64,000 nt of DNA from Acidobacteriota bacterium. GTDB taxonomy: Bacteria; Acidobacteriota; UBA6911; RPQK01; JAJDTT01. Of this stretch, positions 1 to 64,000 are shown one piece after another. Each line of letters starts with the position of its first letter. Positions within the stretch are counted from its first letter, which is position 1. The stretch is from NCBI GenBank assembly GCA_965209055.1, contig OZ242374.1, positions 416,001-480,000 of the forward strand, read 5' to 3'. The position numbers were made by a program, and so were the translations under genes. A model generated the notes under the pieces. The model saw only the letters and a list, made by a program, of their open reading frames with translations. It did not search any database and was not told the origin of the DNA.

Positions 1-677
1 AAGGCCTCTGGATCATTGACGGGGACGACGGCCGCGTCTTCCTCGTCCGCTACGAAGACGGCAAGGTCCTTCGCGGCTTCGAGACCGAGTGCGTGAAACC
101 GAGCGGAATCACTTTCGACGGCGAGGCGATCTGGATGGCGTCGACCTACAGCCGGGAGATCATCCAGGCCGACGCGTCCAACGGAAAGACGATTCGGAAG
201 TATTTCACGCCCGGGGCAGGTGTGATCTACAGAATGCCTTCGGATGCGCCCCACCGATCGAGTCCGCTCCTGCCTCCGCCGGAGCCATCGCCGGGCGAAC
301 AGTCCGCGCCCAGCGCCTACGATGCCAGTCCCCGTGACGGAACCGGAGCTCACGGTCTCGAGTGGCAGGACGGCAAGCTCTGGGTGGCGGTCCCGCCGTC
401 ACGGATGATCTACCGCATCGATCCCGCGAGCTGGATCGTCGAGCAACGCTTCCCCAGCTCCGGCAACCGTCCCCATGGGATCGGTTGGGCAGGGAACCAT
501 CTTTGGTGCGCGGACACCAACCAGTACGCCTTCTTCAAGCACGATCCCGAAACCGGCGAGATCGTCGAGAGAGTCCAGCTCGCGGACGACGACCCGATAC
601 CTCACGGGATGTCCATCCGGGACGGCGTCCTGTGGTATTGCGACGACGTCGGCATCGTCTGCCGGATGGAGATTTAG
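1..677 (+). CDS. Beta-propeller repeat protein (glutaminyl cyclase/YncE-like), 5' end outside window
   Basis: Frame is open from position 3 (GLWIIDGDDGRV...). Repeated blade motifs PSGITFDG-IW, AHGLEWQDG-LW, PHGIGWAG-LW, PHGMSIRDG-LW. Confidence 0.65.
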   Translation, partial: GLWIIDGDDGRVFLVRYEDGKVLRGFETECVKPSGITFDGEAIWMASTYSREIIQADASNGKTIRKYFTPGAGVIYRMPSDAPHRSSPLLPPPEPSPGEQSAPSAYDASPRDGTGAHGLEWQDGKLWVAVPPSRMIYRIDPASWIVEQRFPSSGNRPHGIGWAGNHLWCADTNQYAFFKHDPETGEIVERVQLADDDPIPHGMSIRDGVLWYCDDVGIVCRMEI

Positions 678-706
678 GAGGGGCAATCTCTAGTTCTGAC
701 TGCCTC

Positions 707-853
707 CAAGTCACTACAGAAGGTTAACTTTGTCGGTCATTTACCGGGTTCTATGCTGAATCGGCAAACTGGGTGACTCCCAATGTTCGGCGTGCTGCAC
801 AGGCAACGAACAGGCAGCAGAATCGGCCCCTGAAAGCCGGCACGCCCTTCCTC
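707..853 (+). promoter_or_regulatory. Conserved non-coding leader upstream of ECF sigma gene (copy 1; paralog at 58750-58895)
   Basis: Manual alignment with 58750-58895 shows about 33 differences over 147 nt with one gap. Contains ACAGGCA twice at an 11 bp period (799-805, 810-816). Confidence 0.6.
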
Positions 854-902
854 CTTGCCCCTGTTCTTTCCGTGCCGGCGGGAAAAGGCCTGCAGGGATA
901 CC

Positions 903-926
903 TGTTACCAGGCATGCTTGGTAACA
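903..926. promoter_or_regulatory. Near-perfect 24 bp palindrome, candidate operator
   Basis: TGTTACCAGGCATGCTTGGTAACA, 15 bp upstream of the ECF sigma ATG at 942. Confidence 0.45.
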
Positions 927-941
927 TCGGGGATAGACTCC

Positions 942-1538
942 ATGGGAAAAGTGACCCCAAGCCTGAACGTCCTTCCCAACCCGGCGCTCAAGCCGGAAGT
1001 CACGGACTGCGCCCTCTTGGAGGGCAACCTGGAAGAGTGGATCGTCTGCTGTTCTCAGCGCTTCTTCCCGCTGGCCCGGAGAATTGCCAGAGACGACAGT
1101 CTCGCCGAAGACGCGCTCCAGACCAGTTGGATCAAGATCCTCCAATCCATCAACCATGCCTACTTCAACGGTCCCAAGGCCTGCCCCTGGGTGAGCCGGA
1201 TTGTCGCCAACACGGCCAAGGATATTCGGCGGCGGCGCCGGAGAGAGGTTCCCTTCTTCGAAGCCGAAGCTCCGGGCCGGACGCCTGAGGATCTGGCCCA
1301 AGAGAAGCAGATGTTGGTCCTGCTGAGGGAAATGGTGTCGCTGCTCCCGGACATCTACCGCCAAGTGATCGAATTGCGTGTCTATGAAGGATACTCCACG
1401 CGGCAGACGGCAGACCTGCTCCATGTCTCCCGCTCGGATGTCTCGACTCGATTGCATCGGGCCACCAAGCTGCTCCAGCGGCGCATCGATTCCCACCTTG
1501 AACCTGCCCCACCCCGAAGCTCCACGACTAAGGGATAG
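942..1538 (+). CDS. RNA polymerase ECF (sigma-70 group 4) sigma factor
   Basis: Region 2 (ARRIARDDSLAEDALQTSW...WVSRIVANTAKDIRRRRR) and region 4 (LPDIYRQVIELRVYEGYSTRQTADLLHVSRSDVSTRLHRA). ATG 942 preferred over the longer ORF start. Confidence 0.9.
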   Translation: MGKVTPSLNVLPNPALKPEVTDCALLEGNLEEWIVCCSQRFFPLARRIARDDSLAEDALQTSWIKILQSINHAYFNGPKACPWVSRIVANTAKDIRRRRRREVPFFEAEAPGRTPEDLAQEKQMLVLLREMVSLLPDIYRQVIELRVYEGYSTRQTADLLHVSRSDVSTRLHRATKLLQRRIDSHLEPAPPRSSTTKG

Positions 1539-1576
1539 CCTCAGTTAAGGGCCCCTTTCCCGTCACTTCGACGATC

Positions 1577-1610
1577 CCCATCGGGGGCCCTTTCGCCCGA
1601 TGGGAAAAAA
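1577..1610. terminator. Hairpin CCCATCGGG...CCCGATGGG followed by an A-run, probable intrinsic terminator
   Basis: 9 bp perfect stem immediately downstream of the sigma gene. The A-tract would read as a U-tract on the minus strand. Confidence 0.45.
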
Positions 1611-1644
1611 GATTGTGACCGATTCCGATTTCAGGCGTTGTACT
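1606..1644 (+). promoter_or_regulatory. Putative ECF-type promoter (TGTGACC...CGTTGTA), copy 1
   Basis: 36/39 nt identical to the reverse complement of 59424-59462. Both copies sit upstream of small membrane/secreted ORFs. The -35/-10 layout is ECF-like. Confidence 0.6.
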
Positions 1645-1726
1645 GGGTAGAGGGGGAGGGCCCAAGGCGTCAGGAGAGAGATGATGCGGGTGAATGACCA
1701 CGGGGGCGAAGACAGTAGGAAAATCC

Positions 1727-2110
1727 ATGCAAGACATCAGCGTCTCTCTTACGGTTATCGTATTCCTGGCTCTGGGTGCTCTGCTTGTCGCCGCGGTGGC
1801 GGTCCCGGTGGAGATCGTGGGCACGCTTCAGCACGTCAACTCAGTTCCACCCGGCGGAAAGATCCTGGTGGTTCAGGGGATGCCCCATTTGAGTTTCACC
1901 ACGTATGAGGTGGAGGAAGACAGGCGGTTCCGATTCACGCGCGATTCCGAGGGGCTTCTGGTGATCCATGCAGTGGCCCGGGGCCGTTCCTCTACGGAAC
2001 GAGCGAGCGATGCCGTGACCACAAGAGCCGTGGTCGTGAACCTCACGCTGCCCTCAGGTCGGTCCATGCCGGTTCGAGTGGTCGATTCCGAGGGCAACGC
2101 CGTTCGTTAG
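1727..2110 (+). CDS. Small hypothetical protein with N-terminal hydrophobic segment
   Basis: ORF MQDISVSLTVIVFLALGALLVAAV... with AGGA upstream, downstream of the ECF-like promoter. Confidence 0.55.
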   Translation: MQDISVSLTVIVFLALGALLVAAVAVPVEIVGTLQHVNSVPPGGKILVVQGMPHLSFTTYEVEEDRRFRFTRDSEGLLVIHAVARGRSSTERASDAVTTRAVVVNLTLPSGRSMPVRVVDSEGNAVR

Positions 2111-3099
2111 CCGGCCGCGCCCTCCGGCGTGGGGAGGCCGGCGGCTGGAACCCGCCGCTCCAATTGAGCCGCCAACTTTGCGATGAGTTCCGGACTCGGA
2201 TCATCGCCCTGCTTGAACGCCATGATCTGGATCTCTTCGAACCGGTCGCCGCCGATGCCCTGGGCTATGCAGATCCGCTCCACTTCCGCCCGGAAGACCT
2301 CCAGTTCCGGACCCGTTCGCTCGGCCTGCCACATCGTCGGCCTGCGCGCCGGATAGGTGATGGTGTTGAGCGAAAGCCTGACCAGACCGCTGCCGTTGGG
2401 AAGCGAGCGATGGACGGCGCAGCAGTGGAACATGAGGAGATCGCCCACCTCGAACGGCGAGGAGGTCCAAACGCCGTGCGTGTCTTCCAGACGCACTCCC
2501 TTCTGCGTCCGCCCCTTGAAGAAGTATGAGTACACCCCGTCAAATTCGACATGCTCCTGGAGGCCGTGCTTGTGGGAACCGGACGCGATGGCCAGTCCTC
2601 CGTTGGCGATCTCCATATCCATGAGGGGAACCCAGATCATGCGGAACTCGTCGGTTTCGCGGATGTAGAAGTGGTCCTGATGGGGTGGCGTCAGATAGGG
2701 CGCATCGGTGGGCATGGAATAGCGGAATCCGATGGACCGTCCGACCCGCGCCTTCTCTCCAAAAGCGATATCCACGGCCTCCTGCAGTTCCGGAGAAGCC
2801 ATCAGCTCCCAGGGAGATTTCAGCCGGTAGAGAGGCCCCATGTCGACCTCGACGGCGCTGGCGCCGGGTGTCGCCCGCGGTTCGGCCGAGTCCTCCTCCA
2901 TGACGCCCTGCCGCTGCAGGACGCCGGCGATATCCGATCTCGCTCGGAGTACGGTCTCCGGATTCAGGGCGCCCTTGAAAAGGAGGTAGCCGTTCTCTTC
3001 AAAGGAGCTTCGGATGTCCTCGGGATGGTCGCGGCCGATGCGGACCTCGTGAAAAGGGGCGAGCGGTTCGTTTGAGCCCCGGTCGGAAGGCTGTGTCAT
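2107..3099 (-). CDS. Phytanoyl-CoA dioxygenase (PhyH) family Fe(II)/2OG dioxygenase
   Basis: FEENGYL, TPPHQD (HxD), WVPL..GGL..GSH, GDLLMFH..VHRS..N..RLS motifs. Confidence 0.88.
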   Translation of the reverse strand: MTQPSDRGSNEPLAPFHEVRIGRDHPEDIRSSFEENGYLLFKGALNPETVLRARSDIAGVLQRQGVMEEDSAEPRATPGASAVEVDMGPLYRLKSPWELMASPELQEAVDIAFGEKARVGRSIGFRYSMPTDAPYLTPPHQDHFYIRETDEFRMIWVPLMDMEIANGGLAIASGSHKHGLQEHVEFDGVYSYFFKGRTQKGVRLEDTHGVWTSSPFEVGDLLMFHCCAVHRSLPNGSGLVRLSLNTITYPARRPTMWQAERTGPELEVFRAEVERICIAQGIGGDRFEEIQIMAFKQGDDPSPELIAKLAAQLERRVPAAGLPTPEGAAG

Positions 3100-3115
3100 T
3101 CGATTTCCCCGACGG

Positions 3116-4831
3116 TCAATCCCCGCTCCCTGCCGGAATCACGGGGAGCACCAGGTGGGAGGGGTGCCGGGCGTTGTGGTAGACGGTCTGTCTGGCCACC
3201 ACGATCTCGTCGCTGGTCCCCAGCGGCTCGCCGATGTTCTGATTGCGGGCAAACCGGGGGAAATTGCTGCTGGAAATTTCCAGACGGATCCGATGCCCCG
3301 CCTTGAAGACGTAGCTGGTCTCCCACAAGCTGATGTCGTACTCGTAGACCTTCCCCGGCTCGATCAGCGTCGGAGTCTCCAGGGAATCCCGGAAGCGGGC
3401 TCCCCGGATCCCCTCGCAGACGTGAATCGCCTGGCCGTCCGGCTGCACGTCGCTCAGCGTCGCCGTCCAGTCGGTGTCGACGGCGCTGGAGGCCGCGTAG
3501 AGTTTGAAGTCGACGGGGCCGGTGACTTCCATGTCCCGCTCCAGCGGTTCCGAGGTGTAGACCAGAATGTCCTGGCGGCTCTGAACGGAACTCCTGTCTT
3601 TACGCCCCCGAATCTCCCCGTGGGTCGAGATCTGTCCTCCCAGAGTCGGCACCGGGTCTTCCGGATCGTAGGCGTAGCGGTCCGGCGGCTCGTCCCGGGC
3701 GGGCGATGACATCAGAGCGCCGTCCCCTTGGTCACCGTTGGCCTTGCCCGAACTCCTGATGTAATACTTCGTGAACCGGGTCCGGGCCAGGGGCCACTCG
3801 TTCTCGAAGCGCCAGACGTCGGGGCCCATGACGAAGATCTTGATGGGGGGTTCGGCGTCGATCCCGTTCTGGATGCCCTTGAGCCAGTAGTCGTACCACC
3901 TCAACTCCACGTCGAGCAGCTCCGGATAGGAGTTCGTCCCCCCATGGACCCAAGGGCCCACCAGGATCTTCGTCCCTTTGCGCGCCGCCTCGGAGCCGCC
4001 CTCTTCGGTGAAGCCCTTGAAGTTCCGCCAGCCCTCGTGAACCAGGTTGTCGTACCAGCCGGTCATGAAATAGGCCGGGACCTGGATCTGCCCGTACTTC
4101 TCCTTGATCCCGTAGGCCTGCCAGTATTCGTCGTACCTGGCGTGGGCGAACCAGTCCTTCACGTGCTGGACCTGGGGGAAGTCGTCCACCGCCGCCATGA
4201 GGGGCAGGCGGCGGTAATGGGGGTCTTCCGCGGGTAGGATCTTCTGGGTCTGGGCGCCCTGCTTGGTGAAGAGTCCGAACTCGAAGACCACGTTCAACTG
4301 CATGACCCCGTCGTTGTAGAGGTGTCCGAAGTTGGTCTGCTGGTTTTCTCGGGGCACCAGGCACTTGAGGTAGGGGCTGCCCAGGGGGGCCGGCATCACC
4401 TGGGTGAAACCGTTGTAGGAGATCCCCATGGTGCCGATTTCTCCGTTGGACCATGGTTGTTGCCCCAACCACTGCTGGGCGTCGTAGCCGTCGCGGGGTT
4501 CGTTCACATAAGGAACCCAGGTCCCTCCCGAGTCGTAGCGCCCGCGGGAATCCACCAATGCGACGGCGTAGCCTCTCTTGGCGAAGTACTCGGCGTGTTC
4601 GTTCTGGAAGGGGGCCCGGAAGTATCTCAACAGCATGAGAGTCGGAAACTTGCCCGGCGCATCGGGGCGAAAGACGTGGGCGGCCAGGTTGACGCCGTCC
4701 CGCATGGGGACGGGCATTTTGCTCTCGTCGATGATCTCGTGGACGGGTTGCGAAGGGCCGGCCGGTTCAGGAACCGAGCAGGCCGCAATCAGCAGCAGTA
4801 GACCAGGGAACAGTCGCACCGGCGAGATCAT
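3116..4831 (-). CDS. CocE/NonD family serine hydrolase (lipoprotein signal)
   Basis: PMRDGV, DSRGRYDSGG, GISYNG nucleophile elbow, GWYD, GPWVH, C-terminal SSSNFPRF. LIAAC lipobox. Confidence 0.92.
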   Translation of the reverse strand: MISPVRLFPGLLLLIAACSVPEPAGPSQPVHEIIDESKMPVPMRDGVNLAAHVFRPDAPGKFPTLMLLRYFRAPFQNEHAEYFAKRGYAVALVDSRGRYDSGGTWVPYVNEPRDGYDAQQWLGQQPWSNGEIGTMGISYNGFTQVMPAPLGSPYLKCLVPRENQQTNFGHLYNDGVMQLNVVFEFGLFTKQGAQTQKILPAEDPHYRRLPLMAAVDDFPQVQHVKDWFAHARYDEYWQAYGIKEKYGQIQVPAYFMTGWYDNLVHEGWRNFKGFTEEGGSEAARKGTKILVGPWVHGGTNSYPELLDVELRWYDYWLKGIQNGIDAEPPIKIFVMGPDVWRFENEWPLARTRFTKYYIRSSGKANGDQGDGALMSSPARDEPPDRYAYDPEDPVPTLGGQISTHGEIRGRKDRSSVQSRQDILVYTSEPLERDMEVTGPVDFKLYAASSAVDTDWTATLSDVQPDGQAIHVCEGIRGARFRDSLETPTLIEPGKVYEYDISLWETSYVFKAGHRIRLEISSSNFPRFARNQNIGEPLGTSDEIVVARQTVYHNARHPSHLVLPVIPAGSGD

Positions 4832-4996
4832 TTCAGGCCTCCCTTTCCAACCCGCACCTCAGGAGGTTTCGAGGGCGTCGCGATGGGACGGGACGGTGTC
4901 GAAATGCGTTTTTCGACAGAAATTTGGGGTAGGGTATTTTCAAGTTCGGCGTTGGATTTTAACATGCTCCCATAACTCGATCAGGAGCAACCCGTC

Positions 4997-6010
4997 ATGA
5001 AACCATTTCTCGACTCTTCCCGCGTCATCAGCAACGGTCCCGAACTGGCCCGCCGCATGAAAAGGGACGGCTATCTCTTCGTGCGCGGTCTATTGCCGGC
5101 GGAACCCCTGGAATCCTTGCGCATGCAGTTTCTGGAGATCGCGGCCGCCAACGGCTGGATCAGCACCAGGAACGCCTCCTTGGAGGAGGGCGTCGCCGAC
5201 CTGTCCGGGTTCTGCGTCGAGCCGGAACCGAAATACATGGAGGTCTACGAGCAGTTCTACCGGCTCCAGGATTTTCACGCGCTGCCCCACCACCCTCGAA
5301 TCCTGGGGTTGCTGGAGCGGATGACGGGAGAGCCGGTCATTCACCATCCGCGGATCATCGCCCGTTTCATGTTCCCGCGGCGAAACGCCTATACGACCAA
5401 GGCGCACCAGGACTTCATTCCCATCCAGGGGACCGAAGAAACCTTCACCGCCTGGATTCCGCTGTCGGACCTGCCGGAAGAAATGGGCGGGCTGCAGATC
5501 GCCGCCGGCTCGCACCTGGGCGGGGTCTATGACATCAAGCCGGCCTTGGGCGCCGGCGGCTTCGAGATCGCCGCCGACCTGGGAGATTGCTGGGTGGGCA
5601 ACAGTTTCCGGCAAGGTGACGTGCTGTTTTTCCACAGCCTGGCGGCGCACCGCGGGGTCTCGAACCGGGGAAAGCGCATGCGCATGTCCATCGACGGCCG
5701 CTACCAGAAGCGGAGCGATCCCATCACCGCGGACAGCCTGTCACCCCATATGGGCGTCGACGGGTTGAGCTGGGAAGAGATCTACGCGGACTGGACCTCC
5801 GGCGAATTCCAGTACTACTGGAAGGATTGGAATCCCCGGATCGCGGAATACGACCCCAGCTACTTCGAACGGCGCGACGTGCTGGCCATGGAAATGGCGG
5901 AACAGGGGGACGAAATCGCCCGTTCCACTTTGCAGCGCATCGTCGCCCGGGATCAAAATCCGGAAAAACGCGCCCGGGCCCAGAGTCTGCTGACTCGGCT
6001 GGACGCGTAG
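4997..6010 (+). CDS. Phytanoyl-CoA dioxygenase (PhyH) family protein
   Basis: RDGYL, TKAHQD, WIPL..GGL..GSH, GDVLFFH..AHRG..RMSIDGRY. Confidence 0.88.
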   Translation: MKPFLDSSRVISNGPELARRMKRDGYLFVRGLLPAEPLESLRMQFLEIAAANGWISTRNASLEEGVADLSGFCVEPEPKYMEVYEQFYRLQDFHALPHHPRILGLLERMTGEPVIHHPRIIARFMFPRRNAYTTKAHQDFIPIQGTEETFTAWIPLSDLPEEMGGLQIAAGSHLGGVYDIKPALGAGGFEIAADLGDCWVGNSFRQGDVLFFHSLAAHRGVSNRGKRMRMSIDGRYQKRSDPITADSLSPHMGVDGLSWEEIYADWTSGEFQYYWKDWNPRIAEYDPSYFERRDVLAMEMAEQGDEIARSTLQRIVARDQNPEKRARAQSLLTRLDA

Positions 6011-6153
6011 AGCGGCGTCTTGGATCGGCGGCTCTCCAGCCGCCGATCTCCAGACTCACAAAATACCCAGGACTCCCCCGTCGGCCACCCCGCCACCCTT
6101 CTCCAGATTCATAGCCCACCCCACCTCCGTTCGGTATAATCTTCGCTTTCCCC

Positions 6154-7404
6154 ATGCAGAAATACTCCTTTCTGAGCCTGGCGCGGAACGCCCTCAGCTA
6201 CCACGAAAACTGGCAGCGCGCCTGGCGGAGTCCCGACCCGAAGCCCGAGTACGACGTTGTCATTGTGGGCGGCGGCGGCCACGGCCTCGCCACCGCCTAC
6301 TACCTGGTCAAGGAGCATCGCGCCGGCAGCGTCGCCGTCCTGGAGAAGGGGTACGTCGGAGGCGGCAACACTGGACGCAACACCGAGATCGTCCGCTCCA
6401 ACTACCTCTGGGACGAAGCCGCCCACATCTACGAGTTTTCACTGAAGCTCTGGGAAGGCCTCACCCAGGAGATCAACTTCAACCTGATGTTCAGCCAGCG
6501 GGGGCTGCTGAGCCTGGGACACACGCTCCAGGACCTCCGGGACATTCAGCGCCGCATCAACGCCAACCTCCTCAACGGCATCGACAGCGAGTTCCTGACC
6601 CCGGAGCAGATCAAGGAGATGGTCCCGGCCATCGACATCTCTCCCCGGGCCCGACATCCCATTCTGGGAGCCTCGCTGCAGCGCCGGGGAGGGACGGCCC
6701 GCCACGATGCCCTGGCCTGGGGGCTGGCCCGGGCCGCGGATTCGGTGGGGGTGGACGTCATTCACAACTGCGAGGTGACGGGCATCCGCAGGGAAAACGG
6801 CGCCGTAACCGGAGTGGACACGTCGCGAGGATTCATCAAAGCCGGCAAGGTCGGCTGCGTTACGGCGGGCAACTCGGGGGTCCTGGCCTCCATGGCGGGG
6901 ATGCGGCTGCCGTTGGAGAGCCGACCCCTGCAGGCTTGGGTTTCCCAACCCCTCAAGCCGATTCTGGACGTGGTGGTGATGTCCAACGCCGTGCACGCCT
7001 ACATCAGCCAGACCGACCGGGGCGAGTTGCTCTGCGGCGCCGGCGTCGACTCCTACAACGGCTACGGCCAGCGCGGCAGCCCCGCCACCCTGGAGCACGC
7101 CATCGCCGCCATCATCGAGATGTTTCCCAGTTTCAGCCGGGTTCGAATGCTGCGGCAGTGGGCCGGCACCGTGGACACCTGTCCGGACGCCTGCCCCATC
7201 ATCGGCCTCACCCCCGTGAAGGGACTCTACTTCAACTGCGGATGGGGGACCGGAGGGTACAAGTCGACGCCGGGCTCCGGATGGGTCTTCGCCCACACCA
7301 TCGCGCAGAACCGCCCCCACCGCCTCAACGAGCCGTTCTCGCTGGAGCGGTTCACGACGGGGCACCTCATCGACGAGCACGGCGCCGCGGGAGTGGCTCA
7401 CTGA
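6154..7404 (+). CDS. soxB: Sarcosine oxidase subunit beta
   Basis: GGGGHGLATAYYL, GGNTGRNT, C-terminal IDEHGAAGVAH. First gene of a BDAG operon. Confidence 0.96.
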   Translation: MQKYSFLSLARNALSYHENWQRAWRSPDPKPEYDVVIVGGGGHGLATAYYLVKEHRAGSVAVLEKGYVGGGNTGRNTEIVRSNYLWDEAAHIYEFSLKLWEGLTQEINFNLMFSQRGLLSLGHTLQDLRDIQRRINANLLNGIDSEFLTPEQIKEMVPAIDISPRARHPILGASLQRRGGTARHDALAWGLARAADSVGVDVIHNCEVTGIRRENGAVTGVDTSRGFIKAGKVGCVTAGNSGVLASMAGMRLPLESRPLQAWVSQPLKPILDVVVMSNAVHAYISQTDRGELLCGAGVDSYNGYGQRGSPATLEHAIAAIIEMFPSFSRVRMLRQWAGTVDTCPDACPIIGLTPVKGLYFNCGWGTGGYKSTPGSGWVFAHTIAQNRPHRLNEPFSLERFTTGHLIDEHGAAGVAH

Positions 7405-7423
7405 AGCCCGAAGGGCGGATCTC

Positions 7424-7705
7424 ATGCTCCTGATCGAATGTCCCTGGTGCGGCCCCCGCGACGAATCGGAGTTCGCCTACTCCGGCGAGGCGCACATCGT
7501 CCGGCCCCCGGCGCCGGAAGAGCTCACCGACGAAGAGTGGGCCGACTACCTCTTCTACCGGAGGAACAAGCGGGGGGACCATCTGGAGCAGTGGTGCCAC
7601 GCCTCGGGCTGCCGGCGCTATTTCAACGTCCAGCGGGACACCGTGACCTACCGGATCAAGTCGGTGTACAAGCCGGGCGAGCCGCGTCCGGGAGACCGGA
7701 CATGA
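7424..7705 (+). CDS. soxD: Sarcosine oxidase subunit delta
   Basis: MLLIECPWCGPRDESEF..., EQWCH..GCRRYFN zinc ligands. Confidence 0.95.
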   Translation: MLLIECPWCGPRDESEFAYSGEAHIVRPPAPEELTDEEWADYLFYRRNKRGDHLEQWCHASGCRRYFNVQRDTVTYRIKSVYKPGEPRPGDRT

Positions 7706-10700
7706 GCCAGCCCCACCGTCTCGCCGAGGGCGGGCGGGTCGACCGGAACCGGCCTCTGAAGTTCACCTTCAACGGGCGCGTCTACGCCGCGTTTCTGGGA
7801 GACACGCTGGCCTCCGGGCTGCTGGCCAACGGCGTCCACCTGGTGGCGCGGAGCCTGAAGTACCACCGTCCCCGGGGCATCGTGGCCGCGGGCGTGGAGG
7901 AGTCCAACGCGCTGGTCCAGGTGGGAGAGGGGGCACGTTCTCTGCCCAACCTGGTGGCCACGCAGGTGGAGCTCTACGACGGTCTCTCGGCCCGGAGCGT
8001 CAACGTCTTTCCCAGTGTCGAGTTCGACCTGCGGGCCGTCAACGGTTGGTTCGCGCGCCTGATGCCGCCCGGCTTCTACTACAAGACCTTCATGTGGCCT
8101 GCGGGGTCGTGGCGGCAGTACGAGCATCAGATCCGCAAGGCCGCCGGTTTCGGGGTGGTCCCCACCGGCGCCGATCCCGACGACTACGACCACATGAACG
8201 CCCACTGCGACGTCCTGGTGGCGGGAGCGGGCCCGGCCGGCCTGGCCGCGGCCCTGGAGGCGGGACGCAGCGGCGCCCGCGTGATCCTCATGGACGAACG
8301 GACCGAACCGGGAGGCGCTCTGCTCGGAGGCGGCGGCCGGATCGAAGGGTTTCCCGCCGGGCGTTGGGTCGACCGAATGGTGGAAGAACTGGCTTCCCTT
8401 CCGGACGTCCGGATCCTGGCCCGGACCACCGTGGCGGGCTACTACGAGCACAACTTCCTGCTGGCCCTGGAGCGCCGGACGGATCATCTGACCCCGGAAT
8501 CGGCCCGCGGCCCGCGTCAGCGTCTCTGGCGCATCCGCGCCAAGCAGGTGGTCCTGGCCACGGGCGCCATCGAGCGGCCCCTGGTCTTCTGCAACAACGA
8601 CCGGCCCGGCGTCATGCTGGCCTCCGGGATTTCGGAATACATCCAACGCTATGCGGTCCTTCCCGGATCCCGGGCCGTGGTCTTCACCAACAACGACGGC
8701 GCCTACCGGACGGCATTCGACCTGCTGGACGCGGGCGCACAGGTGGAGGCCATCGTGGATTCCCGGCCGGCCGGCCAGCGGAGCGCCGAGGCGCGGGAAC
8801 GGGGCCTCCAGGTCATGAATCGGCACGCCGTCGTCGACGTCCGGGGGGCGAAGAGAATACGGGGCGTCCGGCTCATGGCGCTGAGCGCCGACGGCAGGTC
8901 CGTTGAAGGAAGAGGGCACAGTCTGGCGTGCGACCTGCTGGCCGTATCCGGCGGCTGGAGTCCCACCGTGCAGCTCAACGCCCAATCCGGCGCCCGGCCC
9001 GTTTACGACGCCGGGAAAGCCTGCTTCGTTCCCGGCCCTTCGATCCAGGCGGAGCGGTCGGCAGGGGCCTGCCGGGGGAGTTTCGAGCTTCAGACCTGCC
9101 TCACGGAGGGGTTCCGGGCGGGTGCGGCGGCGGCCCGCGCGGCGGGCCACGGAGACGGCCATCCCACGCGGCCGATCCCACGAGTGGAGGTCAGGGCGGG
9201 AGATCCGATCCAGCCGCTCTGGATCGTCCCGGCCGGTAAACCAGTCTCACGGGCGCCCAAGCAGTTCGTGGATCCCCTCATGGATGTCACCGCCGCCGAC
9301 ATCCTGACCGCGGTGAGGGAGGGTTACGACTCCATCGAGTATGTCAAACGGTACACCAACCTGGGGATGGGACCCGACCAGGGGCGCCTGGGCAACGTCA
9401 ACGGCATCGCCATCCTGGCGGAGCAGCACGGGACCGACCCCGGCTCCATCGGCACCACCACCTTTCGGCCCACGTACACGCCGGTCACCTTTGCGGCCCT
9501 CTCGGGAGGCGAGCAGAGGGAACTCTTCGATCCGGTGCGCAAGACGGCCATTCACGAGTGGCACGTCGAGCAAGGAGCCCTGTTCGAGAACGTGGGCCAA
9601 TGGAAACGGGCCTGGTACTTTCCCCGGCCGGGCGAGTCGCTCCACGAAGCAGTGAACCGGGAGTGCCTGGCGGTGCGGCGCAGCGCCGGAGTCCTGGACG
9701 CCTCGACGTTGGGGAAGATCGACATCCGGGGGCCCGACGCCAACGTCTTTCTGAACCGGGTCTACACCAATCCCTTCATGAAGGTCCCCATGGGCCGCTG
9801 CCGCTACGGCCTCATGCTGGACGAGAACGGCATGTTGATGGACGATGGGGTGACCGCCCGGCTGGGCGAAAACCACTACCTCATGCACACCACCACGGGC
9901 GGCGCGGCTCACGTCATGTCCTGGCTGGAACTCTGGCTCCAGACCGAATGGCCCGAGTTGAGGGTCTACATGACGTCGGTGACCGACCATTGGGCGACGG
10001 TCTCCCTCTGCGGACCCGACAGCCGCCGCGTCCTCCGGAAGCTCTGTTCCGACGTGGACCTGAGCCGGGAATCCTTCCCCTTCATGTCCGTCCGGGAAGG
10101 CACGGTTGCCGGAGTGCCGGCGCGGATCTTCCGCATCAGCTTCACGGGAGAGCTGACCTACGAGATCAACGTCAACGCCAACTTCGGCCGCCACGTCTGG
10201 GAGGCGGTATTCGACGCGGGGGAGGAGTACGGGATCACGCCCTTCGGCACCGAGGCGATGCATGTCCTCCGGGCCGAGAAGGGATACGTCATCGTGGGCC
10301 AGGACACGGACGGCTCCGTCACCCCCGTGGACCTGGGCATGGGGCGCATGCTGGGCCAGAACAAGGACTTCCTGGGGAAGCGGTCCCTTTTCCGGTCCTA
10401 TCTGGTCCGGAAGGACCGAAAGCAGTTCGTGGGGCTGCTGACCGAGGACGCGGCGGAAGTCCTGCCCGAGGGGGGACAGATCGTGGACGATCCGTCGGCG
10501 CCCCTGCCGAGGCCCATGCTGGGCCACGTGACCTCCTCCTACTACAGCGCCGCCCTGGAGCGCTCCATCGCGCTCGGACTGGTCAAGGGGGGACACGGGC
10601 GCATGGGCGAGACCGTCCACGTCCAGAACTTCGACGGCAGGAGCATCGCCGCCAGGATCGCCGATCCGGTCTTTTACGATCCGCAGGGAGAGAGACAGAA

Positions 10701-10707
10701 TGTCTGA
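7702..10707 (+). CDS. soxA: Sarcosine oxidase subunit alpha
   Basis: ATG 7702 overlaps the soxD stop (ATGA). RSLKYHRPRG, GAGPAGL FAD/NAD fold, KRYT..GMG.DQG, GcvT-like C-terminus ending FYDPQG. Confidence 0.96.
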   Translation: MSQPHRLAEGGRVDRNRPLKFTFNGRVYAAFLGDTLASGLLANGVHLVARSLKYHRPRGIVAAGVEESNALVQVGEGARSLPNLVATQVELYDGLSARSVNVFPSVEFDLRAVNGWFARLMPPGFYYKTFMWPAGSWRQYEHQIRKAAGFGVVPTGADPDDYDHMNAHCDVLVAGAGPAGLAAALEAGRSGARVILMDERTEPGGALLGGGGRIEGFPAGRWVDRMVEELASLPDVRILARTTVAGYYEHNFLLALERRTDHLTPESARGPRQRLWRIRAKQVVLATGAIERPLVFCNNDRPGVMLASGISEYIQRYAVLPGSRAVVFTNNDGAYRTAFDLLDAGAQVEAIVDSRPAGQRSAEARERGLQVMNRHAVVDVRGAKRIRGVRLMALSADGRSVEGRGHSLACDLLAVSGGWSPTVQLNAQSGARPVYDAGKACFVPGPSIQAERSAGACRGSFELQTCLTEGFRAGAAAARAAGHGDGHPTRPIPRVEVRAGDPIQPLWIVPAGKPVSRAPKQFVDPLMDVTAADILTAVREGYDSIEYVKRYTNLGMGPDQGRLGNVNGIAILAEQHGTDPGSIGTTTFRPTYTPVTFAALSGGEQRELFDPVRKTAIHEWHVEQGALFENVGQWKRAWYFPRPGESLHEAVNRECLAVRRSAGVLDASTLGKIDIRGPDANVFLNRVYTNPFMKVPMGRCRYGLMLDENGMLMDDGVTARLGENHYLMHTTTGGAAHVMSWLELWLQTEWPELRVYMTSVTDHWATVSLCGPDSRRVLRKLCSDVDLSRESFPFMSVREGTVAGVPARIFRISFTGELTYEINVNANFGRHVWEAVFDAGEEYGITPFGTEAMHVLRAEKGYVIVGQDTDGSVTPVDLGMGRMLGQNKDFLGKRSLFRSYLVRKDRKQFVGLLTEDAAEVLPEGGQIVDDPSAPLPRPMLGHVTSSYYSAALERSIALGLVKGGHGRMGETVHVQNFDGRSIAARIADPVFYDPQGERQNV

Positions 10708-11311
10708 TCCCAGGCAAGAGTCCCCCCTGGCCGGATTCCATTCCCACCAGACTTCGGCAGACACCGGAACTCCCGGCGTCATACTCACTGAACGGTCCTT
10801 CCTGGGCTACGTGAATCTGCGCGGTGATGCGGGGGATACCATCTTCTTGGCTGCGGTGGAAGGAACTCTGGGTACGGCGCTTCCGCTGGATCCGAACACC
10901 AAAGCCGAAGGCGAGGACCTCATCGTCTGTTGGATGGGCCCCGACGAGTGGCTGATCATTCTCCGTCCCGGCGAGCAGGCCCAGTGCGTGGCCGCCCTGA
11001 GGCAGGCGTTGGGAGAGCGCCACGCCTCCGCCGTCGACACCACCGGCGGCTACACCCTGGTCAACATCGCGGGCGCGCGGAGGCGGGAACTCCTGGCCAA
11101 GGGGTGCACTCTGGACCTGCATCCCAGGAGCTTTTCTTCCGGCCAGTGCGCCCAGACCAATCTGGGCAAGGCCGGAGTCCTGTTGATTCCCAGGGGCGAT
11201 GCCTCCGACGCCCGATCCTTCGACGTGATCGTCCGGCGCAGCTTCGCCGACTATCTGGGCATCTGGCTCGAACACTCGGGCCGGGAATACGGACTCCGGA
11301 TCATCGCGTAG
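10700..11311 (+). CDS. soxG: Sarcosine oxidase subunit gamma
   Basis: WMGPDEWL, LAKGCTLDLHP, VRRSFADY. Overlaps the soxA end. Confidence 0.93.
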   Translation: MSDPRQESPLAGFHSHQTSADTGTPGVILTERSFLGYVNLRGDAGDTIFLAAVEGTLGTALPLDPNTKAEGEDLIVCWMGPDEWLIILRPGEQAQCVAALRQALGERHASAVDTTGGYTLVNIAGARRRELLAKGCTLDLHPRSFSSGQCAQTNLGKAGVLLIPRGDASDARSFDVIVRRSFADYLGIWLEHSGREYGLRIIA

Positions 11312-11313
11312 CC

Positions 11314-11340
11314 GGGGCGGCGGTTTCCAACCGCCGATTC
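11314..11340. repeat. REP-like palindrome between convergent genes
   Basis: GGGGCGGCGGTTTCCAACCGCCG. Same family as 14600, 15900, 30890, 35701, 37003 and 54148. Confidence 0.8.
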
Positions 11341-11352
11341 TTCGCCCGCCGC

Positions 11353-12189
11353 CTACAGTTCCGGAAACCACAAACGGCGCGCCGTTTCTCCCAGGATCTG
11401 CCGGCGATCCTCCTCCTTCAGCGGCAGCACCTCCCGAAAAACACGCAGATGCTCCGCGTAGCTCATCTTGGGCGTCCAGAGCCGATTCGGGTAGTTGCTT
11501 CCCCAGACGCAGCGCTCGGCCCCGTAGGCGCCGATGATCTTGAGCGCCGCCTCGTGGAGATCGTCTCCCGGAAAACCCGTTTCGGTCCCGGTGCTGATGA
11601 AGTCCACCTTGGCGATCAGATTGGGAAACCGGGCCAGCCGCAGGACGGCGTCCAGCTTCTTCCGGTACTCCTCCTCGCCCGGCTTCAGGTCCAGACAGTG
11701 GCAGAAGGCCACGGTGAGGTGGGGGAACTCCCGCAGCAGCCTCTCGGCGCCCTCCACCCATTCCAATTGCATGAGGAAGATATCGACGGTGATCCCCAAC
11801 TCATGGGCGGACTGCCAGAGGCGGCGCACCGCCGGGTGGTCGAACCGGGTCCGGGATTCGGCGGGGATGCTGCGCAGCGACTTGACCCCGTGATTCTGCA
11901 CCAGCCGCCAGAGGATCTCGGGACTCCGCGGATCGTCGGGGTCCAGCGTGCACACCCCGCTGACCCGGCCGGGGTTCGCGCGGCTGACGTCGGCGAGATA
12001 CCGGTTGTCGTATCCGTAGAAGGAGACGGTCTGAATGGCCCGGACCGCCGCCACGCCGTTGGCGTGCATCACGGCCCGCAGATTCTGGATGGAGCCGCCG
12101 CCCCCCGGAACCCGCAACGGCCGGGCCACCGGCGGGTAGCGCGATTCATCCGGCGAGTAGATGTGGGCGTGGCAGTCGATGATGAGCAT
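11353..12189 (-). CDS. Amidohydrolase 2 family protein
   Basis: IDCHAH, YGYDNRYL, WGSNYP metal-binding motifs. Confidence 0.88.
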   Translation of the reverse strand: MLIIDCHAHIYSPDESRYPPVARPLRVPGGGGSIQNLRAVMHANGVAAVRAIQTVSFYGYDNRYLADVSRANPGRVSGVCTLDPDDPRSPEILWRLVQNHGVKSLRSIPAESRTRFDHPAVRRLWQSAHELGITVDIFLMQLEWVEGAERLLREFPHLTVAFCHCLDLKPGEEEYRKKLDAVLRLARFPNLIAKVDFISTGTETGFPGDDLHEAALKIIGAYGAERCVWGSNYPNRLWTPKMSYAEHLRVFREVLPLKEEDRRQILGETARRLWFPEL

Positions 12190-12195
12190 GGCGGG

Positions 12196-13545
12196 TCACG
12201 GAATGGTGGAGAAGAAGACCTGGTTGGACAGCAGGTCCGTATTCTTAGCTCCGGGGCCGCCTCCGGTGTAGAGAAGCCCCGGTTTTTTCGGAACCCGGTT
12301 GTGTCCGGTGGCCCGCTCGATGTTGGGCAGCCAGTGCGCCCGGTTCCCATCGGGCCGGCTCGCCAGGAAGAAGGTGAAGCTCCGTCCTCCATCCCGGGAA
12401 CGAAAGGCCGCGACTTCGTTTCCGGGGCCTCCCCAGGTCGAGGCGCCGTCGACAGGGGGCTCGATCTGGGCCGACACGAACGTCTCGCCGGGAGTGAAGG
12501 TGACGCCGGCCGGCGCCAACAGAAGCCGGCCCCGGAATTCCACGGGCAGGAACCGGCTCAGATCCGTTCGGACCCAGCTTCCGTCCCCGTTGGGCCGAGC
12601 CAGGATGAGTCCTGACCGGCCCCCCTCCTCAGTGCTGTAGACGACTCCGGGCCGCCCGTCGGCATCCACGGACAGCGCCCCCGCCCGGACAAGCCGGTTG
12701 CGGTCCACTCCGCCGCGGGCCAGGACCTCGGCGGAATCGGGCGTCGCCGGAAGGGAGACCGGAGTTCCGTCACTCCGGGTCCAGGTCCGGCCCGCATCGG
12801 GACTCACCAGGTAGGCTACCGTCTGCAGACGGCCGTACGCCTGGCTGTCGGATCGTTCGTGGAACCGGCAGGATAGATGGAGCGTCCGGTGATCGGGACC
12901 CCAGGCGAGAGATTCCTGGAAGTGGGAATAGCCTGGATGGCGTGACCTCAGCAGGGCGCGCCGGCGCTGCCACCGGGCGCCCGGCGGCCGCTCCCACAAC
13001 TCCACCTCCCAGGGACGGTCCGCAAAACTGCGCCGGGCGCTGAGTACCAACGTGTCATCCGCCCCGCAGACCAGGGTCGGATAGGTCAGGCGCTCGCCGA
13101 ATCGGAGCTCGTCTTCCCATTCGGATGCATCCCCCGGCCGGCGCGATCGGCGGTAGCACATGGGATGGTGGTGCGGAAAATAGGCGATGTGAAGGTAGCC
13201 CGCGCTGTCCACGGTCAGCGCAGGTCCTCCGTGGTTGTCATAGGCATCGCCGACGGTGACCGTTGGAGACCATTCGCCGGTGTGCCGGTCGCGGCTTCGG
13301 ACCCGGACCCGGAACCCTTCCGGGGGAGAATCCAACCAGGCCACGTGGGTCCGCCGGCGCCAGGTGACGATCTTGTTGGACTCGGCATACCCTGTGGCCC
13401 GGCCGCATCCGTGACGGGAAAGAAGAACGGAACGGCCAGGATCCGCCGCCGCGGCAACGCGCCCGGAACCCCGTCCCCAACCCAGGCCGGCTGCGGCTCC
13501 CAGCCGGCCCAGGGCTTCCCTCCTCGACAGTCTTATTCCATCCAT
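12196..13545 (-). CDS. BNR/Asp-box repeat beta-propeller protein, Tat-exported
   Basis: SRREAL twin-arginine signal. DNHGGPAL..D..GYLH. Asp boxes SPDAGRTW and SRDGGRSF. Confidence 0.8.
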   Translation of the reverse strand: MDGIRLSRREALGRLGAAAGLGWGRGSGRVAAAADPGRSVLLSRHGCGRATGYAESNKIVTWRRRTHVAWLDSPPEGFRVRVRSRDRHTGEWSPTVTVGDAYDNHGGPALTVDSAGYLHIAYFPHHHPMCYRRSRRPGDASEWEDELRFGERLTYPTLVCGADDTLVLSARRSFADRPWEVELWERPPGARWQRRRALLRSRHPGYSHFQESLAWGPDHRTLHLSCRFHERSDSQAYGRLQTVAYLVSPDAGRTWTRSDGTPVSLPATPDSAEVLARGGVDRNRLVRAGALSVDADGRPGVVYSTEEGGRSGLILARPNGDGSWVRTDLSRFLPVEFRGRLLLAPAGVTFTPGETFVSAQIEPPVDGASTWGGPGNEVAAFRSRDGGRSFTFFLASRPDGNRAHWLPNIERATGHNRVPKKPGLLYTGGGPGAKNTDLLSNQVFFSTIP

Positions 13546-13692
13546 CTCGGTTCCGGCCCCGGTCCGGGTTTTTCACCCTTTCGCTGAGTGTATTATGTAA
13601 TGAGTGTCTCCCACAGGCACCTGCACACGTCATCTCGGAATCATTCGGACGCGCCTCCGTTCCGGAAACGAGAGGAGAAAGAAAGCCTTGTC

Positions 13693-13818
13693 ATGAATCG
13701 AAACATAATGGACCGATTGGCCGCGGGACCCGTCCTCGGCGACGGCGGCTACATCATCGAGTTGGAACGCCGGGGATACGGAACGGCTGGAGCCTTCACG
13801 CCTGAGGGATCATCATGA
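13693..13818 (+). pseudogene. N-terminal stub of a homocysteine S-methyltransferase (BHMT-like)
   Basis: MNRNIMDRLAAGPVLGDGGYIIELERRGYGTAGAFTPE matches the BHMT N-terminal pattern (GDGG..LE.RGY..AG..TPE) but stops after 41 codons. Confidence 0.75.
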
Positions 13819-14555
13819 AGACGATAGCCATACTGACCCTGTTCGCCCTCACACTGGTGCTTCCGGCGCAGAAAGCGTTCGAGGTCTACCAGGCCGCCGA
13901 CCGGCCCCGCGCATTGGCGCTGATCGGCGACCGGTACCATAGTCCGGTCTACATCCGGGATCACCTGGCCAAGGCCCTGGTTCGGGAAAACATCCCGGTG
14001 ACCTTTATCGAGAACGTCGAAGCCCTGACCTCTGAAGCGCTGGCGGAACATGATCTGCTCATCATCCTCCGCGACGGCATGAACTGGCCGGAAGGGTTCG
14101 ACAAGCCGCACGTCAAGTGGATGACGGATACGCAGCAGCAGGCCATCTGGGATTTCGTGCACGGCGGCGGCGGTTTCCTGGCGCTGCACAACTCTCAAGG
14201 CCTGTACCCGCCGGACGGCCCCTACTACGAGCTCTTCGGAGGAGACTACGGCGGCCATCCCGAGCCCTATGTCTTCACCATTCGAGTCGAAGACCGGGAT
14301 CATCCCGTGACCTCGGGCGTGGAGGATTTTGAGATCTTCGACGAGCAGCATACGGTGAAATACTATCTCGGCCGCGAACACCTCCTGCTGCGTTCCATGG
14401 CGCGGGACAACCTTTCTGCCCCTGCAGGATGGTGGCGCGAGATGGGAAAGGGAAGATTCTGCTATCTGGCTCCGGGGCACACGCCTGAGGCGCTGGGCCA
14501 CCCCATGATGCAGCGGCTCATGCGCAACGCGGCGAGGTGGTTGGTCCGCCTATAG
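13815..14555 (+). CDS. ThuA-like (class I glutamine amidotransferase-like) domain protein, signal peptide
   Basis: FVHGGGGFLALH, GG..GGHP, HPVT.GV..F...DEQH, GKGRF.Y..PGH. Confidence 0.85.
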   Translation: MKTIAILTLFALTLVLPAQKAFEVYQAADRPRALALIGDRYHSPVYIRDHLAKALVRENIPVTFIENVEALTSEALAEHDLLIILRDGMNWPEGFDKPHVKWMTDTQQQAIWDFVHGGGGFLALHNSQGLYPPDGPYYELFGGDYGGHPEPYVFTIRVEDRDHPVTSGVEDFEIFDEQHTVKYYLGREHLLLRSMARDNLSAPAGWWREMGKGRFCYLAPGHTPEALGHPMMQRLMRNAARWLVRL

Positions 14556-14658
14556 GAGTGGGGACAGTCTTGTCCCCACTCTTCAACATCGATTGGGATC
14601 CGGCGGTTGGAAACCGCCGCCCCAACCGGCGGCTGGGAAAGCGCCGCTCCAACCGGCG
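14553..14658. repeat. Composite BIME-like unit: GGGGAC...GTCCCC hairpin followed by two REP palindromes
   Basis: GAGTGGGGACA-GTCT-TGTCCCCACTC hairpin, then CGGCGGTTGGAAACCGCCG and CGGCGGCTGGGAAAGCGCCG. Confidence 0.75.
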
Positions 14659-14659
14659 C

Positions 14660-15631
14660 TTAGGAATCGCCGCTCCCTGCGGCGATGGCTTCCACTTCCT
14701 GCACCTGTTCCGGCGAGAGCGTCCAGCCGGCGGCCGCGGCGTTGGCTTCCAGTTGTTCGATGCTGGTGACCGCCACCAGGACCGTGCAGACGCAGGGCTT
14801 GTCCAGCAGCCAGGCGATGGCCAGTTCACCCAGCCGGCGGCCGTGATCCCGGGTCCAGGCAGCGAGCCGCTCGACAATCTCCAGACGCTCGCCGGTCATG
14901 TAGCGGGCCAGGACGGGGCTCGGATTCTTCCAGGCCCGGGTGCCGCGCGGAATCGGCGCGCCCCGGCGGTACTTGCCCGTCAGGACGCCTTGGGCCAGGG
15001 GGGAGTAGGCGGCGATGCTCAGCCCGTGGTGGAGGCAGGAGGGAAGGACCTCGGCTTCCAGCGACCGTTCGAAGAGGTTGTACGCCGATTGGCTGACCAG
15101 GAATGGTGCGTAACCCCGCCGCTCGGCAACGCCGCTCGCCGTGGCGATTTCCCAGCCCGCGTAGTTCGAGCAGCCGACGTAGCGCACCTTCCCTTGGCGA
15201 ACCAGGTCGTCGAAGGCGCGGAGCGTCTCTTCGATGGGCGTCTCAGGATCCGGCCGGTGCGCGTAGTAGAGGTCGACGTAGTCCGTATCCAGCCGGCGGA
15301 GCGTGCCTTCGATGCTGCTCATGATGTGGCCGCGCGAGAGCCCCGCATCGTTGGGGCCGTCCCCCACCGTCAGGCCCACCTTGCTGGCGATGACGAACCG
15401 GTCGCGCCGTCCGGCGACGGCCTTGCCGATGTAGGTTTCGGAGACGCCGCGCGAGTACATGTCGGCGGTGTCGATGTGGTTGATGCCCAGGTCGGCCGCC
15501 CGGTGGATGATGGCGGCCGTCTCCCTTTCGTCGCAGAAGTGGGTGAAGCTCTCATGCTGGCCGAAGACGTTGGTGCCCAGGCCGATGATGGAGATCTTGA
15601 GGCCGCTGTTTCCAAGCTGACGGTATTGCAT
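14660..15631 (-). CDS. Aldo/keto reductase
   Basis: YRQLGNSGLKIS, IDTADMY, ASK, LYYAH, GKVRYVGCSN, YSPLAQGVLTGKY. Confidence 0.93.
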   Translation of the reverse strand: MQYRQLGNSGLKISIIGLGTNVFGQHESFTHFCDERETAAIIHRAADLGINHIDTADMYSRGVSETYIGKAVAGRRDRFVIASKVGLTVGDGPNDAGLSRGHIMSSIEGTLRRLDTDYVDLYYAHRPDPETPIEETLRAFDDLVRQGKVRYVGCSNYAGWEIATASGVAERRGYAPFLVSQSAYNLFERSLEAEVLPSCLHHGLSIAAYSPLAQGVLTGKYRRGAPIPRGTRAWKNPSPVLARYMTGERLEIVERLAAWTRDHGRRLGELAIAWLLDKPCVCTVLVAVTSIEQLEANAAAAGWTLSPEQVQEVEAIAAGSGDS

Positions 15632-15679
15632 CGGGCTTTTCTCCTGTATGGATAGGGGCGTGCGGGGGAGAAAGCTGGG

Positions 15680-15890
15680 TCAGCCCAGTCCCGAAATCGG
15701 ATTCCCCTGTTCGTCGCCGATGGAGTTGGCGTTATTGACGGGCCGGCCGATGGAGTGCATGTCGGTCTTGGTCCAGTCGATTCCCAACGCCTTGTAGAGC
15801 GATGCGAACACGTCCCCCATGGTTGCCCTTCGCCCGGTCACGTAGGCGCCCCGGTCGTCGCTGGCGCCGATGATCTGGCCCCCTTCCCCA
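15680..15890 (-). pseudogene. Orphan C-terminal fragment of a DUF1501-type protein
   Basis: Minus strand reads GQIIGASDDRGAYVTGRRATMGDVFASLYKALGIDWTK...IGRP..ANSIGD.QG.PI.GLG*, resembling DUF1501 C-termini (compare GASDELG...TVLHLLGID in 54173-55624). No in-frame start for this segment; truncated next to a REP. Confidence 0.7.
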
Positions 15891-15899
15891 TCACGAGAT

Positions 15900-15922
15900 C
15901 GGCGGTTGGAAACCGCCGCTCC
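15900..15922. repeat. REP-like palindrome
   Basis: CGGCGGTTGGAAACCGCCGCTCC. Confidence 0.8.
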
Positions 15923-15926
15923 GCCC

Positions 15927-18900
15927 TCAAAAATTGAGGCGGAGGGAGAATTGGAATTGCCTCGGAGGAAATGCCGAGGTGTATGAGAACGGCTCCGTCA
16001 CCGGTCCCCGGCGCCCCTTGTACGACGACGGAAGTTCCTCCAGCGTGACGTTTCCGACGGTGCCGTTGACGTTCTTGAAATTGGTGCGGTTGAGCAGGTT
16101 GAATCCTTCGGCCACCACATCCACGCTCACGTCCTCCAAGACCGGGATCCGGCGCTTCAGGCGCAGGTCGGCGCTGAAGAAGTTGGGTCCGATGCCCACG
16201 TTGCGCCCCAGGCCCCAGGGCCGGTGCGTGTCGTTGTGCCGGTCCCCCACGTTGTCGTAGCCCGTATTCAGATTGAACGGGGCGAATGAGCGTGCGGTGA
16301 CAATCCCCGAGATGGTGAGGTCTCCGAGCAGGTTGTCCAGGAAGCCCTTTCCCCGGCCGGCCTTCCAGGGAAGCTGAGCCATGGAGCGGACGACGAACCG
16401 GTGACCGCGGTGGTAGGCCGAGAGGGCCATCTCGGCCGCCGCGTCCCATTGCAGGTGCGGCTGGAACGACGTGTTGTAATCGGTGATCTCGTCCATCGCC
16501 TTGCTCCAGGTGTGATGAGCCGAGATCTGGAACCCTTCCGAGAAGCGCTTCTCCAGTTGCAGGATCAGGGCGTGGTAGAAGGAATTGGACCAGCTTCCGT
16601 AAATGTTGTCCTGCAGGACATTTGGATTGCGAAAACCGATGATGGGGCGTCCCAGGGCGTTGGTCCCGGCCTGGTAAGGGTTGACGTCGAGCGGACGGAT
16701 GATGTGGACGCCCCGGTTGAAGTTGTATCCGGCCGAAAGGGCGAATCCGGCCGCCTCCCTCTGGATCTCCAAGCTCGCCTGTTGGGCGTAGGGATTCACG
16801 ATGTCGTCCGCGATCCGGAACCGCACGTGGAAGGGCAGACCGGGCTCAGGTACGAATCCATGGACGGCCAGGTCCTCGGCCGTGACCGGCCGCTTGCCCA
16901 GGACGCCGCGGTTCAAGAGTGTATGGTAGATCTCCGCCGAGTTGAGAAGATCTCCGGTCAGTGCGCTGTTGACTCCCGGGACGCCGTTCAGGGGAATGAA
17001 GACCTGAATGATCTGCTGGGCCTCCTCTCCCAGCAGGTCGTCGATGAACGTGATGTGGCCGTCGATCCGGGCATGGAAGATCCCGTACCCGCCCCGGATG
17101 ACGGTCTTGGCGTCGGGACTCCAGGCGAATCCCACGCGGGGACCGAAGTTGTCGTTGTCCCGGGGGAATTCCGCCTTGCGAAAGAGTTCGTAGCGCAGCC
17201 CGAGGGTGAGCAGGAAGTTTTGGTGAATGCGCCACGAGTCCTCGACGAAGAAGCCGAAATTGTGAGCCCAACCGGTGTAGAAGGGGTCGCCGAAACCCTG
17301 CTGGTAGACCAGGGGCAGGCCGAGCGCATAGGCCTGCAGTGAGGAGATGGGGGCATCGATCGCTGCGGCCATTTGGGCTTGGCCGGCCGAGTGGAACAGG
17401 TCCTTGAGCAATGGGGAGACGGTGTACCCGGCTCCCTCGTCGATCAGAACCCAGAGCGGAATGGCCTCTCCGAAGATGAACTTCCCGCTGAAGAAGGTCT
17501 CGGACCGCGCCCGGTCGTAGTATGGATTGTAGTCGGCGCCGAACTTGACCGAATGCCGTCCGGAGACGTAGGTGAAGTTCTGCCGGGCCTGCCCCGTCCG
17601 CTCCACGTTTCGCGTCGGCAGGATGACGTCCCGTCCGAAGTAGCCGAATCCCTCGATGTCGATGGAGGGACCGTGAGGGTCGGTGGGATAGACGCCGAAG
17701 TCGTGATATCCGATCCCCAGCCAGGTCTCGCTGATCCACTCCGGGCTGATCACCGAGGCGTTCCCGACTGCGAGCGAGAAGTCGTTCAGGTCGTTGTTGC
17801 GGCCCCGGTTGCGGGCGATCAGCGAACCGAAGCTGGTGTTCTGGCTGTTCAGTCCCGTCCAGTTTCCCCGCAGGAAGAGCTTGTGCGCCGACCCGATGGC
17901 GTGGTCGACGCGGGCAATGACTTGCTGCCGCTCTTCCGAGAAGGGGAAGGCCCCGCTGTTGCTTTCGAACATCTCGACCACGTGGGGATAGTTCCCGGGA
18001 ACCAGTGCCTCCGCAAGGTAGCCGACCAACGGAGCCAGAGGCGCGAATTCGGGTGGAGCCGAGTCGCTGCTGATCCCATCGGCCAGAGCCTGCTGCGAGG
18101 GTGTCAGGTCGTAGAGAAACGACTTGTCACGGAGCAACGGAACGAACGACGACTCGTGCCGGTCGAGGCGTTCGTAGGCGGTGTAGAAAAACGTCGTGCC
18201 GCGGATGATGGGACCGCCGAACGATCCTCCGCTCTGGGCCCGGGTGTAGGCCGACTCGGCCGGATCGAAGTGGTTGCGGGCCTGGAACCGGCGGTTGCGG
18301 AGCACTCCGAAGACCGATCCCCGGAAATCGTTGGTGCCACCCTTGGTGACGATGTTGATGGCTCCGCCCGGCGCTCCGCCCAATTCCGAGGAAAACGAGT
18401 TGCGGTTGACCTGAAACTCCTGCACCGCGTCCTGGCTGATGGAGGAACGGACGCTGCCGGTGGAGTAGTTGTTGTTCAGTCCGTCGATGGTGAAGGTGTT
18501 GCCCCGGCCGGTCCCCCCTGCGATGCCGAGTCCGGACGCCGGCGTCGGAGCGATTCGGAAGTCGCGGTCGTCCGCCACGTAGTTCGAGTCCACCACGCCG
18601 GGGGTCAGGAGCGCCAGGTCCAGGTAGTCGCGTCGGTTGATGGGAAGGTCCTCGATGCTGGTGGAGTCGATGTGGTGGGACTGCTGGGTCCTGTCGCGGG
18701 CCACGGCGATTCGCGCCGCTTCCGCCGTAATGACGATTTCTTCGGCGGCCACCACGATTTCCGGAGAGAATGACTGGGTCTCTCCCACCAGCACTTCCAT
18801 GTCCTGGACCACGTAGGGGGCAAACCCCGGCAACTCGAATCGCAGCGAGTAGAGTCCCGGATCCACCCGGCTCAGGACGTACTCTCCCACGTCCGAAGTG

Positions 18901-19124
18901 AGGGTCTCCCGGATCACGCCCCGGCCCTGGTAGGTGGCGGTGACGGTGACGCCGGGGAGGACGGCCCGGGTCTTGTCGTAGACGTAACCGCGGATGGTCC
19001 CGGTGTCGGTCTGGGCGGGGAGCAGGACGGTGCCGGCCAGCAAAAGCAGGGCCATGGTCCCGGTTCGGCGAACAGGGCGCCCGCAGTTACGAAGCAAGGC
19101 ACGGAAAAGGCTCTTATTCGACAT
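15927..19124 (-). CDS. TonB-dependent receptor, Oar-like with carboxypeptidase-regulatory-like N-domain
   Basis: GTIRGYVYD..AVLPGVTVT, LPINRRDYLDLALLTPGV, AVQEFQV, GGAINIVTKGGTN, LTLGLRYE, terminal RQFQFSLRLNF. Confidence 0.92.
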   Translation of the reverse strand: MSNKSLFRALLRNCGRPVRRTGTMALLLLAGTVLLPAQTDTGTIRGYVYDKTRAVLPGVTVTATYQGRGVIRETLTSDVGEYVLSRVDPGLYSLRFELPGFAPYVVQDMEVLVGETQSFSPEIVVAAEEIVITAEAARIAVARDRTQQSHHIDSTSIEDLPINRRDYLDLALLTPGVVDSNYVADDRDFRIAPTPASGLGIAGGTGRGNTFTIDGLNNNYSTGSVRSSISQDAVQEFQVNRNSFSSELGGAPGGAINIVTKGGTNDFRGSVFGVLRNRRFQARNHFDPAESAYTRAQSGGSFGGPIIRGTTFFYTAYERLDRHESSFVPLLRDKSFLYDLTPSQQALADGISSDSAPPEFAPLAPLVGYLAEALVPGNYPHVVEMFESNSGAFPFSEERQQVIARVDHAIGSAHKLFLRGNWTGLNSQNTSFGSLIARNRGRNNDLNDFSLAVGNASVISPEWISETWLGIGYHDFGVYPTDPHGPSIDIEGFGYFGRDVILPTRNVERTGQARQNFTYVSGRHSVKFGADYNPYYDRARSETFFSGKFIFGEAIPLWVLIDEGAGYTVSPLLKDLFHSAGQAQMAAAIDAPISSLQAYALGLPLVYQQGFGDPFYTGWAHNFGFFVEDSWRIHQNFLLTLGLRYELFRKAEFPRDNDNFGPRVGFAWSPDAKTVIRGGYGIFHARIDGHITFIDDLLGEEAQQIIQVFIPLNGVPGVNSALTGDLLNSAEIYHTLLNRGVLGKRPVTAEDLAVHGFVPEPGLPFHVRFRIADDIVNPYAQQASLEIQREAAGFALSAGYNFNRGVHIIRPLDVNPYQAGTNALGRPIIGFRNPNVLQDNIYGSWSNSFYHALILQLEKRFSEGFQISAHHTWSKAMDEITDYNTSFQPHLQWDAAAEMALSAYHRGHRFVVRSMAQLPWKAGRGKGFLDNLLGDLTISGIVTARSFAPFNLNTGYDNVGDRHNDTHRPWGLGRNVGIGPNFFSADLRLKRRIPVLEDVSVDVVAEGFNLLNRTNFKNVNGTVGNVTLEELPSSYKGRRGPVTEPFSYTSAFPPRQFQFSLRLNF

Positions 19125-19360
19125 CACCTGATACTCCCGATCGAATCAACCACGCCATTCCGCGTAGCAGGGCGAAACCGGCCGAATGGATGTGGACTCT
19201 GATGGTACGGGGAACCGGGCGGAAATCCCGGATCGATTCGTCCCGGGTTGGCTCCGTGATGCTCATTCGTGGCGCAATGTCTTGCCAAAAAACTCAGTCT
19301 TACAGAATCGAACCCTGATTTCCAGACCTCCGGGAGGGGGGTTGGCGAGGCGCCTGGACG

Positions 19361-19415
19361 GGGGACTGTCTCGTCCCCCAAAACCCCGGAACCGGGGATT
19401 GGAAACCCCCGCTCC
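19361..19415. repeat. Composite BIME-like unit (GGGGAC hairpin plus REP variant)
   Basis: GGGGACTGTCTCGTCCCC, then CGGGGATTGGAAACCCCCGCTCC. Confidence 0.6.
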
Positions 19416-19493
19416 GGTCCGATTTCCATCACTCACAGCCGGTGCAGGTGAAGCGCTGAGTTTCTCCCGGCTGCGTTCGCACTCCGGCCCGGC

Positions 19494-20507
19494 CTACTCG
19501 TAATACGCTACGCCGTTCCGGTAATACACGTTGCTCGTGCTTCCGTCCTTGTTGCGGATGAGCCAGTCGCCGTCCATCTCGCCGTACAGGTACTGACCCT
19601 TCCAGAGGCCGCCGTCGGCAAGCCGCCACTCCCAATCGCCGTGCATTTCGTCGTCGAAGTAGGGCCCTTCCCAGACGGTGCCGTCGGCATGGCGGACGAC
19701 CCAGTCGCCGTTCCTCATGCCGTCCACATAGGGGCCTTCCCAGACACCGCGATAGGCGTCGCGCACCACCCATCGGCCCTGCCTCGCGCCGGCCACGAAC
19801 GGGCCCTTCCAGACGGCGCCGTCGGCCCGGCGTTCGACCCAGAGGCCGTGTTTCAGCCCGGCGACGTAGGGTCCTTCCGAGACGTCCCCGTTCGCTTCGC
19901 GCACCACCCAGTCGCCCTGCCGCTTGCCGTGCAGGAGACGTCCGGTTGCTTCCACCGTTGAATTGCCGTCGTTCCAGACCCGTTTGATGGTCCCCGTTCC
20001 TTGAGCCGTGTTCCCGGAACATATTGAGGACCAAGTGATGCTCTCTCCGGATTGCAGGTCGGAATTCCAGACGTGGCATCCCGGCTGTTGGTCCAACTCC
20101 ATCCAGCACCCGGCTCCCTTGGGCCGGTCCACGCAGGAATTCTGCGCCGGCAGGCTGGCTTCGATATCGAGCGACAATTCCAGCGCCTCCCGGTAGAACG
20201 GGTCGTCCCTCGCGGCCATCCTCAGATACCGGTTCACGGAGTCCATGGCGATCTGGAACGAGCCGGCCGAGAAGGCCACCTCCGCAACCTTGAAGTCGTA
20301 GTCCTCGGGCAACTCGAGATCGTGATCCATCTTCAGATCGAGGGCCTTCTGCATCGCTTCGAGCGCCCGTACCGGGTCTCCTTGGGCCAGCAGCCGCTCC
20401 GCGTGCAACAGATGGCGGTCCACCATCACTTCCGGTGGAAGTTGGGCCGCCGCGACAGCAGCGCCGAAAAGGACGGAGATAACGACATTGGGGGCGAGTC
20501 TCGGCAT
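19494..20507 (-). CDS. Secreted protein with helical (TPR-like) N-domain and MORN-like 23-aa repeats
   Basis: Signal peptide. About six repeats of GPY..G.R.G.W..R.ADG.V.E at a 69 nt period. Confidence 0.8.
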   Translation of the reverse strand: MPRLAPNVVISVLFGAAVAAAQLPPEVMVDRHLLHAERLLAQGDPVRALEAMQKALDLKMDHDLELPEDYDFKVAEVAFSAGSFQIAMDSVNRYLRMAARDDPFYREALELSLDIEASLPAQNSCVDRPKGAGCWMELDQQPGCHVWNSDLQSGESITWSSICSGNTAQGTGTIKRVWNDGNSTVEATGRLLHGKRQGDWVVREANGDVSEGPYVAGLKHGLWVERRADGAVWKGPFVAGARQGRWVVRDAYRGVWEGPYVDGMRNGDWVVRHADGTVWEGPYFDDEMHGDWEWRLADGGLWKGQYLYGEMDGDWLIRNKDGSTSNVYYRNGVAYYE

Positions 20508-20809
20508 GCTGGTCCCTCCTGCGGCTCAGCTCGTGCGGGTGTCGTTGAACTGATGATCATCGTAATGAAATCGTTCAGATTTTCCAGGATCGTTTAAGGT
20601 GGGGACTCCCATGCGTTAGAATTCTCTCTCGAATGCCCGGACAACCTGGGGAAAGGATGGCGTTGACGATATGGCTATAAAGGACTGGAGCAAGACAAAG
20701 CAGGTCGTGGTCGGATTCATATCGGGCATGATCGTGACCTGGTTGGTTTTGTGGGCGCTCGATTGGCCTTAGTCCGAAATCCTTGCCAAGTCGCTGAGAA
20801 TGTTCAGCA

Positions 20810-22048
20810 ATGCACCGTAGGGAATTCCTAATGCTCTCGTCGGCAGCCGTTCCGTTCGGGTTTCCGGTGTTCGCAGGGGTCGAGGACGATCTGAAGATCA
20901 CCGGTGTGCGACTCGTCCGCATGAGGCCGAAACGGCCGGTTCCCAGCTACGAACCCGCTCCGGACGCTTGGTCCGCGACAGGCGTCGAAGTCGCCAATCC
21001 CGTCTCCATCTACCCCAAGTACAAGCCGATGCGCAGCTTGTTCATGGCGGACGGCCCCGGAATTTCGAGTTTCTGGGTCGAGATATCGACCAATAAAGGC
21101 GTGACCGGCTACGGGCCGGGAGGGCCGGCCGGCGGGGTGATCGTCCAAGACCACCTGGCGAAGCTTCTGATGGGTGAGAACCCCCTCGACATTGAACGCC
21201 TTTGGGACATCATGTGGAGATCCACCATGTACTACGGACGCAAGGGCGTGGTGGTGAACGCGATCTCCGGTGTCGACATCGCTCTCTGGGACATTGCAGG
21301 AAAGGTCTGGGACACTCCGGTCTGGCGTCTCTTGGGCGGGCGGATCCATCCCCGCATTCCATGCTACTGCACGGGAAACGACATCGAGCAGCATGTCGAG
21401 TTCGGCTACACACGCCTCAAGCTCGCACTGCCCTACGGCCCGGCGGACGGCAGGGAGGGCATCCGCAAGAACGTGGAGCTCGTCAAGCGGGCCCGCTCTG
21501 CCGTGGGCGCGGAAGGCGATGTCATGATGGATTGCTGGATGGCCCTCACGGAGCGCTACACCCTGGAACTGGCGGAAGCGTTCGAGCCGTACAACGTCTA
21601 TTGGCTTGAAGAGGCGCTGCCGCCTGACGATTTCGAGGGATTCGGCCGCCTGCGCCGCCAGATCACCTCCACGCGAATCGTCACCGGGGAGCATGTGTAC
21701 ACCCGCTATGGCTTCAGGCAACTGCTGAGAGTCGAGGGGGCCGAGATCTGGCAGCCCGACATCAATTGGTGCGGGGGGATGAGCGAGCTCGTCAAGATTG
21801 GGCATCTGGCAGCGGCCCACGACATTCCGGTGATTCCGCACGGCGGCGGCCAGCGGGATGCGGTGCATTTCATCTACGCCACGCCCAACTCGCCGTGGGC
21901 AGAAATGTTCATGCCTGCTCCAGGCGGCCCGGATGTGGTCTACCAGCGCTACGAGGAGGACAACAACCTGACGCGCGGGCCCGAAGGAATCTACACCAGA
22001 CCATCTGACGGGCCGGGATTCGGCTGGGAAGTTGAGCCGGTAGCCTGA
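20810..22048 (+). CDS. Mandelate racemase/enolase superfamily sugar-acid dehydratase (L-rhamnonate dehydratase-like), Tat signal
   Basis: RREFL, YYGRKG..AISGVDIALWD, DCWM, WLEE.L.PDD, TGEH..TR.GF, QPD..WCGG. Confidence 0.88.
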   Translation: MHRREFLMLSSAAVPFGFPVFAGVEDDLKITGVRLVRMRPKRPVPSYEPAPDAWSATGVEVANPVSIYPKYKPMRSLFMADGPGISSFWVEISTNKGVTGYGPGGPAGGVIVQDHLAKLLMGENPLDIERLWDIMWRSTMYYGRKGVVVNAISGVDIALWDIAGKVWDTPVWRLLGGRIHPRIPCYCTGNDIEQHVEFGYTRLKLALPYGPADGREGIRKNVELVKRARSAVGAEGDVMMDCWMALTERYTLELAEAFEPYNVYWLEEALPPDDFEGFGRLRRQITSTRIVTGEHVYTRYGFRQLLRVEGAEIWQPDINWCGGMSELVKIGHLAAAHDIPVIPHGGGQRDAVHFIYATPNSPWAEMFMPAPGGPDVVYQRYEEDNNLTRGPEGIYTRPSDGPGFGWEVEPVA

Positions 22049-22998
22049 CGGGCTCCGACAAGGCCGCTGGTTAGTCCCCTTTTCCTCCCGCCAATGACCA
22101 GATCGACTGCCTGCAACAAATCGGTCCTGAAGTTCCCGTTCAAGACGGCCTGCCTGCTTTCTTCGGCCCACTTCGGGAATGTCGGCATCCTTGTTGCCGA
22201 CACGAGCGCGTAAAGCGTGGCCAAGGGCCGGTCGAGGGTCTTCTCGCCGGGGTCGACGCTTCCGTAGACCTCCCGGAACCCGGTGACCGCGTCCCCCGAC
22301 AACGATCCCACGACATTCCGGAAGTCGCTGTAGCGGGTTCCGATTCCGAGCAGGTCGTAGTCGAATACGATGGCCTCCATTCCGGGACCTGACTTCCGGC
22401 TCAGGGCCAGGTTCGTCCAGTGGAAGTCGTTGTAGTTCAGGGTTGTCCCGAAACCGGCAAGGCCGAGCTTCAGAAGCTCGATGTGGTCGGCGGCGAGACG
22501 CCACGAGTCCATTCGCAGGAGATCCAGGGCGCGGCCCGCCGATTCGATGCTGGCGGGATCGAGAAGATCCTCTTCCCGTTTGAGGAACGGGGGCAGGGTT
22601 GGGCCGGATGCCGCCAGGGACGAGCCTTTCTGATGGAAGTGCCAGTACCAGCGGGCGACCGCCTCTCCCACGCTGCGTTCCCGCACGTCCGACTCGGTGG
22701 CCAAGCGCCACTTGTCGCTGCAGGTGAGGTCTTCCAGAAGGAGATCGGTCGCCGTTTTGGCAATGACCCTGATGGTGGGTACACCGAGCTGCCCGAGGAG
22801 ACTGTAGGCCTCAATTTCGTTTCCCGGACGATTGCAGGAGAACGACTTGAGAACAAACGAGCACCTGTGGGTGAGAATTCTGTAGAGACGATGGCCGGGA
22901 CGGACGGAGATCGTTTCCACGCGCCGGACCTCGCCGGCGGGGATGCCCAAGCCTTTGAGGCTGGTCCCGATCTCATTTTCGTTTCCGTGTCCGCTCAT
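21991..22998 (-). CDS. Aminoglycoside phosphotransferase/choline kinase-like protein
   Basis: VLK, LLLEDL, NYNDFHWTN (Brenner-like), IVFDYD. Overlaps the convergent enolase by 58 nt. Confidence 0.7.
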   Translation of the reverse strand: MSGHGNENEIGTSLKGLGIPAGEVRRVETISVRPGHRLYRILTHRCSFVLKSFSCNRPGNEIEAYSLLGQLGVPTIRVIAKTATDLLLEDLTCSDKWRLATESDVRERSVGEAVARWYWHFHQKGSSLAASGPTLPPFLKREEDLLDPASIESAGRALDLLRMDSWRLAADHIELLKLGLAGFGTTLNYNDFHWTNLALSRKSGPGMEAIVFDYDLLGIGTRYSDFRNVVGSLSGDAVTGFREVYGSVDPGEKTLDRPLATLYALVSATRMPTFPKWAEESRQAVLNGNFRTDLLQAVDLVIGGRKRGLTSGLVGARQATGSTSQPNPGPSDGLV

Positions 22999-23198
22999 GG
23001 TTCCGTGCGACTGCGTACTCTACCTTATTCGGGGCTTTCCGGAGCGGTCCCTGCCGTGTGCCGGCGGCACTGTTCTGATACACTTCGCGGTCGCGTGATC
23101 CTGCATGAATTATTCTTCAAGTCATTGAGTTGTAGATATTTATCCTTTGCGTCCCAGCCTCTGGAGATGTCTTCGACGAGCTTCCCCTTCAAGAACTT

Positions 23199-24317
23199 GT
23201 GACCGTCGTGCAACAAAAGGGTTTCACGTCCGCATTCAAGGCCTATGTGCTGCCCGGAATCGTATTCCAGTCGGTGATCATCGCCGGGGGGTACGGCACC
23301 GGACGGGAAATGGTGGAGTACTTCCTCAACTACGGACCCGTCGGCGGACTGGTGGGAATGCTTTTCATCAGTACCTTGATGTGGTCGGTGGTTCTGGCCG
23401 CCTCCTTCGAATTCGCAAGGGTCTACCGGGCCCATGACTATCGGACCTTCTTCCTGCAACTGCTGGGCCGTTTCTGGTACAGCTTCGAGGTCATCTACCT
23501 GATTCTGCTGTTGATCGTCCTGGCGGTGATCGGCTCCACTGCGGGAGTTTTGCTTCGCGACAATTTCGGTCTGCCCTACCTGCTCGGTGTCGCCGTCATG
23601 CTGGCTTCCGTGGGATTTCTCACCTTCAAGGGGACGAGCCTGATCGAGAAGTTTCTCTCCGGGTGGTCCTTGCTCCTCTACGGGATCTACCTGCTCTTCT
23701 TCGTCATGTGCTTCCTCCGATTCGGCGGCGAGATACGAAACAGCTTGTCCATGGGCATCGATTCCTCCGGCTGGGTCTTGGGGGCCTTCAAGTACGGCTT
23801 CTACAATCTGGGAGCGATTCCGGCGGTCCTGTTCACGACACACCACATCAAGAGCCGGAGGCAGGCCATAGGAGCGGGTCTCCTCGGCGGAGTGATCGGA
23901 ATCTTCCCCGGCCTGCTCTTCTACCTGGCTATCGTCGGCCTCTATCCGCAGGTGCTTTCGGCCGAAGTTCCGGCGGTCTACGCCCTGCGCGCGGCCCAAT
24001 TGCCCCTGCTTCTCATCGTCTTTCAGGTGGTCTTGCTGGGGACTCTGGTCGAAACCGGGACCGGAATGATCCACGCCGTCAACGAACGGTTGCGGTCGGC
24101 CCTCAGGGCGCGGGGGAGAGACCTCCCCCGCCGGGTGCGGCCACTGGTGGCCCTGGGTCTTCTCTTGCTGGGACTGGCGCTGTCGACATTCGGACTGATC
24201 CAACTGGTCGCCAAGGGCTACGGAGCGGTGAGTTGGGGATTCCTGTTCGTCTACATCGTCCCGTTGTTGACCTGGGGCTTGTACAAGATCTGGAAGAAGG
24301 GAAAGAGTCCCGCCTGA
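23199..24317 (+). CDS. YkvI-like multi-pass membrane protein (putative transporter)
   Basis: IAGGYGTGRE..E.F motif and about 10 hydrophobic segments. Confidence 0.85.
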   Translation: MTVVQQKGFTSAFKAYVLPGIVFQSVIIAGGYGTGREMVEYFLNYGPVGGLVGMLFISTLMWSVVLAASFEFARVYRAHDYRTFFLQLLGRFWYSFEVIYLILLLIVLAVIGSTAGVLLRDNFGLPYLLGVAVMLASVGFLTFKGTSLIEKFLSGWSLLLYGIYLLFFVMCFLRFGGEIRNSLSMGIDSSGWVLGAFKYGFYNLGAIPAVLFTTHHIKSRRQAIGAGLLGGVIGIFPGLLFYLAIVGLYPQVLSAEVPAVYALRAAQLPLLLIVFQVVLLGTLVETGTGMIHAVNERLRSALRARGRDLPRRVRPLVALGLLLLGLALSTFGLIQLVAKGYGAVSWGFLFVYIVPLLTWGLYKIWKKGKSPA

Positions 24318-24429
24318 CCAGCATGGCTGGAGCAGAATCGGTCGGTGCGACAACTCACACGGAAACGACCAGTTCCACCAGGTGCATTGCGCACGCGTAG
24401 GGGTTTTCCCATGAACCATGTGGGCGCGG

Positions 24430-24459
24430 TTTACAAAAGTCGCTACTAGTTGCTACTTT
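24430..24459 (+). promoter_or_regulatory. Probable leaderless TA promoter with tandem GTNGCTAC operator boxes
   Basis: TTTACA (24430), 18 nt spacer, TACTTT (24454), 7 nt before ATG 24467. GTCGCTAC (24439) and GTTGCTAC (24449) overlap the spacer and -10. Confidence 0.5.
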
Positions 24460-24466
24460 GTTCTGT

Positions 24467-24760
24467 ATGAGATCAGTAGGGATAAAAATTCTGAACAGCC
24501 GTCTGAGCGAATACATACGATTAGCCGCATCGGGGGAAACGGTTCTGGTTACAGACCGTGATCGAGTCGTCGCCGAAATCGGGCCACCAAGGCCTTCAAG
24601 AAGCCCGATGCTCGCCGACGCGCTGCTCGCAGAGGCGGTGCGTAAGGGCTGGTTGACGCCGCCGGCGCTACCAGCCGAGGGTGAGCCAACGACACCTGAA
24701 CGAGTGGCGCCACTCCGGGATATTCTCGCCGAATTGGACGAAGACCGGGGCGATCGATGA
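24467..24760 (+). CDS. Type II antitoxin, Phd/YefM family
   Basis: MRSVGIK.L..RLSEYIR....GETVLVTDRDRVVAEI. Confidence 0.88.
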   Translation: MRSVGIKILNSRLSEYIRLAASGETVLVTDRDRVVAEIGPPRPSRSPMLADALLAEAVRKGWLTPPALPAEGEPTTPERVAPLRDILAELDEDRGDR

Positions 24761-25152
24761 TCTATCTCGATACCTCCGTCGCTCTTGCCCAGCTACTTGC
24801 CGAAGATCGCCACCCCACTGCCTCGTTTTGGAGCGAGACCCTGGTGTCCAGCCGTTTGATGGAGTACGAGATTTGGACCCGGTTACACGCGCGCAGACTC
24901 GCCGATTCCCACAGTGAGGCGGCCCTCAGGCTCTTAGGACGAGTCGCTTTGATGGACCTTACTCAACCGGTACTTGCGCGAGCTCTGGATGCCTTTCCCG
25001 TGTCTTTGTCGGTACGCACTCTTGATGCCCTGCATCTTGCCTCCTGCGACTTCCTGCGTCAGCAAGGTCAATCAGTCGCACTTGCGAGCTACGATCGCCG
25101 GATGACGGAAACAGCTCGAGCCATGGAGATTCCTATCTGGCATTTGGAATAG
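24757..25152 (+). CDS. Type II toxin, PIN domain (VapC-like)
   Basis: MIYLDTS, E, RTLDALHLA, SYD acidic PIN residues. ATGA coupling to the antitoxin. Confidence 0.9.
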   Translation: MIYLDTSVALAQLLAEDRHPTASFWSETLVSSRLMEYEIWTRLHARRLADSHSEAALRLLGRVALMDLTQPVLARALDAFPVSLSVRTLDALHLASCDFLRQQGQSVALASYDRRMTETARAMEIPIWHLE

Positions 25153-25218
25153 TCCTGAACGACGCACGGAATTCCAGGGTGGACAGGCCGAAATACGCTC
25201 CCCGGCCGGTAGCGCCGG

Positions 25219-27054
25219 TCACTTGAGGTCCGAGCGAATCTTGGCGATGAGGTTCGGCAGGTAGATGCGGAACCGCCGGTCCATTCCGGGCAGCTCCTGG
25301 GGCAAGGCGAGGATTCGCTCGAACGCCGGGGCGGCGCGATCGTCCAGGTAGTCGAGAGCGTTCAGTGCGCTCATGGCGACGTGGAGGCCGTGCTTTTCCG
25401 TGTCGGCCAGCTCCACCAGCACGGCCAGGCCGCGTGTGGCGTCCGCATCGCTGCCATGGCGTCCGAGCGCTTCGCCGGCCGCGACGCGCACCGCCGGAGC
25501 CTCGTCCGATAGCGCTTCCCGGAGCGGTCCGGCCAGGGACCGGACCCCCTCCCGGCCTCGAATCAGGGCGCCCAGGGCCGCCCAGTAACGGACCGCGCCG
25601 TCAGAATCGTCGAAGCCGGCCCGGAGTTTGTCCTCGACGCCGTTCCGCATGAAGGTGGCCGACTCGGCCATGCCCATGATCCGCTCCAATGGATACCTCT
25701 TGGGATCGGCCCCCATGGTGTGGGGCGCGTCTGAGCCGGAACGTGTGTGGATGGCGTGCTCGGGCAGGAATCCCAGGTCGCGGATCGACAGCGACCACTG
25801 GCGGCGCGCGGTGCGCAGGCGATCCAGAACGGCCTTGTGCCCGGGACTGTTGGCGAGGTTCCTCGTCTCGTCGGGATCCTCGGACAGGTCGTAGAGTTCC
25901 TCGGCCGGCTTGGTCTCCCAGAAATGGGTGCGCGGGGGGCTCAGCTTGCCCTCGCGGTACAGCCGGTGCCACACGGCCGTCGTCGGCGTCCGGAACATGT
26001 ACTCGACGAACTGGCCGTAGATCCGGTGGGGCATGAAGTTTCGGATGTAGATATAGCGGTGGTTGCGAACGCTGCGGACCATGTCGTAGCGCTCGTCCAT
26101 GCGGCCGCGAAAGCCGTAGAGGTAGGGTTGCGGCGAAGCCTCGTATTCTCCCGCGAAGGCGTGGCCCTGGAAATGGGCCGGAGGTCGGATGCCGGCGAGG
26201 CTGAGCAACGTCGGCGCGAAGTCGATAAAGCCGACGAGTCGGTCGGTTTCCCCGCCCGGCGTGTAATCGGATGGCCGCAGGTGCCGGAACTTCTCGGGGA
26301 TGTAGAGGATCAGCGGCACGTGCAGACCGGAGTTGTAGGTCCAGCGCTTGCTGCGGGGCAGTCCGGAGCCGTGGTCCGCCCAGTAGAAGACGATGGTGTC
26401 CTCTTCCAGGCCTTCTTTTCTCAACTGCTCCAGCACCTTGCCGGCCAGACCATCCATCTCGGTGATCTTGTCGTGGTACTGGGCCCAGTCCTGCCGGGTT
26501 TCCGGGGTGTCGGGGTGGTAGGCGGGGACCCGCACCGCAGCGGGGTCGTGGACGGCCGCATGGGGCCGCTTTCGGATCTGGGACTCGTGGGTGACCGTGA
26601 GATTGAAAACCGAGAAGAACGGCTGGCCGGGCGCGCGCTTGCGCCAGTGCGCCTGCCGGCTCGACTCGTCCCAGACCTGGCCGGGTTTCTCCAGGTTGTA
26701 GTCCTCCTTGGAGTTGTTCGAGGTGTAGTAGCCGGCCTCCCGCAGGTACTGGGGGAACATCTTCATCGTCCGCGGCAGCCGCGTCGACGAGCGCATGTGC
26801 TGCGAGCCCGTGGACGGCGGGTACATGCCGCTGATGATGGTGGTGCGCGCCGGTGCGCAAACGGGAGCCGTGGACCAGGCGGTGCGGTAGATCATGCCGC
26901 GGGCGCCCAGGGCATCCAGGTTCGGGGTGTCGGCGCAGGAGTCGCCGTAGACCCCCAGGTGGGGGCCGTTGTCTTCCGAGCTGATCCAGAGGATGTTGGG
27001 GGCGTTCGCAAGGGCGGTGGTGAGCGATGCCGCGAGGACGAAGATAGCTCGCAT
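25219..27054 (-). CDS. Sulfatase with C-terminal HEAT repeats
   Basis: PNILWI..ED, CAPAR (CxPxR formylglycine motif), DHG, EELYDL..DP.E..NLA, followed by AVRYWA/AVRVAA HEAT repeats. Confidence 0.92.
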   Translation of the reverse strand: MRAIFVLAASLTTALANAPNILWISSEDNGPHLGVYGDSCADTPNLDALGARGMIYRTAWSTAPVCAPARTTIISGMYPPSTGSQHMRSSTRLPRTMKMFPQYLREAGYYTSNNSKEDYNLEKPGQVWDESSRQAHWRKRAPGQPFFSVFNLTVTHESQIRKRPHAAVHDPAAVRVPAYHPDTPETRQDWAQYHDKITEMDGLAGKVLEQLRKEGLEEDTIVFYWADHGSGLPRSKRWTYNSGLHVPLILYIPEKFRHLRPSDYTPGGETDRLVGFIDFAPTLLSLAGIRPPAHFQGHAFAGEYEASPQPYLYGFRGRMDERYDMVRSVRNHRYIYIRNFMPHRIYGQFVEYMFRTPTTAVWHRLYREGKLSPPRTHFWETKPAEELYDLSEDPDETRNLANSPGHKAVLDRLRTARRQWSLSIRDLGFLPEHAIHTRSGSDAPHTMGADPKRYPLERIMGMAESATFMRNGVEDKLRAGFDDSDGAVRYWAALGALIRGREGVRSLAGPLREALSDEAPAVRVAAGEALGRHGSDADATRGLAVLVELADTEKHGLHVAMSALNALDYLDDRAAPAFERILALPQELPGMDRRFRIYLPNLIAKIRSDLK

Positions 27055-27067
27055 CGGCTTGCTCCGG

Positions 27068-28885
27068 TCAACGTTCCGGAATGACCGGCAACAGGATGTG
27101 GGACGGGTGTTCGGCGTCGTGGTAGACGGTCTGATTGGCGATGACGATTTCCGTGTCGACGCCGAGCTTTCCGCCGTTGTTCAGGTTGCGGTCGAAACGC
27201 GGGAAGTTGCTGCTGGAGACCTCGACGCGGATCTTGTGGCCCTTGAGAAAGACGTTGCTGACGACGCCCACTTCGATGAAGAACTTGTAGATCTTCCCGG
27301 GTTGCAACAGTTTGGGGTTTTCGAATTGGCCAGGTGAAGGGACCCCGGCTCTGATGGCCGCGGGGTCCCGGTAACGGGCCCGGAGAATGCCGTCCCAGAG
27401 GTTCACCGCCTTGCCGTCCGGGTAGACGTCCAGCAGCTTGACGGTCCAGTCCGTGTCCCGAGCGGAGCTGCTGGCGTAGATGCTGGCCTGGATCGGGCCC
27501 GTCACCTCCAGCTCTTCCTCCAGGGCTTCGGTGCTGTAGACCAGCACGTCATCCCGGTGTTCCACGGGCCGGTGGTCCAGGGGCTCCACCTCGCCGTTGG
27601 GGTCCATCCCCAGGGTCGGGACCGGGTCCTCCGGATTGTAGGTGTACCGGTCGGGAGCTTCTCCGGGGGACGGTTTTCCCGTAGAGAGGGTCCCGTCGCC
27701 GAAGAGGGAATTGGCCCGTCCGCCGCTGCGGAGGTAGAAGGGAGTCCATTGGGTCTCCGGAAGAGGCCATTTTTCAGCGGTCCTCCAACGGTTCTTTCCC
27801 ATCATGAACAGTCTCAGAGGGGGTTCGTTCTCGACTCCGTTCTCGATTCCCTTCAGCCACCGGTCCATCCAGCGCAGGTAGAGCGCATAGAGGTCGATGA
27901 TGGAGTCGACTCCGAAATCGAGCACCCCGTACGCCTGCTTGGGCCGGTCGGTGTGGACCCAGGGGCCCACCACCACTTTCTGCAGGCGCTTGGCGCGTTC
28001 GGTGCCCTCTCGCTGAATCGCTTCGTAATTGGCGAACAGCGACTTGGCGTGCAGGTCGAGCCATCCGCTCACCTGCAGGATGGGGACGTCCATCTTGCGG
28101 AAGTGCCCATAGTTGCTGGCTTTCTTCCAGAACTCGTCATAGCTGGGGTGCTGAATCCAGTCGCGGTAGAACCCGATCGGTTTGCCCGTGGCCTCGACGT
28201 CGGCCGTCAGGATGGGCAGGTGCCGGAACAGCTTGTCCCAGTCGTACGGTTGCCGCGTCTGCTGGGTCCGACCGCGCACGCCGATGGACCAGGGGATGCC
28301 GATCTGCAGCAGGAAGGCCCCGCCGGTGTAGTTCATCCCGTACAGGTATTCGTCCGCCGGCCCCATTTGGGGGGCGATGGCCTTCAGGTAGGGGGAGCCG
28401 GTCTGGGCCGCCTTCCACTGGGTCAGCCCCATGTGGGACATCCCCATCATGCCCACGTTGCCGTCGGACCAGGACCGGGTCCCGCACCAGTCCAGCGTGT
28501 CGCGGCCGTCTTCGATCTCCACGATCCATCCGGACCACTTCCCGTCCGAATCGAAACGGCCCCGGCAGTCCTGGAGCACGTACACGTACCCGCGACGGGC
28601 GAAATACAGGGCCCGGTTGACGTACCAGTCGGAGCTGTTGCCGTACGGAGTCCGCTCCAGGATGACCGGCCACCGGCCTTCCTTCCCGGGGAGATAGACG
28701 TCCGCCGACAACGAAACACCGTCCCGCATGGGCACCCGGACGTCGATCAGCGTGGCGGGCGAGTGTTCCGGCGGCGAGAGCATGTCCTTCCAGGCCGAAC
28801 TCTCCGCCAGAGACGGCGAAATGAGTGTGGATTGCAGGCACATGACGAGAAGTCCTCGGGTCCAGCGGCGAGTCGATGGGATCAT
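27068..28885 (-). CDS. CocE/NonD family hydrolase
   Basis: Start MIPSTRR at 28885 (ATGA overlap with the upstream paralog). PMRDGV, RTPYG, GMSHMG, GPWVH, SSSNFPRFDRN. Confidence 0.92.
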   Translation of the reverse strand: MIPSTRRWTRGLLVMCLQSTLISPSLAESSAWKDMLSPPEHSPATLIDVRVPMRDGVSLSADVYLPGKEGRWPVILERTPYGNSSDWYVNRALYFARRGYVYVLQDCRGRFDSDGKWSGWIVEIEDGRDTLDWCGTRSWSDGNVGMMGMSHMGLTQWKAAQTGSPYLKAIAPQMGPADEYLYGMNYTGGAFLLQIGIPWSIGVRGRTQQTRQPYDWDKLFRHLPILTADVEATGKPIGFYRDWIQHPSYDEFWKKASNYGHFRKMDVPILQVSGWLDLHAKSLFANYEAIQREGTERAKRLQKVVVGPWVHTDRPKQAYGVLDFGVDSIIDLYALYLRWMDRWLKGIENGVENEPPLRLFMMGKNRWRTAEKWPLPETQWTPFYLRSGGRANSLFGDGTLSTGKPSPGEAPDRYTYNPEDPVPTLGMDPNGEVEPLDHRPVEHRDDVLVYSTEALEEELEVTGPIQASIYASSSARDTDWTVKLLDVYPDGKAVNLWDGILRARYRDPAAIRAGVPSPGQFENPKLLQPGKIYKFFIEVGVVSNVFLKGHKIRVEVSSSNFPRFDRNLNNGGKLGVDTEIVIANQTVYHDAEHPSHILLPVIPER

Positions 28886-30798
28886 GGACTCCCCTCCCGG
28901 ATCGGCAACTCGATGAAGGAGGCGTGTTCGCCCCCGTGGTGGATCGTGTTGTCGGCGATGCGCCACTGCCGGCTCAACGGGTCGCCGGTGTTCCGGTTGA
29001 TGTCGAAATTGGGAAAGCTGCTGCTGGAGATGTCCACCCGGATGCGATGTCCCGCCTTGAACAGGTTGGCCGCCGGCTGGACAGGAAGCCGGATCTCGTA
29101 CACTTGGCCCGGCTCCATCAACTCCGGCTTCTTGAAGCTGTTCCGGTACCGGGCGCGGATGATGCCGTCGGTGACGGGGAAGGCGTAGCCCGCCGGGTAG
29201 TCTTCGCTGGGCGGATAGACGTCGATGAGCTTGACGAAGAAGTCGGTGTCGGGAGCGTCCGACGACACGTAGAGGACGGCTCGGAGGTTGCCCGCCATGG
29301 TCACGTCCCCGGGCAGGGGAGGGGTCTGGAAGACCAGGACGTCGGGGCGGGAGGCGGTGGGGAGTCCGGGGATTCCATGGCCCGGGAGGGTCTCCATCTG
29401 AATCTGGTTGTAGGGCCCCATTCCCCGGAACCCGAGTTCCGACGCCGGTCCGTAGGCGATCTCGCAGCGGCCGTCGCTGTGGACCGTGTTGCGCGGATCG
29501 TAGGTGTAGGTGGTGGACTCGGACCCGCCGTCCGGTTCGGCCGCCGACAGAGTACCGTCGCCATGGAAGTAGTACTTCCTGGGAGAGGTGCCGGCGGCGG
29601 GCCATTGCTCGCCGGTCTGCCAGGTTCCTCCGTGGTTCAAACGGTCCTTTTCGCCGCGCCGCCCGTCGCCGCCGCCCATCACGAACACCTTCACCGGGTC
29701 GCCCAGCTCGGCGTTCCCGTCCCCCTTGAGCCAGCGGTTGAACCATTGCAGCTCGTAGTCGAGGAATTCCAGATCGTTGGGTGGAACGACGCCTGCCGCG
29801 GCGCCGTAGTTGGCGTCCCCATTGTAGGGATCCCAGTTGGCGTGGGTCCAGGGGCCGGCCACCAGGTACTGGTCGCGGCGGCCTCTCTTGAGCATCTCCC
29901 GGTAGCCGTCCACGATGGAGCGGGCGTAGACCTCGTACCACCCCGTGACCCACATGATGGGAATCTCCGGATAGTTGTCGAAGTATTCGTCCATGGCCAG
30001 GCTGGGCCGTTGCCAGAACTCGTTGTAGTCGTTGTTGTCGAAATAAAACTGGAAGGCGGCGTCCTCATAACGGGGAGCCACGCTCAACGGCGTCTGCCCG
30101 CGCCGCCACGGAATTCGCGACGCCCACCGCAGAAACCCCTTGGACGTCAGCATCGGCTTGATGGCTTCAACGATTGAGGGGTTCTCCTTGGCCTCCCAAC
30201 TGGTGGTGGCCATGTGCAGGTGCCACCGCAACAGGCCCAGAGTCCGGGTCCCGCCCACGTGCATGCTGTAGTAGTAGGCGTTGTTCGGTCCGGTGTGGGG
30301 GATCATGGTGGCCAGGCCGGGCGGGTTCAGCGTGGCCATCTGCAACTGCACCCAGCCCATGTAGGAGACCCCGTAGGTCCCCACCTTTCCGTTGCTGGAG
30401 GGATGGCGCGCCAGCCATTCCACCGTGTCGTATCCGTCCTCCGCCTCGTCCCGCATGGGAAAGAACTCGCCGCCCGACCGGAAGCGGCCCCGGCAGTCCT
30501 GAATGACCGACAGGTAGCCGTGGCTGGCGAAGAAGGTGGCCGGGTCCTTGTAGAACTCGTTCTCCTTGTCGTAGGGCGTCCGCTGCAGGACGACAGGGAA
30601 CTTTCCTTCCAGGGGGCGGCCGTCTTGGGCAGGCAGGTACAGGTCCGTCGCCAGTTCGACTCCGTCCCGCATCGGGATCTTGACATCCTTCAAGACGACG
30701 ACGTCCATGGATTTCCCCTCCGCCGCCGGTCCGGCGGCCGCAACGCTAAGGCAGGAGAATCCCGTTGCAAACAACAGAGTCCACGGCAAACTCCTCAT
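28882..30798 (-). CDS. CocE/NonD family hydrolase
   Basis: Start MRSLPW at 30798 (the longer ORF runs through REPs). PMRDGV, RTPYDK, GVSYMG, GPWTH, SSSSFPNFDIN. Confidence 0.92.
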   Translation of the reverse strand: MRSLPWTLLFATGFSCLSVAAAGPAAEGKSMDVVVLKDVKIPMRDGVELATDLYLPAQDGRPLEGKFPVVLQRTPYDKENEFYKDPATFFASHGYLSVIQDCRGRFRSGGEFFPMRDEAEDGYDTVEWLARHPSSNGKVGTYGVSYMGWVQLQMATLNPPGLATMIPHTGPNNAYYYSMHVGGTRTLGLLRWHLHMATTSWEAKENPSIVEAIKPMLTSKGFLRWASRIPWRRGQTPLSVAPRYEDAAFQFYFDNNDYNEFWQRPSLAMDEYFDNYPEIPIMWVTGWYEVYARSIVDGYREMLKRGRRDQYLVAGPWTHANWDPYNGDANYGAAAGVVPPNDLEFLDYELQWFNRWLKGDGNAELGDPVKVFVMGGGDGRRGEKDRLNHGGTWQTGEQWPAAGTSPRKYYFHGDGTLSAAEPDGGSESTTYTYDPRNTVHSDGRCEIAYGPASELGFRGMGPYNQIQMETLPGHGIPGLPTASRPDVLVFQTPPLPGDVTMAGNLRAVLYVSSDAPDTDFFVKLIDVYPPSEDYPAGYAFPVTDGIIRARYRNSFKKPELMEPGQVYEIRLPVQPAANLFKAGHRIRVDISSSSFPNFDINRNTGDPLSRQWRIADNTIHHGGEHASFIELPIREGSP

Positions 30799-30889
30799 GA
30801 GTGATCTCCCGTTCTCGTTGATTGACTGGGCTGGAAGCTGAGTGAGAATTTGCGGCTCAGAATATGGAGGGTGAGCCCCGATGTCAATT

Positions 30890-30970
30890 GGAGCGGGGGT
30901 TGTCAACCCCCGATTCGGAGCGGCGGTTTCCAACCGCCGAATCGGAACGGCGGTTTCCAGCCGCCGAATC
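30890..30970. repeat. Three tandem REP-like palindromes
   Basis: GGAGCGGGGGTTGTCAACCCCCG, GGAGCGGCGGTTTCCAACCGCCG and GGAACGGCGGTTTCCAGCCGCCG at a 27 bp period. Confidence 0.85.
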
Positions 30971-31059
30971 TTGCACAGGCTCAAGACGGTCCCCTCTTAT
31001 GCATTGGAACTGCCTTGCTATCACCAGAGAGGTCCATTCGCTATACTTTTCAACAACCC

Positions 31060-32637
31060 ATGAGTCCGGCAATTCCGGGACTTTGTTTCTTTATCTTTGC
31101 CGCTTCCGCCGCACTCGGCCAATCCGTCCGGGACGAGGAATCCGAGCAGCACTTCAGAAAGTGGCTGGACGAGGACGTCCGCTTCATCATCAATCCGGAG
31201 GAGAAGACCGTCTTCCGGGGCCTCTCCACGCCGGAGGAGAAGGAGCGGTTCATCGAGCAGTTCTGGCTGCGCCGGGACCCCGATCCCAAGACCTCCATCA
31301 ACGAGTTCAAGGAGGAGCACTACCGCCGCATCGCCTACGCCAACGAGCGCTTCAAGGCGGGACGCGACGGCTGGCTCACCGACCGGGGACGGATCTATAT
31401 CGTGTTCGGTCCGCCGGCCCACATCGAAATGCATCCCATGGGCGGACTTCACAACCGTTCGCTTTCCGAAGGGGGCGGATCCACCGTTACGTTCCCCTAC
31501 GAGGTCTGGACCTACCGTTACATCGAGGGCCTGGGAAACGACATCCTCTTCGAATTCGTCGACTCCGGCATGAGCGGCAACTACCGGCTCGCCCTCAGCC
31601 CGGACGAAAAGGACGCCCTGCTGATGACCGGCTACGGGCTGACCATGGAGGAGTTCTTCGGATCCAGGACGCGCCTCGACCGGGTCCGGCAGCAGGGGCT
31701 CCTGCGTCCTCTCGATCACACCAGTCTCGGCATCAACAAGAGCAACCTCCAACTCATCGAGGACTACTTCAAGGCCCTCACTCCCCCCAACATCAAGTAC
31801 AAGGACCTGCAGAAACTGGTGGGGACGCGCGTCCACTACGAGGAGTTGCCCATCGGCACCCGGGCCTCCATCGTCTGGGTCAACGCCGAGCAGTTCATGG
31901 TGCCGGCCACGCTCCAGGTCTGGAACCGCCTGCTGACCTATCAGCCGGAGAACGACATCCGCAGGGCGCGGGTCGAGATCTACGGCGCCGTTCATGACCT
32001 CCTGGGGAAGACCGTCTACGAGTTCGAAGACCAGGTCTACGTCGACGACACGGGTTACCGTCCCTTCGTGGAACAGGGGAAGTCCCTCTACCAGCACACG
32101 ATTCCCCTGAGGTCGGGGCGCTACAAGCTGGACTGGGTGGTCCGCGACGTTCACTCCGGAAAGATCGGTACTTCGGTCCATTCCATCGTGGTGCCGCCCA
32201 AGCCGGAGGCGGAGCTCTTCACCAGCACGCTGATCCTGGCCGACCGGATTCGAGTCCAGCAGGAGCCCGATCCGCTGGAGCCCTTCGCCACCCTTTCCGG
32301 ACTCAAGGTCTATCCCAACCTCCAGAAGAATACGTTCCCGGCCGGAGAGCGGGTCGGACTCTACTTCGAGATCTACAACTTCTCCGTCGACTCCGCCACC
32401 GGGGAAGCGGACCTGAGGATTCCGCTTCGCGTCCTGGACCGAAACGGACAGGTGGTCCAGGAGATCCGCCTGGATCACGTGGGCCTGACCTACCTGGGAG
32501 AACGGGCGTCGGCCTCGACCCATCTCTATATTGACGGCGTCGGGGAATACCGGGCCGAGATCTCCATTGAGGACCTGATCTCGGGCCGGAAGAAGGACAT
32601 GAGCGTCCGATTTCGAATCCAGGACAGTTCGGGTTGA
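31060..32637 (+). CDS. GWxTD domain-containing protein
   Basis: KWLDEDV..II, FIEQFW.RRDP, EEHYRRIAYAN, GWLTDRGRIYI. Confidence 0.92.
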   Translation: MSPAIPGLCFFIFAASAALGQSVRDEESEQHFRKWLDEDVRFIINPEEKTVFRGLSTPEEKERFIEQFWLRRDPDPKTSINEFKEEHYRRIAYANERFKAGRDGWLTDRGRIYIVFGPPAHIEMHPMGGLHNRSLSEGGGSTVTFPYEVWTYRYIEGLGNDILFEFVDSGMSGNYRLALSPDEKDALLMTGYGLTMEEFFGSRTRLDRVRQQGLLRPLDHTSLGINKSNLQLIEDYFKALTPPNIKYKDLQKLVGTRVHYEELPIGTRASIVWVNAEQFMVPATLQVWNRLLTYQPENDIRRARVEIYGAVHDLLGKTVYEFEDQVYVDDTGYRPFVEQGKSLYQHTIPLRSGRYKLDWVVRDVHSGKIGTSVHSIVVPPKPEAELFTSTLILADRIRVQQEPDPLEPFATLSGLKVYPNLQKNTFPAGERVGLYFEIYNFSVDSATGEADLRIPLRVLDRNGQVVQEIRLDHVGLTYLGERASASTHLYIDGVGEYRAEISIEDLISGRKKDMSVRFRIQDSSG

Positions 32638-35600
32638 AACCGGGACGGGCCGGGACGAGGCTGACGCAGGCCGTCCGGTTCGCCGCAGTCCTGGCCGCAG
32701 TTCTCACCGGCGGCTGCATCGACGCGGAACCTCCCTACTCTCCGGAAGCCGCTCTCCAATCCTTTCAACTGGCTCCGGGTTTCCGGATCGAGCTGGCGGC
32801 CGCCGAACCGCAAGTGGTGGATCCCGTCTCCATGGCGTTCGACGAGCGTGGCCGGCTGTTCGTCGTCGAGATGAGGGACTACCCGATCTCCGACAAGCCG
32901 CTCTCCAGGATCAAGCTGCTCGAGGACCGGGACGGCGACGGCCGGTTCGAGCACGCCAGCGTGTTCGTCGACGGGCTTCACATGGCCCATGGCGTATTGC
33001 CCTGGAAGGGCGGGATCCTGGTCGCCTGCGCCCCCGACATCCTCCATTTCACCGATACCGACGGCGACGGGCGGGCCGACCGGCGCAAGGTGATCCTGAC
33101 CGGATTCGCGCTGGTCAATCCACAGCTCCGCATCAACACGCCGCTCTATGAGATGGACAATTGGATCTACGCCGCCTATCCGAGATTCGGAGTCGGCCGG
33201 CGTTTCAAGCAGTTCAGCGATCAGGGCCAGCCGATCCATTTCCCCGGTCACCCTGAGGTCGCACCCGTCGATGTCTTCGAGCGGCGGTCCGATATTCGCT
33301 TCAAACCGGACAAGCTGCGGATCGAGCCGGTCACCGGCAATTCCGAGTTCGGTCAAGCCTTCAATGCCCGCGGCCACCGGTTCCCCTCCTGGAACAACAA
33401 TCACCTGAGACATTCCGTCATCGAAATTCGCTACCTGGACCGTAATCCTCATCTCCAGGTCGAGAATCCCATGCAGACCGTGTCCGACCACGGGCAGCCG
33501 GCCCCGGTCTACCCCATCACCGACGATCCGCACCTTCAGAACATTCGCCAGACCCGCCTGTTGAAGGAACTCGGCCACTTCACTTCCGCCTGCGGCCAGA
33601 GCATCTATGCGGGCGGCCGTTTCCCCGAGCCGTACGGCGGGGCCTATTTCATCGCGGAGCCGGCCCACAACCTGGTGCACAGCGATATTTTGTCGGCGAG
33701 GGGGGCGACCTACACCGGCGCCGGCGCCTTCGGAAAATCGGAGTTCCTGGCTTCCCGGGACAGTTGGTTCATGCCCGTCTTCACCACGACCGGTCCCGAC
33801 GGGGCCCTGTACGTGGCCGATTTTTACCGCAAGATCGTCGAGCACCCCGAATGGATTCGTGGGGACTTCGTCGACGATTACGAACTGTTTTACGCGGGTC
33901 AGGATCGCGGCCGGATCTACCGGATCGTCCACGGCCAGCCGGAGCCGGCCGAGGCGCCCCGGCTCGACCGGGCGGGCGCTGCGGAACTCGTCGGCCGGCT
34001 CTCCCATCCCAACCGGTGGTGGCGGCTCACGGCCCAGCGGCTCCTGGTCGAGCGCCAGGAGCCGTCGGCGATTCCCCGCCTGGTGGAGCTCGCCCGCGGC
34101 GGCGCCTCGACCCGGGGCCGAATGCATGCCCTCTGGACGCTGGAGGGGCTGGATGCCCTGGACGCCGGCCTGGTTTTGGCCGGTTTGGGAGACGAAAGCC
34201 CGGAGGTACGGGAGCAGGCGATCCGGATCGGTGAATCCTATCTTTCGGACCGCCGCGTCGTGGACCGGATGATGGAGATGACCGGGGACCCGGACGATCG
34301 GGTTCGTTTCCAGTTGGCCTGCACCCTGGGGGAACTTCCTGCCGGGGACTCCTTCGAACCGCTGCTGAAGATCGTCCATGACCACATGGAGGACCCCTGG
34401 TTTCAGGTCGCCGCGCTCAGCGCCGCCGGCGAACACACGGTCGGGTGGTTTCGCGCCGTGGTCGGGAACCGGGACTTCGCGTCCCGGGAGACGGAGGGCC
34501 GGCAGCTTTTCCTGCGCCGTCTGGGGGCCATGATCGGAGCCCGCCAGAAGGCTCGGGAGCTGACGGCGGTGCTGGCGACCGTGGGAAGGGCCGCAGCGGA
34601 CGCGGACCTGTGGTGGCCCGCTCCGAGCGTGGAAGGGCTGGCGGAGGGATTGAAGCGCGGGACCGAACCGGAAGTCGACCTTCCCCGCCAGGCACAGCGG
34701 ATCCTGTTGGAGCTGCTGTCCGGACCAAACCGGTTGGGATCGGCGGCCCTTGAGATGGCGGAAGGAGTCCGGCTGTCGAACACGCTCCAATTCCGGTCAT
34801 TGATACGGCAGGCTGCGGCGGTGGCCGCCGACGAGGAAGCCGGCTTGGATTCCCGGGTCCACGCCATCCGGTTGGCGGCCCTGGACCCCACGCGGGCGGA
34901 CTACGCGCTGTTGGCCGGGCTGCTGCAACCCAGCCAGCCGGAAGAGATTCAGATGGCGGCGACCCGCGCTCTGGTCGTCCTGCCCCATCCCAGATCGACC
35001 GATGTTCTTCTGGAAGCCTGGCGGTCGTTCACGGCTCCGCTCCGGAACGCGGCGCTGGACGGGTTGCTCAGGGAACCGGAGCGGGTGCCCAGCCTGCTGG
35101 ACGCCGTCGAGGCCGGGAGCGTCCAGCCGTGGACCATCCGGGGCGTCCGGCGGGGCCGCCTGTTTCGGATCTCGGAGGGGGAGACCCTGGAGCGCGCCAG
35201 GACTCTACTGCGGAGTTCTCCTCCCGACCTGAGGGTGCTGATGGACCAGTATGGCGCCGCCGCCCGCACCACCGGGGACGCCGCTTCAGGACGTGAGGTC
35301 TTCAAACGGAATTGCAGCCAGTGTCACAAGGTGGGCGAGACCGGATCGGAGGTCGGACCGGACCTGCTCAGCCTCTCCGGCCGCACCAAGTACGAATTCC
35401 TGGAAAACATCCTCGACCCCAACTCCAACATCGTCCCCGGCTATGAGGAGTACCTGGTCGAGACCAACGACGGACGCGCCCTGACGGGCGTGATGGCCAA
35501 CCAGGGACCGGCCACGGTCACCCTGAGGCGGAGCGAGGGAGAAGAGGACACGATCTCCCGAAGCCAGATCGCCAACCTCCGCTCGCTGGGAGTGTCGGCC

Positions 35601-35690
35601 ATGCCGGAGGGTGTCCAGGAGGACATCACCGTCCAGCAGATGACCGACCTTCTCGAGTACCTGACCCGCCTGGGGGCGGCGACTTTCTAG
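32634..35690 (+). CDS. PVC-type membrane-bound dehydrogenase domain / HEAT repeat / heme-binding CxxCH lipoprotein
   Basis: LTGGC lipobox, LAPGFRIEL.AAEP.VVDP, DRDGDG, GPDGALY, RGRIYRI, HEAT repeats, CSQCH, GPDL, SAMPEG. Confidence 0.9.
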   Translation: MKPGRAGTRLTQAVRFAAVLAAVLTGGCIDAEPPYSPEAALQSFQLAPGFRIELAAAEPQVVDPVSMAFDERGRLFVVEMRDYPISDKPLSRIKLLEDRDGDGRFEHASVFVDGLHMAHGVLPWKGGILVACAPDILHFTDTDGDGRADRRKVILTGFALVNPQLRINTPLYEMDNWIYAAYPRFGVGRRFKQFSDQGQPIHFPGHPEVAPVDVFERRSDIRFKPDKLRIEPVTGNSEFGQAFNARGHRFPSWNNNHLRHSVIEIRYLDRNPHLQVENPMQTVSDHGQPAPVYPITDDPHLQNIRQTRLLKELGHFTSACGQSIYAGGRFPEPYGGAYFIAEPAHNLVHSDILSARGATYTGAGAFGKSEFLASRDSWFMPVFTTTGPDGALYVADFYRKIVEHPEWIRGDFVDDYELFYAGQDRGRIYRIVHGQPEPAEAPRLDRAGAAELVGRLSHPNRWWRLTAQRLLVERQEPSAIPRLVELARGGASTRGRMHALWTLEGLDALDAGLVLAGLGDESPEVREQAIRIGESYLSDRRVVDRMMEMTGDPDDRVRFQLACTLGELPAGDSFEPLLKIVHDHMEDPWFQVAALSAAGEHTVGWFRAVVGNRDFASRETEGRQLFLRRLGAMIGARQKARELTAVLATVGRAAADADLWWPAPSVEGLAEGLKRGTEPEVDLPRQAQRILLELLSGPNRLGSAALEMAEGVRLSNTLQFRSLIRQAAAVAADEEAGLDSRVHAIRLAALDPTRADYALLAGLLQPSQPEEIQMAATRALVVLPHPRSTDVLLEAWRSFTAPLRNAALDGLLREPERVPSLLDAVEAGSVQPWTIRGVRRGRLFRISEGETLERARTLLRSSPPDLRVLMDQYGAAARTTGDAASGREVFKRNCSQCHKVGETGSEVGPDLLSLSGRTKYEFLENILDPNSNIVPGYEEYLVETNDGRALTGVMANQGPATVTLRRSEGEEDTISRSQIANLRSLGVSAMPEGVQEDITVQQMTDLLEYLTRLGAATF

Positions 35691-35729
35691 TCGCCGAACA
35701 GGAACGGCGGTTTCCTAACCGCCGAACTC
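35673..35729. repeat. Two REP-like palindromes, the first overlapping the stop codon
   Basis: GGGGCGGCGACTTTCTAGTCGCCG and GGAACGGCGGTTTCCTAACCGCCG. Confidence 0.7.
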
Positions 35730-35813
35730 CAGAGTAACAACCCACCGAACCCGCACCGGAAGACCGAAAAATCCCCTCCCACCCTTCCCCGCAAGAAAAG
35801 GGACCGACCAATT

Positions 35814-36971
35814 TCACTCCTCCACTACCAGCACTCGATCCCCTTGCTCCCGATCCTCCCGCTCCTGTTTCTGACGAAGCTCCTCAAACCTCTTCAGCGA
35901 CCGCTTCGCCTTCTCGGTCAGGCCCTGCCTGGAATAGAGCCGGCCCAACTCGAGATGGGCCTCCTTCAACTCCGGTTCCAGCCGCACTGCGTTGTCCAAC
36001 GCGGATTCCGCGCCTTCGATCTCCCCGGAATCTGCCATCGCCTTCCCCAACTGGTAGTGGACTCGAGCGTCGTCGCCCCTCAACTCGAGGCATTTCCTGA
36101 GTTGGGACACGGCCTCGGTCTTGCGTCCCAGCCGGGCGAGCAGCACCGCGTAGAGATAGCGCGAGTCGACGTCTCCACCGTTGACCTTGAGCGCGCTCCG
36201 CAAAACCGGCTCGGCCTCCTCCAACTGCCCACTTTCCAGCAACGAACCGGCCAGCGCCGCGTAGACCCCAGGGAAGGCCGCGTCCTGCCGGATGACTCGC
36301 CGGAACTCCTGCTGCGCCAGCCGGCTCTTCAACTGCTTCTGGTAGCAGACCCCCAGTTCGAAGCGGATCGCCGCCGACCGCGGCAGTTGCTGAAGACCGT
36401 AATTGAGAATCTTCTCGGCCCCGGAATAAGCCTGACCCCGCGACAGAACCTGGGCGTATTCCAGATAGAACGACTCGTTTTCCGGCTCCCTGAGCATCGC
36501 CTGCTCGAAGTTGGAAACGGCCGCGTCGAATTGCTGCGCCTCGAACTGCACCCGCCCCAGCAGGAAGCGGGCCCGTGCGTTGTCCGGATCCAGGCTCGTG
36601 CTCTTCCGCAGCTCAGCGATCGCTTGCCGGAGCTGTCCCTGGCGCGCCAGGACGAACCCGAGCCCAGCCAGCAACTTCGGGTCGTCCGGCGTCTGACGCA
36701 GCGCTTGTTCGTAGGCGTCCCGGGCGGCGGGCCAATCCTCGAGTCCGGCGCACACCCCTGCGAGCATGGCCCATAGCTGCGGAGACTGCGGGTTCCCTTG
36801 TACGGCCCGGTCGAGCAGAAGCCGGGCCCCGGCCAGGTCGCCCGAGTTGAGAAGAGCCTGCACGTGCTGGAAATCCACCGTCTGAGCCCAGAGGACCGAG
36901 CTCAGAACGAAGGTCGCGATCACGACACTCGGGGAGGGGAACGATACTGGCAGAGGCTCTTCAACCATCAC
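35814..36971 (-). CDS. Tetratricopeptide repeat protein
   Basis: About 9 TPR-like units (A...LG......G....A....P). Signal-like N-terminus. Confidence 0.9.
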   Translation of the reverse strand: MMVEEPLPVSFPSPSVVIATFVLSSVLWAQTVDFQHVQALLNSGDLAGARLLLDRAVQGNPQSPQLWAMLAGVCAGLEDWPAARDAYEQALRQTPDDPKLLAGLGFVLARQGQLRQAIAELRKSTSLDPDNARARFLLGRVQFEAQQFDAAVSNFEQAMLREPENESFYLEYAQVLSRGQAYSGAEKILNYGLQQLPRSAAIRFELGVCYQKQLKSRLAQQEFRRVIRQDAAFPGVYAALAGSLLESGQLEEAEPVLRSALKVNGGDVDSRYLYAVLLARLGRKTEAVSQLRKCLELRGDDARVHYQLGKAMADSGEIEGAESALDNAVRLEPELKEAHLELGRLYSRQGLTEKAKRSLKRFEELRQKQEREDREQGDRVLVVEE

Positions 36972-36972
36972 A

Positions 36973-37160
36973 GTAGGGGACAGCGTTGCCCCGGTACACT
37001 CCGGAATCGGCGGTTAGGAAACCGCCGCCCCACCTTGGAAACGGCGGTTAGGAAACCGCCGCCCCACCTTGGAAACGGCGGTTGGGAAACCGCCGCTCCA
37101 CCTTGGAATCGGCGGTTGGGAAACCGCCGCTCCACATGGGCTGGGAAACCGCCGCTCCAC
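36973..37160. repeat. BIME-like cluster: GTAGGGGAC hairpin followed by a 34 bp tandem array of REP palindromes (4 full, 1 partial)
   Basis: Units GGAAWCGGCGGTTRGGAAACCGCCGCYCCACCTT start at 37003, 37037, 37071 and 37105. Spacers are invariant. Confidence 0.88.
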
Positions 37161-37172
37161 GCTGACCCGGAC

Positions 37173-39320
37173 TCAATTCAGTTTCCTGGGCACGCTCACC
37201 GACCAGCTCTTGTTGGTGTGACTCTTGCCGTTGACCCGGACCTCCACTTGGCCCATATGGTGGAAAGCCTTCGAGTCGCTCCTCGTCACCTCGTTCGCCT
37301 CCACCCGGACCTCCATGCCGGGACGGTCCATGGACCGGATGGTGCGGGCCTTGAGCACGGCGTTGGCAGGTTCTTTCGACGACACCGTGAAGCTCGACTC
37401 GATGATCCGGCCGTACTCCCGATCGTCAATGGACAATCGGACCGTCGCTGTCTCGTTCACCAGGTCCCGGGTGATGGAGTACTCCGTGGGCTTGGCGAGG
37501 ATGTCGGGATCCGCAGGCGGCAGGATCTTCAGATCCGGCGGCGGGAGGCGCGGGCTCTGGCGCCCGATGACGGGGAGGATGATCCGGGAAGGGAAGCGCC
37601 CCCCTCGATGGATCGTGTTGGTGGCGCTCTGCGCTGTGGGCCAGGCGTTCTGGATATCGGCGCTGGTGACGGCCACCCGGATCCGGTGCCCCGGTGCGAA
37701 GACGTACGAAATCGTCTTCAACTCGACTTTGATTTCGTAAGTCTTTCCCGGCTCCAGGGGTTCCGGCTCGAAATGCGAGTCGCGATGCGTCGCATTGAGT
37801 CCCCCGTAGCGGACCAGCTTGGAAGTCCCGTCCGGGGCCACGTCGATGAGCTTGACGCGAAAATAGGCGACCTCGGCAGTGGAGGAGACGTTGAGCATCG
37901 CCGTGGGCGTCCCCGTCACTTCCAGTTCCTCTTCCAGCGGGGGTGTCGTATAGGTCAGGGAGAGGGCTTCGTCCAGCCGCTGATCGATGGGCATTCCCCA
38001 GGGCAGGACGCCGCCGCCCCAGTGAATTCCGGACGTGAGTCCCACTACGGGATCGTATTCATACTCGTCGCGGCCTTCGGCGGCGTCTTCCTCACGACTT
38101 AGCCCGCCGCCGGAGTGGAAGTAAAGCGGTGTCGGCCGGGTGCGGGCGATGGGCCACTCCCGCTCCGACCGCCAGGACCCGGGCTCCTCCAGGTACATCC
38201 GGGCCGACGGCTTCTTGTACTTCTTGACGAAAATGGTCACCGGCGGTTCGTCCATGACGCCGTTGTCGATCTCCTTGAGCCAGTAGTCGAACCACTTCAC
38301 GTACTCGATGCCGCCCTCGATCCGGGGTCCGGGGACCGCCCGCTCCACCTCCGGCCACCAGTGTCCCCAGGGACCGATCAGCGCCCGTTTGGGGACTTTC
38401 AAATTCGAGTAGGCTCGCAGCAGCGCGGTGGGATAGACGTCCGACCAGCCCCCGATCACGTAGACGGCGCACTTGACCCGGTTGAAATCCTTCGCCAATG
38501 ACCGGTCCTGCCAGTAGGGGCCGTTCTGCTGGTGGGAGATGTAGCCGATGCCCCAGGGCTCGCTCTTTTCCAACCGCTCCTGCCAGATCTCGCTCCACTT
38601 GGGGCCGGCGATGTCCGGATTGGGCGGAAGCATATTGGAGGCCGTCATCAGGGGAGAGAAGGTGTCGAACATGTAGGGCCGGAGGACGCCGCCGGGATAG
38701 GTCCACTCGGTGTAGACGTCGTCGTTGGCGGAGCGGACGATGATGGCCTTGAGGCTGGGAGGCGCCTGCACCGCCACCTGCCACTGCACCACGCCTCCGT
38801 AGGAGATGCCGATCATGCCCACGTTGCCGTTGCACCACGGTTGGCCGGCGATCCATTCCACCATCTCGTAGCCGTCCCGCCGCTCGTCGGCGGAATAGAT
38901 GTCCTTGGTCCAGCCTCCCGAATTTCCGGTCCCGCGGACCTCGTACTGAACGACGGCATAGCCCCTTTCCGCCAGGTAGGGCGTGGGTCCGACCGGCCAG
39001 GGGAAGCCCAGGTCCTCCGAGTCGTTCAGAAAACGGTAGGGGTAGTACATCATCACCCCGGGGAACCGGCCTTCGGCGTCGGGACGCACGATCTTGGCGG
39101 CCAGCTCGACGCCGTCCCGCATGGGAACCCGTACAAATTCCACTTTTAGATTATTTTTATATTTTGGTTCAGACATCTGTGCTTTCGAATGAACGATTGA
39201 TGGAGACAGGGAAAGCAGAAATAGTGCAATAAAAACGAGCCGGCCCCATTCTTCCGGCTTCGATCGAGGCCTTATCATGCAATCGTCACGATGCAATTCC
39301 ATAAATCTATTCTCCATCAA
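37173..39320 (-). CDS. CocE/NonD family hydrolase (start uncertain)
   Basis: PMRDGV, YYPYR, GISYGG, GPWGH, PepX-like C-domain. Confidence 0.9.
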   Translation of the reverse strand: MMENRFMELHRDDCMIRPRSKPEEWGRLVFIALFLLSLSPSIVHSKAQMSEPKYKNNLKVEFVRVPMRDGVELAAKIVRPDAEGRFPGVMMYYPYRFLNDSEDLGFPWPVGPTPYLAERGYAVVQYEVRGTGNSGGWTKDIYSADERRDGYEMVEWIAGQPWCNGNVGMIGISYGGVVQWQVAVQAPPSLKAIIVRSANDDVYTEWTYPGGVLRPYMFDTFSPLMTASNMLPPNPDIAGPKWSEIWQERLEKSEPWGIGYISHQQNGPYWQDRSLAKDFNRVKCAVYVIGGWSDVYPTALLRAYSNLKVPKRALIGPWGHWWPEVERAVPGPRIEGGIEYVKWFDYWLKEIDNGVMDEPPVTIFVKKYKKPSARMYLEEPGSWRSEREWPIARTRPTPLYFHSGGGLSREEDAAEGRDEYEYDPVVGLTSGIHWGGGVLPWGMPIDQRLDEALSLTYTTPPLEEELEVTGTPTAMLNVSSTAEVAYFRVKLIDVAPDGTSKLVRYGGLNATHRDSHFEPEPLEPGKTYEIKVELKTISYVFAPGHRIRVAVTSADIQNAWPTAQSATNTIHRGGRFPSRIILPVIGRQSPRLPPPDLKILPPADPDILAKPTEYSITRDLVNETATVRLSIDDREYGRIIESSFTVSSKEPANAVLKARTIRSMDRPGMEVRVEANEVTRSDSKAFHHMGQVEVRVNGKSHTNKSWSVSVPRKLN

Positions 39321-39339
39321 TGAAGTTTATCTACTTGTG

Positions 39340-40563
39340 TCAGTATGCGCTATATGAAGGCGTCCGGGACGGCGAGACCGGACCCGTGATGAGATCCTTG
39401 GGAAAGGAGAAATATCCCCGGGCGCCCACCTCCCTCCCAAACGGGAAGTTCTTGGTGTTCGTCTTGCCCAGCGACACATAGGTTTCGGGGTCGCCGGTTG
39501 TCACGTGGATGTCCAGACCGGCATGACCCCGGAGCCACTCGGGGCTGACCAACCGTTTGCCGCGCCAAATCCCCCGGGTTGCGATCAACAGGCCGAAGCG
39601 GGCCAGATCTTCCGAACTGATCATGAACCAGCCGGGACCGCCTCGAACCACGTTCCCGTTGATCTCGTAGGGAGGATCGACGTACTCGCCATAGTGGGGA
39701 ATGGCGGGATAGAAGTCCTTCGTGTCCTGAAGCACCTTGCCGGGCTTCCATTCCCAGCGGTCGGGAGGGATTCCCATGGGACCGAACAATCGCTCGTCGA
39801 TGACATCCTTCAGGTCCCGGTCCCAGAGGGCGGTCAACGCCTGGCCCAGCCGGACATAGCCTCCGCTGCTGTACCGGGTGACGGTGCCCGGTTCCGTATG
39901 GGAGTAGTTGTCGTAGATCGGGTCCCCCGTCCATTCCACCCAATCCGGGATGGTGCCGTGAATCCAATGCGCCGCCACCTCCGGGTCCCGCTCTCCCGGC
40001 TTGTTCCGCCAGTGGTAACCGCTCTCCAGGATGAATCCGCCCCGGTGGTTGACCAGTTTCCGCCAGGTGAGGGTCTTGTGATGCCCTTCATCCAGGTACT
40101 TGTGGGGATGCGACAGCTCGTCCCGCCCGGTCCAGGTCTTCCAGATGGGTTCGTCCGGATCCACCAGGCCGTCGTCCACGGCCAATCCCAGCAGGGCGCG
40201 GACGAGGCATTTCCCCAGTGACGCCGACTGGGTCTTGTAGGTGGGGTCCCCGAATGCGTAGACGAGGTAGCCCCCGCGGGTCAGGACGGCGCCCCATTCG
40301 TCATCGCCGGGTGCCGTGCCGCCGAAGCCTCCGGGCCGGATACCGGCGGCGGCGAAGATGCGATCCATCCGGCCCGCATCCAGACCCGCGTCGGCCGGAT
40401 CGATCTTCACCCATTCCTCTTCCGGAAACGCGACCCACTCGGGGACTCCGAGTCCATCCCGCCGGCAGGCCGGGAGGACCCCCGCCGCGGTTCCGGCGAA
40501 CGCTCCCAAGGAGAGTGTCTTCAGGCAGTCCCTGCGATTGAGCGGCGGCAGCTTGGAGTCCAT
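39340..40563 (-). CDS. Serine hydrolase, beta-lactamase class C-like, Tat lipoprotein
   Basis: NRRDCLK signal and LPAC, SLGK (SxxK), PG....YSS, LFGPMGI, DLARFGLL. Confidence 0.8.
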   Translation of the reverse strand: MDSKLPPLNRRDCLKTLSLGAFAGTAAGVLPACRRDGLGVPEWVAFPEEEWVKIDPADAGLDAGRMDRIFAAAGIRPGGFGGTAPGDDEWGAVLTRGGYLVYAFGDPTYKTQSASLGKCLVRALLGLAVDDGLVDPDEPIWKTWTGRDELSHPHKYLDEGHHKTLTWRKLVNHRGGFILESGYHWRNKPGERDPEVAAHWIHGTIPDWVEWTGDPIYDNYSHTEPGTVTRYSSGGYVRLGQALTALWDRDLKDVIDERLFGPMGIPPDRWEWKPGKVLQDTKDFYPAIPHYGEYVDPPYEINGNVVRGGPGWFMISSEDLARFGLLIATRGIWRGKRLVSPEWLRGHAGLDIHVTTGDPETYVSLGKTNTKNFPFGREVGARGYFSFPKDLITGPVSPSRTPSYSAY

Positions 40564-40678
40564 TCGGCGTCCCTCCGGCATGAGGCGGGCATGGCAATGT
40601 CGTTGTCCGACTGAGTTATGTTGATATATTACATGGATCGATTGCGATTCGACTCGAGATTCCAACAGAGGATCGACT

Positions 40679-41971
40679 ATGCCAAGAAAAAGTCTGGCGG
40701 CTTCAGTATTGGCCTGCCTTGCGCTCACCCTGGCGGGAGCGGCGCAAGAGGCGCGCCCCGCACAGGAAGACGAATCGTGGGAGCGGCAGGCCCGAGCCTA
40801 CTTGAAGAATATTCTGTACCCGCCGGAGCTGGTGGAGGACTGGATCCTGGGCAGGGCCAGCCTGGGGGAAGCCTACGACGGCGAGCTGGGATGGGTGTTT
40901 CACGACAGGCGGGTCAAACACGGGGTCGATGGATCGATATCGACCTATCGGTATGCGGGCGCCCGCCGAACCATCATGTACGGCGACAACCCTTGCCGGA
41001 TCAACACCTACGGAGACAGTTTCACTCACTGCGACCAGGTCAGTGACGGCGAAACCTGGCAGGAAGTGCTCGCCGCCCACCTGTGCGAACCTCTGCGCAA
41101 CTACGGAGTCGGGGGGTACTCCGTCTACCAGGCCTACCTGAGAATGCTGCGTGAGGAAACCCGTACTCCCGCCCGGTACATCATCTTCAACATCTACGAC
41201 GACGATCACTATCGAAACCTGCATGGCTGGCGCAACGTTCGATTGGGCTATACGACCGGGATGTGGCCGGCCGTGCTCGGCTCCACCATGCCCTATGTCA
41301 CAGCGAATCCCGCAACCAGGCAATTCACGGAGTTCAAGAATCCCTGCCCGACCCCTGAATCGGTCCGCAACCTCAGCGACTTCGACTGGGTGTTCGAGCG
41401 ATTCAAGGACGACTTCGTGCTGAAGATCGTCCTGGCGCAAAGGGACCCGGGGGCGGGCTCCCTGCAGCCGAGCTACGCGGTGATGGAGGAACTGGCCCGG
41501 GAACACGGCCTCCAGGCCAGCATCGGGACTCCGGAAGAGCTGAAACGGACGGCAACGGAGATCTACACCAGAGCCGCGCTGTTCGCCACCATGAGAATCA
41601 TCGAGAAGATCGAGCGCTATGCATCGGCTCAGGGAAAACAAGTCCTCTTCGTTCTCTCCTACGGGCAACGGAACGCGGCAAAGGTGCTGACGACAGGGGA
41701 ACGTTTCGACCAGAGCCTGCTTGATTTTCTAGAGGAGAAGAGGCTGCCGTATGTCGATCTGATGGAGGCGCACGGGCGGGATTTTGCCCAGTTCAAAGTG
41801 ACGGTGGACGAGTACATCAAGCGTTATTGGATCGGCCACTACAATCCCCTGGGCAACTTCTTTCAGGCATTTGCCATCAAGGACAAGCTGGTCGAGCTCC
41901 TCGACCCGAAGCCCGTCAGCTATTCCACCGATCCATCGCAATACATCGAGATGAAGCCCAATCGGAGATGA
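40679..41971 (+). CDS. SGNH/GDSL-like secreted protein
   Basis: Signal peptide, YGDSFTH, NYGVGGY, GHYNP.GN. Confidence 0.75.
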   Translation: MPRKSLAASVLACLALTLAGAAQEARPAQEDESWERQARAYLKNILYPPELVEDWILGRASLGEAYDGELGWVFHDRRVKHGVDGSISTYRYAGARRTIMYGDNPCRINTYGDSFTHCDQVSDGETWQEVLAAHLCEPLRNYGVGGYSVYQAYLRMLREETRTPARYIIFNIYDDDHYRNLHGWRNVRLGYTTGMWPAVLGSTMPYVTANPATRQFTEFKNPCPTPESVRNLSDFDWVFERFKDDFVLKIVLAQRDPGAGSLQPSYAVMEELAREHGLQASIGTPEELKRTATEIYTRAALFATMRIIEKIERYASAQGKQVLFVLSYGQRNAAKVLTTGERFDQSLLDFLEEKRLPYVDLMEAHGRDFAQFKVTVDEYIKRYWIGHYNPLGNFFQAFAIKDKLVELLDPKPVSYSTDPSQYIEMKPNRR

Positions 41972-41980
41972 CGAACGCCA

Positions 41981-43612
41981 ATGGGCGTCCTCGCAGGTCT
42001 ATTCCTCCTGATCGGACTCGGTCCCGGTCCGGAGCCTCGTCTGACCGATGTGACCGACGCCAGCGGCATCCTCTGGAAGCACGGCGCCGGTTCACCCGGG
42101 AAAACCAACATCCGCGAGCAGGTCGGGAGCGGCGTCGCGCTCCTGGACTACGACCGTGACGGTTGGCTCGACGTCTACCTGCTGACGGGTCCGGCCGCCA
42201 ACCCGTCCGACTCCCCAGGTAACCGGCTCTATCGCAACAACGGCGACGGTTCGTTCTCCGACGTCACCGAATCGGCGGGAGTCGGTTTCCGAGGGTGGAG
42301 CATGGGCGCCTGCGCGGGAGACTACGACGGCGACGGGAACCTCGACCTCTACGTCACCAATCTGGGCCCCAATCTGCTCTATCGCAACAACGGGGACGGG
42401 ACCTTCACCGAGGCCGCAAAGCGGGCCGGAGTTTCGTGTCCCCGGTTCAGCACCGGGAGCGCCTTCGCCGACTACGACGGCGACGGGGATCTGGACCTCT
42501 TCGTGGCCAACTACGTCGCCGTTGAACATACCGATCCCAGCCGGAAGGACCGGGTGTGCAACTACTACGGGCTGCGCGTGGGTTGCGGGCCCCGGGGACT
42601 CAAGGGAGCGCCCGATTTCCTCTACCGGAACAACGGGGACGGGACCTTCACCGACGTTTCGCAAGGGGCCGGCGTCGCCGACGGGGCGATGTTCTACGGC
42701 CTGGGCGTCATCTGGACCGATATCGACAACGACGCGGACCTCGATCTCTTCGTCGCCAATGACCGGAACCCCAACTACCTCTACCGGAACGACGGCCGGG
42801 GCCGTTTCGAGGAGGCCGGGCTGCTGAGCGGAGTCGCCGTCGGATGGGACGGCCAGACCCAGGCCTGCATGGGAGTGGACATCGGCGACGTCGATGCCGA
42901 CGGGAACCCGGATATCGTGGTGACCAACTTCTCGCGGGAGTACAACGCCGTCTACAAGAGCACGGCCGGGAACCTCTTTTCCGACATGAGCCCCCAGATG
43001 GGCTTGGGGCGGCCCAGTTTTCCGTTCGTGGCCTGGGGCACGCAATTTTTCGACGTCGACTCCGACGGGGATCTGGACCTCTTCGTCGCCAACGGCCACA
43101 CCTACCCCCAGGTGGAAGAACGTGAATGGGACGAGCGCTACGCGCAGCGGAACCAGTTGTTCCTCAATACGGGGTCGGGACGATTTCAGGAACTGGTCTC
43201 CGCGGGTCCGGGCCTGGCATTGGCCAGGTCCAGCCGCGGAGCCGCGTTCGGCGATCTGGACAACGACGGCGACGTCGACGTGGTGGTCAACAACGTGGAC
43301 GATTCCCCGACCATTCTGCGAAACGACACGCCTCGAAAGGGCCACTGGCTGTCGGTCCGGCTGGTGGGGAAGGGCCCCAACGAACCGGCCATCGGCGCCC
43401 GGGTCACGGCGGTCGTCCCCGACCGCACGGTGACGCGGGAAGTTCGAAGCGGCGGGAGCTACCTTTCGCAAAACGACCTGCGCCTGCACTTCGGCTTGGG
43501 AACTGCCCAACGTCTCGACCGGCTGCTGGTCCTTTGGCCGGACGGTCGGGAGCAAGTCCTGGTGGACGTGCCCGTGGATCGCTTCCTCACCGTCACCCGC
43601 ACTGCGGAGTGA
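41981..43612 (+). CDS. CRTAC1 family protein (FG-GAP repeats plus ASPIC/UnbV)
   Basis: Multiple DYDxDG.LDL repeats, LYRNNGDGTF, SRGAAFGDLDNDGD, IGARV, SGGSYLSQ....HFGLG. Confidence 0.93.
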   Translation: MGVLAGLFLLIGLGPGPEPRLTDVTDASGILWKHGAGSPGKTNIREQVGSGVALLDYDRDGWLDVYLLTGPAANPSDSPGNRLYRNNGDGSFSDVTESAGVGFRGWSMGACAGDYDGDGNLDLYVTNLGPNLLYRNNGDGTFTEAAKRAGVSCPRFSTGSAFADYDGDGDLDLFVANYVAVEHTDPSRKDRVCNYYGLRVGCGPRGLKGAPDFLYRNNGDGTFTDVSQGAGVADGAMFYGLGVIWTDIDNDADLDLFVANDRNPNYLYRNDGRGRFEEAGLLSGVAVGWDGQTQACMGVDIGDVDADGNPDIVVTNFSREYNAVYKSTAGNLFSDMSPQMGLGRPSFPFVAWGTQFFDVDSDGDLDLFVANGHTYPQVEEREWDERYAQRNQLFLNTGSGRFQELVSAGPGLALARSSRGAAFGDLDNDGDVDVVVNNVDDSPTILRNDTPRKGHWLSVRLVGKGPNEPAIGARVTAVVPDRTVTREVRSGGSYLSQNDLRLHFGLGTAQRLDRLLVLWPDGREQVLVDVPVDRFLTVTRTAE

Positions 43613-43939
43613 TCTGCGCAACCGCCATACGCATCCTCCCGGGAGTGTGTAAGGGACCGCACGCGGACATCCGGGTAGAGCCGTCTCAATCCAACAAGCT
43701 GGACTACTTCGGTGGTCCGGTCCGAAATATTGGACAGTTTCCTGCCCGTACGCGGCAGGAAACTCGTGGGAGAGTTCCTAAATCCTTTTCTATCTACGGC
43801 TTACCGGAATTATCCGGAGCCTTGCTGGACAGTGGAACTTCCATTGCTTACAATTCGGGCATCAAGTTCCACCCTGCCCTAACGTGGAACGCCATCCGAT
43901 CAGAGGGGTGCAACGCCCCGCCGCCGCAGGAGCCGCACG

Positions 43940-46900
43940 ATGAAGATTCGAAACACCAGATCACTTGGGTTATTGGCCGTCGCGTTTGCCTTCGGGCTTG
44001 CGTTGACCACCGTCACGGTGGCCCAGGTCAGCAAGGGTGTCATTCTCGGCACCATCACCGACCAGACCGGCGCCGTCATGCCGGGCGCCGAGGTGGAGGT
44101 CGCCGCCACCGGGACCGGCGTCACCCGGCTCATGGTCACCGGCGAGGATGGCAACTACCGGATCGTGAATCTCGATCCCGGAGAGTACTCGGTTCGGGCC
44201 CTGCTGCCCGGCTTCAAGCCCAAGACCGTTCAGGGAATCATCCTCCAGGTGGACCAGCGGGCGCGGATCGACGTGGAGCTGGAGGTGGGCGAGGTCGCCG
44301 ACGAGGTGACGGTCCAGGGAGTCACTCCCATCATCGCCACCGACCAGGCGACGGTGGGCGAGGTCATCGAGCGGGAGAAGGTGCTGGAGCTGCCGTTGAA
44401 CGGGCGCCAGTTCCTTCAGTTGGCGGAACTGACGCCGGGCGTCCAGAGGACCACCGTCGGCTACATGGAATACAGCGGCGGCAGCATCTCGGCCAACGGG
44501 ATGTCCGACCACTCCAACAACACCATGGTCGACGGGGTCATGAATCAGGAGAGCGGCGCCGCCCGCATGAACTTCTCCCCCAGCATCGACCTGATCCAGG
44601 AGTTCAAGATCCAGACCAACGTCTATGACGCCGAGTTCGGCCGCAGCGGCGGGGCCCAGATCAACATCGTCACCAAGCGCGGGTCGCTCGACTACCACGG
44701 CGCCCTCTACATGTTTCACCGCAACGACAACCACGAGGCCCGGAACTTCTTCGCCAGGAGGATTCCCGAGTTCCGGCGGAGCCAATTCGGAGGCTCGTTC
44801 GGCGGACATATTCCGGGCTCGGAGGACGATTTCTTCTTCTTCAACTACGAAGGACAGCGGGCCGCTCGGGGCTTGACCGTTCCCATCAGCGTGCCTCCGG
44901 CGGATATCAGGAACGGTGACTTCTCGAGCCTGCTGGCGCCGGGCACAAACTGCATGGACCACAGCAACAACAAGGGTTGCATCTATGACCCGGCCACCCT
45001 GGATCCCGCGACCGGCACCCGGCAACCGTTCCCCAACAACATCATTCCCAATGACCGGATCACGCAGCAGGCGAAGTTCATCAACCAGTTCTTCCCCAAT
45101 CCGACGAGTGCGGGATTCTCCGGGAACTACGTTGCCAGCCCGGACCGGATTCGAGACAAGGACCAGTACTCGATTCGTTACGATCGCGACTTTTCCGACA
45201 GTGACTCCATCACCTTCCGCTTCACCTACCAGGACCGCAAATTCCTGGAGCCGCAGCCGCGGGGCAGCACGACACCTCTCGTCGGGTTCCGGCAGAATCA
45301 GGACCTGAACGGCGAAAATCACAAATTGGGATGGACGCACACGTTCAGCCCCACCACCATCAACTCCTTCAACTTCGGATTCAGCCAGTACCACCAGATT
45401 CGGGACAACGAGACGACGCTGCCGGACCTCTACGTGCAGGGAGGCAGCCGGGGCGCCGTCACCGGACCCGAATTCTTCGAGGGGGCGGGCATCACGGGAG
45501 TGGCCCCCGACCGGCAAAAGGCGGGAATACCGACCATCAACATCAGCGGCTGGAGGACCATTGCCGACGACACCTTCGCGCCGTTGGACAATCCCTACAA
45601 CAACTACGTCTACTCGAACACCTTGAACAAGGTTCAAGGCAACCACTCCTGGAAGGTGGGGATCGAAGTCATTCGCAACGCCATGGACATGGCGTTCGAG
45701 GCCAACAGCCGGGGCATCATCAGCTTCTCGCCCCGCTTCAGCGTCGCCAGCGTCGGAGCCCCCGGCGATCAGTTCAATGCCTGGGCCGACTACCTGCTGG
45801 GAGCGGTCACCAGTTCCGGCATCAACGGCGCACTGCTGCAGCTCAACACCAAGCAGACCTGGTGGATGTTCTTCCTCCAGGATGACTGGCACGTTCATCC
45901 GGACCTCACTCTGAATCTGGGAGTGCGCTACGAGATCTGGCAGCGCCCCTATGACGCGGAGAACCGGATCACCGGCATCGACATCGCGTCCGGCCAATGG
46001 GTGTTCGCGGAGTCGATTCCGACCCTGCCCGGCACACCCCCCAATGCGGTCACCAATGACGAATTTAACTACGATCGCAGCCTGCAGAAAGTCGGCGGGG
46101 CTGAAATGAACGATTGGGGCCCGCGGGTCGGTTTTGCCTGGCGCCTGTTCGGCGACAACAAGACGGTGCTCCGGGGTGGATACGGCGTCTTCTACAGTTG
46201 GCAGGTTCTGGACATTCCCATCACCATGGGACTGGGCCGGCCCTGGGTGCCGCCGACCAGCATCTCCAGCGACCGGGACGTTCCCGCCATCAGTTTCGGC
46301 AGTCCCTTCGGTACGACTGTCGTTCCCGCCACGGGAGGCCGGGGCCTGATCCGGGACAACCGAACCCCCTACCTGCAACAGTACTCCCTCAGCCTCGACC
46401 GCGAGCTGCTTCCCTCCATGGGAGTCGAAGTCGCCTACGTCGGGAATGCAGGCCGCAAGAACGTATTCAATTTCGGCCTCAACAATCCCTATCCGGGTCC
46501 CGAGCCCACGGCCGAGCGGAGGGCTCTCTGCCGCAACGCCGGCATCTGCGACCTGTCCGGGATCAGTGGGCCGGTCAACTGGGGCACCAGCAACTACAAC
46601 GCGCTTCAGGTCAAGTTGCGCAAAGAGATGGGACCGGATGGACTCATGCTCCTGGGCGCCTACAGTTGGGGCAAGGTCCTGGGGACCTCCATCGCGGGAC
46701 CCCAGCTCTGGGAAGGCCAGCCGATTCGCGACTGGAACCGGAACTGGAAGGCGGACACCGGTCCCACCAGGTACGACACGCGTCACCTCGCGTCTATCAG
46801 TTGGGTCTACCAGTTGCCCTTCGGACGGGGGAGGCCACTGGGCGGCGACATCGGACGAACAGCCGACCTGATCTTCGGCGGCTGGAAACTGGGTGGAATC

Positions 46901-47326
46901 GGCACCTTCCAAACCGGAGCGTTTCTGACCCCCAGAGACATCTTCAATGCCTCAAATGCCGGGGGAACGCGACCCAACCTGCTGCGCAATCCCAACGACC
47001 TGGGTCACTCGTCCCGGGATCAGATGATCAACCAGTTCTTCCACACCGGCGACAGGTACTTCGCACGGACCGCCCCGTTCACTTTCGGCAATGCCGGAAC
47101 GGGGACGATCGTGGGGCCGGGACTGCAGCTTTGGGACATTTCACTTTACAAGGACTTCTACGTGGCTGAAGAACAGCGGGTGCAGTTCCGCGTCGAGTTC
47201 TTCAACGCCTTCAACCATGTGAATTTCGGCAATCCCAATACCAGCTTCGGCTCGGCGGCGTTCGGAACCATCCGCAGCGCCGGCGACGCCCGGCAGGTCC
47301 AGTTCGGCCTGCGCTACGACTTTTAG
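43940..47326 (+). CDS. TonB-dependent receptor, Oar-like
   Basis: ILGTITDQTGAV.PG, LPLNGRQF.QL..LTPGV, IQEFKIQTN, FLQDDW, LNLGVRYE, terminal RQVQFGLRYDF. Confidence 0.93.
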   Translation: MKIRNTRSLGLLAVAFAFGLALTTVTVAQVSKGVILGTITDQTGAVMPGAEVEVAATGTGVTRLMVTGEDGNYRIVNLDPGEYSVRALLPGFKPKTVQGIILQVDQRARIDVELEVGEVADEVTVQGVTPIIATDQATVGEVIEREKVLELPLNGRQFLQLAELTPGVQRTTVGYMEYSGGSISANGMSDHSNNTMVDGVMNQESGAARMNFSPSIDLIQEFKIQTNVYDAEFGRSGGAQINIVTKRGSLDYHGALYMFHRNDNHEARNFFARRIPEFRRSQFGGSFGGHIPGSEDDFFFFNYEGQRAARGLTVPISVPPADIRNGDFSSLLAPGTNCMDHSNNKGCIYDPATLDPATGTRQPFPNNIIPNDRITQQAKFINQFFPNPTSAGFSGNYVASPDRIRDKDQYSIRYDRDFSDSDSITFRFTYQDRKFLEPQPRGSTTPLVGFRQNQDLNGENHKLGWTHTFSPTTINSFNFGFSQYHQIRDNETTLPDLYVQGGSRGAVTGPEFFEGAGITGVAPDRQKAGIPTINISGWRTIADDTFAPLDNPYNNYVYSNTLNKVQGNHSWKVGIEVIRNAMDMAFEANSRGIISFSPRFSVASVGAPGDQFNAWADYLLGAVTSSGINGALLQLNTKQTWWMFFLQDDWHVHPDLTLNLGVRYEIWQRPYDAENRITGIDIASGQWVFAESIPTLPGTPPNAVTNDEFNYDRSLQKVGGAEMNDWGPRVGFAWRLFGDNKTVLRGGYGVFYSWQVLDIPITMGLGRPWVPPTSISSDRDVPAISFGSPFGTTVVPATGGRGLIRDNRTPYLQQYSLSLDRELLPSMGVEVAYVGNAGRKNVFNFGLNNPYPGPEPTAERRALCRNAGICDLSGISGPVNWGTSNYNALQVKLRKEMGPDGLMLLGAYSWGKVLGTSIAGPQLWEGQPIRDWNRNWKADTGPTRYDTRHLASISWVYQLPFGRGRPLGGDIGRTADLIFGGWKLGGIGTFQTGAFLTPRDIFNASNAGGTRPNLLRNPNDLGHSSRDQMINQFFHTGDRYFARTAPFTFGNAGTGTIVGPGLQLWDISLYKDFYVAEEQRVQFRVEFFNAFNHVNFGNPNTSFGSAAFGTIRSAGDARQVQFGLRYDF

Positions 47327-48266
47327 GAGGGGCTTTTTTGCTACCGCCCCGTCTCCACTATTGCGGTCAGCAAGCGTAGAGGGGGGACTGCCGTCCCCTA
47401 TACGATTGTAATCTACTAAGTATCTGATAATAATAAATTTATGATCTATTCTCCCGATCTGATTACCTCATTGAATCCCACCTTCTAAACGGGATTCCAT
47501 TCGACCCTATTGGAGGTCCGTGGACTCCATGGACGTACGCGTTCGGTCAAGCCGTGGAAGAGTTTCGAGCCTCGACTCCAATGTTTGAAGAGCCTGCGCG
47601 CTCCAGGAACAGGCGGCGTACAGTCGGAGCCGACCGGATCCGTTCGGCCAGTACTTGCTAACGACGTATACTCCGCCGATGATCCTTCACCTTATAGATA
47701 GATGCCCATGCATCTCCACCCTTCTGGATCCGGGTTCTTCGCCGTGGGGCGAATCGTACCACGGCTCCAGGGAATCGACATAAGCGGTCAGGTCCTACAG
47801 GACGAAGCCACGGCGATGACTTTTGCCGCTATTTTGGGGCCAACCCCTCCAAGGCGGGTGAAAAAACTGTCGTCAACGACTTTCGCAGAAAGCCGCTACG
47901 CGAGTTGAAGAAGATCGAAGAGACGCGGCTGGGACTCAACTACAATCTGGCGCGGGGCGTCCTCATTGTCGAGCCATCGGCGCCGTCCGTTCCCGTCCTC
48001 ACCGAGTAGGCGGCGCGGTTCTTTCCACACCCCCAGGGGCTTTTCCATGCACAAACGCGTAGGAGGTCTCATCAAAACGACCGTACAATCTCGTAGAGTT
48101 TTCTTCATATAGTTGAGAACCAGTTGTTAGTTACAAGTGGAGCGACCTTGATGTGGAAACCGACAGGAGGGGAATCTGGACTCGGACCCGGAGCCAGCAA
48201 GGTAGCGGCGGCTCATTCCTCAAAGGCGAGTTGGACGGCAGGGGGCAACAAACTGGCGGGAGCAAG

Positions 48267-49370
48267 ATGCACCCGAAACTGAAAGAAATTCTCTTACCTG
48301 CTTACCAGTGTGTTGGATTTACCGGCACCTGTACTTCATTGATGCAGTGGGCTCCACACCTGGGGCATGTGCCGAGAGGATTCTACGGAGCGACGGGAGA
48401 TTTGGAGGAAGTCACCTTGGTTCTGGTTCTGGCAGAACCGGGGAATCCCAGCCCCGATCCAGGACCAGAAGAATGCTATTCTGACGTTGACTCCGCGTTT
48501 GCCTTCACCGGACACTGCTTCCTGACTGCCGGTGGTCAGGGACACGAAAACGTACGGAATCTCATCTGTAGATGCTTCCCTGGATTGTCCTTGGTGAACG
48601 CCATGCGGAAGGTTTGGATTACTGAATCGGTGCTGTGCTCTGCTCCCTCCCCAGGAGCTACTGTCGGAGTTGACATCGAGCGCTTCTGTGCAGAGCGGTT
48701 TCTCCTGAGTCAGTTACGCTTGTTCCCACTAGCCACGATAGCGGCCATGGGTTCCAAGGCCATGGCTCGGCTCACACGGTACCAGGCCCAAATCCCCAAC
48801 CGAATCGTGAAGTGTGGTGCAGTCTTTCCTCCAGGATGCAACTTCAAATCCACCAGAGATAGTTGGGACAGGCTTGTAGAAATTGTCACCGAACAGGGCA
48901 AAGGAGAGTCTGCTCGTGGGGAGGAGTACCCAGTAAAGTTGAGATCTTCCCCTCCGCGCCGCCGGGGGCTCGGATCTCGTGCCGAAAGACGAGCAAGTGC
49001 ACCACGACCCGGACCGATTCCGCATTGGGAAAACGATCTGAGCCTACTGAAGCACCTGATCGAGATTATTCGGTCCGAGTTGCCGCCTGATTGTCAAACT
49101 ACGTGCATCACTCCGACCAAGAAGAGAGTGAGCTTGGATATCCCCTATCCGTTCTCCCGGCTGACCAACTCGCGGAAGTTGGTCAAGATGTTCGTCCGCC
49201 CAACGCAAGGTGTCCATGTCATGGTGCCACCGGACCTAGACCTGGAAAGTCGAGGCTGGGATCTTCACGAGAAGCAGGACAGTGCGGGAGATCAGAAACT
49301 TCTCTTCCCCTTCAATAAGGCTGAAACGTTGGCCAGAAAGCTGGGAAAGGATTTGGCCACGTTCCTTTGA
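48267..49370 (+). CDS. Uracil-DNA glycosylase-like fold protein with extra C-terminal domain
   Basis: LVLAEPG, WITESVLC, C..RFL..QL and IAAMG..A align by eye to family 4/5 UDG motifs. Cys positions fit an Fe-S cluster. The canonical HP motif is replaced by VFPP. Confidence 0.55.
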   Translation: MHPKLKEILLPAYQCVGFTGTCTSLMQWAPHLGHVPRGFYGATGDLEEVTLVLVLAEPGNPSPDPGPEECYSDVDSAFAFTGHCFLTAGGQGHENVRNLICRCFPGLSLVNAMRKVWITESVLCSAPSPGATVGVDIERFCAERFLLSQLRLFPLATIAAMGSKAMARLTRYQAQIPNRIVKCGAVFPPGCNFKSTRDSWDRLVEIVTEQGKGESARGEEYPVKLRSSPPRRRGLGSRAERRASAPRPGPIPHWENDLSLLKHLIEIIRSELPPDCQTTCITPTKKRVSLDIPYPFSRLTNSRKLVKMFVRPTQGVHVMVPPDLDLESRGWDLHEKQDSAGDQKLLFPFNKAETLARKLGKDLATFL

Positions 49371-49473
49371 GGATCAGTCCGGCGCCTGGTGACTTGAGAC
49401 GCCACCGGAGCCGACATTCGAGCCGCCGCTTCGAGGATTCCTTCGATCTGGAGAGATTTGTATCATGGGCTGC

Positions 49474-51327
49474 ATGAAAATGCCTGTGAAATACATCGTA
49501 CTGGTCACTCTGATCTCCACTGGTCTTGCGTCGGAGCAAAACCCAATCGACTTTGGTCGTCCCTCGCACGTTGTCGGCGGAGAGAGCGTTACCGGTGGCG
49601 AATTCCCCTTCGTGGCGAAAATCATCTATTACGGCAGCAGCGTCGGCTGCACCGGCAGTCTCATTGCTCCCAACAGGGTACTCACCGCCGGACACTGTGT
49701 GGTGGATTGGAGAACACGAACGCTTTCCGTAGGATTTGGATCATCGCGGTCGGCGGGATCCAGTTTCAAAGTCACTCGTAGAATATGGCACCCAGAATAT
49801 TCAGTTCAAGAGTACGATATCGCGATTCTTGAGTTCGAGCCGCCCGTTTCAATCCAGCCCGTTCGCGTGCTGTCTTTCGAGGACGAGCTGCAATATGCCC
49901 CCAGTGGAGGGCAAGGAATGGCTGTGGGCTGGGGCCGGACGGTCTCCGGCGACCCGGATTCGTTGCCCGCTAGGTTGCACAAGGTTTCGGTGCCGATCTA
50001 CACGCAGGCAGACTACTAACGGATATTGAACGAGCTGCGCGATCAAGGGAAAGATCCACAGCCGCCATCCATCCATGAATTGATCCTCTGCGCCGGTCAG
50101 GAGAATCAGGCTCCTGCGCACGGTGACAGTGGTGGGCCGCTGTTGGTACCAACCCCCGAAGGTTGGGCACAGGTAGGAGTCTTATCGCAGGCGACACAGA
50201 ATCGACAACAGACGATCTACTACATGGGGCAATATACTCGTACGTCTTTCTTATACGACTGGATATTCCCCTCGGATGTTGGGGATCAACCCGAGGACCC
50301 ACCCGAGGACCCACCTGAGACAATCGATCCCTATCGCATCCACTTTGCCCATTTCGGCACTGGCGATGGACTGGAAACCGATTTGTTGCTGCTGAATCCG
50401 CAGTCGGATGTCGCGGTCGAAGCTTCAGTGGAAGTGTTCAGCACGGACGGTACATTGCTTTTTCCGACTCGTCAGGTCGCCGCTCCACCGGCAGGGATGG
50501 TGGAATGGACGCTCCCTGTCGGTGACGAACTTGAAACAGGAAGCATCGTGGTGACGTCGCCTGCAAGGCTGTCGGGAGTCCTGCGGTTCAGATACAGCGA
50601 TGGCGGCGCCACTGCCATCAGTGCGACGCCGTTGGGGAGCAGTTTTGTTGTTCCCGTTAGTAACCAAGCCGAGCGTATCGGATTGGCCATACGAAATGCT
50701 GACGCTGAAGCTCTTGACGTAGCGCTCAAGTTGGGAACGCTTCCGAGAGTCTTCAAGACCATCCCTGGCGAGGGCCAAATCGCCGCCTTCATCGACGAGT
50801 ATTTCCCAAGTCAAACCGACCAGGAACTTGAAGGAACTCTACTCGTGCAGACGGAACCGCCAGAAGGCGAAATCACCGTATTGGCGTTAGAGTTTGTTGG
50901 TGACTCATTGGTGACATTACCTGCGACGGTATTGACAACTCCGATCATGGATAATCAACGAAAATTCAGCGATGGGGAGTCAACGGCGACTATCGAGTAC
51001 GAGCTTGATGCCGCCAAGGGGGAAGCCAAAATGGAGGCCGTTATCGTCAATAACGGTCCCACGCAAGCGTTCACTGTATATTGGCGACCCATCGACGCCG
51101 ATTGCAATTCAACTCACCCGGGTGGTGGTTGGTGGTCGGTGATGTATGAAAAGTCTGTCAGCGGTGGGTCTACGCAGACGTTCACTCTGAACACGAGTGG
51201 AGACAGGAGCTACCCGATCTCTGCGAATACGAAATGGTTGGAATGGTGGGTCCGGACAGCGAAGGAGCGGGAATGGGAGAATCTGGAACCTAAGACGAAG
51301 TGCGAGAAGCCATTCCGAGGACTGTGA
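49474..51327 (+). pseudogene. Secreted trypsin-like (S1) protease with surface-type C-terminal domains, interrupted by an in-frame TAA at 50017-50019
   Basis: VVGG, CTGSLI, LTAGHC, YDIAIL and GWG precede the stop. GDSGGP follows in the same frame. Confidence 0.85.
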
Positions 51328-51494
51328 GATCAGACCGACTATTCCCGCGAGTCAAAGCTCTCCTTCCGCCCCCTGGCGCGAAGACTTCCGCAGGCCTTCG
51401 CAGAATCGGTTTCTGGTGCGACGTGTGGACTTCCGATTCAAGGAACCGGATCGACTCTTGTCGTCGCTCCCTTTCCATAGAGAGGTGCTAGCGC

Positions 51495-51750
51495 CTATTC
51501 TGCTGTATGGAGATCCTCTCCACCAAATTGCGGCTGGCGCGCCGTCGGTGCCGGTCGTAGATCTGGGTGTTGTGGGGATGGGCGCGCCCGGACAGGTACT
51601 GGATGTCCCCGAGCGGGTCGTTCTGACTCTACAGATCCGTCACCACTAGGTAGTGGAATGGTGGGGTGGGAGGATCTTCGGCAACCTAGCGACCTTGAGC
51701 CAGCGCTTAAACATCTGCTCCACGGCGAGTGGTGAAAACAACGGTCGGAT
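51495..51750 (-). pseudogene. Decayed C-terminal remnant of an XerC/D-like tyrosine recombinase
   Basis: QMFKRWLKVARLPKILPPH, then after a frameshift VVTDL*SQNDPLGDIQYLSGRAHPHNTQIYDRHRRRASRNLVERIS (catalytic Tyr region). Confidence 0.7.
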
Positions 51751-51751
51751 A

Positions 51752-52062
51752 GCCTTCCCGCAGGGATATTTTGGAAGGGAGCGACCCCCCCAGGGGGTGT
51801 GGCGCAGACGTAAATTGCGCCACACCCCCGCGCCCGCACCGGGCAGGAAAAAGGGGGGGTCGCTCCCTTCCACCTCCGCTTTCCCCGTGCGGGCACGGCG
51901 GAGCCGAAAACATGGCCGTAACAGCATGAGCGACAAAGAGATCGGGGAAATCGCGTGTGTAAGTTGGCAGACTCCCATGATGTAAGTTGCCCCCGTTGTC
52001 TCCCTTACACTCCCGGATCGACACGGTGGGGCGCTCTGTACCCGTCAAAATGAGCTCCCCGG
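51752..52062 (-). other. Structured non-coding element copy A (oriT-like)
   Basis: Perfect 20 bp IR 51772-51791/51853-51872 enclosing a perfect 14 bp IR 51793-51806/51816-51829. ATCCCTG next to the stem. TGTAAG motifs at 51958, 51981 and inverted at 52004. Confidence 0.65.
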
Positions 52063-52079
52063 CAAGCGTGTCGCCCGCC

Positions 52080-52262
52080 ACGAGAGCGTCGCGAACGTCG
52101 TCGTCGATCTCCACGCCGGCGGCGCGATCTTCCGCCCCTGGTCGCCACTCGATGGCCGGTCTCAGCGAGGCCCTGACGCTGCCATAGCCGTCGAATCGGC
52201 CCGCGTCCCTTTCAGCACACCCCGCATTTCTGGAAGAAGATTGCCTGTTCAATCCGCCAGAT
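52080..52262 (-). pseudogene. Possible decayed C-terminal remnant of a gene like the C-domain of 61528-63492
   Basis: RIEQAI ... FDGYGSVRASLRPAIE ... GVEIDD resembles IIGQAV ... LARYGGFLNAL ... RIRIDR. Same position relative to the element as the intact gene is to copy C. Confidence 0.35.
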
Positions 52263-52375
52263 CACTCCGTCCAGCCATGGGGCCGTCCACAGACGCTTGT
52301 ACGAGCACTGGCACGCGGCGGCTTGCCCACCGCGCCGTTCCGTGCCGCAGCGCCACGCGCTCAGGCGATCCAGAC

Positions 52376-52686
52376 GCCTTCCCGGCAGGGATCATTGGGA
52401 CGGGAGCGACCCCCCGAGGCGATGGCACGGAGAGTGCCCATCAGCCTGCCCCGCTTTGCCGATCCGGGAGGCAAAAAAGGGGGGTCGCTCCCGTCCACCT
52501 CCGCTTTCCCCGAGCGGCACCGCCGAGCCGCGAGGCGAGCCGTAACCCGAACGAGGACAGCAAGTTAGAGGAAAGTCGCCGTGCACGGCGAAGAGCCCTC
52601 ATGGTGCACATGCCCTCCGTTGTCTCATGTGCACTCCCCGAGCGGCACGGAACCCCACTTTTCAGCGGTCAAGATCGACCTCCCGG
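52376..52686 (-). other. Structured non-coding element copy B (oriT-like)
   Basis: Perfect 18 bp IR 52398-52415/52479-52496 with different inner stems. ATCCCTG next to the stem. GTGCAC at 52581, 52604 and 52629. Confidence 0.65.
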
Positions 52687-52740
52687 AATCCGGCTCGAAC
52701 CCCAGATCACGAAGCCTGCCGGGAGAACCACCACGGCGGA

Positions 52741-53976
52741 TCAACGGAGCCGGCCGGCCACCCGTTCCGGACTCTCGCCAGCCAGATAGCTCGCCCAGTC
52801 CTCCATGAGCCGACGCCGACGCTCGAACAGGTCCGTGCGCCGGTACGCCGCCTCGACCTTGTTCTTCACCACATGCGCCAGCGCCGCCTCGACCACCTCG
52901 CGTGGATGATCCGTCTCCTCGGCCGCCCAGTCCCGGAAACTCGACCGGAACCCGTGCGGCACGGCGGCGATCCCGTTCCGGCGCAGCAGCTTGCGCAACC
53001 GGCCGGAGCCGAGCGGCTTTCCGCCCCTTCGGGCGAAGATCAACCGGGTGGCTCCATGATCCAGCGTGCGTGCCTTCTCCAGGATCTCATTCGCCCGGCG
53101 GCACAAAGGCACCCGGTGCGCCCGTTTGGTCTTCATGCGCATTCCGGGAACCGTCCACGTCCTTTGCGCCGGATCGATCTCCGGCCACTCGGCCCACCGC
53201 ACCTCGCCCCACCTCGCCGCCGTGAGCACCAGGAACTCGAAGGCCAGCAGGGACACGGGCATCGCGTTGGAGGCCCGCACCTTCCGGAGGGCCGCCCCCA
53301 CCTCGCGATGCGGCAAGGCCGGCATGTGCCGCACCACGTCGTCCTGTGCTCCGAGCACCGACACGACCCGGTCGCAGGGGTTGTCGGTCCGGTATTCCAT
53401 CGCCACGGCCCACTCCAGGACCGTGCGGAGGCGCTGACGCACGGTCCGGGCCGTGCGCGACTTCACGTGCCAGATGGGCACGAGGATCTCCAGGACGTCG
53501 CCGCTGGTCACCTCCGAGACCGGCATCCGGCCGATGTGAGGAAAGGCGTAGCGTCGAAAGCTCGCCATCCAGTCGTGGGCCTGCCTCTGATTGCGCCAGC
53601 CGGCCCGCTTCTGCTCCACCACCCGCTCGGCGGCTTCGGCGAAGGTCGGCATGTTGCGCGTGCGTCGTCTCTCGGTCAGGGGATCTCCACCCTCGCGGGC
53701 CAGCTTGCGGTTGGCCCGCGCCTTCTCGCGGGCCTCGGCCAGGGACACCAGTGCCACACCGCCGAGTCCGAAGTCGCGGCGGCGGCCGCGGATGACGAGG
53801 CGTTGGATCCAGCTTCGTGCTCCGTTAGGCTTGACGAAGAGGTAGAGTCCGTTGCCGTCGCAGTGTTTGCCCGGTGGGGCGGAGCGCACGAAAGCGGCGG
53901 AGAGCGCCTTGTGGGGGTGGCGGCCCTTCGGCTTGGTCTTCCGGGGCAAAAGGGGAGCACTGATTACATCACCCAT
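52741..53976 (-). CDS. P4-like tyrosine integrase with arm DNA-binding (DUF4102-like) domain
   Basis: DGNGLYL.V...G.RSW, GLG....VSLAEAR, LTAARWGE, HRVPL, HGFRSSFRDW, LAH, AAY.R. Catalytic residues intact. Confidence 0.95.
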   Translation of the reverse strand: MGDVISAPLLPRKTKPKGRHPHKALSAAFVRSAPPGKHCDGNGLYLFVKPNGARSWIQRLVIRGRRRDFGLGGVALVSLAEAREKARANRKLAREGGDPLTERRRTRNMPTFAEAAERVVEQKRAGWRNQRQAHDWMASFRRYAFPHIGRMPVSEVTSGDVLEILVPIWHVKSRTARTVRQRLRTVLEWAVAMEYRTDNPCDRVVSVLGAQDDVVRHMPALPHREVGAALRKVRASNAMPVSLLAFEFLVLTAARWGEVRWAEWPEIDPAQRTWTVPGMRMKTKRAHRVPLCRRANEILEKARTLDHGATRLIFARRGGKPLGSGRLRKLLRRNGIAAVPHGFRSSFRDWAAEETDHPREVVEAALAHVVKNKVEAAYRRTDLFERRRRLMEDWASYLAGESPERVAGRLR

Positions 53977-54147
53977 TACACCATAATAAACGGGATGGAG
54001 ATGGATATCAAGGGACGTCAGGGGAGGAAGAAACGGGGTGAGAACAGGTCTAAACTAAAGAAAAACAACCACTTAAAATATATTCCGGGATCTCTTGGGA
54101 TATCTCTGGATTCAATGGGTGTGTTGCCGTCCCCCCTACCCCCCTGT

Positions 54148-54176
54148 CGGCGGTAGGAAAGTCGCCGCTCCCCTAC
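54148..54176. repeat. GTAG-type REP palindrome
   Basis: Reverse complement reads GTAGGGGAGCGGCGACTTTCCTACCGCCG. Confidence 0.7.
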
Positions 54177-55624
54177 GCCATTATTTCGGTGACGGCGTGT
54201 CCGTGGACGTCGGTCAGGCGGCGTTCGATGCCGTTGTGGTAGTAGGTGAGGCGTCTATGGTCGATCCCCAGCAGGTGAAGGACCGTGGCGTGGTAGTCGT
54301 AGATGGTGACCGGGCTCTCCGCCGGCTTGTAGCCCAGCTCGTCTGAAGCTCCATAGATGAACCCCGGCTTGAGGCCGGCCCCGGCCAGCCAGCAGGTGAA
54401 GCACTCGGGGTGATGGTCCCGTCCCAGGGCGCCTCCCTGGGCCACGGGCGTCCGGCCGAACTCGGTCACCCCCAAGACGAGCGTGTCCTCCAGCATGCCG
54501 CGCGAATCCAGGTCCTGGAGCAGGCCGGCGACGGGACGATCGTACTCCAGCGCCATCTTGGTGTGGTTTTTCTCCAGTCTGCCATGGGCATCCCAGCTGT
54601 TTCCCGGGCCGCCGTTGTAAACCTGGACGAATCGAACTCCGCGCTCCAGCAGGCGGCGCGCCAGCAGACAGCGGCGGCCGAACGCTTCGGTTTCTTTCGC
54701 GTCCAGGCCGTAGAGTCGGCGGGTGCTCTCGCTTTCCCGCTCGATATCGGCAATTTCAGGGACGCTCAACTGCATCCGCGCCGCCAGCTCGTAGGATTTG
54801 AGCCGCGCCTCCAGCGAGCTGTCGCCCGGATGCGCTTGCTGGTAGACGCGATTCATGCGTGTCAGCCACTTCAGGCCGGCGCGCCGCTGGGCGGGCGGGA
54901 CAGATTCGGGAGTGGTCAGATCATGCAGTGCATCGCCGGACGTGCGAAACGGCGTCCCCTGGTGGGAAGCGGGCAAGAAAGAAGCGCCCCACTGCAGAAC
55001 GCCTCCCCAGGGGTGGTCGGCGGGGTCGGGCAGGACGACGAACGCCGGCAGGTCTTCGTTCTCGGTCCCCAGCCCGTAGCTGATCCAGGCCCCCATGCTG
55101 GGAAAGCCGCTCAGCGGAAAACCGGTGTTCATCTGGGCCACCGCCGGCATGTGGTTGGCGCTTTTGGAGACCATGGATTGAATGAGCGTGAGATTGTCGG
55201 CGCACCCGGCCAGATGCGGCAGCAGGCTGCTCACCCAGAGTCCACTCTCGCCGCGCCGGCGGAACTCGAACGGACTCCCGAAAAGGTGGCCGGCCTCTCC
55301 GAAGAACGTGGTCATTTTGAACGGGGTGCCGTTGCGCCTGGTGAGTTCGGGTTTGTAGTCCAACGTGTCGAGGTGGCTCATGCCGCCGAGTGCGAACACC
55401 TGGACGACGCGCTTGGCTCTGGGAGTAAAGTGCGGCAGTTGGCTCGACCCGGAGGCTGGGGCGTTCCCGCGCGCCGCACCCGCGGCCAACGCTTCCCGAT
55501 GGGTCAACCACGAGAGCGCCATCCAGCCGAATCCCGCTCCGGCATCGAAGAGCCATCGGCGGCGGGACAGCGGGCTGAATCGGCGTTGTATTGCTGAGAG
55601 TCCGGCCATACGGCAATCCGTCAA
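54173..55624 (-). CDS. DUF1501 domain protein (sulfatase-like, Tat signal)
   Basis: SRRRWL, GGMSHLD..DYKP, PSMGAW.SYGLG, LARRLLERGVRFVQ, WDAH, EFGRTP, GRDH. Confidence 0.93.
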   Translation of the reverse strand: MTDCRMAGLSAIQRRFSPLSRRRWLFDAGAGFGWMALSWLTHREALAAGAARGNAPASGSSQLPHFTPRAKRVVQVFALGGMSHLDTLDYKPELTRRNGTPFKMTTFFGEAGHLFGSPFEFRRRGESGLWVSSLLPHLAGCADNLTLIQSMVSKSANHMPAVAQMNTGFPLSGFPSMGAWISYGLGTENEDLPAFVVLPDPADHPWGGVLQWGASFLPASHQGTPFRTSGDALHDLTTPESVPPAQRRAGLKWLTRMNRVYQQAHPGDSSLEARLKSYELAARMQLSVPEIADIERESESTRRLYGLDAKETEAFGRRCLLARRLLERGVRFVQVYNGGPGNSWDAHGRLEKNHTKMALEYDRPVAGLLQDLDSRGMLEDTLVLGVTEFGRTPVAQGGALGRDHHPECFTCWLAGAGLKPGFIYGASDELGYKPAESPVTIYDYHATVLHLLGIDHRRLTYYHNGIERRLTDVHGHAVTEIMA

Positions 55625-58600
55625 TTCACGTACAGAAACTCGCTGGTGTTGAAGAGGCCCCAGCAGAGACTGGACAGCCCGTGTTCTCCAACCAGATCTT
55701 CGCTCCAGCTCAACTCCTCCCGTCCCGGCAAACGTCCCAGCGCAATCCGGAAGGCGCGGCGGACCTGGTGTTCCCGGCCGGACTCCGATTCCCGTTCAAC
55801 CCGGCCGGCGAACGCCCGGGCTTGCCGCAGGACGAAGGCATTGTTCATGAGGCTCAGCGCCTGCAGGGCGGTCGTCGTGACCACGCGCTTGGGGGTCTTC
55901 ACGTTCGGATTGGGACAATCGAACGAGTCGAGCAACGGACTCGGCGCCGAGACGACGCTCATGCGATACACGGAGCGGCGGTTGAGCGCCGGTTCATCGG
56001 CATCGACCTGCGTATACATCTCGAAGGCGCCCGGTTTCTCTTCCGATCTAAAAGGACGGAAGCTGGGACCCCCCATTTCCCAGTTCACCTGTCCGCTGGC
56101 CAGAAGCATCGCGTCGCGGATGGCCTCTCCTTCGAGGCGTCGCGGAGCGTAACGCCAGAGCAGCCGGTTGCCGGCGTCGATTTCCGCGGCGGCCGCTCTC
56201 CAGGCCGAGGCTTGACGATAGGTTTGCGACGTCATGATGAGGCGGTGCAGGTTCTTGACGCTCCATCCGCCTCGTATGAACTCGCCGGCCAGCCAGTCGA
56301 GCAACTCGGGGTGGGTCGGTTGACCGCCATTGAAACCGAGATCATTGGGATTCTCCACCAGGCCCCTTCCGAAGAGGTAGTGCCAAACGCGGTTCACCAT
56401 GGTTCTGGCGAAGATGGGATTTCGGGGATTCGCCAGCCACTCCGCCAACCGAATTCGGCGATCCGCTTCGGGAGCGTCTACCTCCAGTCCGAACTCGGGC
56501 GAACCAGCCGGGATGCAGGACAAGCCCCCGGCCGACACCTTCTCCAATTTCGTGTTCGGGTCGCCGCGTTCCAGCAGCCAGGTCGAGCCGGGCTGCCGGA
56601 CGTCGGCGGCATAGATCCTCTGCGGGTCCGGAATCGCCTCCCGCCGCGCCCGCAAATTCTTCAGTTCGGCCCGCAGTTCGAGCGCCCTCGATCTCTCGGC
56701 GGAAGTCATGACCGGGTCCAATTCTTCTTGCCGGACATTGGGAGCCCCGCCCCGGTAGGAGGCCTCCACCTGATCCTCGGTCAGGGCGACGTCGTAAAGG
56801 CGCGCTTCCTCCAGTTCAAGGTCCTTGGAGACGTTGAACGCCACTCTCGCTTCCCCGGCCAGGTAAGTCTGCAGCCGGCCTTCCGGGATCCTGATGTCGG
56901 GAGTGTAGGCCTCGCCGTACGGTTTGCCATCTCGGTAAAGGCGAATGCTGTGGTCGGCCGCGTAGCAGATCGCGATATGGATCAACCGGGCGGCCTCGCC
57001 GGTTTCCGCTGTCCCGTTCCCATCCGCGGTGCGGAAGGAGCTGCTGCTGGTATTCAGCCACTCCTTGGAGTCGCCGCCGGAGAACATGATGCCGTCCTTA
57101 ACGGCGCCGAGCAAAGCTTCCGTATTGTGGATTTGAACGGCGGTGATCAGCTCTTCCGGAAGCCGGTTCAACCAGAACCAGGCTTCGATCGTCTTTTCCC
57201 GCAATTCCCGGGGGAGCGGGACCGTCTTGACGGCCGCCGACCCCTTGGGGTCTGTGCCGGCGGCCACCCGCAGGCGCCCTTCGGCCAGGACCACTTTCTC
57301 CGACATCTCGATGTGCAGGGACCCCGCCGAGTCGCGGCTGTTGAGATCGAAGGTCCACCGGGCGATGGGAGAGGGCGCGGCGACGTTCGCCGGACCGCCT
57401 GCCCTCCGTGACAGCACACGCCGGCGAGCGGGAAGCTCAATGGAGGCCAGACGATCTTCGAACCGTGCAATCGGTTCCTCGAGTGATTGCACCCGTTCCC
57501 GGAGCGCGACCTGCTCGGCAGGCGTCAGCAGGTCCCGGTCTCCCTGCCAGACGCCGTCGAAGGCGGCCTTCATCCGGTAGTACTCGCGCTGCGGGATGGG
57601 GTCGTACTTGTGGTCGTGGCAGCGCGCGCAGTTCACGGTCAGGCCCAGGAAGGTCTGCGAGACCGTCCCGATCATCTCCTCCATCTGTTCCTGCCGGACC
57701 ATCTCGCGCTGCACGGGGACGCTGGACATGAATCCCACGGTGTCGGAGGGTCCGGACACCAGAAACCCGGTGGCGACGACACCGTCACGGGTGACCGGCG
57801 CCAACACGTCGCCGGCGATCTGTTCCCGAGCGAAATCCAGGTAGGGTTTGTCCCGGTTGAAGCTCCCGATGACGTAGTCGCGATAGGGCCAGGCGTTTTC
57901 CCGGAGCGTGTCCCGTTCGAACCCCTCGCTCTCGGCGAAACGCATCACGTCGAGCCAATGCCGCCCCCAGCGTTCCCCATAGCGGGGGGACGTCAGCAGA
58001 CGGTCGATCAGCTTCTCGTAGGCCGCGGGAGAGGAGTCGTCGATAAAGGCCGAGATGTCCTCAAAGCTGGGCGGCAGTCCGGTTAGGTCGTAGCTGGCCC
58101 GGCGAATGAGCGTCCGGCGGTCGGCCGGTGGACTGGGCTCCAGACCCGCTTCCGTCATCCGGGAGTAGACGAACCGGTCGATGGGCGAGGACTGCCACTG
58201 CTCCGGTGTCGTTTCCGGCAATGGCGCCTGAGGTTTGCGCAAGGGCTGGAAAGACCACCAGTCGGAGTCGTTGCGCTTGATTGGCGATTTTGACCCGATC
58301 GGACGGTCCCACGCCGCGCCGGCTGCAATCCAATCCCTGAAAACCTCACGATCCGCCGCAGACAGGGGACTCCCCGGAGGCATCTCCCCGGAGGAGACCC
58401 TGGACCACAGCAGGCTTGACTCGGGATGGCCGGGGACCAGAGCCGGCCCGTGGTCTCCACCGCGAAGGGCGGTTTCGAGCTGCGTCAGGTCCAGTCCGGA
58501 AGTCGCCAATTGGGAGTTGTGACAGCCGAGACATTCGGCCGCGATCAGTTCGGTGGCCCGCGACTCCGGGTCTGATGGACCGACCTCCGAACGAGCCCGG

Positions 58601-58659
58601 CTCGCCAACGCCAGCCCGGCGATCGAAAGGAAGACGATGATGGTTCTGTTTCTCTTCAA
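55621..58659 (-). CDS. PSD1 / planctomycete cytochrome c domain protein (DUF1549 plus DUF1553)
   Basis: CLGCH, RR.SYDLTGLPP, YGERWGRHWLD, CARCHDHKYDPI, VNRVW..LFGRGLV, PTHPELLDWLA. LamG-like insertion. Confidence 0.93.
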   Translation of the reverse strand: MKRNRTIIVFLSIAGLALASRARSEVGPSDPESRATELIAAECLGCHNSQLATSGLDLTQLETALRGGDHGPALVPGHPESSLLWSRVSSGEMPPGSPLSAADREVFRDWIAAGAAWDRPIGSKSPIKRNDSDWWSFQPLRKPQAPLPETTPEQWQSSPIDRFVYSRMTEAGLEPSPPADRRTLIRRASYDLTGLPPSFEDISAFIDDSSPAAYEKLIDRLLTSPRYGERWGRHWLDVMRFAESEGFERDTLRENAWPYRDYVIGSFNRDKPYLDFAREQIAGDVLAPVTRDGVVATGFLVSGPSDTVGFMSSVPVQREMVRQEQMEEMIGTVSQTFLGLTVNCARCHDHKYDPIPQREYYRMKAAFDGVWQGDRDLLTPAEQVALRERVQSLEEPIARFEDRLASIELPARRRVLSRRAGGPANVAAPSPIARWTFDLNSRDSAGSLHIEMSEKVVLAEGRLRVAAGTDPKGSAAVKTVPLPRELREKTIEAWFWLNRLPEELITAVQIHNTEALLGAVKDGIMFSGGDSKEWLNTSSSSFRTADGNGTAETGEAARLIHIAICYAADHSIRLYRDGKPYGEAYTPDIRIPEGRLQTYLAGEARVAFNVSKDLELEEARLYDVALTEDQVEASYRGGAPNVRQEELDPVMTSAERSRALELRAELKNLRARREAIPDPQRIYAADVRQPGSTWLLERGDPNTKLEKVSAGGLSCIPAGSPEFGLEVDAPEADRRIRLAEWLANPRNPIFARTMVNRVWHYLFGRGLVENPNDLGFNGGQPTHPELLDWLAGEFIRGGWSVKNLHRLIMTSQTYRQASAWRAAAAEIDAGNRLLWRYAPRRLEGEAIRDAMLLASGQVNWEMGGPSFRPFRSEEKPGAFEMYTQVDADEPALNRRSVYRMSVVSAPSPLLDSFDCPNPNVKTPKRVVTTTALQALSLMNNAFVLRQARAFAGRVERESESGREHQVRRAFRIALGRLPGREELSWSEDLVGEHGLSSLCWGLFNTSEFLYVN

Positions 58660-58710
58660 GAGAGGGACCTGCGGGCAATTTTACACCAACCGCGGCTCTT
58701 GTCTCGAACG

Positions 58711-58736
58711 GTAGGAGCGGGGGTTTTCCAATCCCG
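58711..58736. repeat. Degenerate GTAG-REP at the backbone/accessory boundary
   Basis: GTAGGAGCGGGGGTTTTCCAATCCCG. Confidence 0.6.
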
Positions 58737-58749
58737 TCCGCCCCTCAGT

Positions 58750-58895
58750 CAAGAACTACTAAACATTAACGTTTTCAGTCATTTTTCGGGTTCTTCGCCG
58801 AATCGGAAAAGTGGTTGACTCCCTGTGTCTGGCACGCTGCACAGGCAACAAACAGGCAGCATAGTCAACACCCGAAAGCCGACACATCCTTCCTC
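58750..58895 (+). promoter_or_regulatory. Conserved non-coding leader copy 2 (paralog of 707-853), with no sigma gene following
   Basis: Colinear similarity to 707-853. ACAGGCA twice at an 11 bp period (58841, 58852). Confidence 0.55.
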
Positions 58896-58977
58896 GTTTC
58901 CGATCTGCCCTACCGGACAGACTCGCCAAATCCCTTTTTTTCGGAGGCTATACCCTGCGTTTCTACCGCCATGGTTC

Positions 58978-59244
58978 TTACCTAGAAGTATTCACTCGAT
59001 TGACCACGTGCACTTTTAACCTGGGTCCCAGGCGCGGGTGATCAACCTGGATCATCTCTTCAAGAGCCGGGATCCGAACAAAGCACGGTCGATCTGGTGA
59101 CCCGCACAACTCAGACTGTGCCCGGGCGACCGGTTCCACCGAACATGCCCCTTGGCCCGCCAGCATTGCGAGCGATAGGGCAATCACTCCAAACACCACG
59201 CGGCTGTACCAATCAACCAATATTACTTTGTGTCTCGATACCAT
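58978..59244 (-). CDS. Small secreted/membrane hypothetical protein (88 aa)
   Basis: AGGAGG RBS before ATG, hydrophobic N-segment (VDWYSRVVFGVIALSLAML), downstream of the ECF-like promoter. Confidence 0.6.
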   Translation of the reverse strand: MVSRHKVILVDWYSRVVFGVIALSLAMLAGQGACSVEPVARAQSELCGSPDRPCFVRIPALEEMIQVDHPRLGPRLKVHVVNRVNTSR

Positions 59245-59423
59245 GTTTCCTCCTATCTCTTTCGTCTGTCCCGTTTCGCCAAGCGGTTGTATCACACAAG
59301 CTGAAGATTGTGCTCATCACTATCTTCGATGCGTTCCAAGGCGAGATTTCTCAGCACTCTGCTCTTTCCAAGGGTGAGTCCGCGTCACCCAGCCGTTGAG
59401 GTCTCGGGTTATTCCCAATACTG

Positions 59424-59462
59424 AGTACAACGGCTGAAATCGGGATCGGTCACACTCTTTTT
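59424..59462 (-). promoter_or_regulatory. Putative ECF-type promoter, copy 2
   Basis: Minus strand AAAAAGAGTGTGACCGATCCCGATTTCAGCCGTTGTACT, 3 mismatches to 1606-1644. Confidence 0.6.
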
Positions 59463-59874
59463 GACGGCAGCGGCTTCGGGGATGATTTGAGGGGCAGACT
59501 AGAGCGGTCATCGAGGCGCTGCTGGATCAGCGTGGCGGCACGGTTCAATGCTAGGTCATTAGAAGTTCGATCTGGAGCTTCGATTTCCGAAGTCGAGCCT
59601 GCCGACGTGGTGACGCAGCCGACAGGCCATGAGTCAACTCGTCCTATGCCGGAGGAAGAGCCAGCCTGACAGTCATTTTGCTTCACCCGTCGCTGGGGTT
59701 CAACGCAACATAGGCCCACCAGTCCCTCTTCCAGAGAGATCCACAAAAGTCCATTAAGTATCTATTCAACAGCTATTTGCCTCGCTTACCCGTCCATACT
59801 TTTCCAGTAGCATATCTTGACATCCGGGGGCAATATCGGAGGCAGATCAGAAATTTTCGAAAGGAGTTGCCCCC

Positions 59875-61126
59875 ATGCCTCTCACTGCTATTGCCATCCG
59901 TGATGCCAAACCCTCCGCGAAGACCCGAAAAATGTTCGACGGACGCGGTCTGTACTTGGAATTAACTCCCCGCGGCAACAAGTGGTGGCGCCTGAAATAC
60001 CGCTTCGCAGGCAAGGAGAAGCGGATCTCCCTGGGTGTCTATCCGGACGTATCTCTGAAGCAAGCCCGGAAGTCGGCGCCAGGAGGCCCGCCGGCTATTG
60101 GCCCAGGGGATCAATCCCAGCGAGCACCGCAAAGCGCAGAAGGCCGCGAAAGAGCAAGGGGCCGCCAACAGCTTCGAAGCGGTGGCGCGGGAATGGTTCA
60201 GCAAACATTCTCCCAACTGGGCCACCAGTCATGCCAGCCGGGTCCTCAGCCGACTGGAGCGAGATGTTTTCCCGTGGATGGGCAGCAACCCCGCGCCTAC
60301 CATCACCGCACCCGAATTGTTGACGGTCGTTCGCCGGATCGAACAACGGGGGGCTCTGGAGAGTGCCCACCGGACCCTTCAGATCTGCGGTCAAGTATTT
60401 CGCTATGCCGTGGCCACTGGAAGGGCGCAGCGTGACCCTTCGGGTGACTTACGGGGTGCGTTGCCGCCGTTCAGGACCAAACACTTTGCAGCGCTCACCG
60501 AACCGAAGCAGGTGGGTCCCTTGCTGCGAGTGCTGGACGGCTACCAAGGGACACTGATCGTGCGTTGTGCCCTGCGCTTCGCTCCGTTGGTCTTCGTTCG
60601 ACCTGGAGAGTTACGCCAAGCTCAGTGGTCGGACATCGATCTGGAGGCGGCCGAGTGGCGCTACACAGTCAGCAAGACCGAGATTCGCCACATCGTTCCG
60701 CTCTCCCGCCAAGCGGTGGAGATCCTGCGCGAACTACACCCTCTGACCGGGCAGGGGCGCTATGTGTTTCCCAGTGCCCGCACTCCGAGGGGAGACCGGC
60801 CCATGAGCGACAATGCCGTTCTCGCCGCCCTGCGCCGTATGGGAATCGGGAAGGAGGAGATGACGGGCCATGGGTTTCGGGCGATGGCGAGAACGATCCT
60901 GGATGAAGTGTTGGGATTTCGTCCCGACTTCATCGAGCACCAGTTGGCCCACGCGGTGCGGGATCCCAACGGGCGGGCTTACAACCGCACGGCCTATCTC
61001 CCGGAACGGAGAAAGATGATGCAGGAGTGGGCCGACTACCTCGATCAACTGAAGGCTGATGTCGTTCCGATGCATCCAAAGCGACTGGATCAAAACTCAG
61101 GAATCCACCTGAGCGGTGGTCTCTAG
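59875..61126 (+). pseudogene. P4-like (IntA) integrase with a +1 frameshift near 60073
   Basis: MPLT...DGRGLYL...KWWRLKYR...GVYP.VSL, then a frame change. Removing one base (e.g. T60073) restores ARKRRQEARRLLAQGINP. RPGE, HIVPL, HGFR, LAH and AYNR intact. Confidence 0.88.
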
Positions 61127-61237
61127 TGCCGTCTGGTTTCCCGTCGAAAAAACCCAAGACATCCAGAGATCGCCTGCAAGGGAAGGGAACCGGCTTTCAA
61201 TCTCCTGGGCGGCCTGTGGCGAGCGGCTTTCAATGAG

Positions 61238-61324
61238 TGCCCGGGGTGGGAGTCGAACCCACATGGAGGGAGAACCTCCACAGGATTTTAAGTCCTGCGC
61301 GTCTGCCAGTTTCGCCACCCGGGC
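61238..61324 (-). tRNA. tRNA-Leu(TAA), CCA not encoded
   Basis: GCCCGGG acceptor stem, D-loop TGGCAGAC, anticodon arm CAGGA-CTTAAAA-TCCTG, long variable arm, GTTCGAC T-loop. Confidence 0.96.
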
Positions 61325-61527
61325 ATCCATCCGCCCCTCCAACGGGGACGGCCGGCCCGATCGTATCCAGGAAGCGCGCCCGGAAGCCACCACCGCCGGG
61401 CCTCCACGGCCGATGAATCCGTCTCCTGCCGCCAGGGAATATCCCGGCAAGGGTTTTCTCCGGAGTGTATTCTCAATCCACGAGATCCTGGTTCCGGACC
61501 CGCACTCCCGGAAGAGGTGCGATCCTC

Positions 61528-63492
61528 ATGCTCTGGCGCCGCCGAGTCCCACCCCCCGAACCCCGGCCGGTCCTGGAGTCCTTCCTTCTGCGGGTCCTCG
61601 GCCAGCTCCGCAACCGCCGGTCCCCCTGGCAACAACACCAGCCCTCCGAATACCGGATCTGGCCCGAGCGCTTTCCTTCCCACCAGCCCTACGCCGGGGT
61701 CCAGGGACTGCACCTTCTCTGTCGGGCCGCCGAGCGGGGATACTCTGACCCCCTTTGGGCCACCCGGGACCGGATCGAAGCCGCCGGGGGCCGGATTTCC
61801 AAGGATCAGACTGGTGTCCTCCCCCTCCCGGCCGGGGACCTTGATTCCCCGCCGCCGGAGAGCCCCCCGGCACAGAACGGCTCCGAAGAGGGCTCGGCCG
61901 CTCTTTTCAACGTCGAGCAGGCCACGGGCCTGTTCCTCCCGCCGCGTGACGATCGGCCCCCGCCTTCCTGGGAGGTCTACAAACGGGTCGAGCGTCTGCT
62001 CGAAGCCAGCGGCGTCGGCCGCCGCCACGAACCCGGTGACCGGGCCTACTACCACCTGGGAGAGGACCGGATCGTCCTGCCGCCGCAGGACCGGTTCCCC
62101 GGCGCCCGGCGCTATTACCAGACCCTTCTTCACGAACTCGGCCACGGGACCGGCCACCCGGACCGGCTCAACTGTCCGGGCCTCGCCGCCGCCCTTCGGG
62201 ACGGGCCCGACTCGACCGCTGCCGCCCGCGAAGAGCTCCGGGCCGAGATCGCGGCCCTGATGACCGGCGTCCGGATCGGCCTCGGCCACCGGCCCCGCAA
62301 TGGGGAGTTCTACACCAAGCACTGGATCCAACTCCTGGAGTCCGATCCCCGGGAACTGGTCCGGGCCGCTGCCGACGCCTGGCGCATGAGCGAGGCCCTG
62401 CTCGCCGGCGCCCGCGAGCTCAAGGAGCGGACCACCGAGCCGTCCTCCGTCCGTTCCGGCGTCCGGGAGGCACCGCGGCTCCGGATCCGACAGATTGCCC
62501 CGGCGCTCGCCTCCCCTCCGCTCCCCGCTCTGGGAGCGCCCCGTCCGGCGCCGGGCGCCGACGTGCTGGAGCGCTTCGGCTGGCACGGGGAAGAGGCCGA
62601 GTGGATCGCCTTGGTCTGCCGCCACGGCGGCTGGTTCACCCGCGCCCAGTTCTGCGCCCATTTCCGTTGCCGGAGAAACCGCGCCCTGCGCTTCGTCCGC
62701 CGCCTCGTCGCACGCCGCCACGGCGTCGAGGAGGACCTCGACGGCCTGCCCACCACCACCCGGACCTGCCGCATCGCCGCCAAGGCCTTGTACCGCGCGC
62801 TGGGCCTGGAGCGCGTCCCCCACCCCGGATCTTCCGCTTGGGTCCGGCTCCGCCGTCTGCTCTCGCTCGATTACGTCATCGATCACCCCCAGCGGCGGTG
62901 GCTTCCCACCGGGCGGGAGAAGGCCTGGGCGCTGGAGGCGCTGGGCCTTTCCCGGCGGCTGTTCCCGTGCCGCCACTATGCCGGCCATGCTCAGGGACGG
63001 AGCCGCTACTTCCCCCGCAAGCTCCCGCTGGCCCTGGAGGAGGACCGGGCGACCTTCGTCTACGTCGATCCCGGCCGGGACACCGACTCGGAACTGCTCT
63101 CGTGGGGGGCGGAGCACGCCCCGCTCTGGGCCTCGCTACGCGCACAAGACCACCCGGTGCACGTGGTCGCGGTGGCCCGCGACGACCTCCGCCGGGAGCG
63201 GGCCGAAAAGGTCCTGCGCCGCTGGGCCGGCCCTGGTCCCGTGGCCGAGTTCGAGCCCCTGTCCCCGGAGGAGGAGCAGGTCATCCGCATCATCGGGCAG
63301 GCCGTCCGGACCAACGACCGGGAGTGCCTCGCCCGCTACGGCGGCTTTTTGAACGCCCTGGACCACCGCCAGGCGTTGCTGGAGCGGGCCACCGCCCCCA
63401 TCCCTCAAAACCGCATCCGCATCGACCGGGGCCGAACTTGGCTCTCGGTCCGGATTACAGCGGAAACGGAGGTAGGATTGTGGAGCGCCTGA
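61528..63492 (+). CDS. Polyvalent fusion: ArdC-like ssDNA-binding domain, zincin-like MPTase, and a wHTH/replication-relaxation-like C-domain
   Basis: PW...Y.G...RGYSDP.W.T....GG.I.K...FNVEQ (ArdC-N). AYY....DRI.LP, TLLHELGH.TGH..RL, REELRAEI (MPTase). After a Pro-rich linker: FGW...EAEWIALVC.HGGWFTRAQF, RRLLSLDYV, FVYVDPG. The C-domain assignment is inference. Confidence 0.8.
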   Translation: MLWRRRVPPPEPRPVLESFLLRVLGQLRNRRSPWQQHQPSEYRIWPERFPSHQPYAGVQGLHLLCRAAERGYSDPLWATRDRIEAAGGRISKDQTGVLPLPAGDLDSPPPESPPAQNGSEEGSAALFNVEQATGLFLPPRDDRPPPSWEVYKRVERLLEASGVGRRHEPGDRAYYHLGEDRIVLPPQDRFPGARRYYQTLLHELGHGTGHPDRLNCPGLAAALRDGPDSTAAAREELRAEIAALMTGVRIGLGHRPRNGEFYTKHWIQLLESDPRELVRAAADAWRMSEALLAGARELKERTTEPSSVRSGVREAPRLRIRQIAPALASPPLPALGAPRPAPGADVLERFGWHGEEAEWIALVCRHGGWFTRAQFCAHFRCRRNRALRFVRRLVARRHGVEEDLDGLPTTTRTCRIAAKALYRALGLERVPHPGSSAWVRLRRLLSLDYVIDHPQRRWLPTGREKAWALEALGLSRRLFPCRHYAGHAQGRSRYFPRKLPLALEEDRATFVYVDPGRDTDSELLSWGAEHAPLWASLRAQDHPVHVVAVARDDLRRERAEKVLRRWAGPGPVAEFEPLSPEEEQVIRIIGQAVRTNDRECLARYGGFLNALDHRQALLERATAPIPQNRIRIDRGRTWLSVRITAETEVGLWSA

Positions 63493-63557
63493 GGGGTCGC
63501 ATGCGCCCGGTCCCGGGTGGAACCTGTGGACATCGTGGATCCACGGGCTGCGAAGAG

Positions 63558-63905
63558 CACGGAAAGTCCCATTGACGGCAATGTGGCGGACCGCTCCCGG
63601 GCCGTGTTCCACCTCCGGGGGCGTGTCCGGAGAAGTCCCAGGATGTGAAACACACATGGGGGGGTGTGTTCCACTCTCGGAGCAGCGAGTGTTACACGCT
63701 TCCTTTCCGCTATCTTGTTGAGCCCCTTCGAGTTGTCCCCGTCCTCCTGAAGGAGGCGCGCCCGGACGAGGAGTCCGGGGAGAAGAAGTGAGCGACCCCC
63801 CCTTTTTGCCGCCCGGTGCGGGCGCGGGGGTGTTGCGCAATTCACATCTGCGCAGCACCCCCTGGGGGGGGTCGCTCCCGTCCAAATTATCCCTGGCGGG
63901 AAGGC
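63558..63905 (+). other. Structured non-coding element copy C (oriT-like)
   Basis: 63790-63905 closely matches the reverse complement of copy A. ATCCCTG at 63889-63895. GTGNAACAC-type motifs at 63604, 63645, 63666 and 63689. Confidence 0.65.
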
Positions 63906-64000
63906 CCCTGCGAAGATTTCTGAAGACCTTTTGTGGCCATCCAAGGCGTCCATTCCCCTCACGTGGCACAACATGATCTCGGGATGACCACAGGCCACAA

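Follow-up and report, generated by a model that had tools for sequence, protein, structure and literature searches.

The window, a 64-kb stretch of an Acidobacteriota contig, holds two convergent genes encoding a TonB-dependent receptor (TBDR)-like protein and a DUF1501 protein. Our analysis supports the presence between them of a small, integrase-bearing mobile element inserted in an intergenic short hairpin repeat and not in a tRNA gene. The features of the locus, in window coordinates, are:

43940..47326, plus strand: left flanking gene, TBDR-like outer-membrane protein (CarboxypepD_reg and OMP_b-brl_4 domains), stop codon 49 nt 5' of the hairpin
47327..47375, plus strand: upstream section of the composite repeat, with a REP-like hairpin in degenerate form (GGGGC...GCCCC), then a spacer with a GCAAGC end, aligned with 14 other attB-type sites
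47376..47388, plus strand: attL, 5' arm of the target hairpin, of host origin (GTAGAGGGGGGAC)
47389..47398, plus strand: attL core TGCCGTCCCC, the loop and first 6 nt of the 3' arm, an identity block common to attR
47399..47655, plus strand: left end of the element, putative P' arm of attP, with an AT-rich start and repeated ATCTGAT/GATCT motifs
47507..47686, minus strand: remnant, homologous to the 5' end of another tyrosine-recombinase gene (~25 genome copies)
47656..51753, no strand: 4.1 kb cargo slot, in this copy (E2) only, GC 51-59% against 62.8% for the genome
48153..49370, plus strand: cargo ORF of 405 aa, no family match
49465..51327, plus strand: cargo trypsin-like serine protease gene, broken by an in-frame TAA (50017-50019)
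51752..52024, no strand: unit U copy 1, ~270-nt structured non-coding, 87.6% identical to the copy in element F2a
52376..52656, no strand: unit U copy 2, degenerate (~70% identity)
52741..53976, minus strand: tyrosine integrase, 411 aa (Arm-DNA-bind_3, Phage_int_M and Phage_integrase domains)
53977..54124, plus strand: right end of the element, putative P arm of attP, 100% identical to E4
54125..54134, plus strand: attR core TGCCGTCCCC
54135..54171, plus strand: what is left of the host target on the 3' side, with the last bases of the hairpin arm (CCTAC), a C-run and one REP (54148-54171)
54173..55624, minus strand: right flanking gene (DUF1501), its 3' end facing that of the left flanking gene

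Boundaries and gene content of the element

The element is 6,736 bp long and lies between two copies of TGCCGTCCCC (window 47389/47399 to 54124/54134). The original prediction had reported this 10-mer at 47389 and 54125, and the plus strand has exact matches at 47389-47398 and 54125-54134, the 64 kb holding no other. By itself the repeat is weak evidence (at least two matches in 9 of 100 shuffles; 85 occurrences genome-wide, ~40 being expected from composition); its position is decisive, because both 10-mers coincide with the homology ends of four other elements in the genome (E1, E3, E4 and E5, the present copy being E2) and with the joint of an empty-site contig described below. GC content falls inside the 10-mer boundaries. 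At the left junction GTAGAGGGGGGAC-TGCC-GTCCCC is followed by AT-rich DNA of the element; at the right junction the element leads into TGCC-GTCCCCCCTAC, CCCCC, 3 nt and the REP. Folded with DNA parameters, the rejoined flanks reach -10.7 kcal/mol with a 9-bp stem, against -6.3 for attL, -1.0 for attR and -0.9 for the rejoined element ends, hence the full hairpin is absent from either junction. This agrees with the near-perfect hairpin that had been predicted from the joined outer flanks, and the accompanying claim that no junction forms it fully holds for both, with the qualification that attL retains a 6-bp perfect stem.

The sole conserved gene of the element encodes a P4/CP4-57-type tyrosine integrase. 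Its N-terminal domain matches PF13356 (Arm-DNA-bind_3 / DUF4102; 64.8 bits, cut-off 27, over residues 25-105) and PDB 3jtz/3rmp, 'CP4-like integrase' (E=6.6e-8), followed by the core-binding Phage_int_M domain (PF22022, 88 bits; PDB 2khv, E=9.7e-15) and the catalytic Phage_integrase domain (PF00589, 50.3 bits). R255, K282, H341 and R344 are invariant in all 109 aligned homologues, H368 is kept in 105 (4 gaps) and Y378 in 106 (3 gaps), the gaps being truncated rows; we take these six residues to be the candidate catalytic R-K-H-R-H-Y set, with roles assigned from familiar motifs. The match to NCBIfam PRK09692 is full-length (residues 24-398 on profile positions 12-393 of 413) and scores 139.4 bits, below the curated cut-off of 434, which marks the protein as a relative and not an equivalog. 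The P4-type assignment made at the outset is thus upheld by the three-domain architecture, the PRK09692 match and the CP4-like N-domain match.

The left end shares 77% identity with its counterparts in E1, E4 and E5, and the right end has three direct GGGAT/TGGAT-type repeats, spaced 10-11 bp, adjoining the core. A 73-nt left-end match to ~25 loci at first resembled a tRNA and proved to be the 5' end of the other tyrosine-recombinase gene; the reading frame of this remnant is not conserved between E2 and E4. The cargo slot (element positions 268-4365) has no counterpart in E4 or E5. Its protease gene is split into two ORFs (49465-50019 and 50026-51327) and continues into a C-terminal region of ~350 aa without a family match, the protease itself matching the Avs1b and LmuA protease models weakly. 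Pfam and PADLOC searches of the small cargo ORFs gave no match, no excisionase was found in the E elements, and a search for a second backbone gene by ORF lists, codon-position GC and substitution periodicity detected a coding signal in the integrase alone. E1, E2, E4 and E5 lack a 135-aa gene that sister clades carry.

The target hairpin and its empty copies

The target is a short, GC-rich, imperfect palindrome, GGGGGGAC-TGCC-GTCCCCCC, extragenic and between the two convergent genes. The genome has about 15 copies of this attB subtype (12 exact cores and 3-4 variants), within the window at 47383 only. About ten are unoccupied, with a like GGAAAGCGTA-type upstream flank, C-run and REPs; all 15 aligned sites consist of the hairpin, a C-run and at least one downstream REP (1-3 copies), with a REP-like hairpin upstream in most. 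A broader GGGGAC/GTCCCC hairpin class numbers 124 copies (~12 expected) and the neighbouring REP proper has 306 strict matches in the genome, the attB subtype itself staying below the hundreds per genome by which REP/BIME families are recognised. Two weak PF01797 matches (30.8 and 23.6 bits, cut-off 23) were returned by a search of the genome for RAYT (Y1 transposase) genes. The target is one low-copy subtype within REP/BIME-like mosaics and not the REP itself.

The original prediction of a REP/BIME target has to be narrowed in this sense: the mosaic setting stands, the REP as target does not. Its broader idea, an abundant extragenic repeat serving as attB, is sustained by a host hairpin repeat with unoccupied copies. 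It had also equated the site with intact composite units at 14553, 19361 and 36973; these are of the GGGGAC/GTCCCC type with 6-nt loops and lie near REPs, but they do not belong to the TGCC-loop attB subtype, and the hairpin at 36973 is imperfect (3' arm GCCCC) and matches neither hairpin pattern searched. ARAGORN detected no tRNA or tmRNA near the target, the one tRNA gene in the window being tRNA-Leu at 61237-61324. No credible Rfam match was obtained for window 47000-54500 at E up to 1, nor any match on the minimal elements at the same threshold, thus the attB mosaic and unit U are not described RNA families. The sole hit, to a microRNA model at 47240-47299, was rejected (E=0.14, far below the gathering score, inside the upstream gene).

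An empty site was found in a 12,052-nt sponge-metagenome contig (run X2), which joins window 47388 to 54125 with a single 10-mer. The joint skips 6736 positions, its 10 letters fitting either side, and the flanks, ~1.1 kb each, differ from the window by 11 and 14 letters. The contig could represent a site that was never occupied or one that was precisely excised. In a genome of the same genus, G005, the orthologous TBDR/DUF1501 spacer has an uninterrupted hairpin, C-run and REPs. The empty junction that had been anticipated, TBDR 3' flank to DUF1501 3' flank, is found exactly at the 10-mer in the contig, and in G005 the hairpin at the orthologous spacer is intact. Orthologues of the left flanking gene are 89-94% identical in five same-genus genomes, and the element is absent from all five orthologous spacers examined (G001, G002, G004, G005 and G007), of which those of G001 and G002 are without the attB hairpin. 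Among the joints listed for contigs of runs X15, X19 and X1 there was no long-flank joint across the element, and none of the contig joints listed corresponded to an excised circle or an attP junction. Short-sided joints from 47398 to 54139 (sides of 22-27 nt, extra letters between) were set aside as other hairpin copies and not the window locus. Small word shares were seen in other sponge and coral-reef runs, which we do not count as habitat evidence.

The exact 16-mer hairpin core occurs in all nine genomes of the genus at 1-14 copies each (reversed control, 0). Two of these, G002 with 9 hairpin copies and G003 with 11, have integrase matches that are partial only, hence the repeat belongs to the host. 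E-clade relatives in G008, G001 and G006 adjoin GTCCCCCC-TA (the hairpin 3' arm), a C-run and a REP. Two E-like relatives (G004 and G023, 85-86% identity) and one inverted case (G001) are at other sites, so specificity is not absolute.

Copies in the genome and the wider integrase lineage

The genome contains five such elements of 2.5 to 16.4 kb with conserved ends, each bounded by TGCCGTCCCC within a copy of the hairpin, followed by the C-run and REPs; all five integrases of the clade thus lie between the same 10-mer in the same hairpin type, as the prediction expected of paralogues. The five integrases are 91-100% identical and all five frames are open. Forms of 3.2 kb bear the integrase only, and forms of 6.7 and 16.4 kb bear cargo in one fixed slot, the cargo among copies including a defence island (a methylase/Z1/AIPR cluster). 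E4 and E5 share 98.8% identity over 3,169 bp and the backbones of E2 and E4 98.3%, values which suggest recent spread.

The copies might instead be segmental duplications of one old insertion, with the 'empty' hairpins as footprints of the element and not a prior host repeat. E1 and E3 do lie within a segmental duplication (~98% identity over 6.9 kb or more), and since they occupy one duplicated locus the genome holds four independent loci and not five. This reading is nevertheless highly improbable: the flanks of E2, E4 and E5 are unrelated, E1 and E3 share only 89% identity despite flanks at 98%, G002 and G003 keep their hairpin copies with integrase fragments only, and the hairpin belongs to the broader 124-copy class. 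Nor can much credence be given to the idea that a transposase encoded elsewhere generated the 10-bp repeat by target-site duplication, with the integrase as a passenger. Direct repeats bounding the element, with one copy at the empty site, fit that model as well as ours, but the same 10-mer bounds all five copies and is part of an element-borne continuation of the hairpin, the 3.2-kb copies have no credible ORF besides the integrase, there are no terminal inverted repeats and the two conserved ends are dissimilar, and in sister clades the core sequence switches along with the integrase clade. We regard it as scarcely credible, and continue with insertion by the integrase itself.

The lineage comprises 16 full-length integrases in this genome, the five E copies included, and occurs widely, in multiple copies, across Acidobacteriota and Gemmatimonadota assemblies (at least 582 relatives found, 80 loci kept). 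We located the att sites of sister clades via their conserved left ends, exact-match searching being mostly uninformative. Sister clades in the same genome use other multicopy repeats, and the phenomenon is wider than originally supposed. On the 109-row integrase tree the target type is clade-specific and the core sequence shifts together with the clade. The cores of sister clades are small dyads beside or inside hairpins; unit U holds the attB used by sister clade F3. In one clade from Gemmatimonadota the targeted repeat lies in coding DNA and has no obvious hairpin, and a more distant relative (45% identity) adjoins a tmRNA gene.

We tentatively suggest, as a possibility somewhat short of even, that the present element belongs to a large superfamily, so far undescribed, of integrase elements that behave like transposons and populate assemblies of Acidobacteriota and Gemmatimonadota, many of them apparently from sponge and coral samples. 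Here P4-type integrases would repeatedly have left RNA genes for short dyad cores within abundant repeats, namely the REP-associated hairpin, a palindromic repeat of 165 nt, REP-like GCGGCGGC sites and the conserved 270-nt unit of the family itself, with ~3 kb integrase-only forms multiplying and gaining defence cargo in a fixed slot. In this reading unit U, highly conserved, structured and placed beside every integrase, may act in cis on mobility, be it as an origin of transfer or packaging or as a regulatory RNA, and if so would explain the cell-to-cell spread of gene-poor elements.

Integration model and known systems

The sequence from 47389 to 54134 is very probably an integrative element whose P4/CP4-57-type integrase brought it in by conservative site-specific recombination of attP with a hairpin attB, and which is IS-like in being multicopy. 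The data show how the element is built, that it occurs in several copies, exactly where its empty site lies, that the repeat comes from the host and that targets are specific to clades. In the model that we propose, the element carries attP and the host attB; the latter would consist of the loop and 3' arm of a short, GC-rich hairpin within a REP/BIME-like extragenic mosaic, and recombination between the two would give the chromosomal insertion. Because TGCCGTCCCC is the identity block common to attL and attR, strand exchange must fall somewhere within it. The element brings a loop and 3' arm of its own, so that attL retains most of the hairpin, much as islands that target tRNA genes regenerate the tRNA 3' end. 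The two stem arms would be the inverted core-binding sites, whilst the conserved ends, ~255 bp on the left and ~148 bp on the right, probably hold arm-type sites for the N-terminal arm-binding domain. With ~15 hairpin copies per genome many sites would be open to the element, of which five are taken. These sites are presumably harmless (the present copy sits between two convergent 3' ends), and the element appears to behave like an insertion sequence built on an integrase. It is presumably active at the present day and able to move between cells.

A variant of this model has the integrase recognising the folded hairpin, as a cruciform or as single-stranded DNA in replication or transfer, in the manner of integron integrases on attC. 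The strong hairpin of the target, an identity block that starts exactly at the first loop base, a variant site (genome 794993) changed on both arms with pairing kept, and the small dyads of the sister-clade cores are all compatible with it. We consider it unlikely, as the protein has the usual arm-binding, core-binding and catalytic architecture of P4/lambda-type integrases, which act on duplex DNA, the element ends, with their repeated motifs, resemble classical attP arms, a duplex core site would likewise show inverted arms about a short spacer, and the Gemmatimonadota clade in coding DNA targets a repeat without an obvious hairpin.

P4/CP4-57-type integrases are treated as single-site enzymes tied to tRNA and tmRNA genes, where island finders search. 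A literature search, which reached a minority of the subscription journals, turned up no tyrosine integrase reported to use a REP-type attB; mobile elements are expected in 'REP deserts' (PMC3390384). With a repeated hairpin as its target, the integrase of an island would come to serve as an IS-like vehicle in many copies, placing cargo at many neutral sites, and tRNA-anchored island finders will miss such elements in annotation. Related clades with different short cores offer a natural series on target change by tyrosine integrases, which is of engineering interest.

Among the closest known systems are the P4/CP4-57-type integrases of genomic islands and satellite prophages, which enter tRNA or tmRNA 3' ends; Williams is said to have reported in Nucleic Acids Res in 2002 that crossover usually lies within the tRNA stem-loop. 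They share with our element the three-domain architecture, an int gene adjoining one att site, an element-borne 3' part of the target that restores the structure at one junction and, through the 45% identical relative, a tmRNA neighbour. They differ in that the target here is a multicopy extragenic hairpin and not an RNA gene, and so the element itself is multicopy; the PRK09692 score (139 against 434 bits) sets them apart similarly. Integron integrases are likewise tyrosine recombinases with an imperfect, multicopy hairpin (attC) as recombination site, but they act on folded single strands and move promoterless cassettes, whereas the present integrase has an arm-binding N-domain and moves itself with its att arms. 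Filamentous prophages of Neisseria resemble it in using an abundant chromosomal repeat, dRS3, as integration site, and do so via a Piv/IS110-like transposase and not a tyrosine integrase. The tycheposons of Prochlorococcus are driven by tyrosine recombinases. They are described as transposon-like and cargo-carrying, with seven tRNA genes as integration sites (10.1101/2020.12.28.424599); small cargo-carrying elements at several sites per genome are common to both, but the site here is a hairpin repeat, and the likeness is one of description.

Insertion sequences that target REPs are a parallel in the choice of site, as they too use abundant extragenic palindromes as safe, repeated landing sites at a fixed position (PMC1525189, Tobes and Pareja 2006). 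Five IS families are named in that survey, and its text does not contain the word 'tyrosine'. REP-targeting sequences comprise IS1397 and ISKpn1 (IS3), IS621, ISPpu9, ISPpu10 and ISPa11 (IS110), and members of IS4, IS256 and IS5; IS621 is an entry in the reference list of PMC11208158. A DDE/DEDD transposase between short terminal repeats defines such sequences, whereas here the only credible conserved ORF is the integrase and the ends are dissimilar. Unlike them, the element described here combines a landing site of the REP-associated kind with a tyrosine integrase, attP arms and up to ~12.5 kb of cargo.

Junctions and gene content of the window element

As originally noted, the window has two copies of the 10-mer TGCCGTCCCC, starting at 47389 and 54125, and these lie at the ends of the integrase element (hereafter E2). 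Two or more matches were also obtained in 9/100 shuffles and the genome carries 85 copies against ~40 expected from composition, so the pair taken by itself is compatible with chance alone. At the left junction (attL), GTAGAGGGGGGAC, TGCC and GTCCCC lead into AT-rich DNA; at the right junction (attR), TGCC and GTCCCCCCTAC are followed by a C-run and then a REP (short extragenic palindrome) at 54148-54171, placing a REP shortly 3' of the hairpin as originally noted. Rejoining the flanks gives a 9-bp stem of -10.7 kcal/mol (DNA parameters), the same value as an intact copy elsewhere in the genome, versus -6.3 for attL, -1.0 for attR and -0.9 kcal/mol for the rejoined element ends, which bears out the near-perfect hairpin proposed for the joined flanks and its incompleteness at each junction. 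GC content is ~62% in the flanks, 49-59% in the E2 interior and ~70% in the integrase stretch.

Features of E2 and its flanks (window coordinates)
ends 47326: TonB-dependent receptor-like gene (TBDR), left flank, convergent with the DUF1501 gene
50017-50019: in-frame TAA splitting the reading frame of a trypsin-like protease gene
51752-52024: copy of U, a structured unit of ~270 nt
52376-52656: copy of U
52741-53976, minus: tyrosine integrase, 411 aa, with Arm-DNA-bind_3, Phage_int_M and Phage_integrase domains
ends 54173: DUF1501 gene, right flank, convergent with the TBDR gene

The integrase and the protease gene gave the only two family matches within E2. The P4-like assignment of the integrase held, given its three-domain architecture, a full-length match to NCBIfam PRK09692 (139 bits, under the cut-off of 434) and PDB matches to the N-domain of a CP4-like integrase and to the central domain of a phage integrase. 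Residues R255, K282, H341, R344, H368 and Y378 are invariant across 109 aligned homologues (the last two are missing in 3-4 truncated rows) and form the putative catalytic set.

Five elements in one hairpin subtype

The decisive evidence comes from other copies in the same genome, a single contig of 6.08 Mb (window, G000:C1:416001-480000). The hairpin core GGGGACTGCCGTCCCC occurs 12 times, and at five of these a conserved AT-rich left end follows directly after the hairpin; each of the five is paired, at a distance of 2.5 to 16.4 kb, with a second 10-mer that has a conserved right end before it. The check proposed for paralogous integrases thus returned five copies, all bounded by the 10-mer and all in the same hairpin, each with an open integrase frame.

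Hairpin-borne elements of the source genome
E1: 2,505 bp
E2: 6,746 bp, both cores counted; window element
E3: 16,396 bp
E4: 3,169 bp
E5: 3,169 bp

E4 and E5 are 98.8% identical, and E2 consists of an E4-like backbone (98.3% over 2,382 bp) and a 267-bp left end, after which 4.1 kb of cargo is placed; the cargo of E3 (~12.5 kb) occupies the identical slot. The E3 cargo (genome 801500-818500) is a defence-type island, a cluster of Vsr, C5 cytosine methylase, HATPase_c_3, Z1, DUF4420 and AIPR genes, the AIPR gene being split into two ORFs. A segmental duplication of at least 6.9 kb (~98% identical) contains both E1 and E3, which thus count as one locus type, the elements themselves being only 89% identical to each other. 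In this genome E-type right ends were found in the five E copies and one sister element, and nowhere else. A solitary E-type left end (84% identity) lies beside a degenerate hairpin at genome 2757200-2760000, with a U copy ~2.4 kb off and neither integrase nor right end at this locus, and is probably a decayed or non-autonomous copy.

The remaining seven of the 12 exact cores are uninterrupted and, with three one-mismatch variants, give ten intact hairpins, which we aligned with the five rejoined occupied sites. Across these 15 sites the composite begins with a REP-like or GGGGAC-type hairpin and a 30-50 nt spacer, and continues with GGAAAGCGTA-n-AG and the hairpin, CTA-n and a C-run, and 1-3 REPs. 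Because strict matches to REP proper number 306 genome-wide, GGGGAC-N(3-8)-GTCCCC hairpins 124 (~12 expected) and the core only 12, the target is a low-copy subtype within REP/BIME-like mosaics. The composites described as intact at 14553, 19361 and 36973 do belong to the broader GGGGAC class, with 6-nt loops, but not to the target subtype, and the one at 36973 is imperfect. The hairpin is the host's own repeat and no element footprint, since its exact 16-mer is present in 9/9 genomes of the genus (1 to 14 copies each; reversed control in 0), including G002 (9 hairpin copies) and G003 (11 copies), which have merely one partial integrase match apiece.

The empty site

Five genomes of the genus have an orthologous TBDR 3' end (89-94% identity), and no E-type element was seen at these loci (G001, G002, G004, G005 and G007; the stretch covered in G004 lacks the DUF1501 end). 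In G005 an uninterrupted ATAGAGGGGGGAC-TCCC-GTCCCCC hairpin lies between TBDR and DUF1501, together with a C-run and REPs, and the G001 and G002 spacers carry other REP arrangements. In G004 (G004:C1:1613208-1617236) the TBDR gene has its final ~400 nt present three times in tandem at ~545-bp spacing. The G007 spacer contains an unrelated 1.3-kb insert, opening with a copy of a 165-nt repeat (that of sister clade F2, below) and enclosing two small ORFs. Such intergenic repeat mosaics turn over fast within the genus.

Contigs of four public sequencing runs were compared with window 46300-55300. A 12,052-nt contig from run X2 (labelled sponge metagenome) spans 46300-47388 and resumes at 54125-55300, skipping 6,736 bases, with 10 letters fitting either side of the joint and 11 and 14 differing letters in the flanks. 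This is the predicted empty site, exact to the base, and together with the G005 spacer it answers the proposed search for an unoccupied locus. Contigs of run X15 carry the element without differences from the window; X15 may be the source sample, and is therefore not independent support.

Relatives, mechanism and comparison with known systems

A tblastn search of the source genome found 16 full-length integrase paralogues: the five E copies, one at 81% and ten at 62-65%. The ten form two sister clades. The five F2 copies share an 11-bp core, CCCGGCGGACT, within a ~165-nt palindromic repeat (>20 copies, ~ten intact), one element being inverted relative to the repeat. The five F3 copies share a CCT(A)GCGG core immediately 3' of a large nested hairpin that is part of U, which has >60 copies genome-wide. 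By coordinate comparison, U lies within ~1.5 kb downstream of the integrase in 15/16 paralogues, so F3 elements insert into other elements of the family. U folds into an 18-bp outer stem around a 14-bp inner hairpin, has no Rfam match, and is 85-92% identical across clades whose integrases share only ~65% amino acid identity; our guess is that it serves in cis as a signal for mobility or regulation. The site used by the 81% element and by its relatives in G001 and G004 is of the CCCGCAGGG type; it lies at one orthologous locus and is used in both orientations. F2 and F3 have an additional gene between U and the integrase; it encodes 135 aa, lacks a Pfam match and is missing from E1, E2, E4 and E5.

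A homologue of this gene (~62905-63204) lies by a second P4-type integrase in the window (region 59875-61126, 61237-61324, 61465-63492), a distant relative (~28% identity) split into an Arm-DNA-bind_3 ORF and a Phage_int_M/Phage_integrase ORF beside tRNA-Leu(taa) and followed by an ArdC-like zincin protein; this region is a classical tRNA-associated island. A different tyrosine-recombinase gene (genome 783072-784250, minus, and ~25 other loci, all outside the window) encodes 393 aa stop to stop, in which HDLRR and GHS...MRY motifs can be picked out by eye. Its ~25 copies are near-identical, many have U within a few kb, and E-element left ends contain a piece of its 5' end; it is probably another proliferating recombinase element.

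Within the genus, the hairpin 3' arm, C-run and REP adjoin E-clade integrases in G008 (93%), G001 (87%) and G006 (86%), with an inverted hairpin beside one in G001. Two E-like relatives, in G004 and G023, occupy another site. A one-genome-per-species scan returned at least 582 integrase relatives. The 80 loci kept are from metagenome-assembled genomes labelled Acidobacteriota (including Vicinamibacterales, Terriglobia and Candidatus Versatilivorator), Gemmatimonadota (Longimicrobiales, Candidatus Palauibacter) and one Gammaproteobacteria, many records holding several copies apiece; their right ends retain a CTGGAC/CTGGAT-type repeat pattern and the junction sequence varies by clade. In Vicinamibacterales contigs (L102-L105) the junction sequence corresponds to the 5' portion of the integrase gene of another copy; some clades thus insert into their own kin, making tandem arrays. 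A quick maximum-likelihood tree was built from 109 rows, after removal of those with stop codons or <330 matched residues. Target labels cluster by clade on it, with 18 changes versus a shuffled mean of 58, some loci being present twice from two collections. The hairpin group falls inside the E-like rows, and a relative at 45% identity beside a tmRNA gene sits near the base on a long branch.

In all five E copies a fixed 10-bp identity block stands at both junctions and once at the empty site; the element ends are conserved and unlike each other, and the full P4-type integrase is the sole conserved gene. Integration would proceed by conservative attP x attB recombination with exchange inside TGCCGTCCCC, the stem arms serving as putative inverted core sites and the 255-bp and 148-bp element ends as candidate arm regions. 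Within the 148-bp right end are three repeats of GGGAT/TGGAT type, spaced at 10-11 bp. Much of the hairpin survives at attL because the element supplies a loop and 3' arm of its own (followed by TCTAC or TATAC), the same logic as in tRNA-restoring islands, where an element-supplied 3' part rebuilds the target at one junction.

Elements known to target REPs are, according to PMC1525189, insertion sequences of the IS3, IS110, IS4, IS256 and IS5 families; IS621 appears as a reference entry in PMC11208158, and PMC3390384 reports that Pseudomonas mobile elements fall into REP deserts. Tycheposons, as outlined in 10.1101/2020.12.28.424599, are likewise transposon-like and cargo-carrying but integrate at tRNA genes, whereas the E elements target a hairpin repeat. 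As the known REP-targeters are insertion sequences, tycheposons sit at tRNA genes, and our full-text literature search, which covered few subscription journals, found no tyrosine integrase reported to use a REP-type attB, we regard the E elements as IS-like in lifestyle, combining an ordinary type of enzyme with a target that is unusual and repeated.

Follow-up and report, generated by a model that had tools for sequence, protein, structure and literature searches.

A covarying hairpin element beside the coupling-protein gene of type IV secretion clusters, and on integrase islands, in Acidobacteriota: a candidate oriT

Introduction

What function might a structured noncoding element serve when two copies of it stand in tandem beside an integrase gene, on an island that has no transfer genes of its own? 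The question is raised by a window of 64,000 nucleotides from an Acidobacteriota bacterium (contig OZ242374.1, positions 416,001 to 480,000), in which a first-pass annotation of the sequence recognized three copies of the element (A, B, and C) and proposed that they are variants of an undescribed oriT family. Many integrative elements that bear a type IV secretion system (T4SS) outside the well-studied phyla lack a recognizable relaxase or oriT, so the mobility of such elements is unpredictable.

Results

Architecture and copy number of the element

The layout described for copies A, B, and C, with short repeats followed by a long GGGAGCGACCCCCC...GGGGGGTCGCTCCC stem that encloses two inner hairpins, an A/T spacer, and ATCCCTG(N)CGGGAAGGC, was recovered in our analysis (Table 1). 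The count of three copies is right for the window but not for the genome (6.08 Mb, 98% complete), in which BLASTN with a 120-nt core (matches of at least 85 nt) finds 61 copies, 3 of them within the window. About 9 further copies of the C type are more diverged, with the core matched over only 41 to 64 nt. The family therefore has at least 61 copies, and the element is about 330 bases long. In the DNA-contig data, the element repeats are collapsed or multi-copy. None of the listed datasets that contain the stretch is recorded as RNA, and three RNA read runs sharing a species label with one of the DNA datasets have 0 reads over window positions 51500-54100, which says nothing for or against transcription.

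Three short repeats are visible in each copy, as had been noted, but a fourth is carried by the second inner hairpin, in its apical loop. Each element is thus composed of a 6- to 9-nt code written four times, a big hairpin, and a terminal mini-hairpin; one copy of the code is inverted (arm 1), two are direct (arms 2 and 3), and arm 4 lies in the hairpin loop. The GAGCGACC/GGTCGCTC core of the big hairpin is invariant, and its outer stem covaries. Copy C is a recombinant, with about 320 nt of C type at its 5′ end and about 115 nt of the common type at its 3′ end, and its outer stem is mismatched. The abrupt loss of similarity at the 3′ side is the start of the next gene, the N-terminal remnants of the coupling-protein (T4CP) gene being found after several copies in the genome. 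No Rfam family reaches its gathering threshold at copies A, B, or C, and only the tRNA passes in the window; the 14 subthreshold matches over the three copies (E ≥0.4) fall far under gathering. The Rfam comparison proposed in the first-pass annotation has therefore brought no matching family.

Table 1. Positions of the element copies, their parts, and neighboring genes in the window
Feature	Position	Strand	Remarks
Element copy A	51752..52062	-	Code type TTAC; arms GTGTAAG / CTTACA / CTTACAC; arm 4 TTTACG
Element copy B	52376..52686	-	Code type GTGC, shared with the genome's sole complete conjugative element
B terminal mini-hairpin	52376..52391	-	TCCC-TGCC-GGGA + AGGC; based on pair 300/305 covariation and ATG spacing
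B big hairpin	52398..52496	-	Left arm 52496-52479, right arm 52415-52398; encloses two inner hairpins; basis includes covariation of homologous stems
B arm 4	52442-52434	-	GATGGGCAC; loop of second inner hairpin
B arm 3	52581..52586	-	GTGCAC
B arm 2	52604..52612	-	CATGTGCAC
B arm 1	52626..52634	-	GTGCACATG; inverted code copy
X310 gene remnant before copy B	about 52662-52700		Last ~12 codons + stop; own reading of the sequence
P4-type tyrosine integrase, family intC4	52741..53976	-	Directly upstream of B; Pfam Arm-DNA-bind_3, Phage_int_M, Phage_integrase
Frameshifted P4-type integrase	59875..61126	+	Two overlapping ORFs; converges on tRNA 3′ end; Pfam
tRNA-Leu (TAA)	61237..61324	-	Between broken integrase and fusion gene
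Fusion gene: ArdC N-terminal domain + zincin-like metallopeptidase + X310 domain	61465..63492	+	Pfam PF08401, PF18818; X310 profile match (genome 478563-479462)
Element copy C	63493..63905	+	First-pass bounds 63558-63905
C arms	63645-63655, 63664-63674, 63689-63697	+	GTGAAACACAC type
C big hairpin	63783-63883	+
C arm 4	63840-63846	+	TCAC type
C mini-hairpin	63890-63901	+

Covariation of the hairpins

The structure of the element is far beyond chance. In 61 homologous regions from other genomes, paired cells reach 93.2% (84.2% in shuffles) and the covariation score is 0.298 (0.143 in shuffles), with none of 500 shuffles as high in either measure. When partners are slid by 1 to 3 columns in these regions, at most 47% of cells pair, and double changes are found in 13 of 27 tested pairs. 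The compensated change reported in the outer stem of the window copies, GGAAGGG/CCCTTCC in A versus GGACGGG/CCCGTCC in B, is confirmed and recurs as a pattern across the phylum, where 21 loci have GC (8), AT (2), or TA (11) at position 3, CG (15), TA (5), or AT (1) at position 5, and AT (11) or GC (10) at position 6. A hairpin pattern written as a regular expression matches 35 of 80 loci; inspection of the alignment shows that the remaining loci have the hairpin with shorter outer stems. The invariant sequence on both arms of the stem suggests recognition of the duplex, beyond mere pairing.

The terminal mini-hairpin of 4 bp also covaries (TCCC-TNC-GGGA versus TCCT-TNC-AGGA), and its pair 300/305 is CG in 36 cases, UA in 23, and GC in 1. 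In the pair tables of the sense strand, G-U pairs are far more numerous than A-C pairs. Arm 1 and the loop-borne arm 4 can pair in 86.4% of cells, whereas shuffles give 73.6% and none of 500 reaches the observed level. This looks like a pseudoknot or a kissing contact.

The repeat code and protein X310

The arms within one element share 4.7 to 5.2 of 6 bases, while the maximum in 1,000 shuffles is 4.0 to 4.3. The proposal that a conserved core is combined with variable short repeats acting as specificity variants is upheld by these data, but the protein that tracks the repeats is not of the RHH type that had been expected. It is X310, a conserved protein of about 310 amino acids without a known family, which adjoins T4CP and has a weakly winged-helix-like N terminus. 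At X310 residues 41 to 55, identity is 78.5% in pairs of loci with the same code and 38.0% in pairs with different codes (7 code types in 61 related loci, kinship ignored). The gap between same- and different-code pairs does not exceed 6.4 points at residues 1 to 30 and 81 to 200, and a second code-linked region, about residues 201 to 305, has a gap of 10 to 26 points.

No Pfam, NCBIfam, or PHROGs family covers X310, the top Pfam match being TetR_C_33 at an E value of 0.029. A PDB sequence search gave a single function-relevant similarity, a weak resemblance of residues 16 to 92 to the winged helix of SlyA (E value of 0.94 with a single sequence and 0.19 with a profile). Many invariant charged or aromatic positions (e.g., Y111, E124, E126, and H192) are found in some 200 further residues. 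The family includes 3,534 database proteins at an E value of ≤0.001, species-representative genomes have at least 573 of its loci, and tblastn against 72,556 PLSDB plasmids found no X310 homologue. Literature searches on conjugative elements, T4SS, and relaxases or oriTs in Acidobacteriota and Gemmatimonadota turned up no description of the element or of X310.

Position within type IV secretion clusters

The ancestral setting of the element is a spacer of about 300 nt in a T4SS operon, and MAGs with Acidobacteriota and Gemmatimonadota labels preserve the order VirB10-VirB6-VirB8-X310-element-T4CP-VirB11. Of 80 loci, 68 have the T4CP gene downstream of X310, and the distance from the X310 stop to the T4CP start is 285 to 335 nt in 60 distinct sequences. 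The flanking genes are co-directional, and the spacer is thus transcribed as sense RNA. The genome has one complete conjugative element (C1:1826-1854 kb), in which ParA, a primase-helicase, VirB2, VirB4, VirB9, VirB6, X310, the element, and T4CP stand in this order, and a locus at 1582 kb has the order tRNA-Phe, integrase, X310, and element. The claimed tie to conjugation is well founded in this respect: the element lies inside conjugative elements, flanked by X310 and the T4CP gene within the T4SS cluster, as an oriT adjoining DNA-processing or coupling genes would. In intact elements, GGAAGG is found about 12 nt before the T4CP ATG, and the mini-hairpin placed over it looks like a device of translational control; the AGGC at the end of copy B is likely the ribosome-binding site of the ancestral downstream gene.

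Relaxases and the ATCCCTG heptamer

Profiles of seven relaxase families (PF03432, PF13814, PF08751, PF07514, PF01076, PF03389, and PF02486) have no match above cut-off in the whole genome. The earlier observation that the island has no relaxase is true but uninformative, because none of the seven families is found anywhere in the genome. X310 is a candidate for the cognate relaxase by its position, its conservation, and its covariation with the code; its catalytic role is putative.

ATCCCTG had also been compared to a MOBP-type nick site. The nick consensus of MOBP and T-DNA systems is YATCCTG, and the likeness lies in a string resembling ATCC(C)TG that follows a long inverted repeat, a few bases to its 3′ side. 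Here, the string overlaps the mini-hairpin, its last base (G) is the variable loop base of that covarying hairpin in 61 aligned elements, and PF03432 has 0 matches in the genome. We consider the likeness to the MOBP or T-DNA-border nick region coincidental, as the heptamer is half of a mini-hairpin over a likely ribosome-binding site, and a nick site at ATCCCTG finds no support in the larger alignment.

Islands and decayed neighborhoods

The integrase, B, and A form a unit of about 2.4 kb that contains no other gene and of which the genome has three copies, 98% identical. The unit ends exactly at the 3′ end of A, but it runs on for about 810 nt past A in 2 of the 3 copies, and its left end has no direct repeat of the 3′ end beyond the 7-nt ATATCCC. 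The two flanks of the unit at 1066 kb are about 500 kb apart in relatives; it therefore sits at a rearrangement breakpoint, and an empty site is undefinable there. Upstream of C, the ArdC-metallopeptidase-X310 fusion gene directly precedes the element, and the same fusion is found in 16 of 24 longer homologues.

Most copies in the genome lie beside tyrosine integrases, remnants of X310 or T4CP genes, or defense genes. At 21 copies a full intC4 gene lies upstream on the same strand, no more than 3.5 kb away, 8 copies end about 368 nt after the intC4 stop codon, and intC2 lies downstream at 8 copies; in type I islands the element is upstream of a small gene and intC2. Restriction-modification genes (type I HsdR/HsdM and type ISP), DNA methylase genes, and genes of the GmrSD type start 0.05 to 0.6 kb downstream in 6 of 10 sampled loci. 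Three codes (TCAC, GTGC, and TTAC) are stacked in tandem at 816-814 kb, 2677-2678 kb, and 3145-3153 kb, in agreement with the suggestion that islands without transfer genes collect several variants. An IS-like insert is present in the mini-hairpin of 4 copies.

The X310 profile identifies 6 full genes and 36 fragments, nearly all just upstream of a copy, and T4CP N-terminal remnants follow 6 copies. VirB4, VirB6, VirB9, and the primase have no fragment outside the complete element, and each T4SS gene occurs only once in the genome. Among 16 copies compared in 120 pairs, identity is 83 to 91% over the element blocks, where about 1% of columns are gapped, and 61% over the neighboring X310-remnant block, where 18.5% are gapped. 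The high identity among copies may partly reflect gene conversion and not selection. The element outlives its genes, remaining intact while the flanking X310 and T4CP decay.

Discussion

Small islands that lack a relaxase carry the element, and given its place between X310 and T4CP it is therefore probably a new oriT used for hitching rides. We hold with moderate confidence that it is an undescribed oriT recognized by X310 and copied onto relaxase-less hitcher islands. The conjugative elements would combine a VirB-type T4SS and T4CP with X310 in place of a known relaxase. The winged-helix-like N-terminal region of X310 would read the 6- to 9-nt code (one inverted, two direct, and one in the hairpin loop), and its conserved part, or a partner protein, would act on the invariant GAGCGACC/GGTCGCTC hairpin formed in the single sense strand, which would then be passed to the adjacent coupling protein. 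Most of the 61 copies lie outside conjugative elements, on small islands made only of an integrase and the element or of the element and cargo. Such islands would be mobilized in trans by a helper with an X310 that recognizes their code, and the window island would answer to two codes, GTGC in B and TTAC in A. DNA binding by X310, nicking, and transfer are thus what we infer from the observed anatomy, copy number, synteny, and covariation of structure and of code with protein. A bolder version is offered tentatively, as one that we would sooner doubt than expect: X310 would found a new relaxase (MOB) family acting on a bipartite oriT, the code would be read by one helix, code switching would create mutually exclusive transfer "channels," relaxase-less islands would stack up to three codes and so ride with whichever helper comes along, and the strand-exchange (nick) site would be where the junction of the recombinant copy C falls, within the invariant 13-nt GAGCGACCCCCCC.

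Several other functions have to be weighed against an oriT. Four cognate sites and a winged-helix reader would also suit a plain transcription factor, and the element would then be a cis-regulatory region of the T4SS operon, with four operators for X310, hairpins that gate T4CP translation as mRNA structure, a mini-hairpin that sequesters the ribosome-binding site, and island copies that are relics or helper-sensing switches. Because the strand that folds is the operon's sense strand, the covariation also fits mRNA structure; this reading further draws on the transcription of the spacer with its co-directional neighbors, the tolerance of G-U pairs on the sense strand, the TCCC/GGGA pairing that covers GGAAGG ahead of the ATG, the operator-like inverted arms 1/2 and direct arms 3/4 that covary with a helix-turn-helix-like region, and the type I islands, in which the element precedes a small gene and intC2. 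We nevertheless regard it as rather unlikely. Copies with no downstream gene stay intact (B followed by A, and the stacks of three), the element is directly downstream of intC4 and not upstream in 8 loci, and it is kept while X310 and T4CP decay around it. X310 has about 200 extra residues with invariant positions, more than a simple repressor needs, and the conjugative element would otherwise have no DNA-processing enzyme.

The neighboring tyrosine integrases bring up an att-type recombination site or arm, where the integrase would bind the repeats as arm-type sites and cross over at the 3′ end. The regular spacing of 8 copies behind intC4, the arm-DNA-binding domain of intC4, the coincidence of the unit end with the 3′ end of A, and the IS-like insert in the mini-hairpin agree with such a site, which is improbable on other grounds: the element is no boundary repeated at the other end but is internal in intact conjugative elements, between X310 and T4CP, and the one at 1582 kb has its attachment at a tRNA-Phe some 3 kb distant; the code repeats vary together with X310; two unrelated integrase families lie on opposite sides of the element; and the unit has only the 7-nt repeat at its far end and extends past A in two of its copies. 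A free-standing small RNA gene, e.g., for an antisense or regulatory RNA of mobile elements, would account for the strong structural covariation and the arm 1-arm 4 pairing, but we give it very little credence in view of the missing Rfam match, the covariation of code and protein, which calls for a protein that reads sequence, and the invariant stem arms that suggest duplex recognition. Rolling-circle origins have a layout of "bind" and "nic" loci, which the conserved hairpin with variable, initiator-specific repeats resembles, and the conjugative element encodes a primase-helicase and ParA; X310 could then be the initiator of a replication-type origin of the excised element (rolling-circle or single-strand initiation). 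This too is highly improbable, as the T4CP-adjacent position in a T4SS operon points to transfer over maintenance and the islands have no replication gene, although the two functions can coincide and such an origin is partly a subcase of an oriT. A TnpB/IscB-type guide RNA scaffold was rejected because no such gene adjoins any copy, and an integron attC array because the copies are dispersed and have no IntI-type context. A Frpo-like single-strand promoter was set aside on a weak basis, as no -35/-10-like boxes were read by eye in the stems of the copies.

If the element is an oriT, it has counterparts among known systems. The iOriT elements are integrative islands in which an oriT is present while relaxase and mating-pore genes are missing (Ares-Arroyo et al., bioRxiv 10.64898/2026.01.13.699239). 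Provided that the element is an oriT, the window island is of this type, with an integrase, no relaxase or mating-pore genes, and a copy B whose code and architecture are those of the complete element. The two have in common an island integrase with a copy of the (here candidate) oriT of the helper, islands that outnumber the helper (61 copies versus one complete conjugative element here), defense genes adjoining the oriT, and the tandem occupation of the same spot. That study covers six nosocomial species, whereas the present element is from uncultured Acidobacteriota/Gemmatimonadota-type genomes; its islands exceed 4 kb with one 2-kb exception, and the smallest unit here, an integrase with two elements in about 2.4 kb, is at this lower limit. 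The helper here has no known relaxase family, and up to three specificity variants are stacked.

The specificity code is closest in kind to the oriT subtypes of the staphylococcal pWBG749 family, whose 5′-GNNNNC-3′ sites are read by the plasmid-encoded DNA-binding protein SmpO; nonconjugative replicons mimic each subtype, and specificity has been switched in evolution (Yui Eto et al., NAR 2021, PMC8136818). A conserved oriT with subtype-specific short sites set by a DNA-binding protein is common to both; the carriers are integrated islands here and plasmids there, and the two have no sequence relationship. SmpO is a small accessory factor that acts with a known relaxase, whereas the reader here would be a 310-amino-acid protein that also bears a large conserved domain, in a system with no known relaxase, and four sites are present, one of them in a hairpin loop. 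In position, the element is comparable to the oriT of ICESt3, a spacer of about 200 bp between orfK and orfJ that is sufficient for mobilization in trans (Soler et al., Mob DNA 2019, PMC6499999). Both occupy a short gap between transfer genes that run in one direction within an ICE, beside the gene of the DNA-processing protein (there orfJ, encoding the relaxase RelSt3; here the candidate X310), but RelSt3 is a Rep_trans (MOBT) relaxase and PF02486 finds nothing above cut-off here. The present element is longer and far more structured, and its oriT function is predicted.

The outcome is a testable pair, a protein family and a DNA element of about 300 nt with a readable specificity code. Were the regulatory explanation true, the element would still be an unusually elaborate regulatory module of T4SS operons. 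If X310 is a DNA-processing enzyme, it would add a MOB family, and relaxase-less restriction-modification and defense islands would become recognizable as mobilizable in these lineages. The covariation of code and protein offers a natural system for the switching of oriT specificity, and it predicts the residues to swap.

Copy number and layout of the element

The window covers positions 416001-480000 of one contig of 6,077,182 bp. BLASTN with the last 120 nt of copy C as query placed matches of at least 85 nt at 61 positions in the genome, and about nine further, diverged C-type copies matched in the core over 41 to 64 nt only. The first-pass annotation had described a three-copy element; copies A, B, and C are three of these 61. 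The element was also found in all eight other genomes of the same genus, and one genome of another family carries a core up to 94% identical; counting the genome studied here, 13 of the 41 genomes searched contain it. The 61 copies and the presence in relatives indicate a high-copy family rather than a three-copy curiosity.

The layout attributed to A, B, and C was borne out by reading and aligning all three stretches (470 columns; mean column identity, 71%). Each copy passes from short repeats (arms) into a long stem, GGGAGCGACCCCCC/GGGGGGTCGCTCCC, that encloses two inner hairpins, and then, after a brief A/T spacer, ATCCCTG(N)CGGGAAGGC; A and B do differ by the compensatory change in the outer stem. 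The three repeats reported earlier exist, but the set is incomplete without a fourth, arm4, which the second inner hairpin presents in its apical loop. Of the four, only arm1 is inverted; the other three are direct. The string ATCCCTG, proposed as a nick site, is not supported in that role, as it forms one half of a covarying hairpin and ends in a loop base that varies. Rfam at gathering thresholds returned tRNA alone across the whole window and no family for the element; in E-value mode, the three copies gave 14 chance-like matches, all with E values of at least 0.4 and scores far under gathering.

Element copies and neighboring genes, with positions in the window unless marked otherwise
Feature	Position	Strand	Context	Evidence
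Element copy A	51752-52062	-		
Element copy B	52376-52686	-		
Element copy C	63493-63905	+		
Element copy in the complete conjugative element	genome 1832115-1832393	-		gene order
P4-type tyrosine integrase	52741-53976		precedes B	Pfam Arm-DNA-bind_3, Phage_int_M, Phage_integrase
675-aa protein, ArdC N-terminal domain and zincin-like peptidase	61465-63492	+	precedes C	Pfam
N6/N4 DNA methylase			defense neighbor, one sampled locus	
Type I HsdR and HsdM			defense neighbor, one sampled locus	
C5 methylase and HATPase_c_3			defense neighbor, one sampled locus	
GmrSD_N proteins			defense neighbor, two sampled loci	
Type ISP restriction enzyme			defense neighbor, one sampled locus	

X310 and the conjugation operon

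The genome holds a single complete conjugative element, with the gene order ParA, primase-helicase, VirB2, VirB4, VirB9, VirB6/TrbL, an uncharacterized 310-aa protein (X310), the element, and a TrwB/TraG-type coupling protein (T4CP) whose gene starts about 54 nt past the element. A profile match showed that the last 300 residues of the ArdC-like protein beside copy C are an X310 domain. The fusion of ArdC-N, peptidase, and X310 recurs in 16 of 24 longer homologues and at 1992 kb and 2522 kb of this genome, which links X310 to a single-strand-DNA-binding, anti-restriction-type module. The best Pfam match of X310 was the unrelated TetR C-terminal domain (E value, 0.029), NCBIfam and PHROGs gave zero matches, and tblastn against 72,556 plasmids found nothing. 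Residues 16 to 92 are weakly similar to the winged-helix regulator SlyA in a PDB sequence search (E values of 0.94 with the single sequence and 0.19 with a profile). The family comprises 3,534 proteins at an E value of ≤0.001, and among the 120 matches listed, all are named merely "hypothetical protein."

In this genome, the X310 profile (alignment A2) detected 36 gene fragments besides 6 full-length genes, nearly all just 5′ of an element copy, whereas VirB4, VirB6, VirB9, VirB2, and the primase-helicase each occur once, with zero fragments elsewhere. What has multiplied is therefore a short, element-centered module, not whole conjugative elements. A paralogous X310 subfamily (G000:C1:1263638-1264552 in this genome; L022, L023, L039, and L047), 41 to 46% identical, lacks a downstream hairpin element and sits among different neighbors, T4CP not being one of them.

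In a phylum sample, X310 was detected at an E value of ≤1e-20 in 19 of 301 genomes, and a species-representative collection contains at least 573 stretches encoding a relative. The best 80 of these come from metagenome-assembled genomes labeled Acidobacteriota, Terriglobia, Thermoanaerobaculia, Vicinamibacteraceae, and Longimicrobiales/Gemmatimonadota, with one from Gammaproteobacteria; a T4CP gene follows X310 in 68 of the 80. Elsewhere, X310 is preceded by VirB10, VirB6, and VirB8 and followed by T4CP and VirB11, with every gene in the same direction. In 60 distinct sequences the T4CP gene starts 285 to 335 nt past the X310 stop, and these 60 spacers, together with that of the complete conjugative element, form a 61-row alignment (A3) whose invariant blocks are GAGCGACCC, GGGTCGCTC, TCC, and GGAAG, the T4CP start codon following about 12 nt after GGAAG.

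Among distant relatives (X310, 28 to 38% identical), the GAGCGACC/GGTCGCTC hairpin is kept in 21 of 26 loci examined, with two or three locus-specific short repeats 5′ of it; a small gene comes next, and the ATCC..GGAAGG tail is missing. Four of the other five loci belong to the paralogous subfamily, and the fifth is the recombinant copy C of the window, whose stem fails the pairing score. The small gene between hairpin and T4CP in L028 to L036, L043, L045, L048, and L049, loci of other genomes of the phylum, begins M(P/A)(V/L)IKPRTRGK and by eye looks like a ribbon-helix-helix protein, but Pfam gave no match for the one copy scanned (82 aa; L048). Its product could be a relaxosome accessory factor. 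In L049 (G166:C1:323001-343000), the T4CP/VirB11 genes of the homologous conjugative element are directly followed by a CBASS-like set (SMODS nucleotidyltransferase, SAVED plus Cap4 nuclease, and ThiF-like).

Single-strand structure

RNAalifold on A3 predicted 22 pairs, and double changes support 9 of these. A specified structure of 27 pairs (arm1:arm2, big stem, first inner hairpin, and mini-hairpin) was then compared with 500 shuffles, none of which reached the observed share of pairing cells (93.2% versus 84.2% shuffled), double-change cells (191 versus 82.9), or covariation score (0.298 versus 0.143). Sliding the partners by 1 to 3 columns lowered pairing to 32 to 47%. Two measures did not reach significance: how many pairs show a double change (equaled in 15 of 500 shuffles) and how many further pair types occur (165 of 500). 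Individual A3 pairs alternate between Watson-Crick types, including 185/285 (CG 31, UA 21), 209/225 (GC 24, AU 23), and 300/305, which closes the terminal mini-hairpin (CG 36, UA 23, GC 1). Outside the invariant core, the phylum-wide stem does likewise at positions 3 (GC 8, AT 2, TA 11), 5 (CG 15, TA 5, AT 1), and 6 (AT 11, GC 10). The compensatory changes in the hairpins show that the single-stranded form of the element matters; RNA and transferred single-stranded DNA fit equally, and the RNA runs examined, which had no reads on the stretch, do not decide between them. The pair tables contain many G-U pairs but few A-C pairs, which identifies the folding strand as the sense strand of X310 and T4CP.

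A four-fold code matched to X310

The arms carry a code typed by its 4-nt core, distributed in A3 as TCAC (20), GTGC (18), GCGC (14), GGAC/GTAC (7), TTAC (1), and GCAC (1). Arms 1, 3, and 4 equal arm2 in 17, 15, and 17 of 18 GTGC elements, in 19, 18, and 18 of 20 TCAC elements, and in 11, 14, and 14 of 14 GCGC elements, respectively. Mean arm identity within an element is 4.7 to 5.2 of 6 positions, compared with 3.5 to 3.9 for shuffled partners (maximum of 1,000 shuffles, 4.0 to 4.3). By reading, the copies in this genome comprise about 32 of type TCAC, 16 to 18 of type TTAC, 8 of type GTGC, one of the C type, and a few of mixed type; arm4 agrees with arms 1 to 3 save in four copies (479905+, 1601502+, 481927-, and 3844685+). 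Pairing between arm1 and arm4 (86.4% of cells versus 73.6% shuffled; 0 of 500 as high), together with five GGAC/GTAC loci and L084 in which arm1 equals arm4 and arm2 equals arm3, makes a direct arm1-arm4 contact possible.

The code tracks residues 41 to 55 of X310, which lie in a stretch weakly resembling a winged helix. Across 61 related sequences, compared without phylogenetic correction, these residues are 78.5% identical between same-code pairs versus 38.0% between different-code pairs. The gap is at most 6.4 points over residues 1 to 30 and 81 to 200, and setting residues 41 to 55 against the remaining protein in this way allows for overall relatedness; a second, weaker region covers residues ~201 to 305 (gap, 10 to 26 points). 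In matched examples, two different-code pairs are 40 to 53% identical over residues 41 to 55 and two same-code pairs 94 to 100%. We infer that X310 probably reads the arms.

Island copies and their neighbors

The element persists where its neighbors do not. By reading, the arm region is kept in 60 of the 61 copies (exception, 4508895+) and the terminal mini-hairpin in 57, while full-length X310 adjoins 3 copies only and full-length T4CP 1 only. Among 16 TCAC-type copies (120 pairs), three element blocks are 83 to 91% identical with 0.3 to 1.1% one-sided gap columns; the block just upstream, where the remnants of X310 lie, shows 61% identity and 18.5% gap columns. N-terminal T4CP gene remnants follow six copies (tblastn), and a small gene of 115 to 131 aa, or its remnant, lies directly 3′ of many.

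Genome-wide tblastn placed a full-length tyrosine integrase of the family that precedes B (intC4) within 3.5 kb upstream of 21 of the 61 copies on the same strand; in 8 of the 21, the 3′ end of the element comes about 368 nt after the end of the integrase. A second tyrosine recombinase family, intC2 (copies 94 to 100% identical), lies 0.66 to 2.3 kb downstream of 8 copies on the same strand. The first downstream genes were of defense type in 6 of 10 loci sampled. In type I islands, such as those at 2975915(-), 3005325(+), and 6075335(+), the Zn-ribbon-like small gene after the element is cut at about residue 50, just before intC2, which suggests that intC2-type islands insert into this gene beside the element. 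By its title, PMC7563843 deals with islands whose insertion site is the oriT of conjugative elements.

The four copies lacking an intact mini-hairpin, near 1583531(+), 3165139(-), 3375003(+), and 4508895(+), are cut at an identical point by a shared AT-rich sequence beginning GGACTGTTTC, which looks like an insertion element targeting that hairpin; Pfam gave no match for two open reading frames (ORFs; 121 and 302 aa) of the 3375-kb insert. In the window, a P4-type integrase frameshifted into two overlapping ORFs (59875-61126, +) converges on the 3′ end of tRNA-Leu(TAA) (61237-61324, -) and was probably left behind by an older tRNA-targeting island beside the ArdC-X310 gene. Just past the 3′ end of A (51500-51750, -), one frame read by eye resembles the region before the tyrosine recombinase catalytic histidine box and may come from one more decayed integrase.

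Several island types are recent multicopy units. A ~2.4-kb unit of intC4 integrase, B, and A (int-B-A) occurs three times at 98% identity, and some copy pairs are 100% identical across 0.8 to 1.8 kb. The int-B-A unit at 1066 kb (G000:C1:1064565-1067800; L052) lies between metabolic genes and dprA/topA, flanks that are ~500 kb apart in relatives, so the repeats mark a rearrangement breakpoint. Two of the three units extend ~810 nt further past A, where they share a second end; solo pieces of that end, ~270 nt long, occur elsewhere. The window's island does carry two variants, as first described, namely, GTGC (B) and then TTAC (A). Stacks of TCAC, GTGC, and TTAC in that order occur at 816 to 814 kb, 2677 to 2678 kb, and, with cargo between copies, 3145 to 3153 kb.

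As far as the big hairpin's left arm, copy C shares 80 to 100% identity with the C-type copy at 2522 kb; beyond that point it shares 95 to 100% with the common type, switching within a 20-nt window that holds GAGCGACCCCCCC. Five more copies (577200-, 1596825-, 2973249+, 4966017-, and 1601502+) combine left and right outer-stem arms of different types. The switch in copy C could be an alternative lead for a strand-exchange point; ordinary recombination in the sole shared stretch could also produce it.

Function of the element and X310

The observation holds up and reaches much further than first noted. The most likely function of the element, at slightly better than even odds, is an origin of transfer (oriT) at which X310 would act as the specific recognition or DNA-processing protein. 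Arguing for this are the position beside a coupling-protein gene, the need for a single-stranded hairpin with an invariant duplex core, the short code matched to a neighboring protein predicted to bind DNA, and the intact state of the element in islands that lost, or never had, transfer genes. The genome encodes a complete T4SS and its T4CP, yet searches with seven relaxase families of Pfam (PF03432, PF13814, PF08751, PF07514, PF01076, PF03389, and PF02486) gave nothing above cutoff, which, by elimination among these families, makes X310 the obvious relaxase candidate; one subthreshold Rep_trans match lies in a methylase-bearing region.

The element might instead be the leader plus operator of the T4CP gene, a serious rival because the sense strand of the operon is also mRNA, TCCC of the mini-hairpin pairs with GGGA of GGAAGG about 12 nt before the start codon like a translational gate, and having four sites would also suit a winged-helix protein that acts as a regulator. 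That explanation sits poorly with intact copies that have no downstream gene, with copies 3′ of integrase genes, and with the stacking of different codes, and we consider it less likely. An attachment-site reading conflicts with the evidence, as the element is internal in intact elements and the order at 1582 kb is tRNA-Phe, integrase, X310, element.

If the element is an oriT, the islands would correspond to iOriT elements, described in 10.64898/2026.01.13.699239 as relaxase-less integrative hitchers that often outnumber their helpers and concentrate defense genes near oriT. The pairing of code and reader would parallel the staphylococcal pWBG749 family, in which oriT specificity is set by an accessory factor, SmpO, that binds GNNNNC sites, and mimics of each oriT subtype occur on non-conjugative plasmids (PMC8136818). 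ICESt3, whose oriT lies in a short spacer between codirectional transfer genes (PMC6499999), offers a precedent for the position of the element. Systems of this kind are already known, but the literature searched contains no description of the element family, its architecture, or the candidate enzyme. The finding is a widespread, uncharacterized protein-DNA pair in T4SS operons, with a readable specificity code, that has been massively copied onto small islands in this genome.
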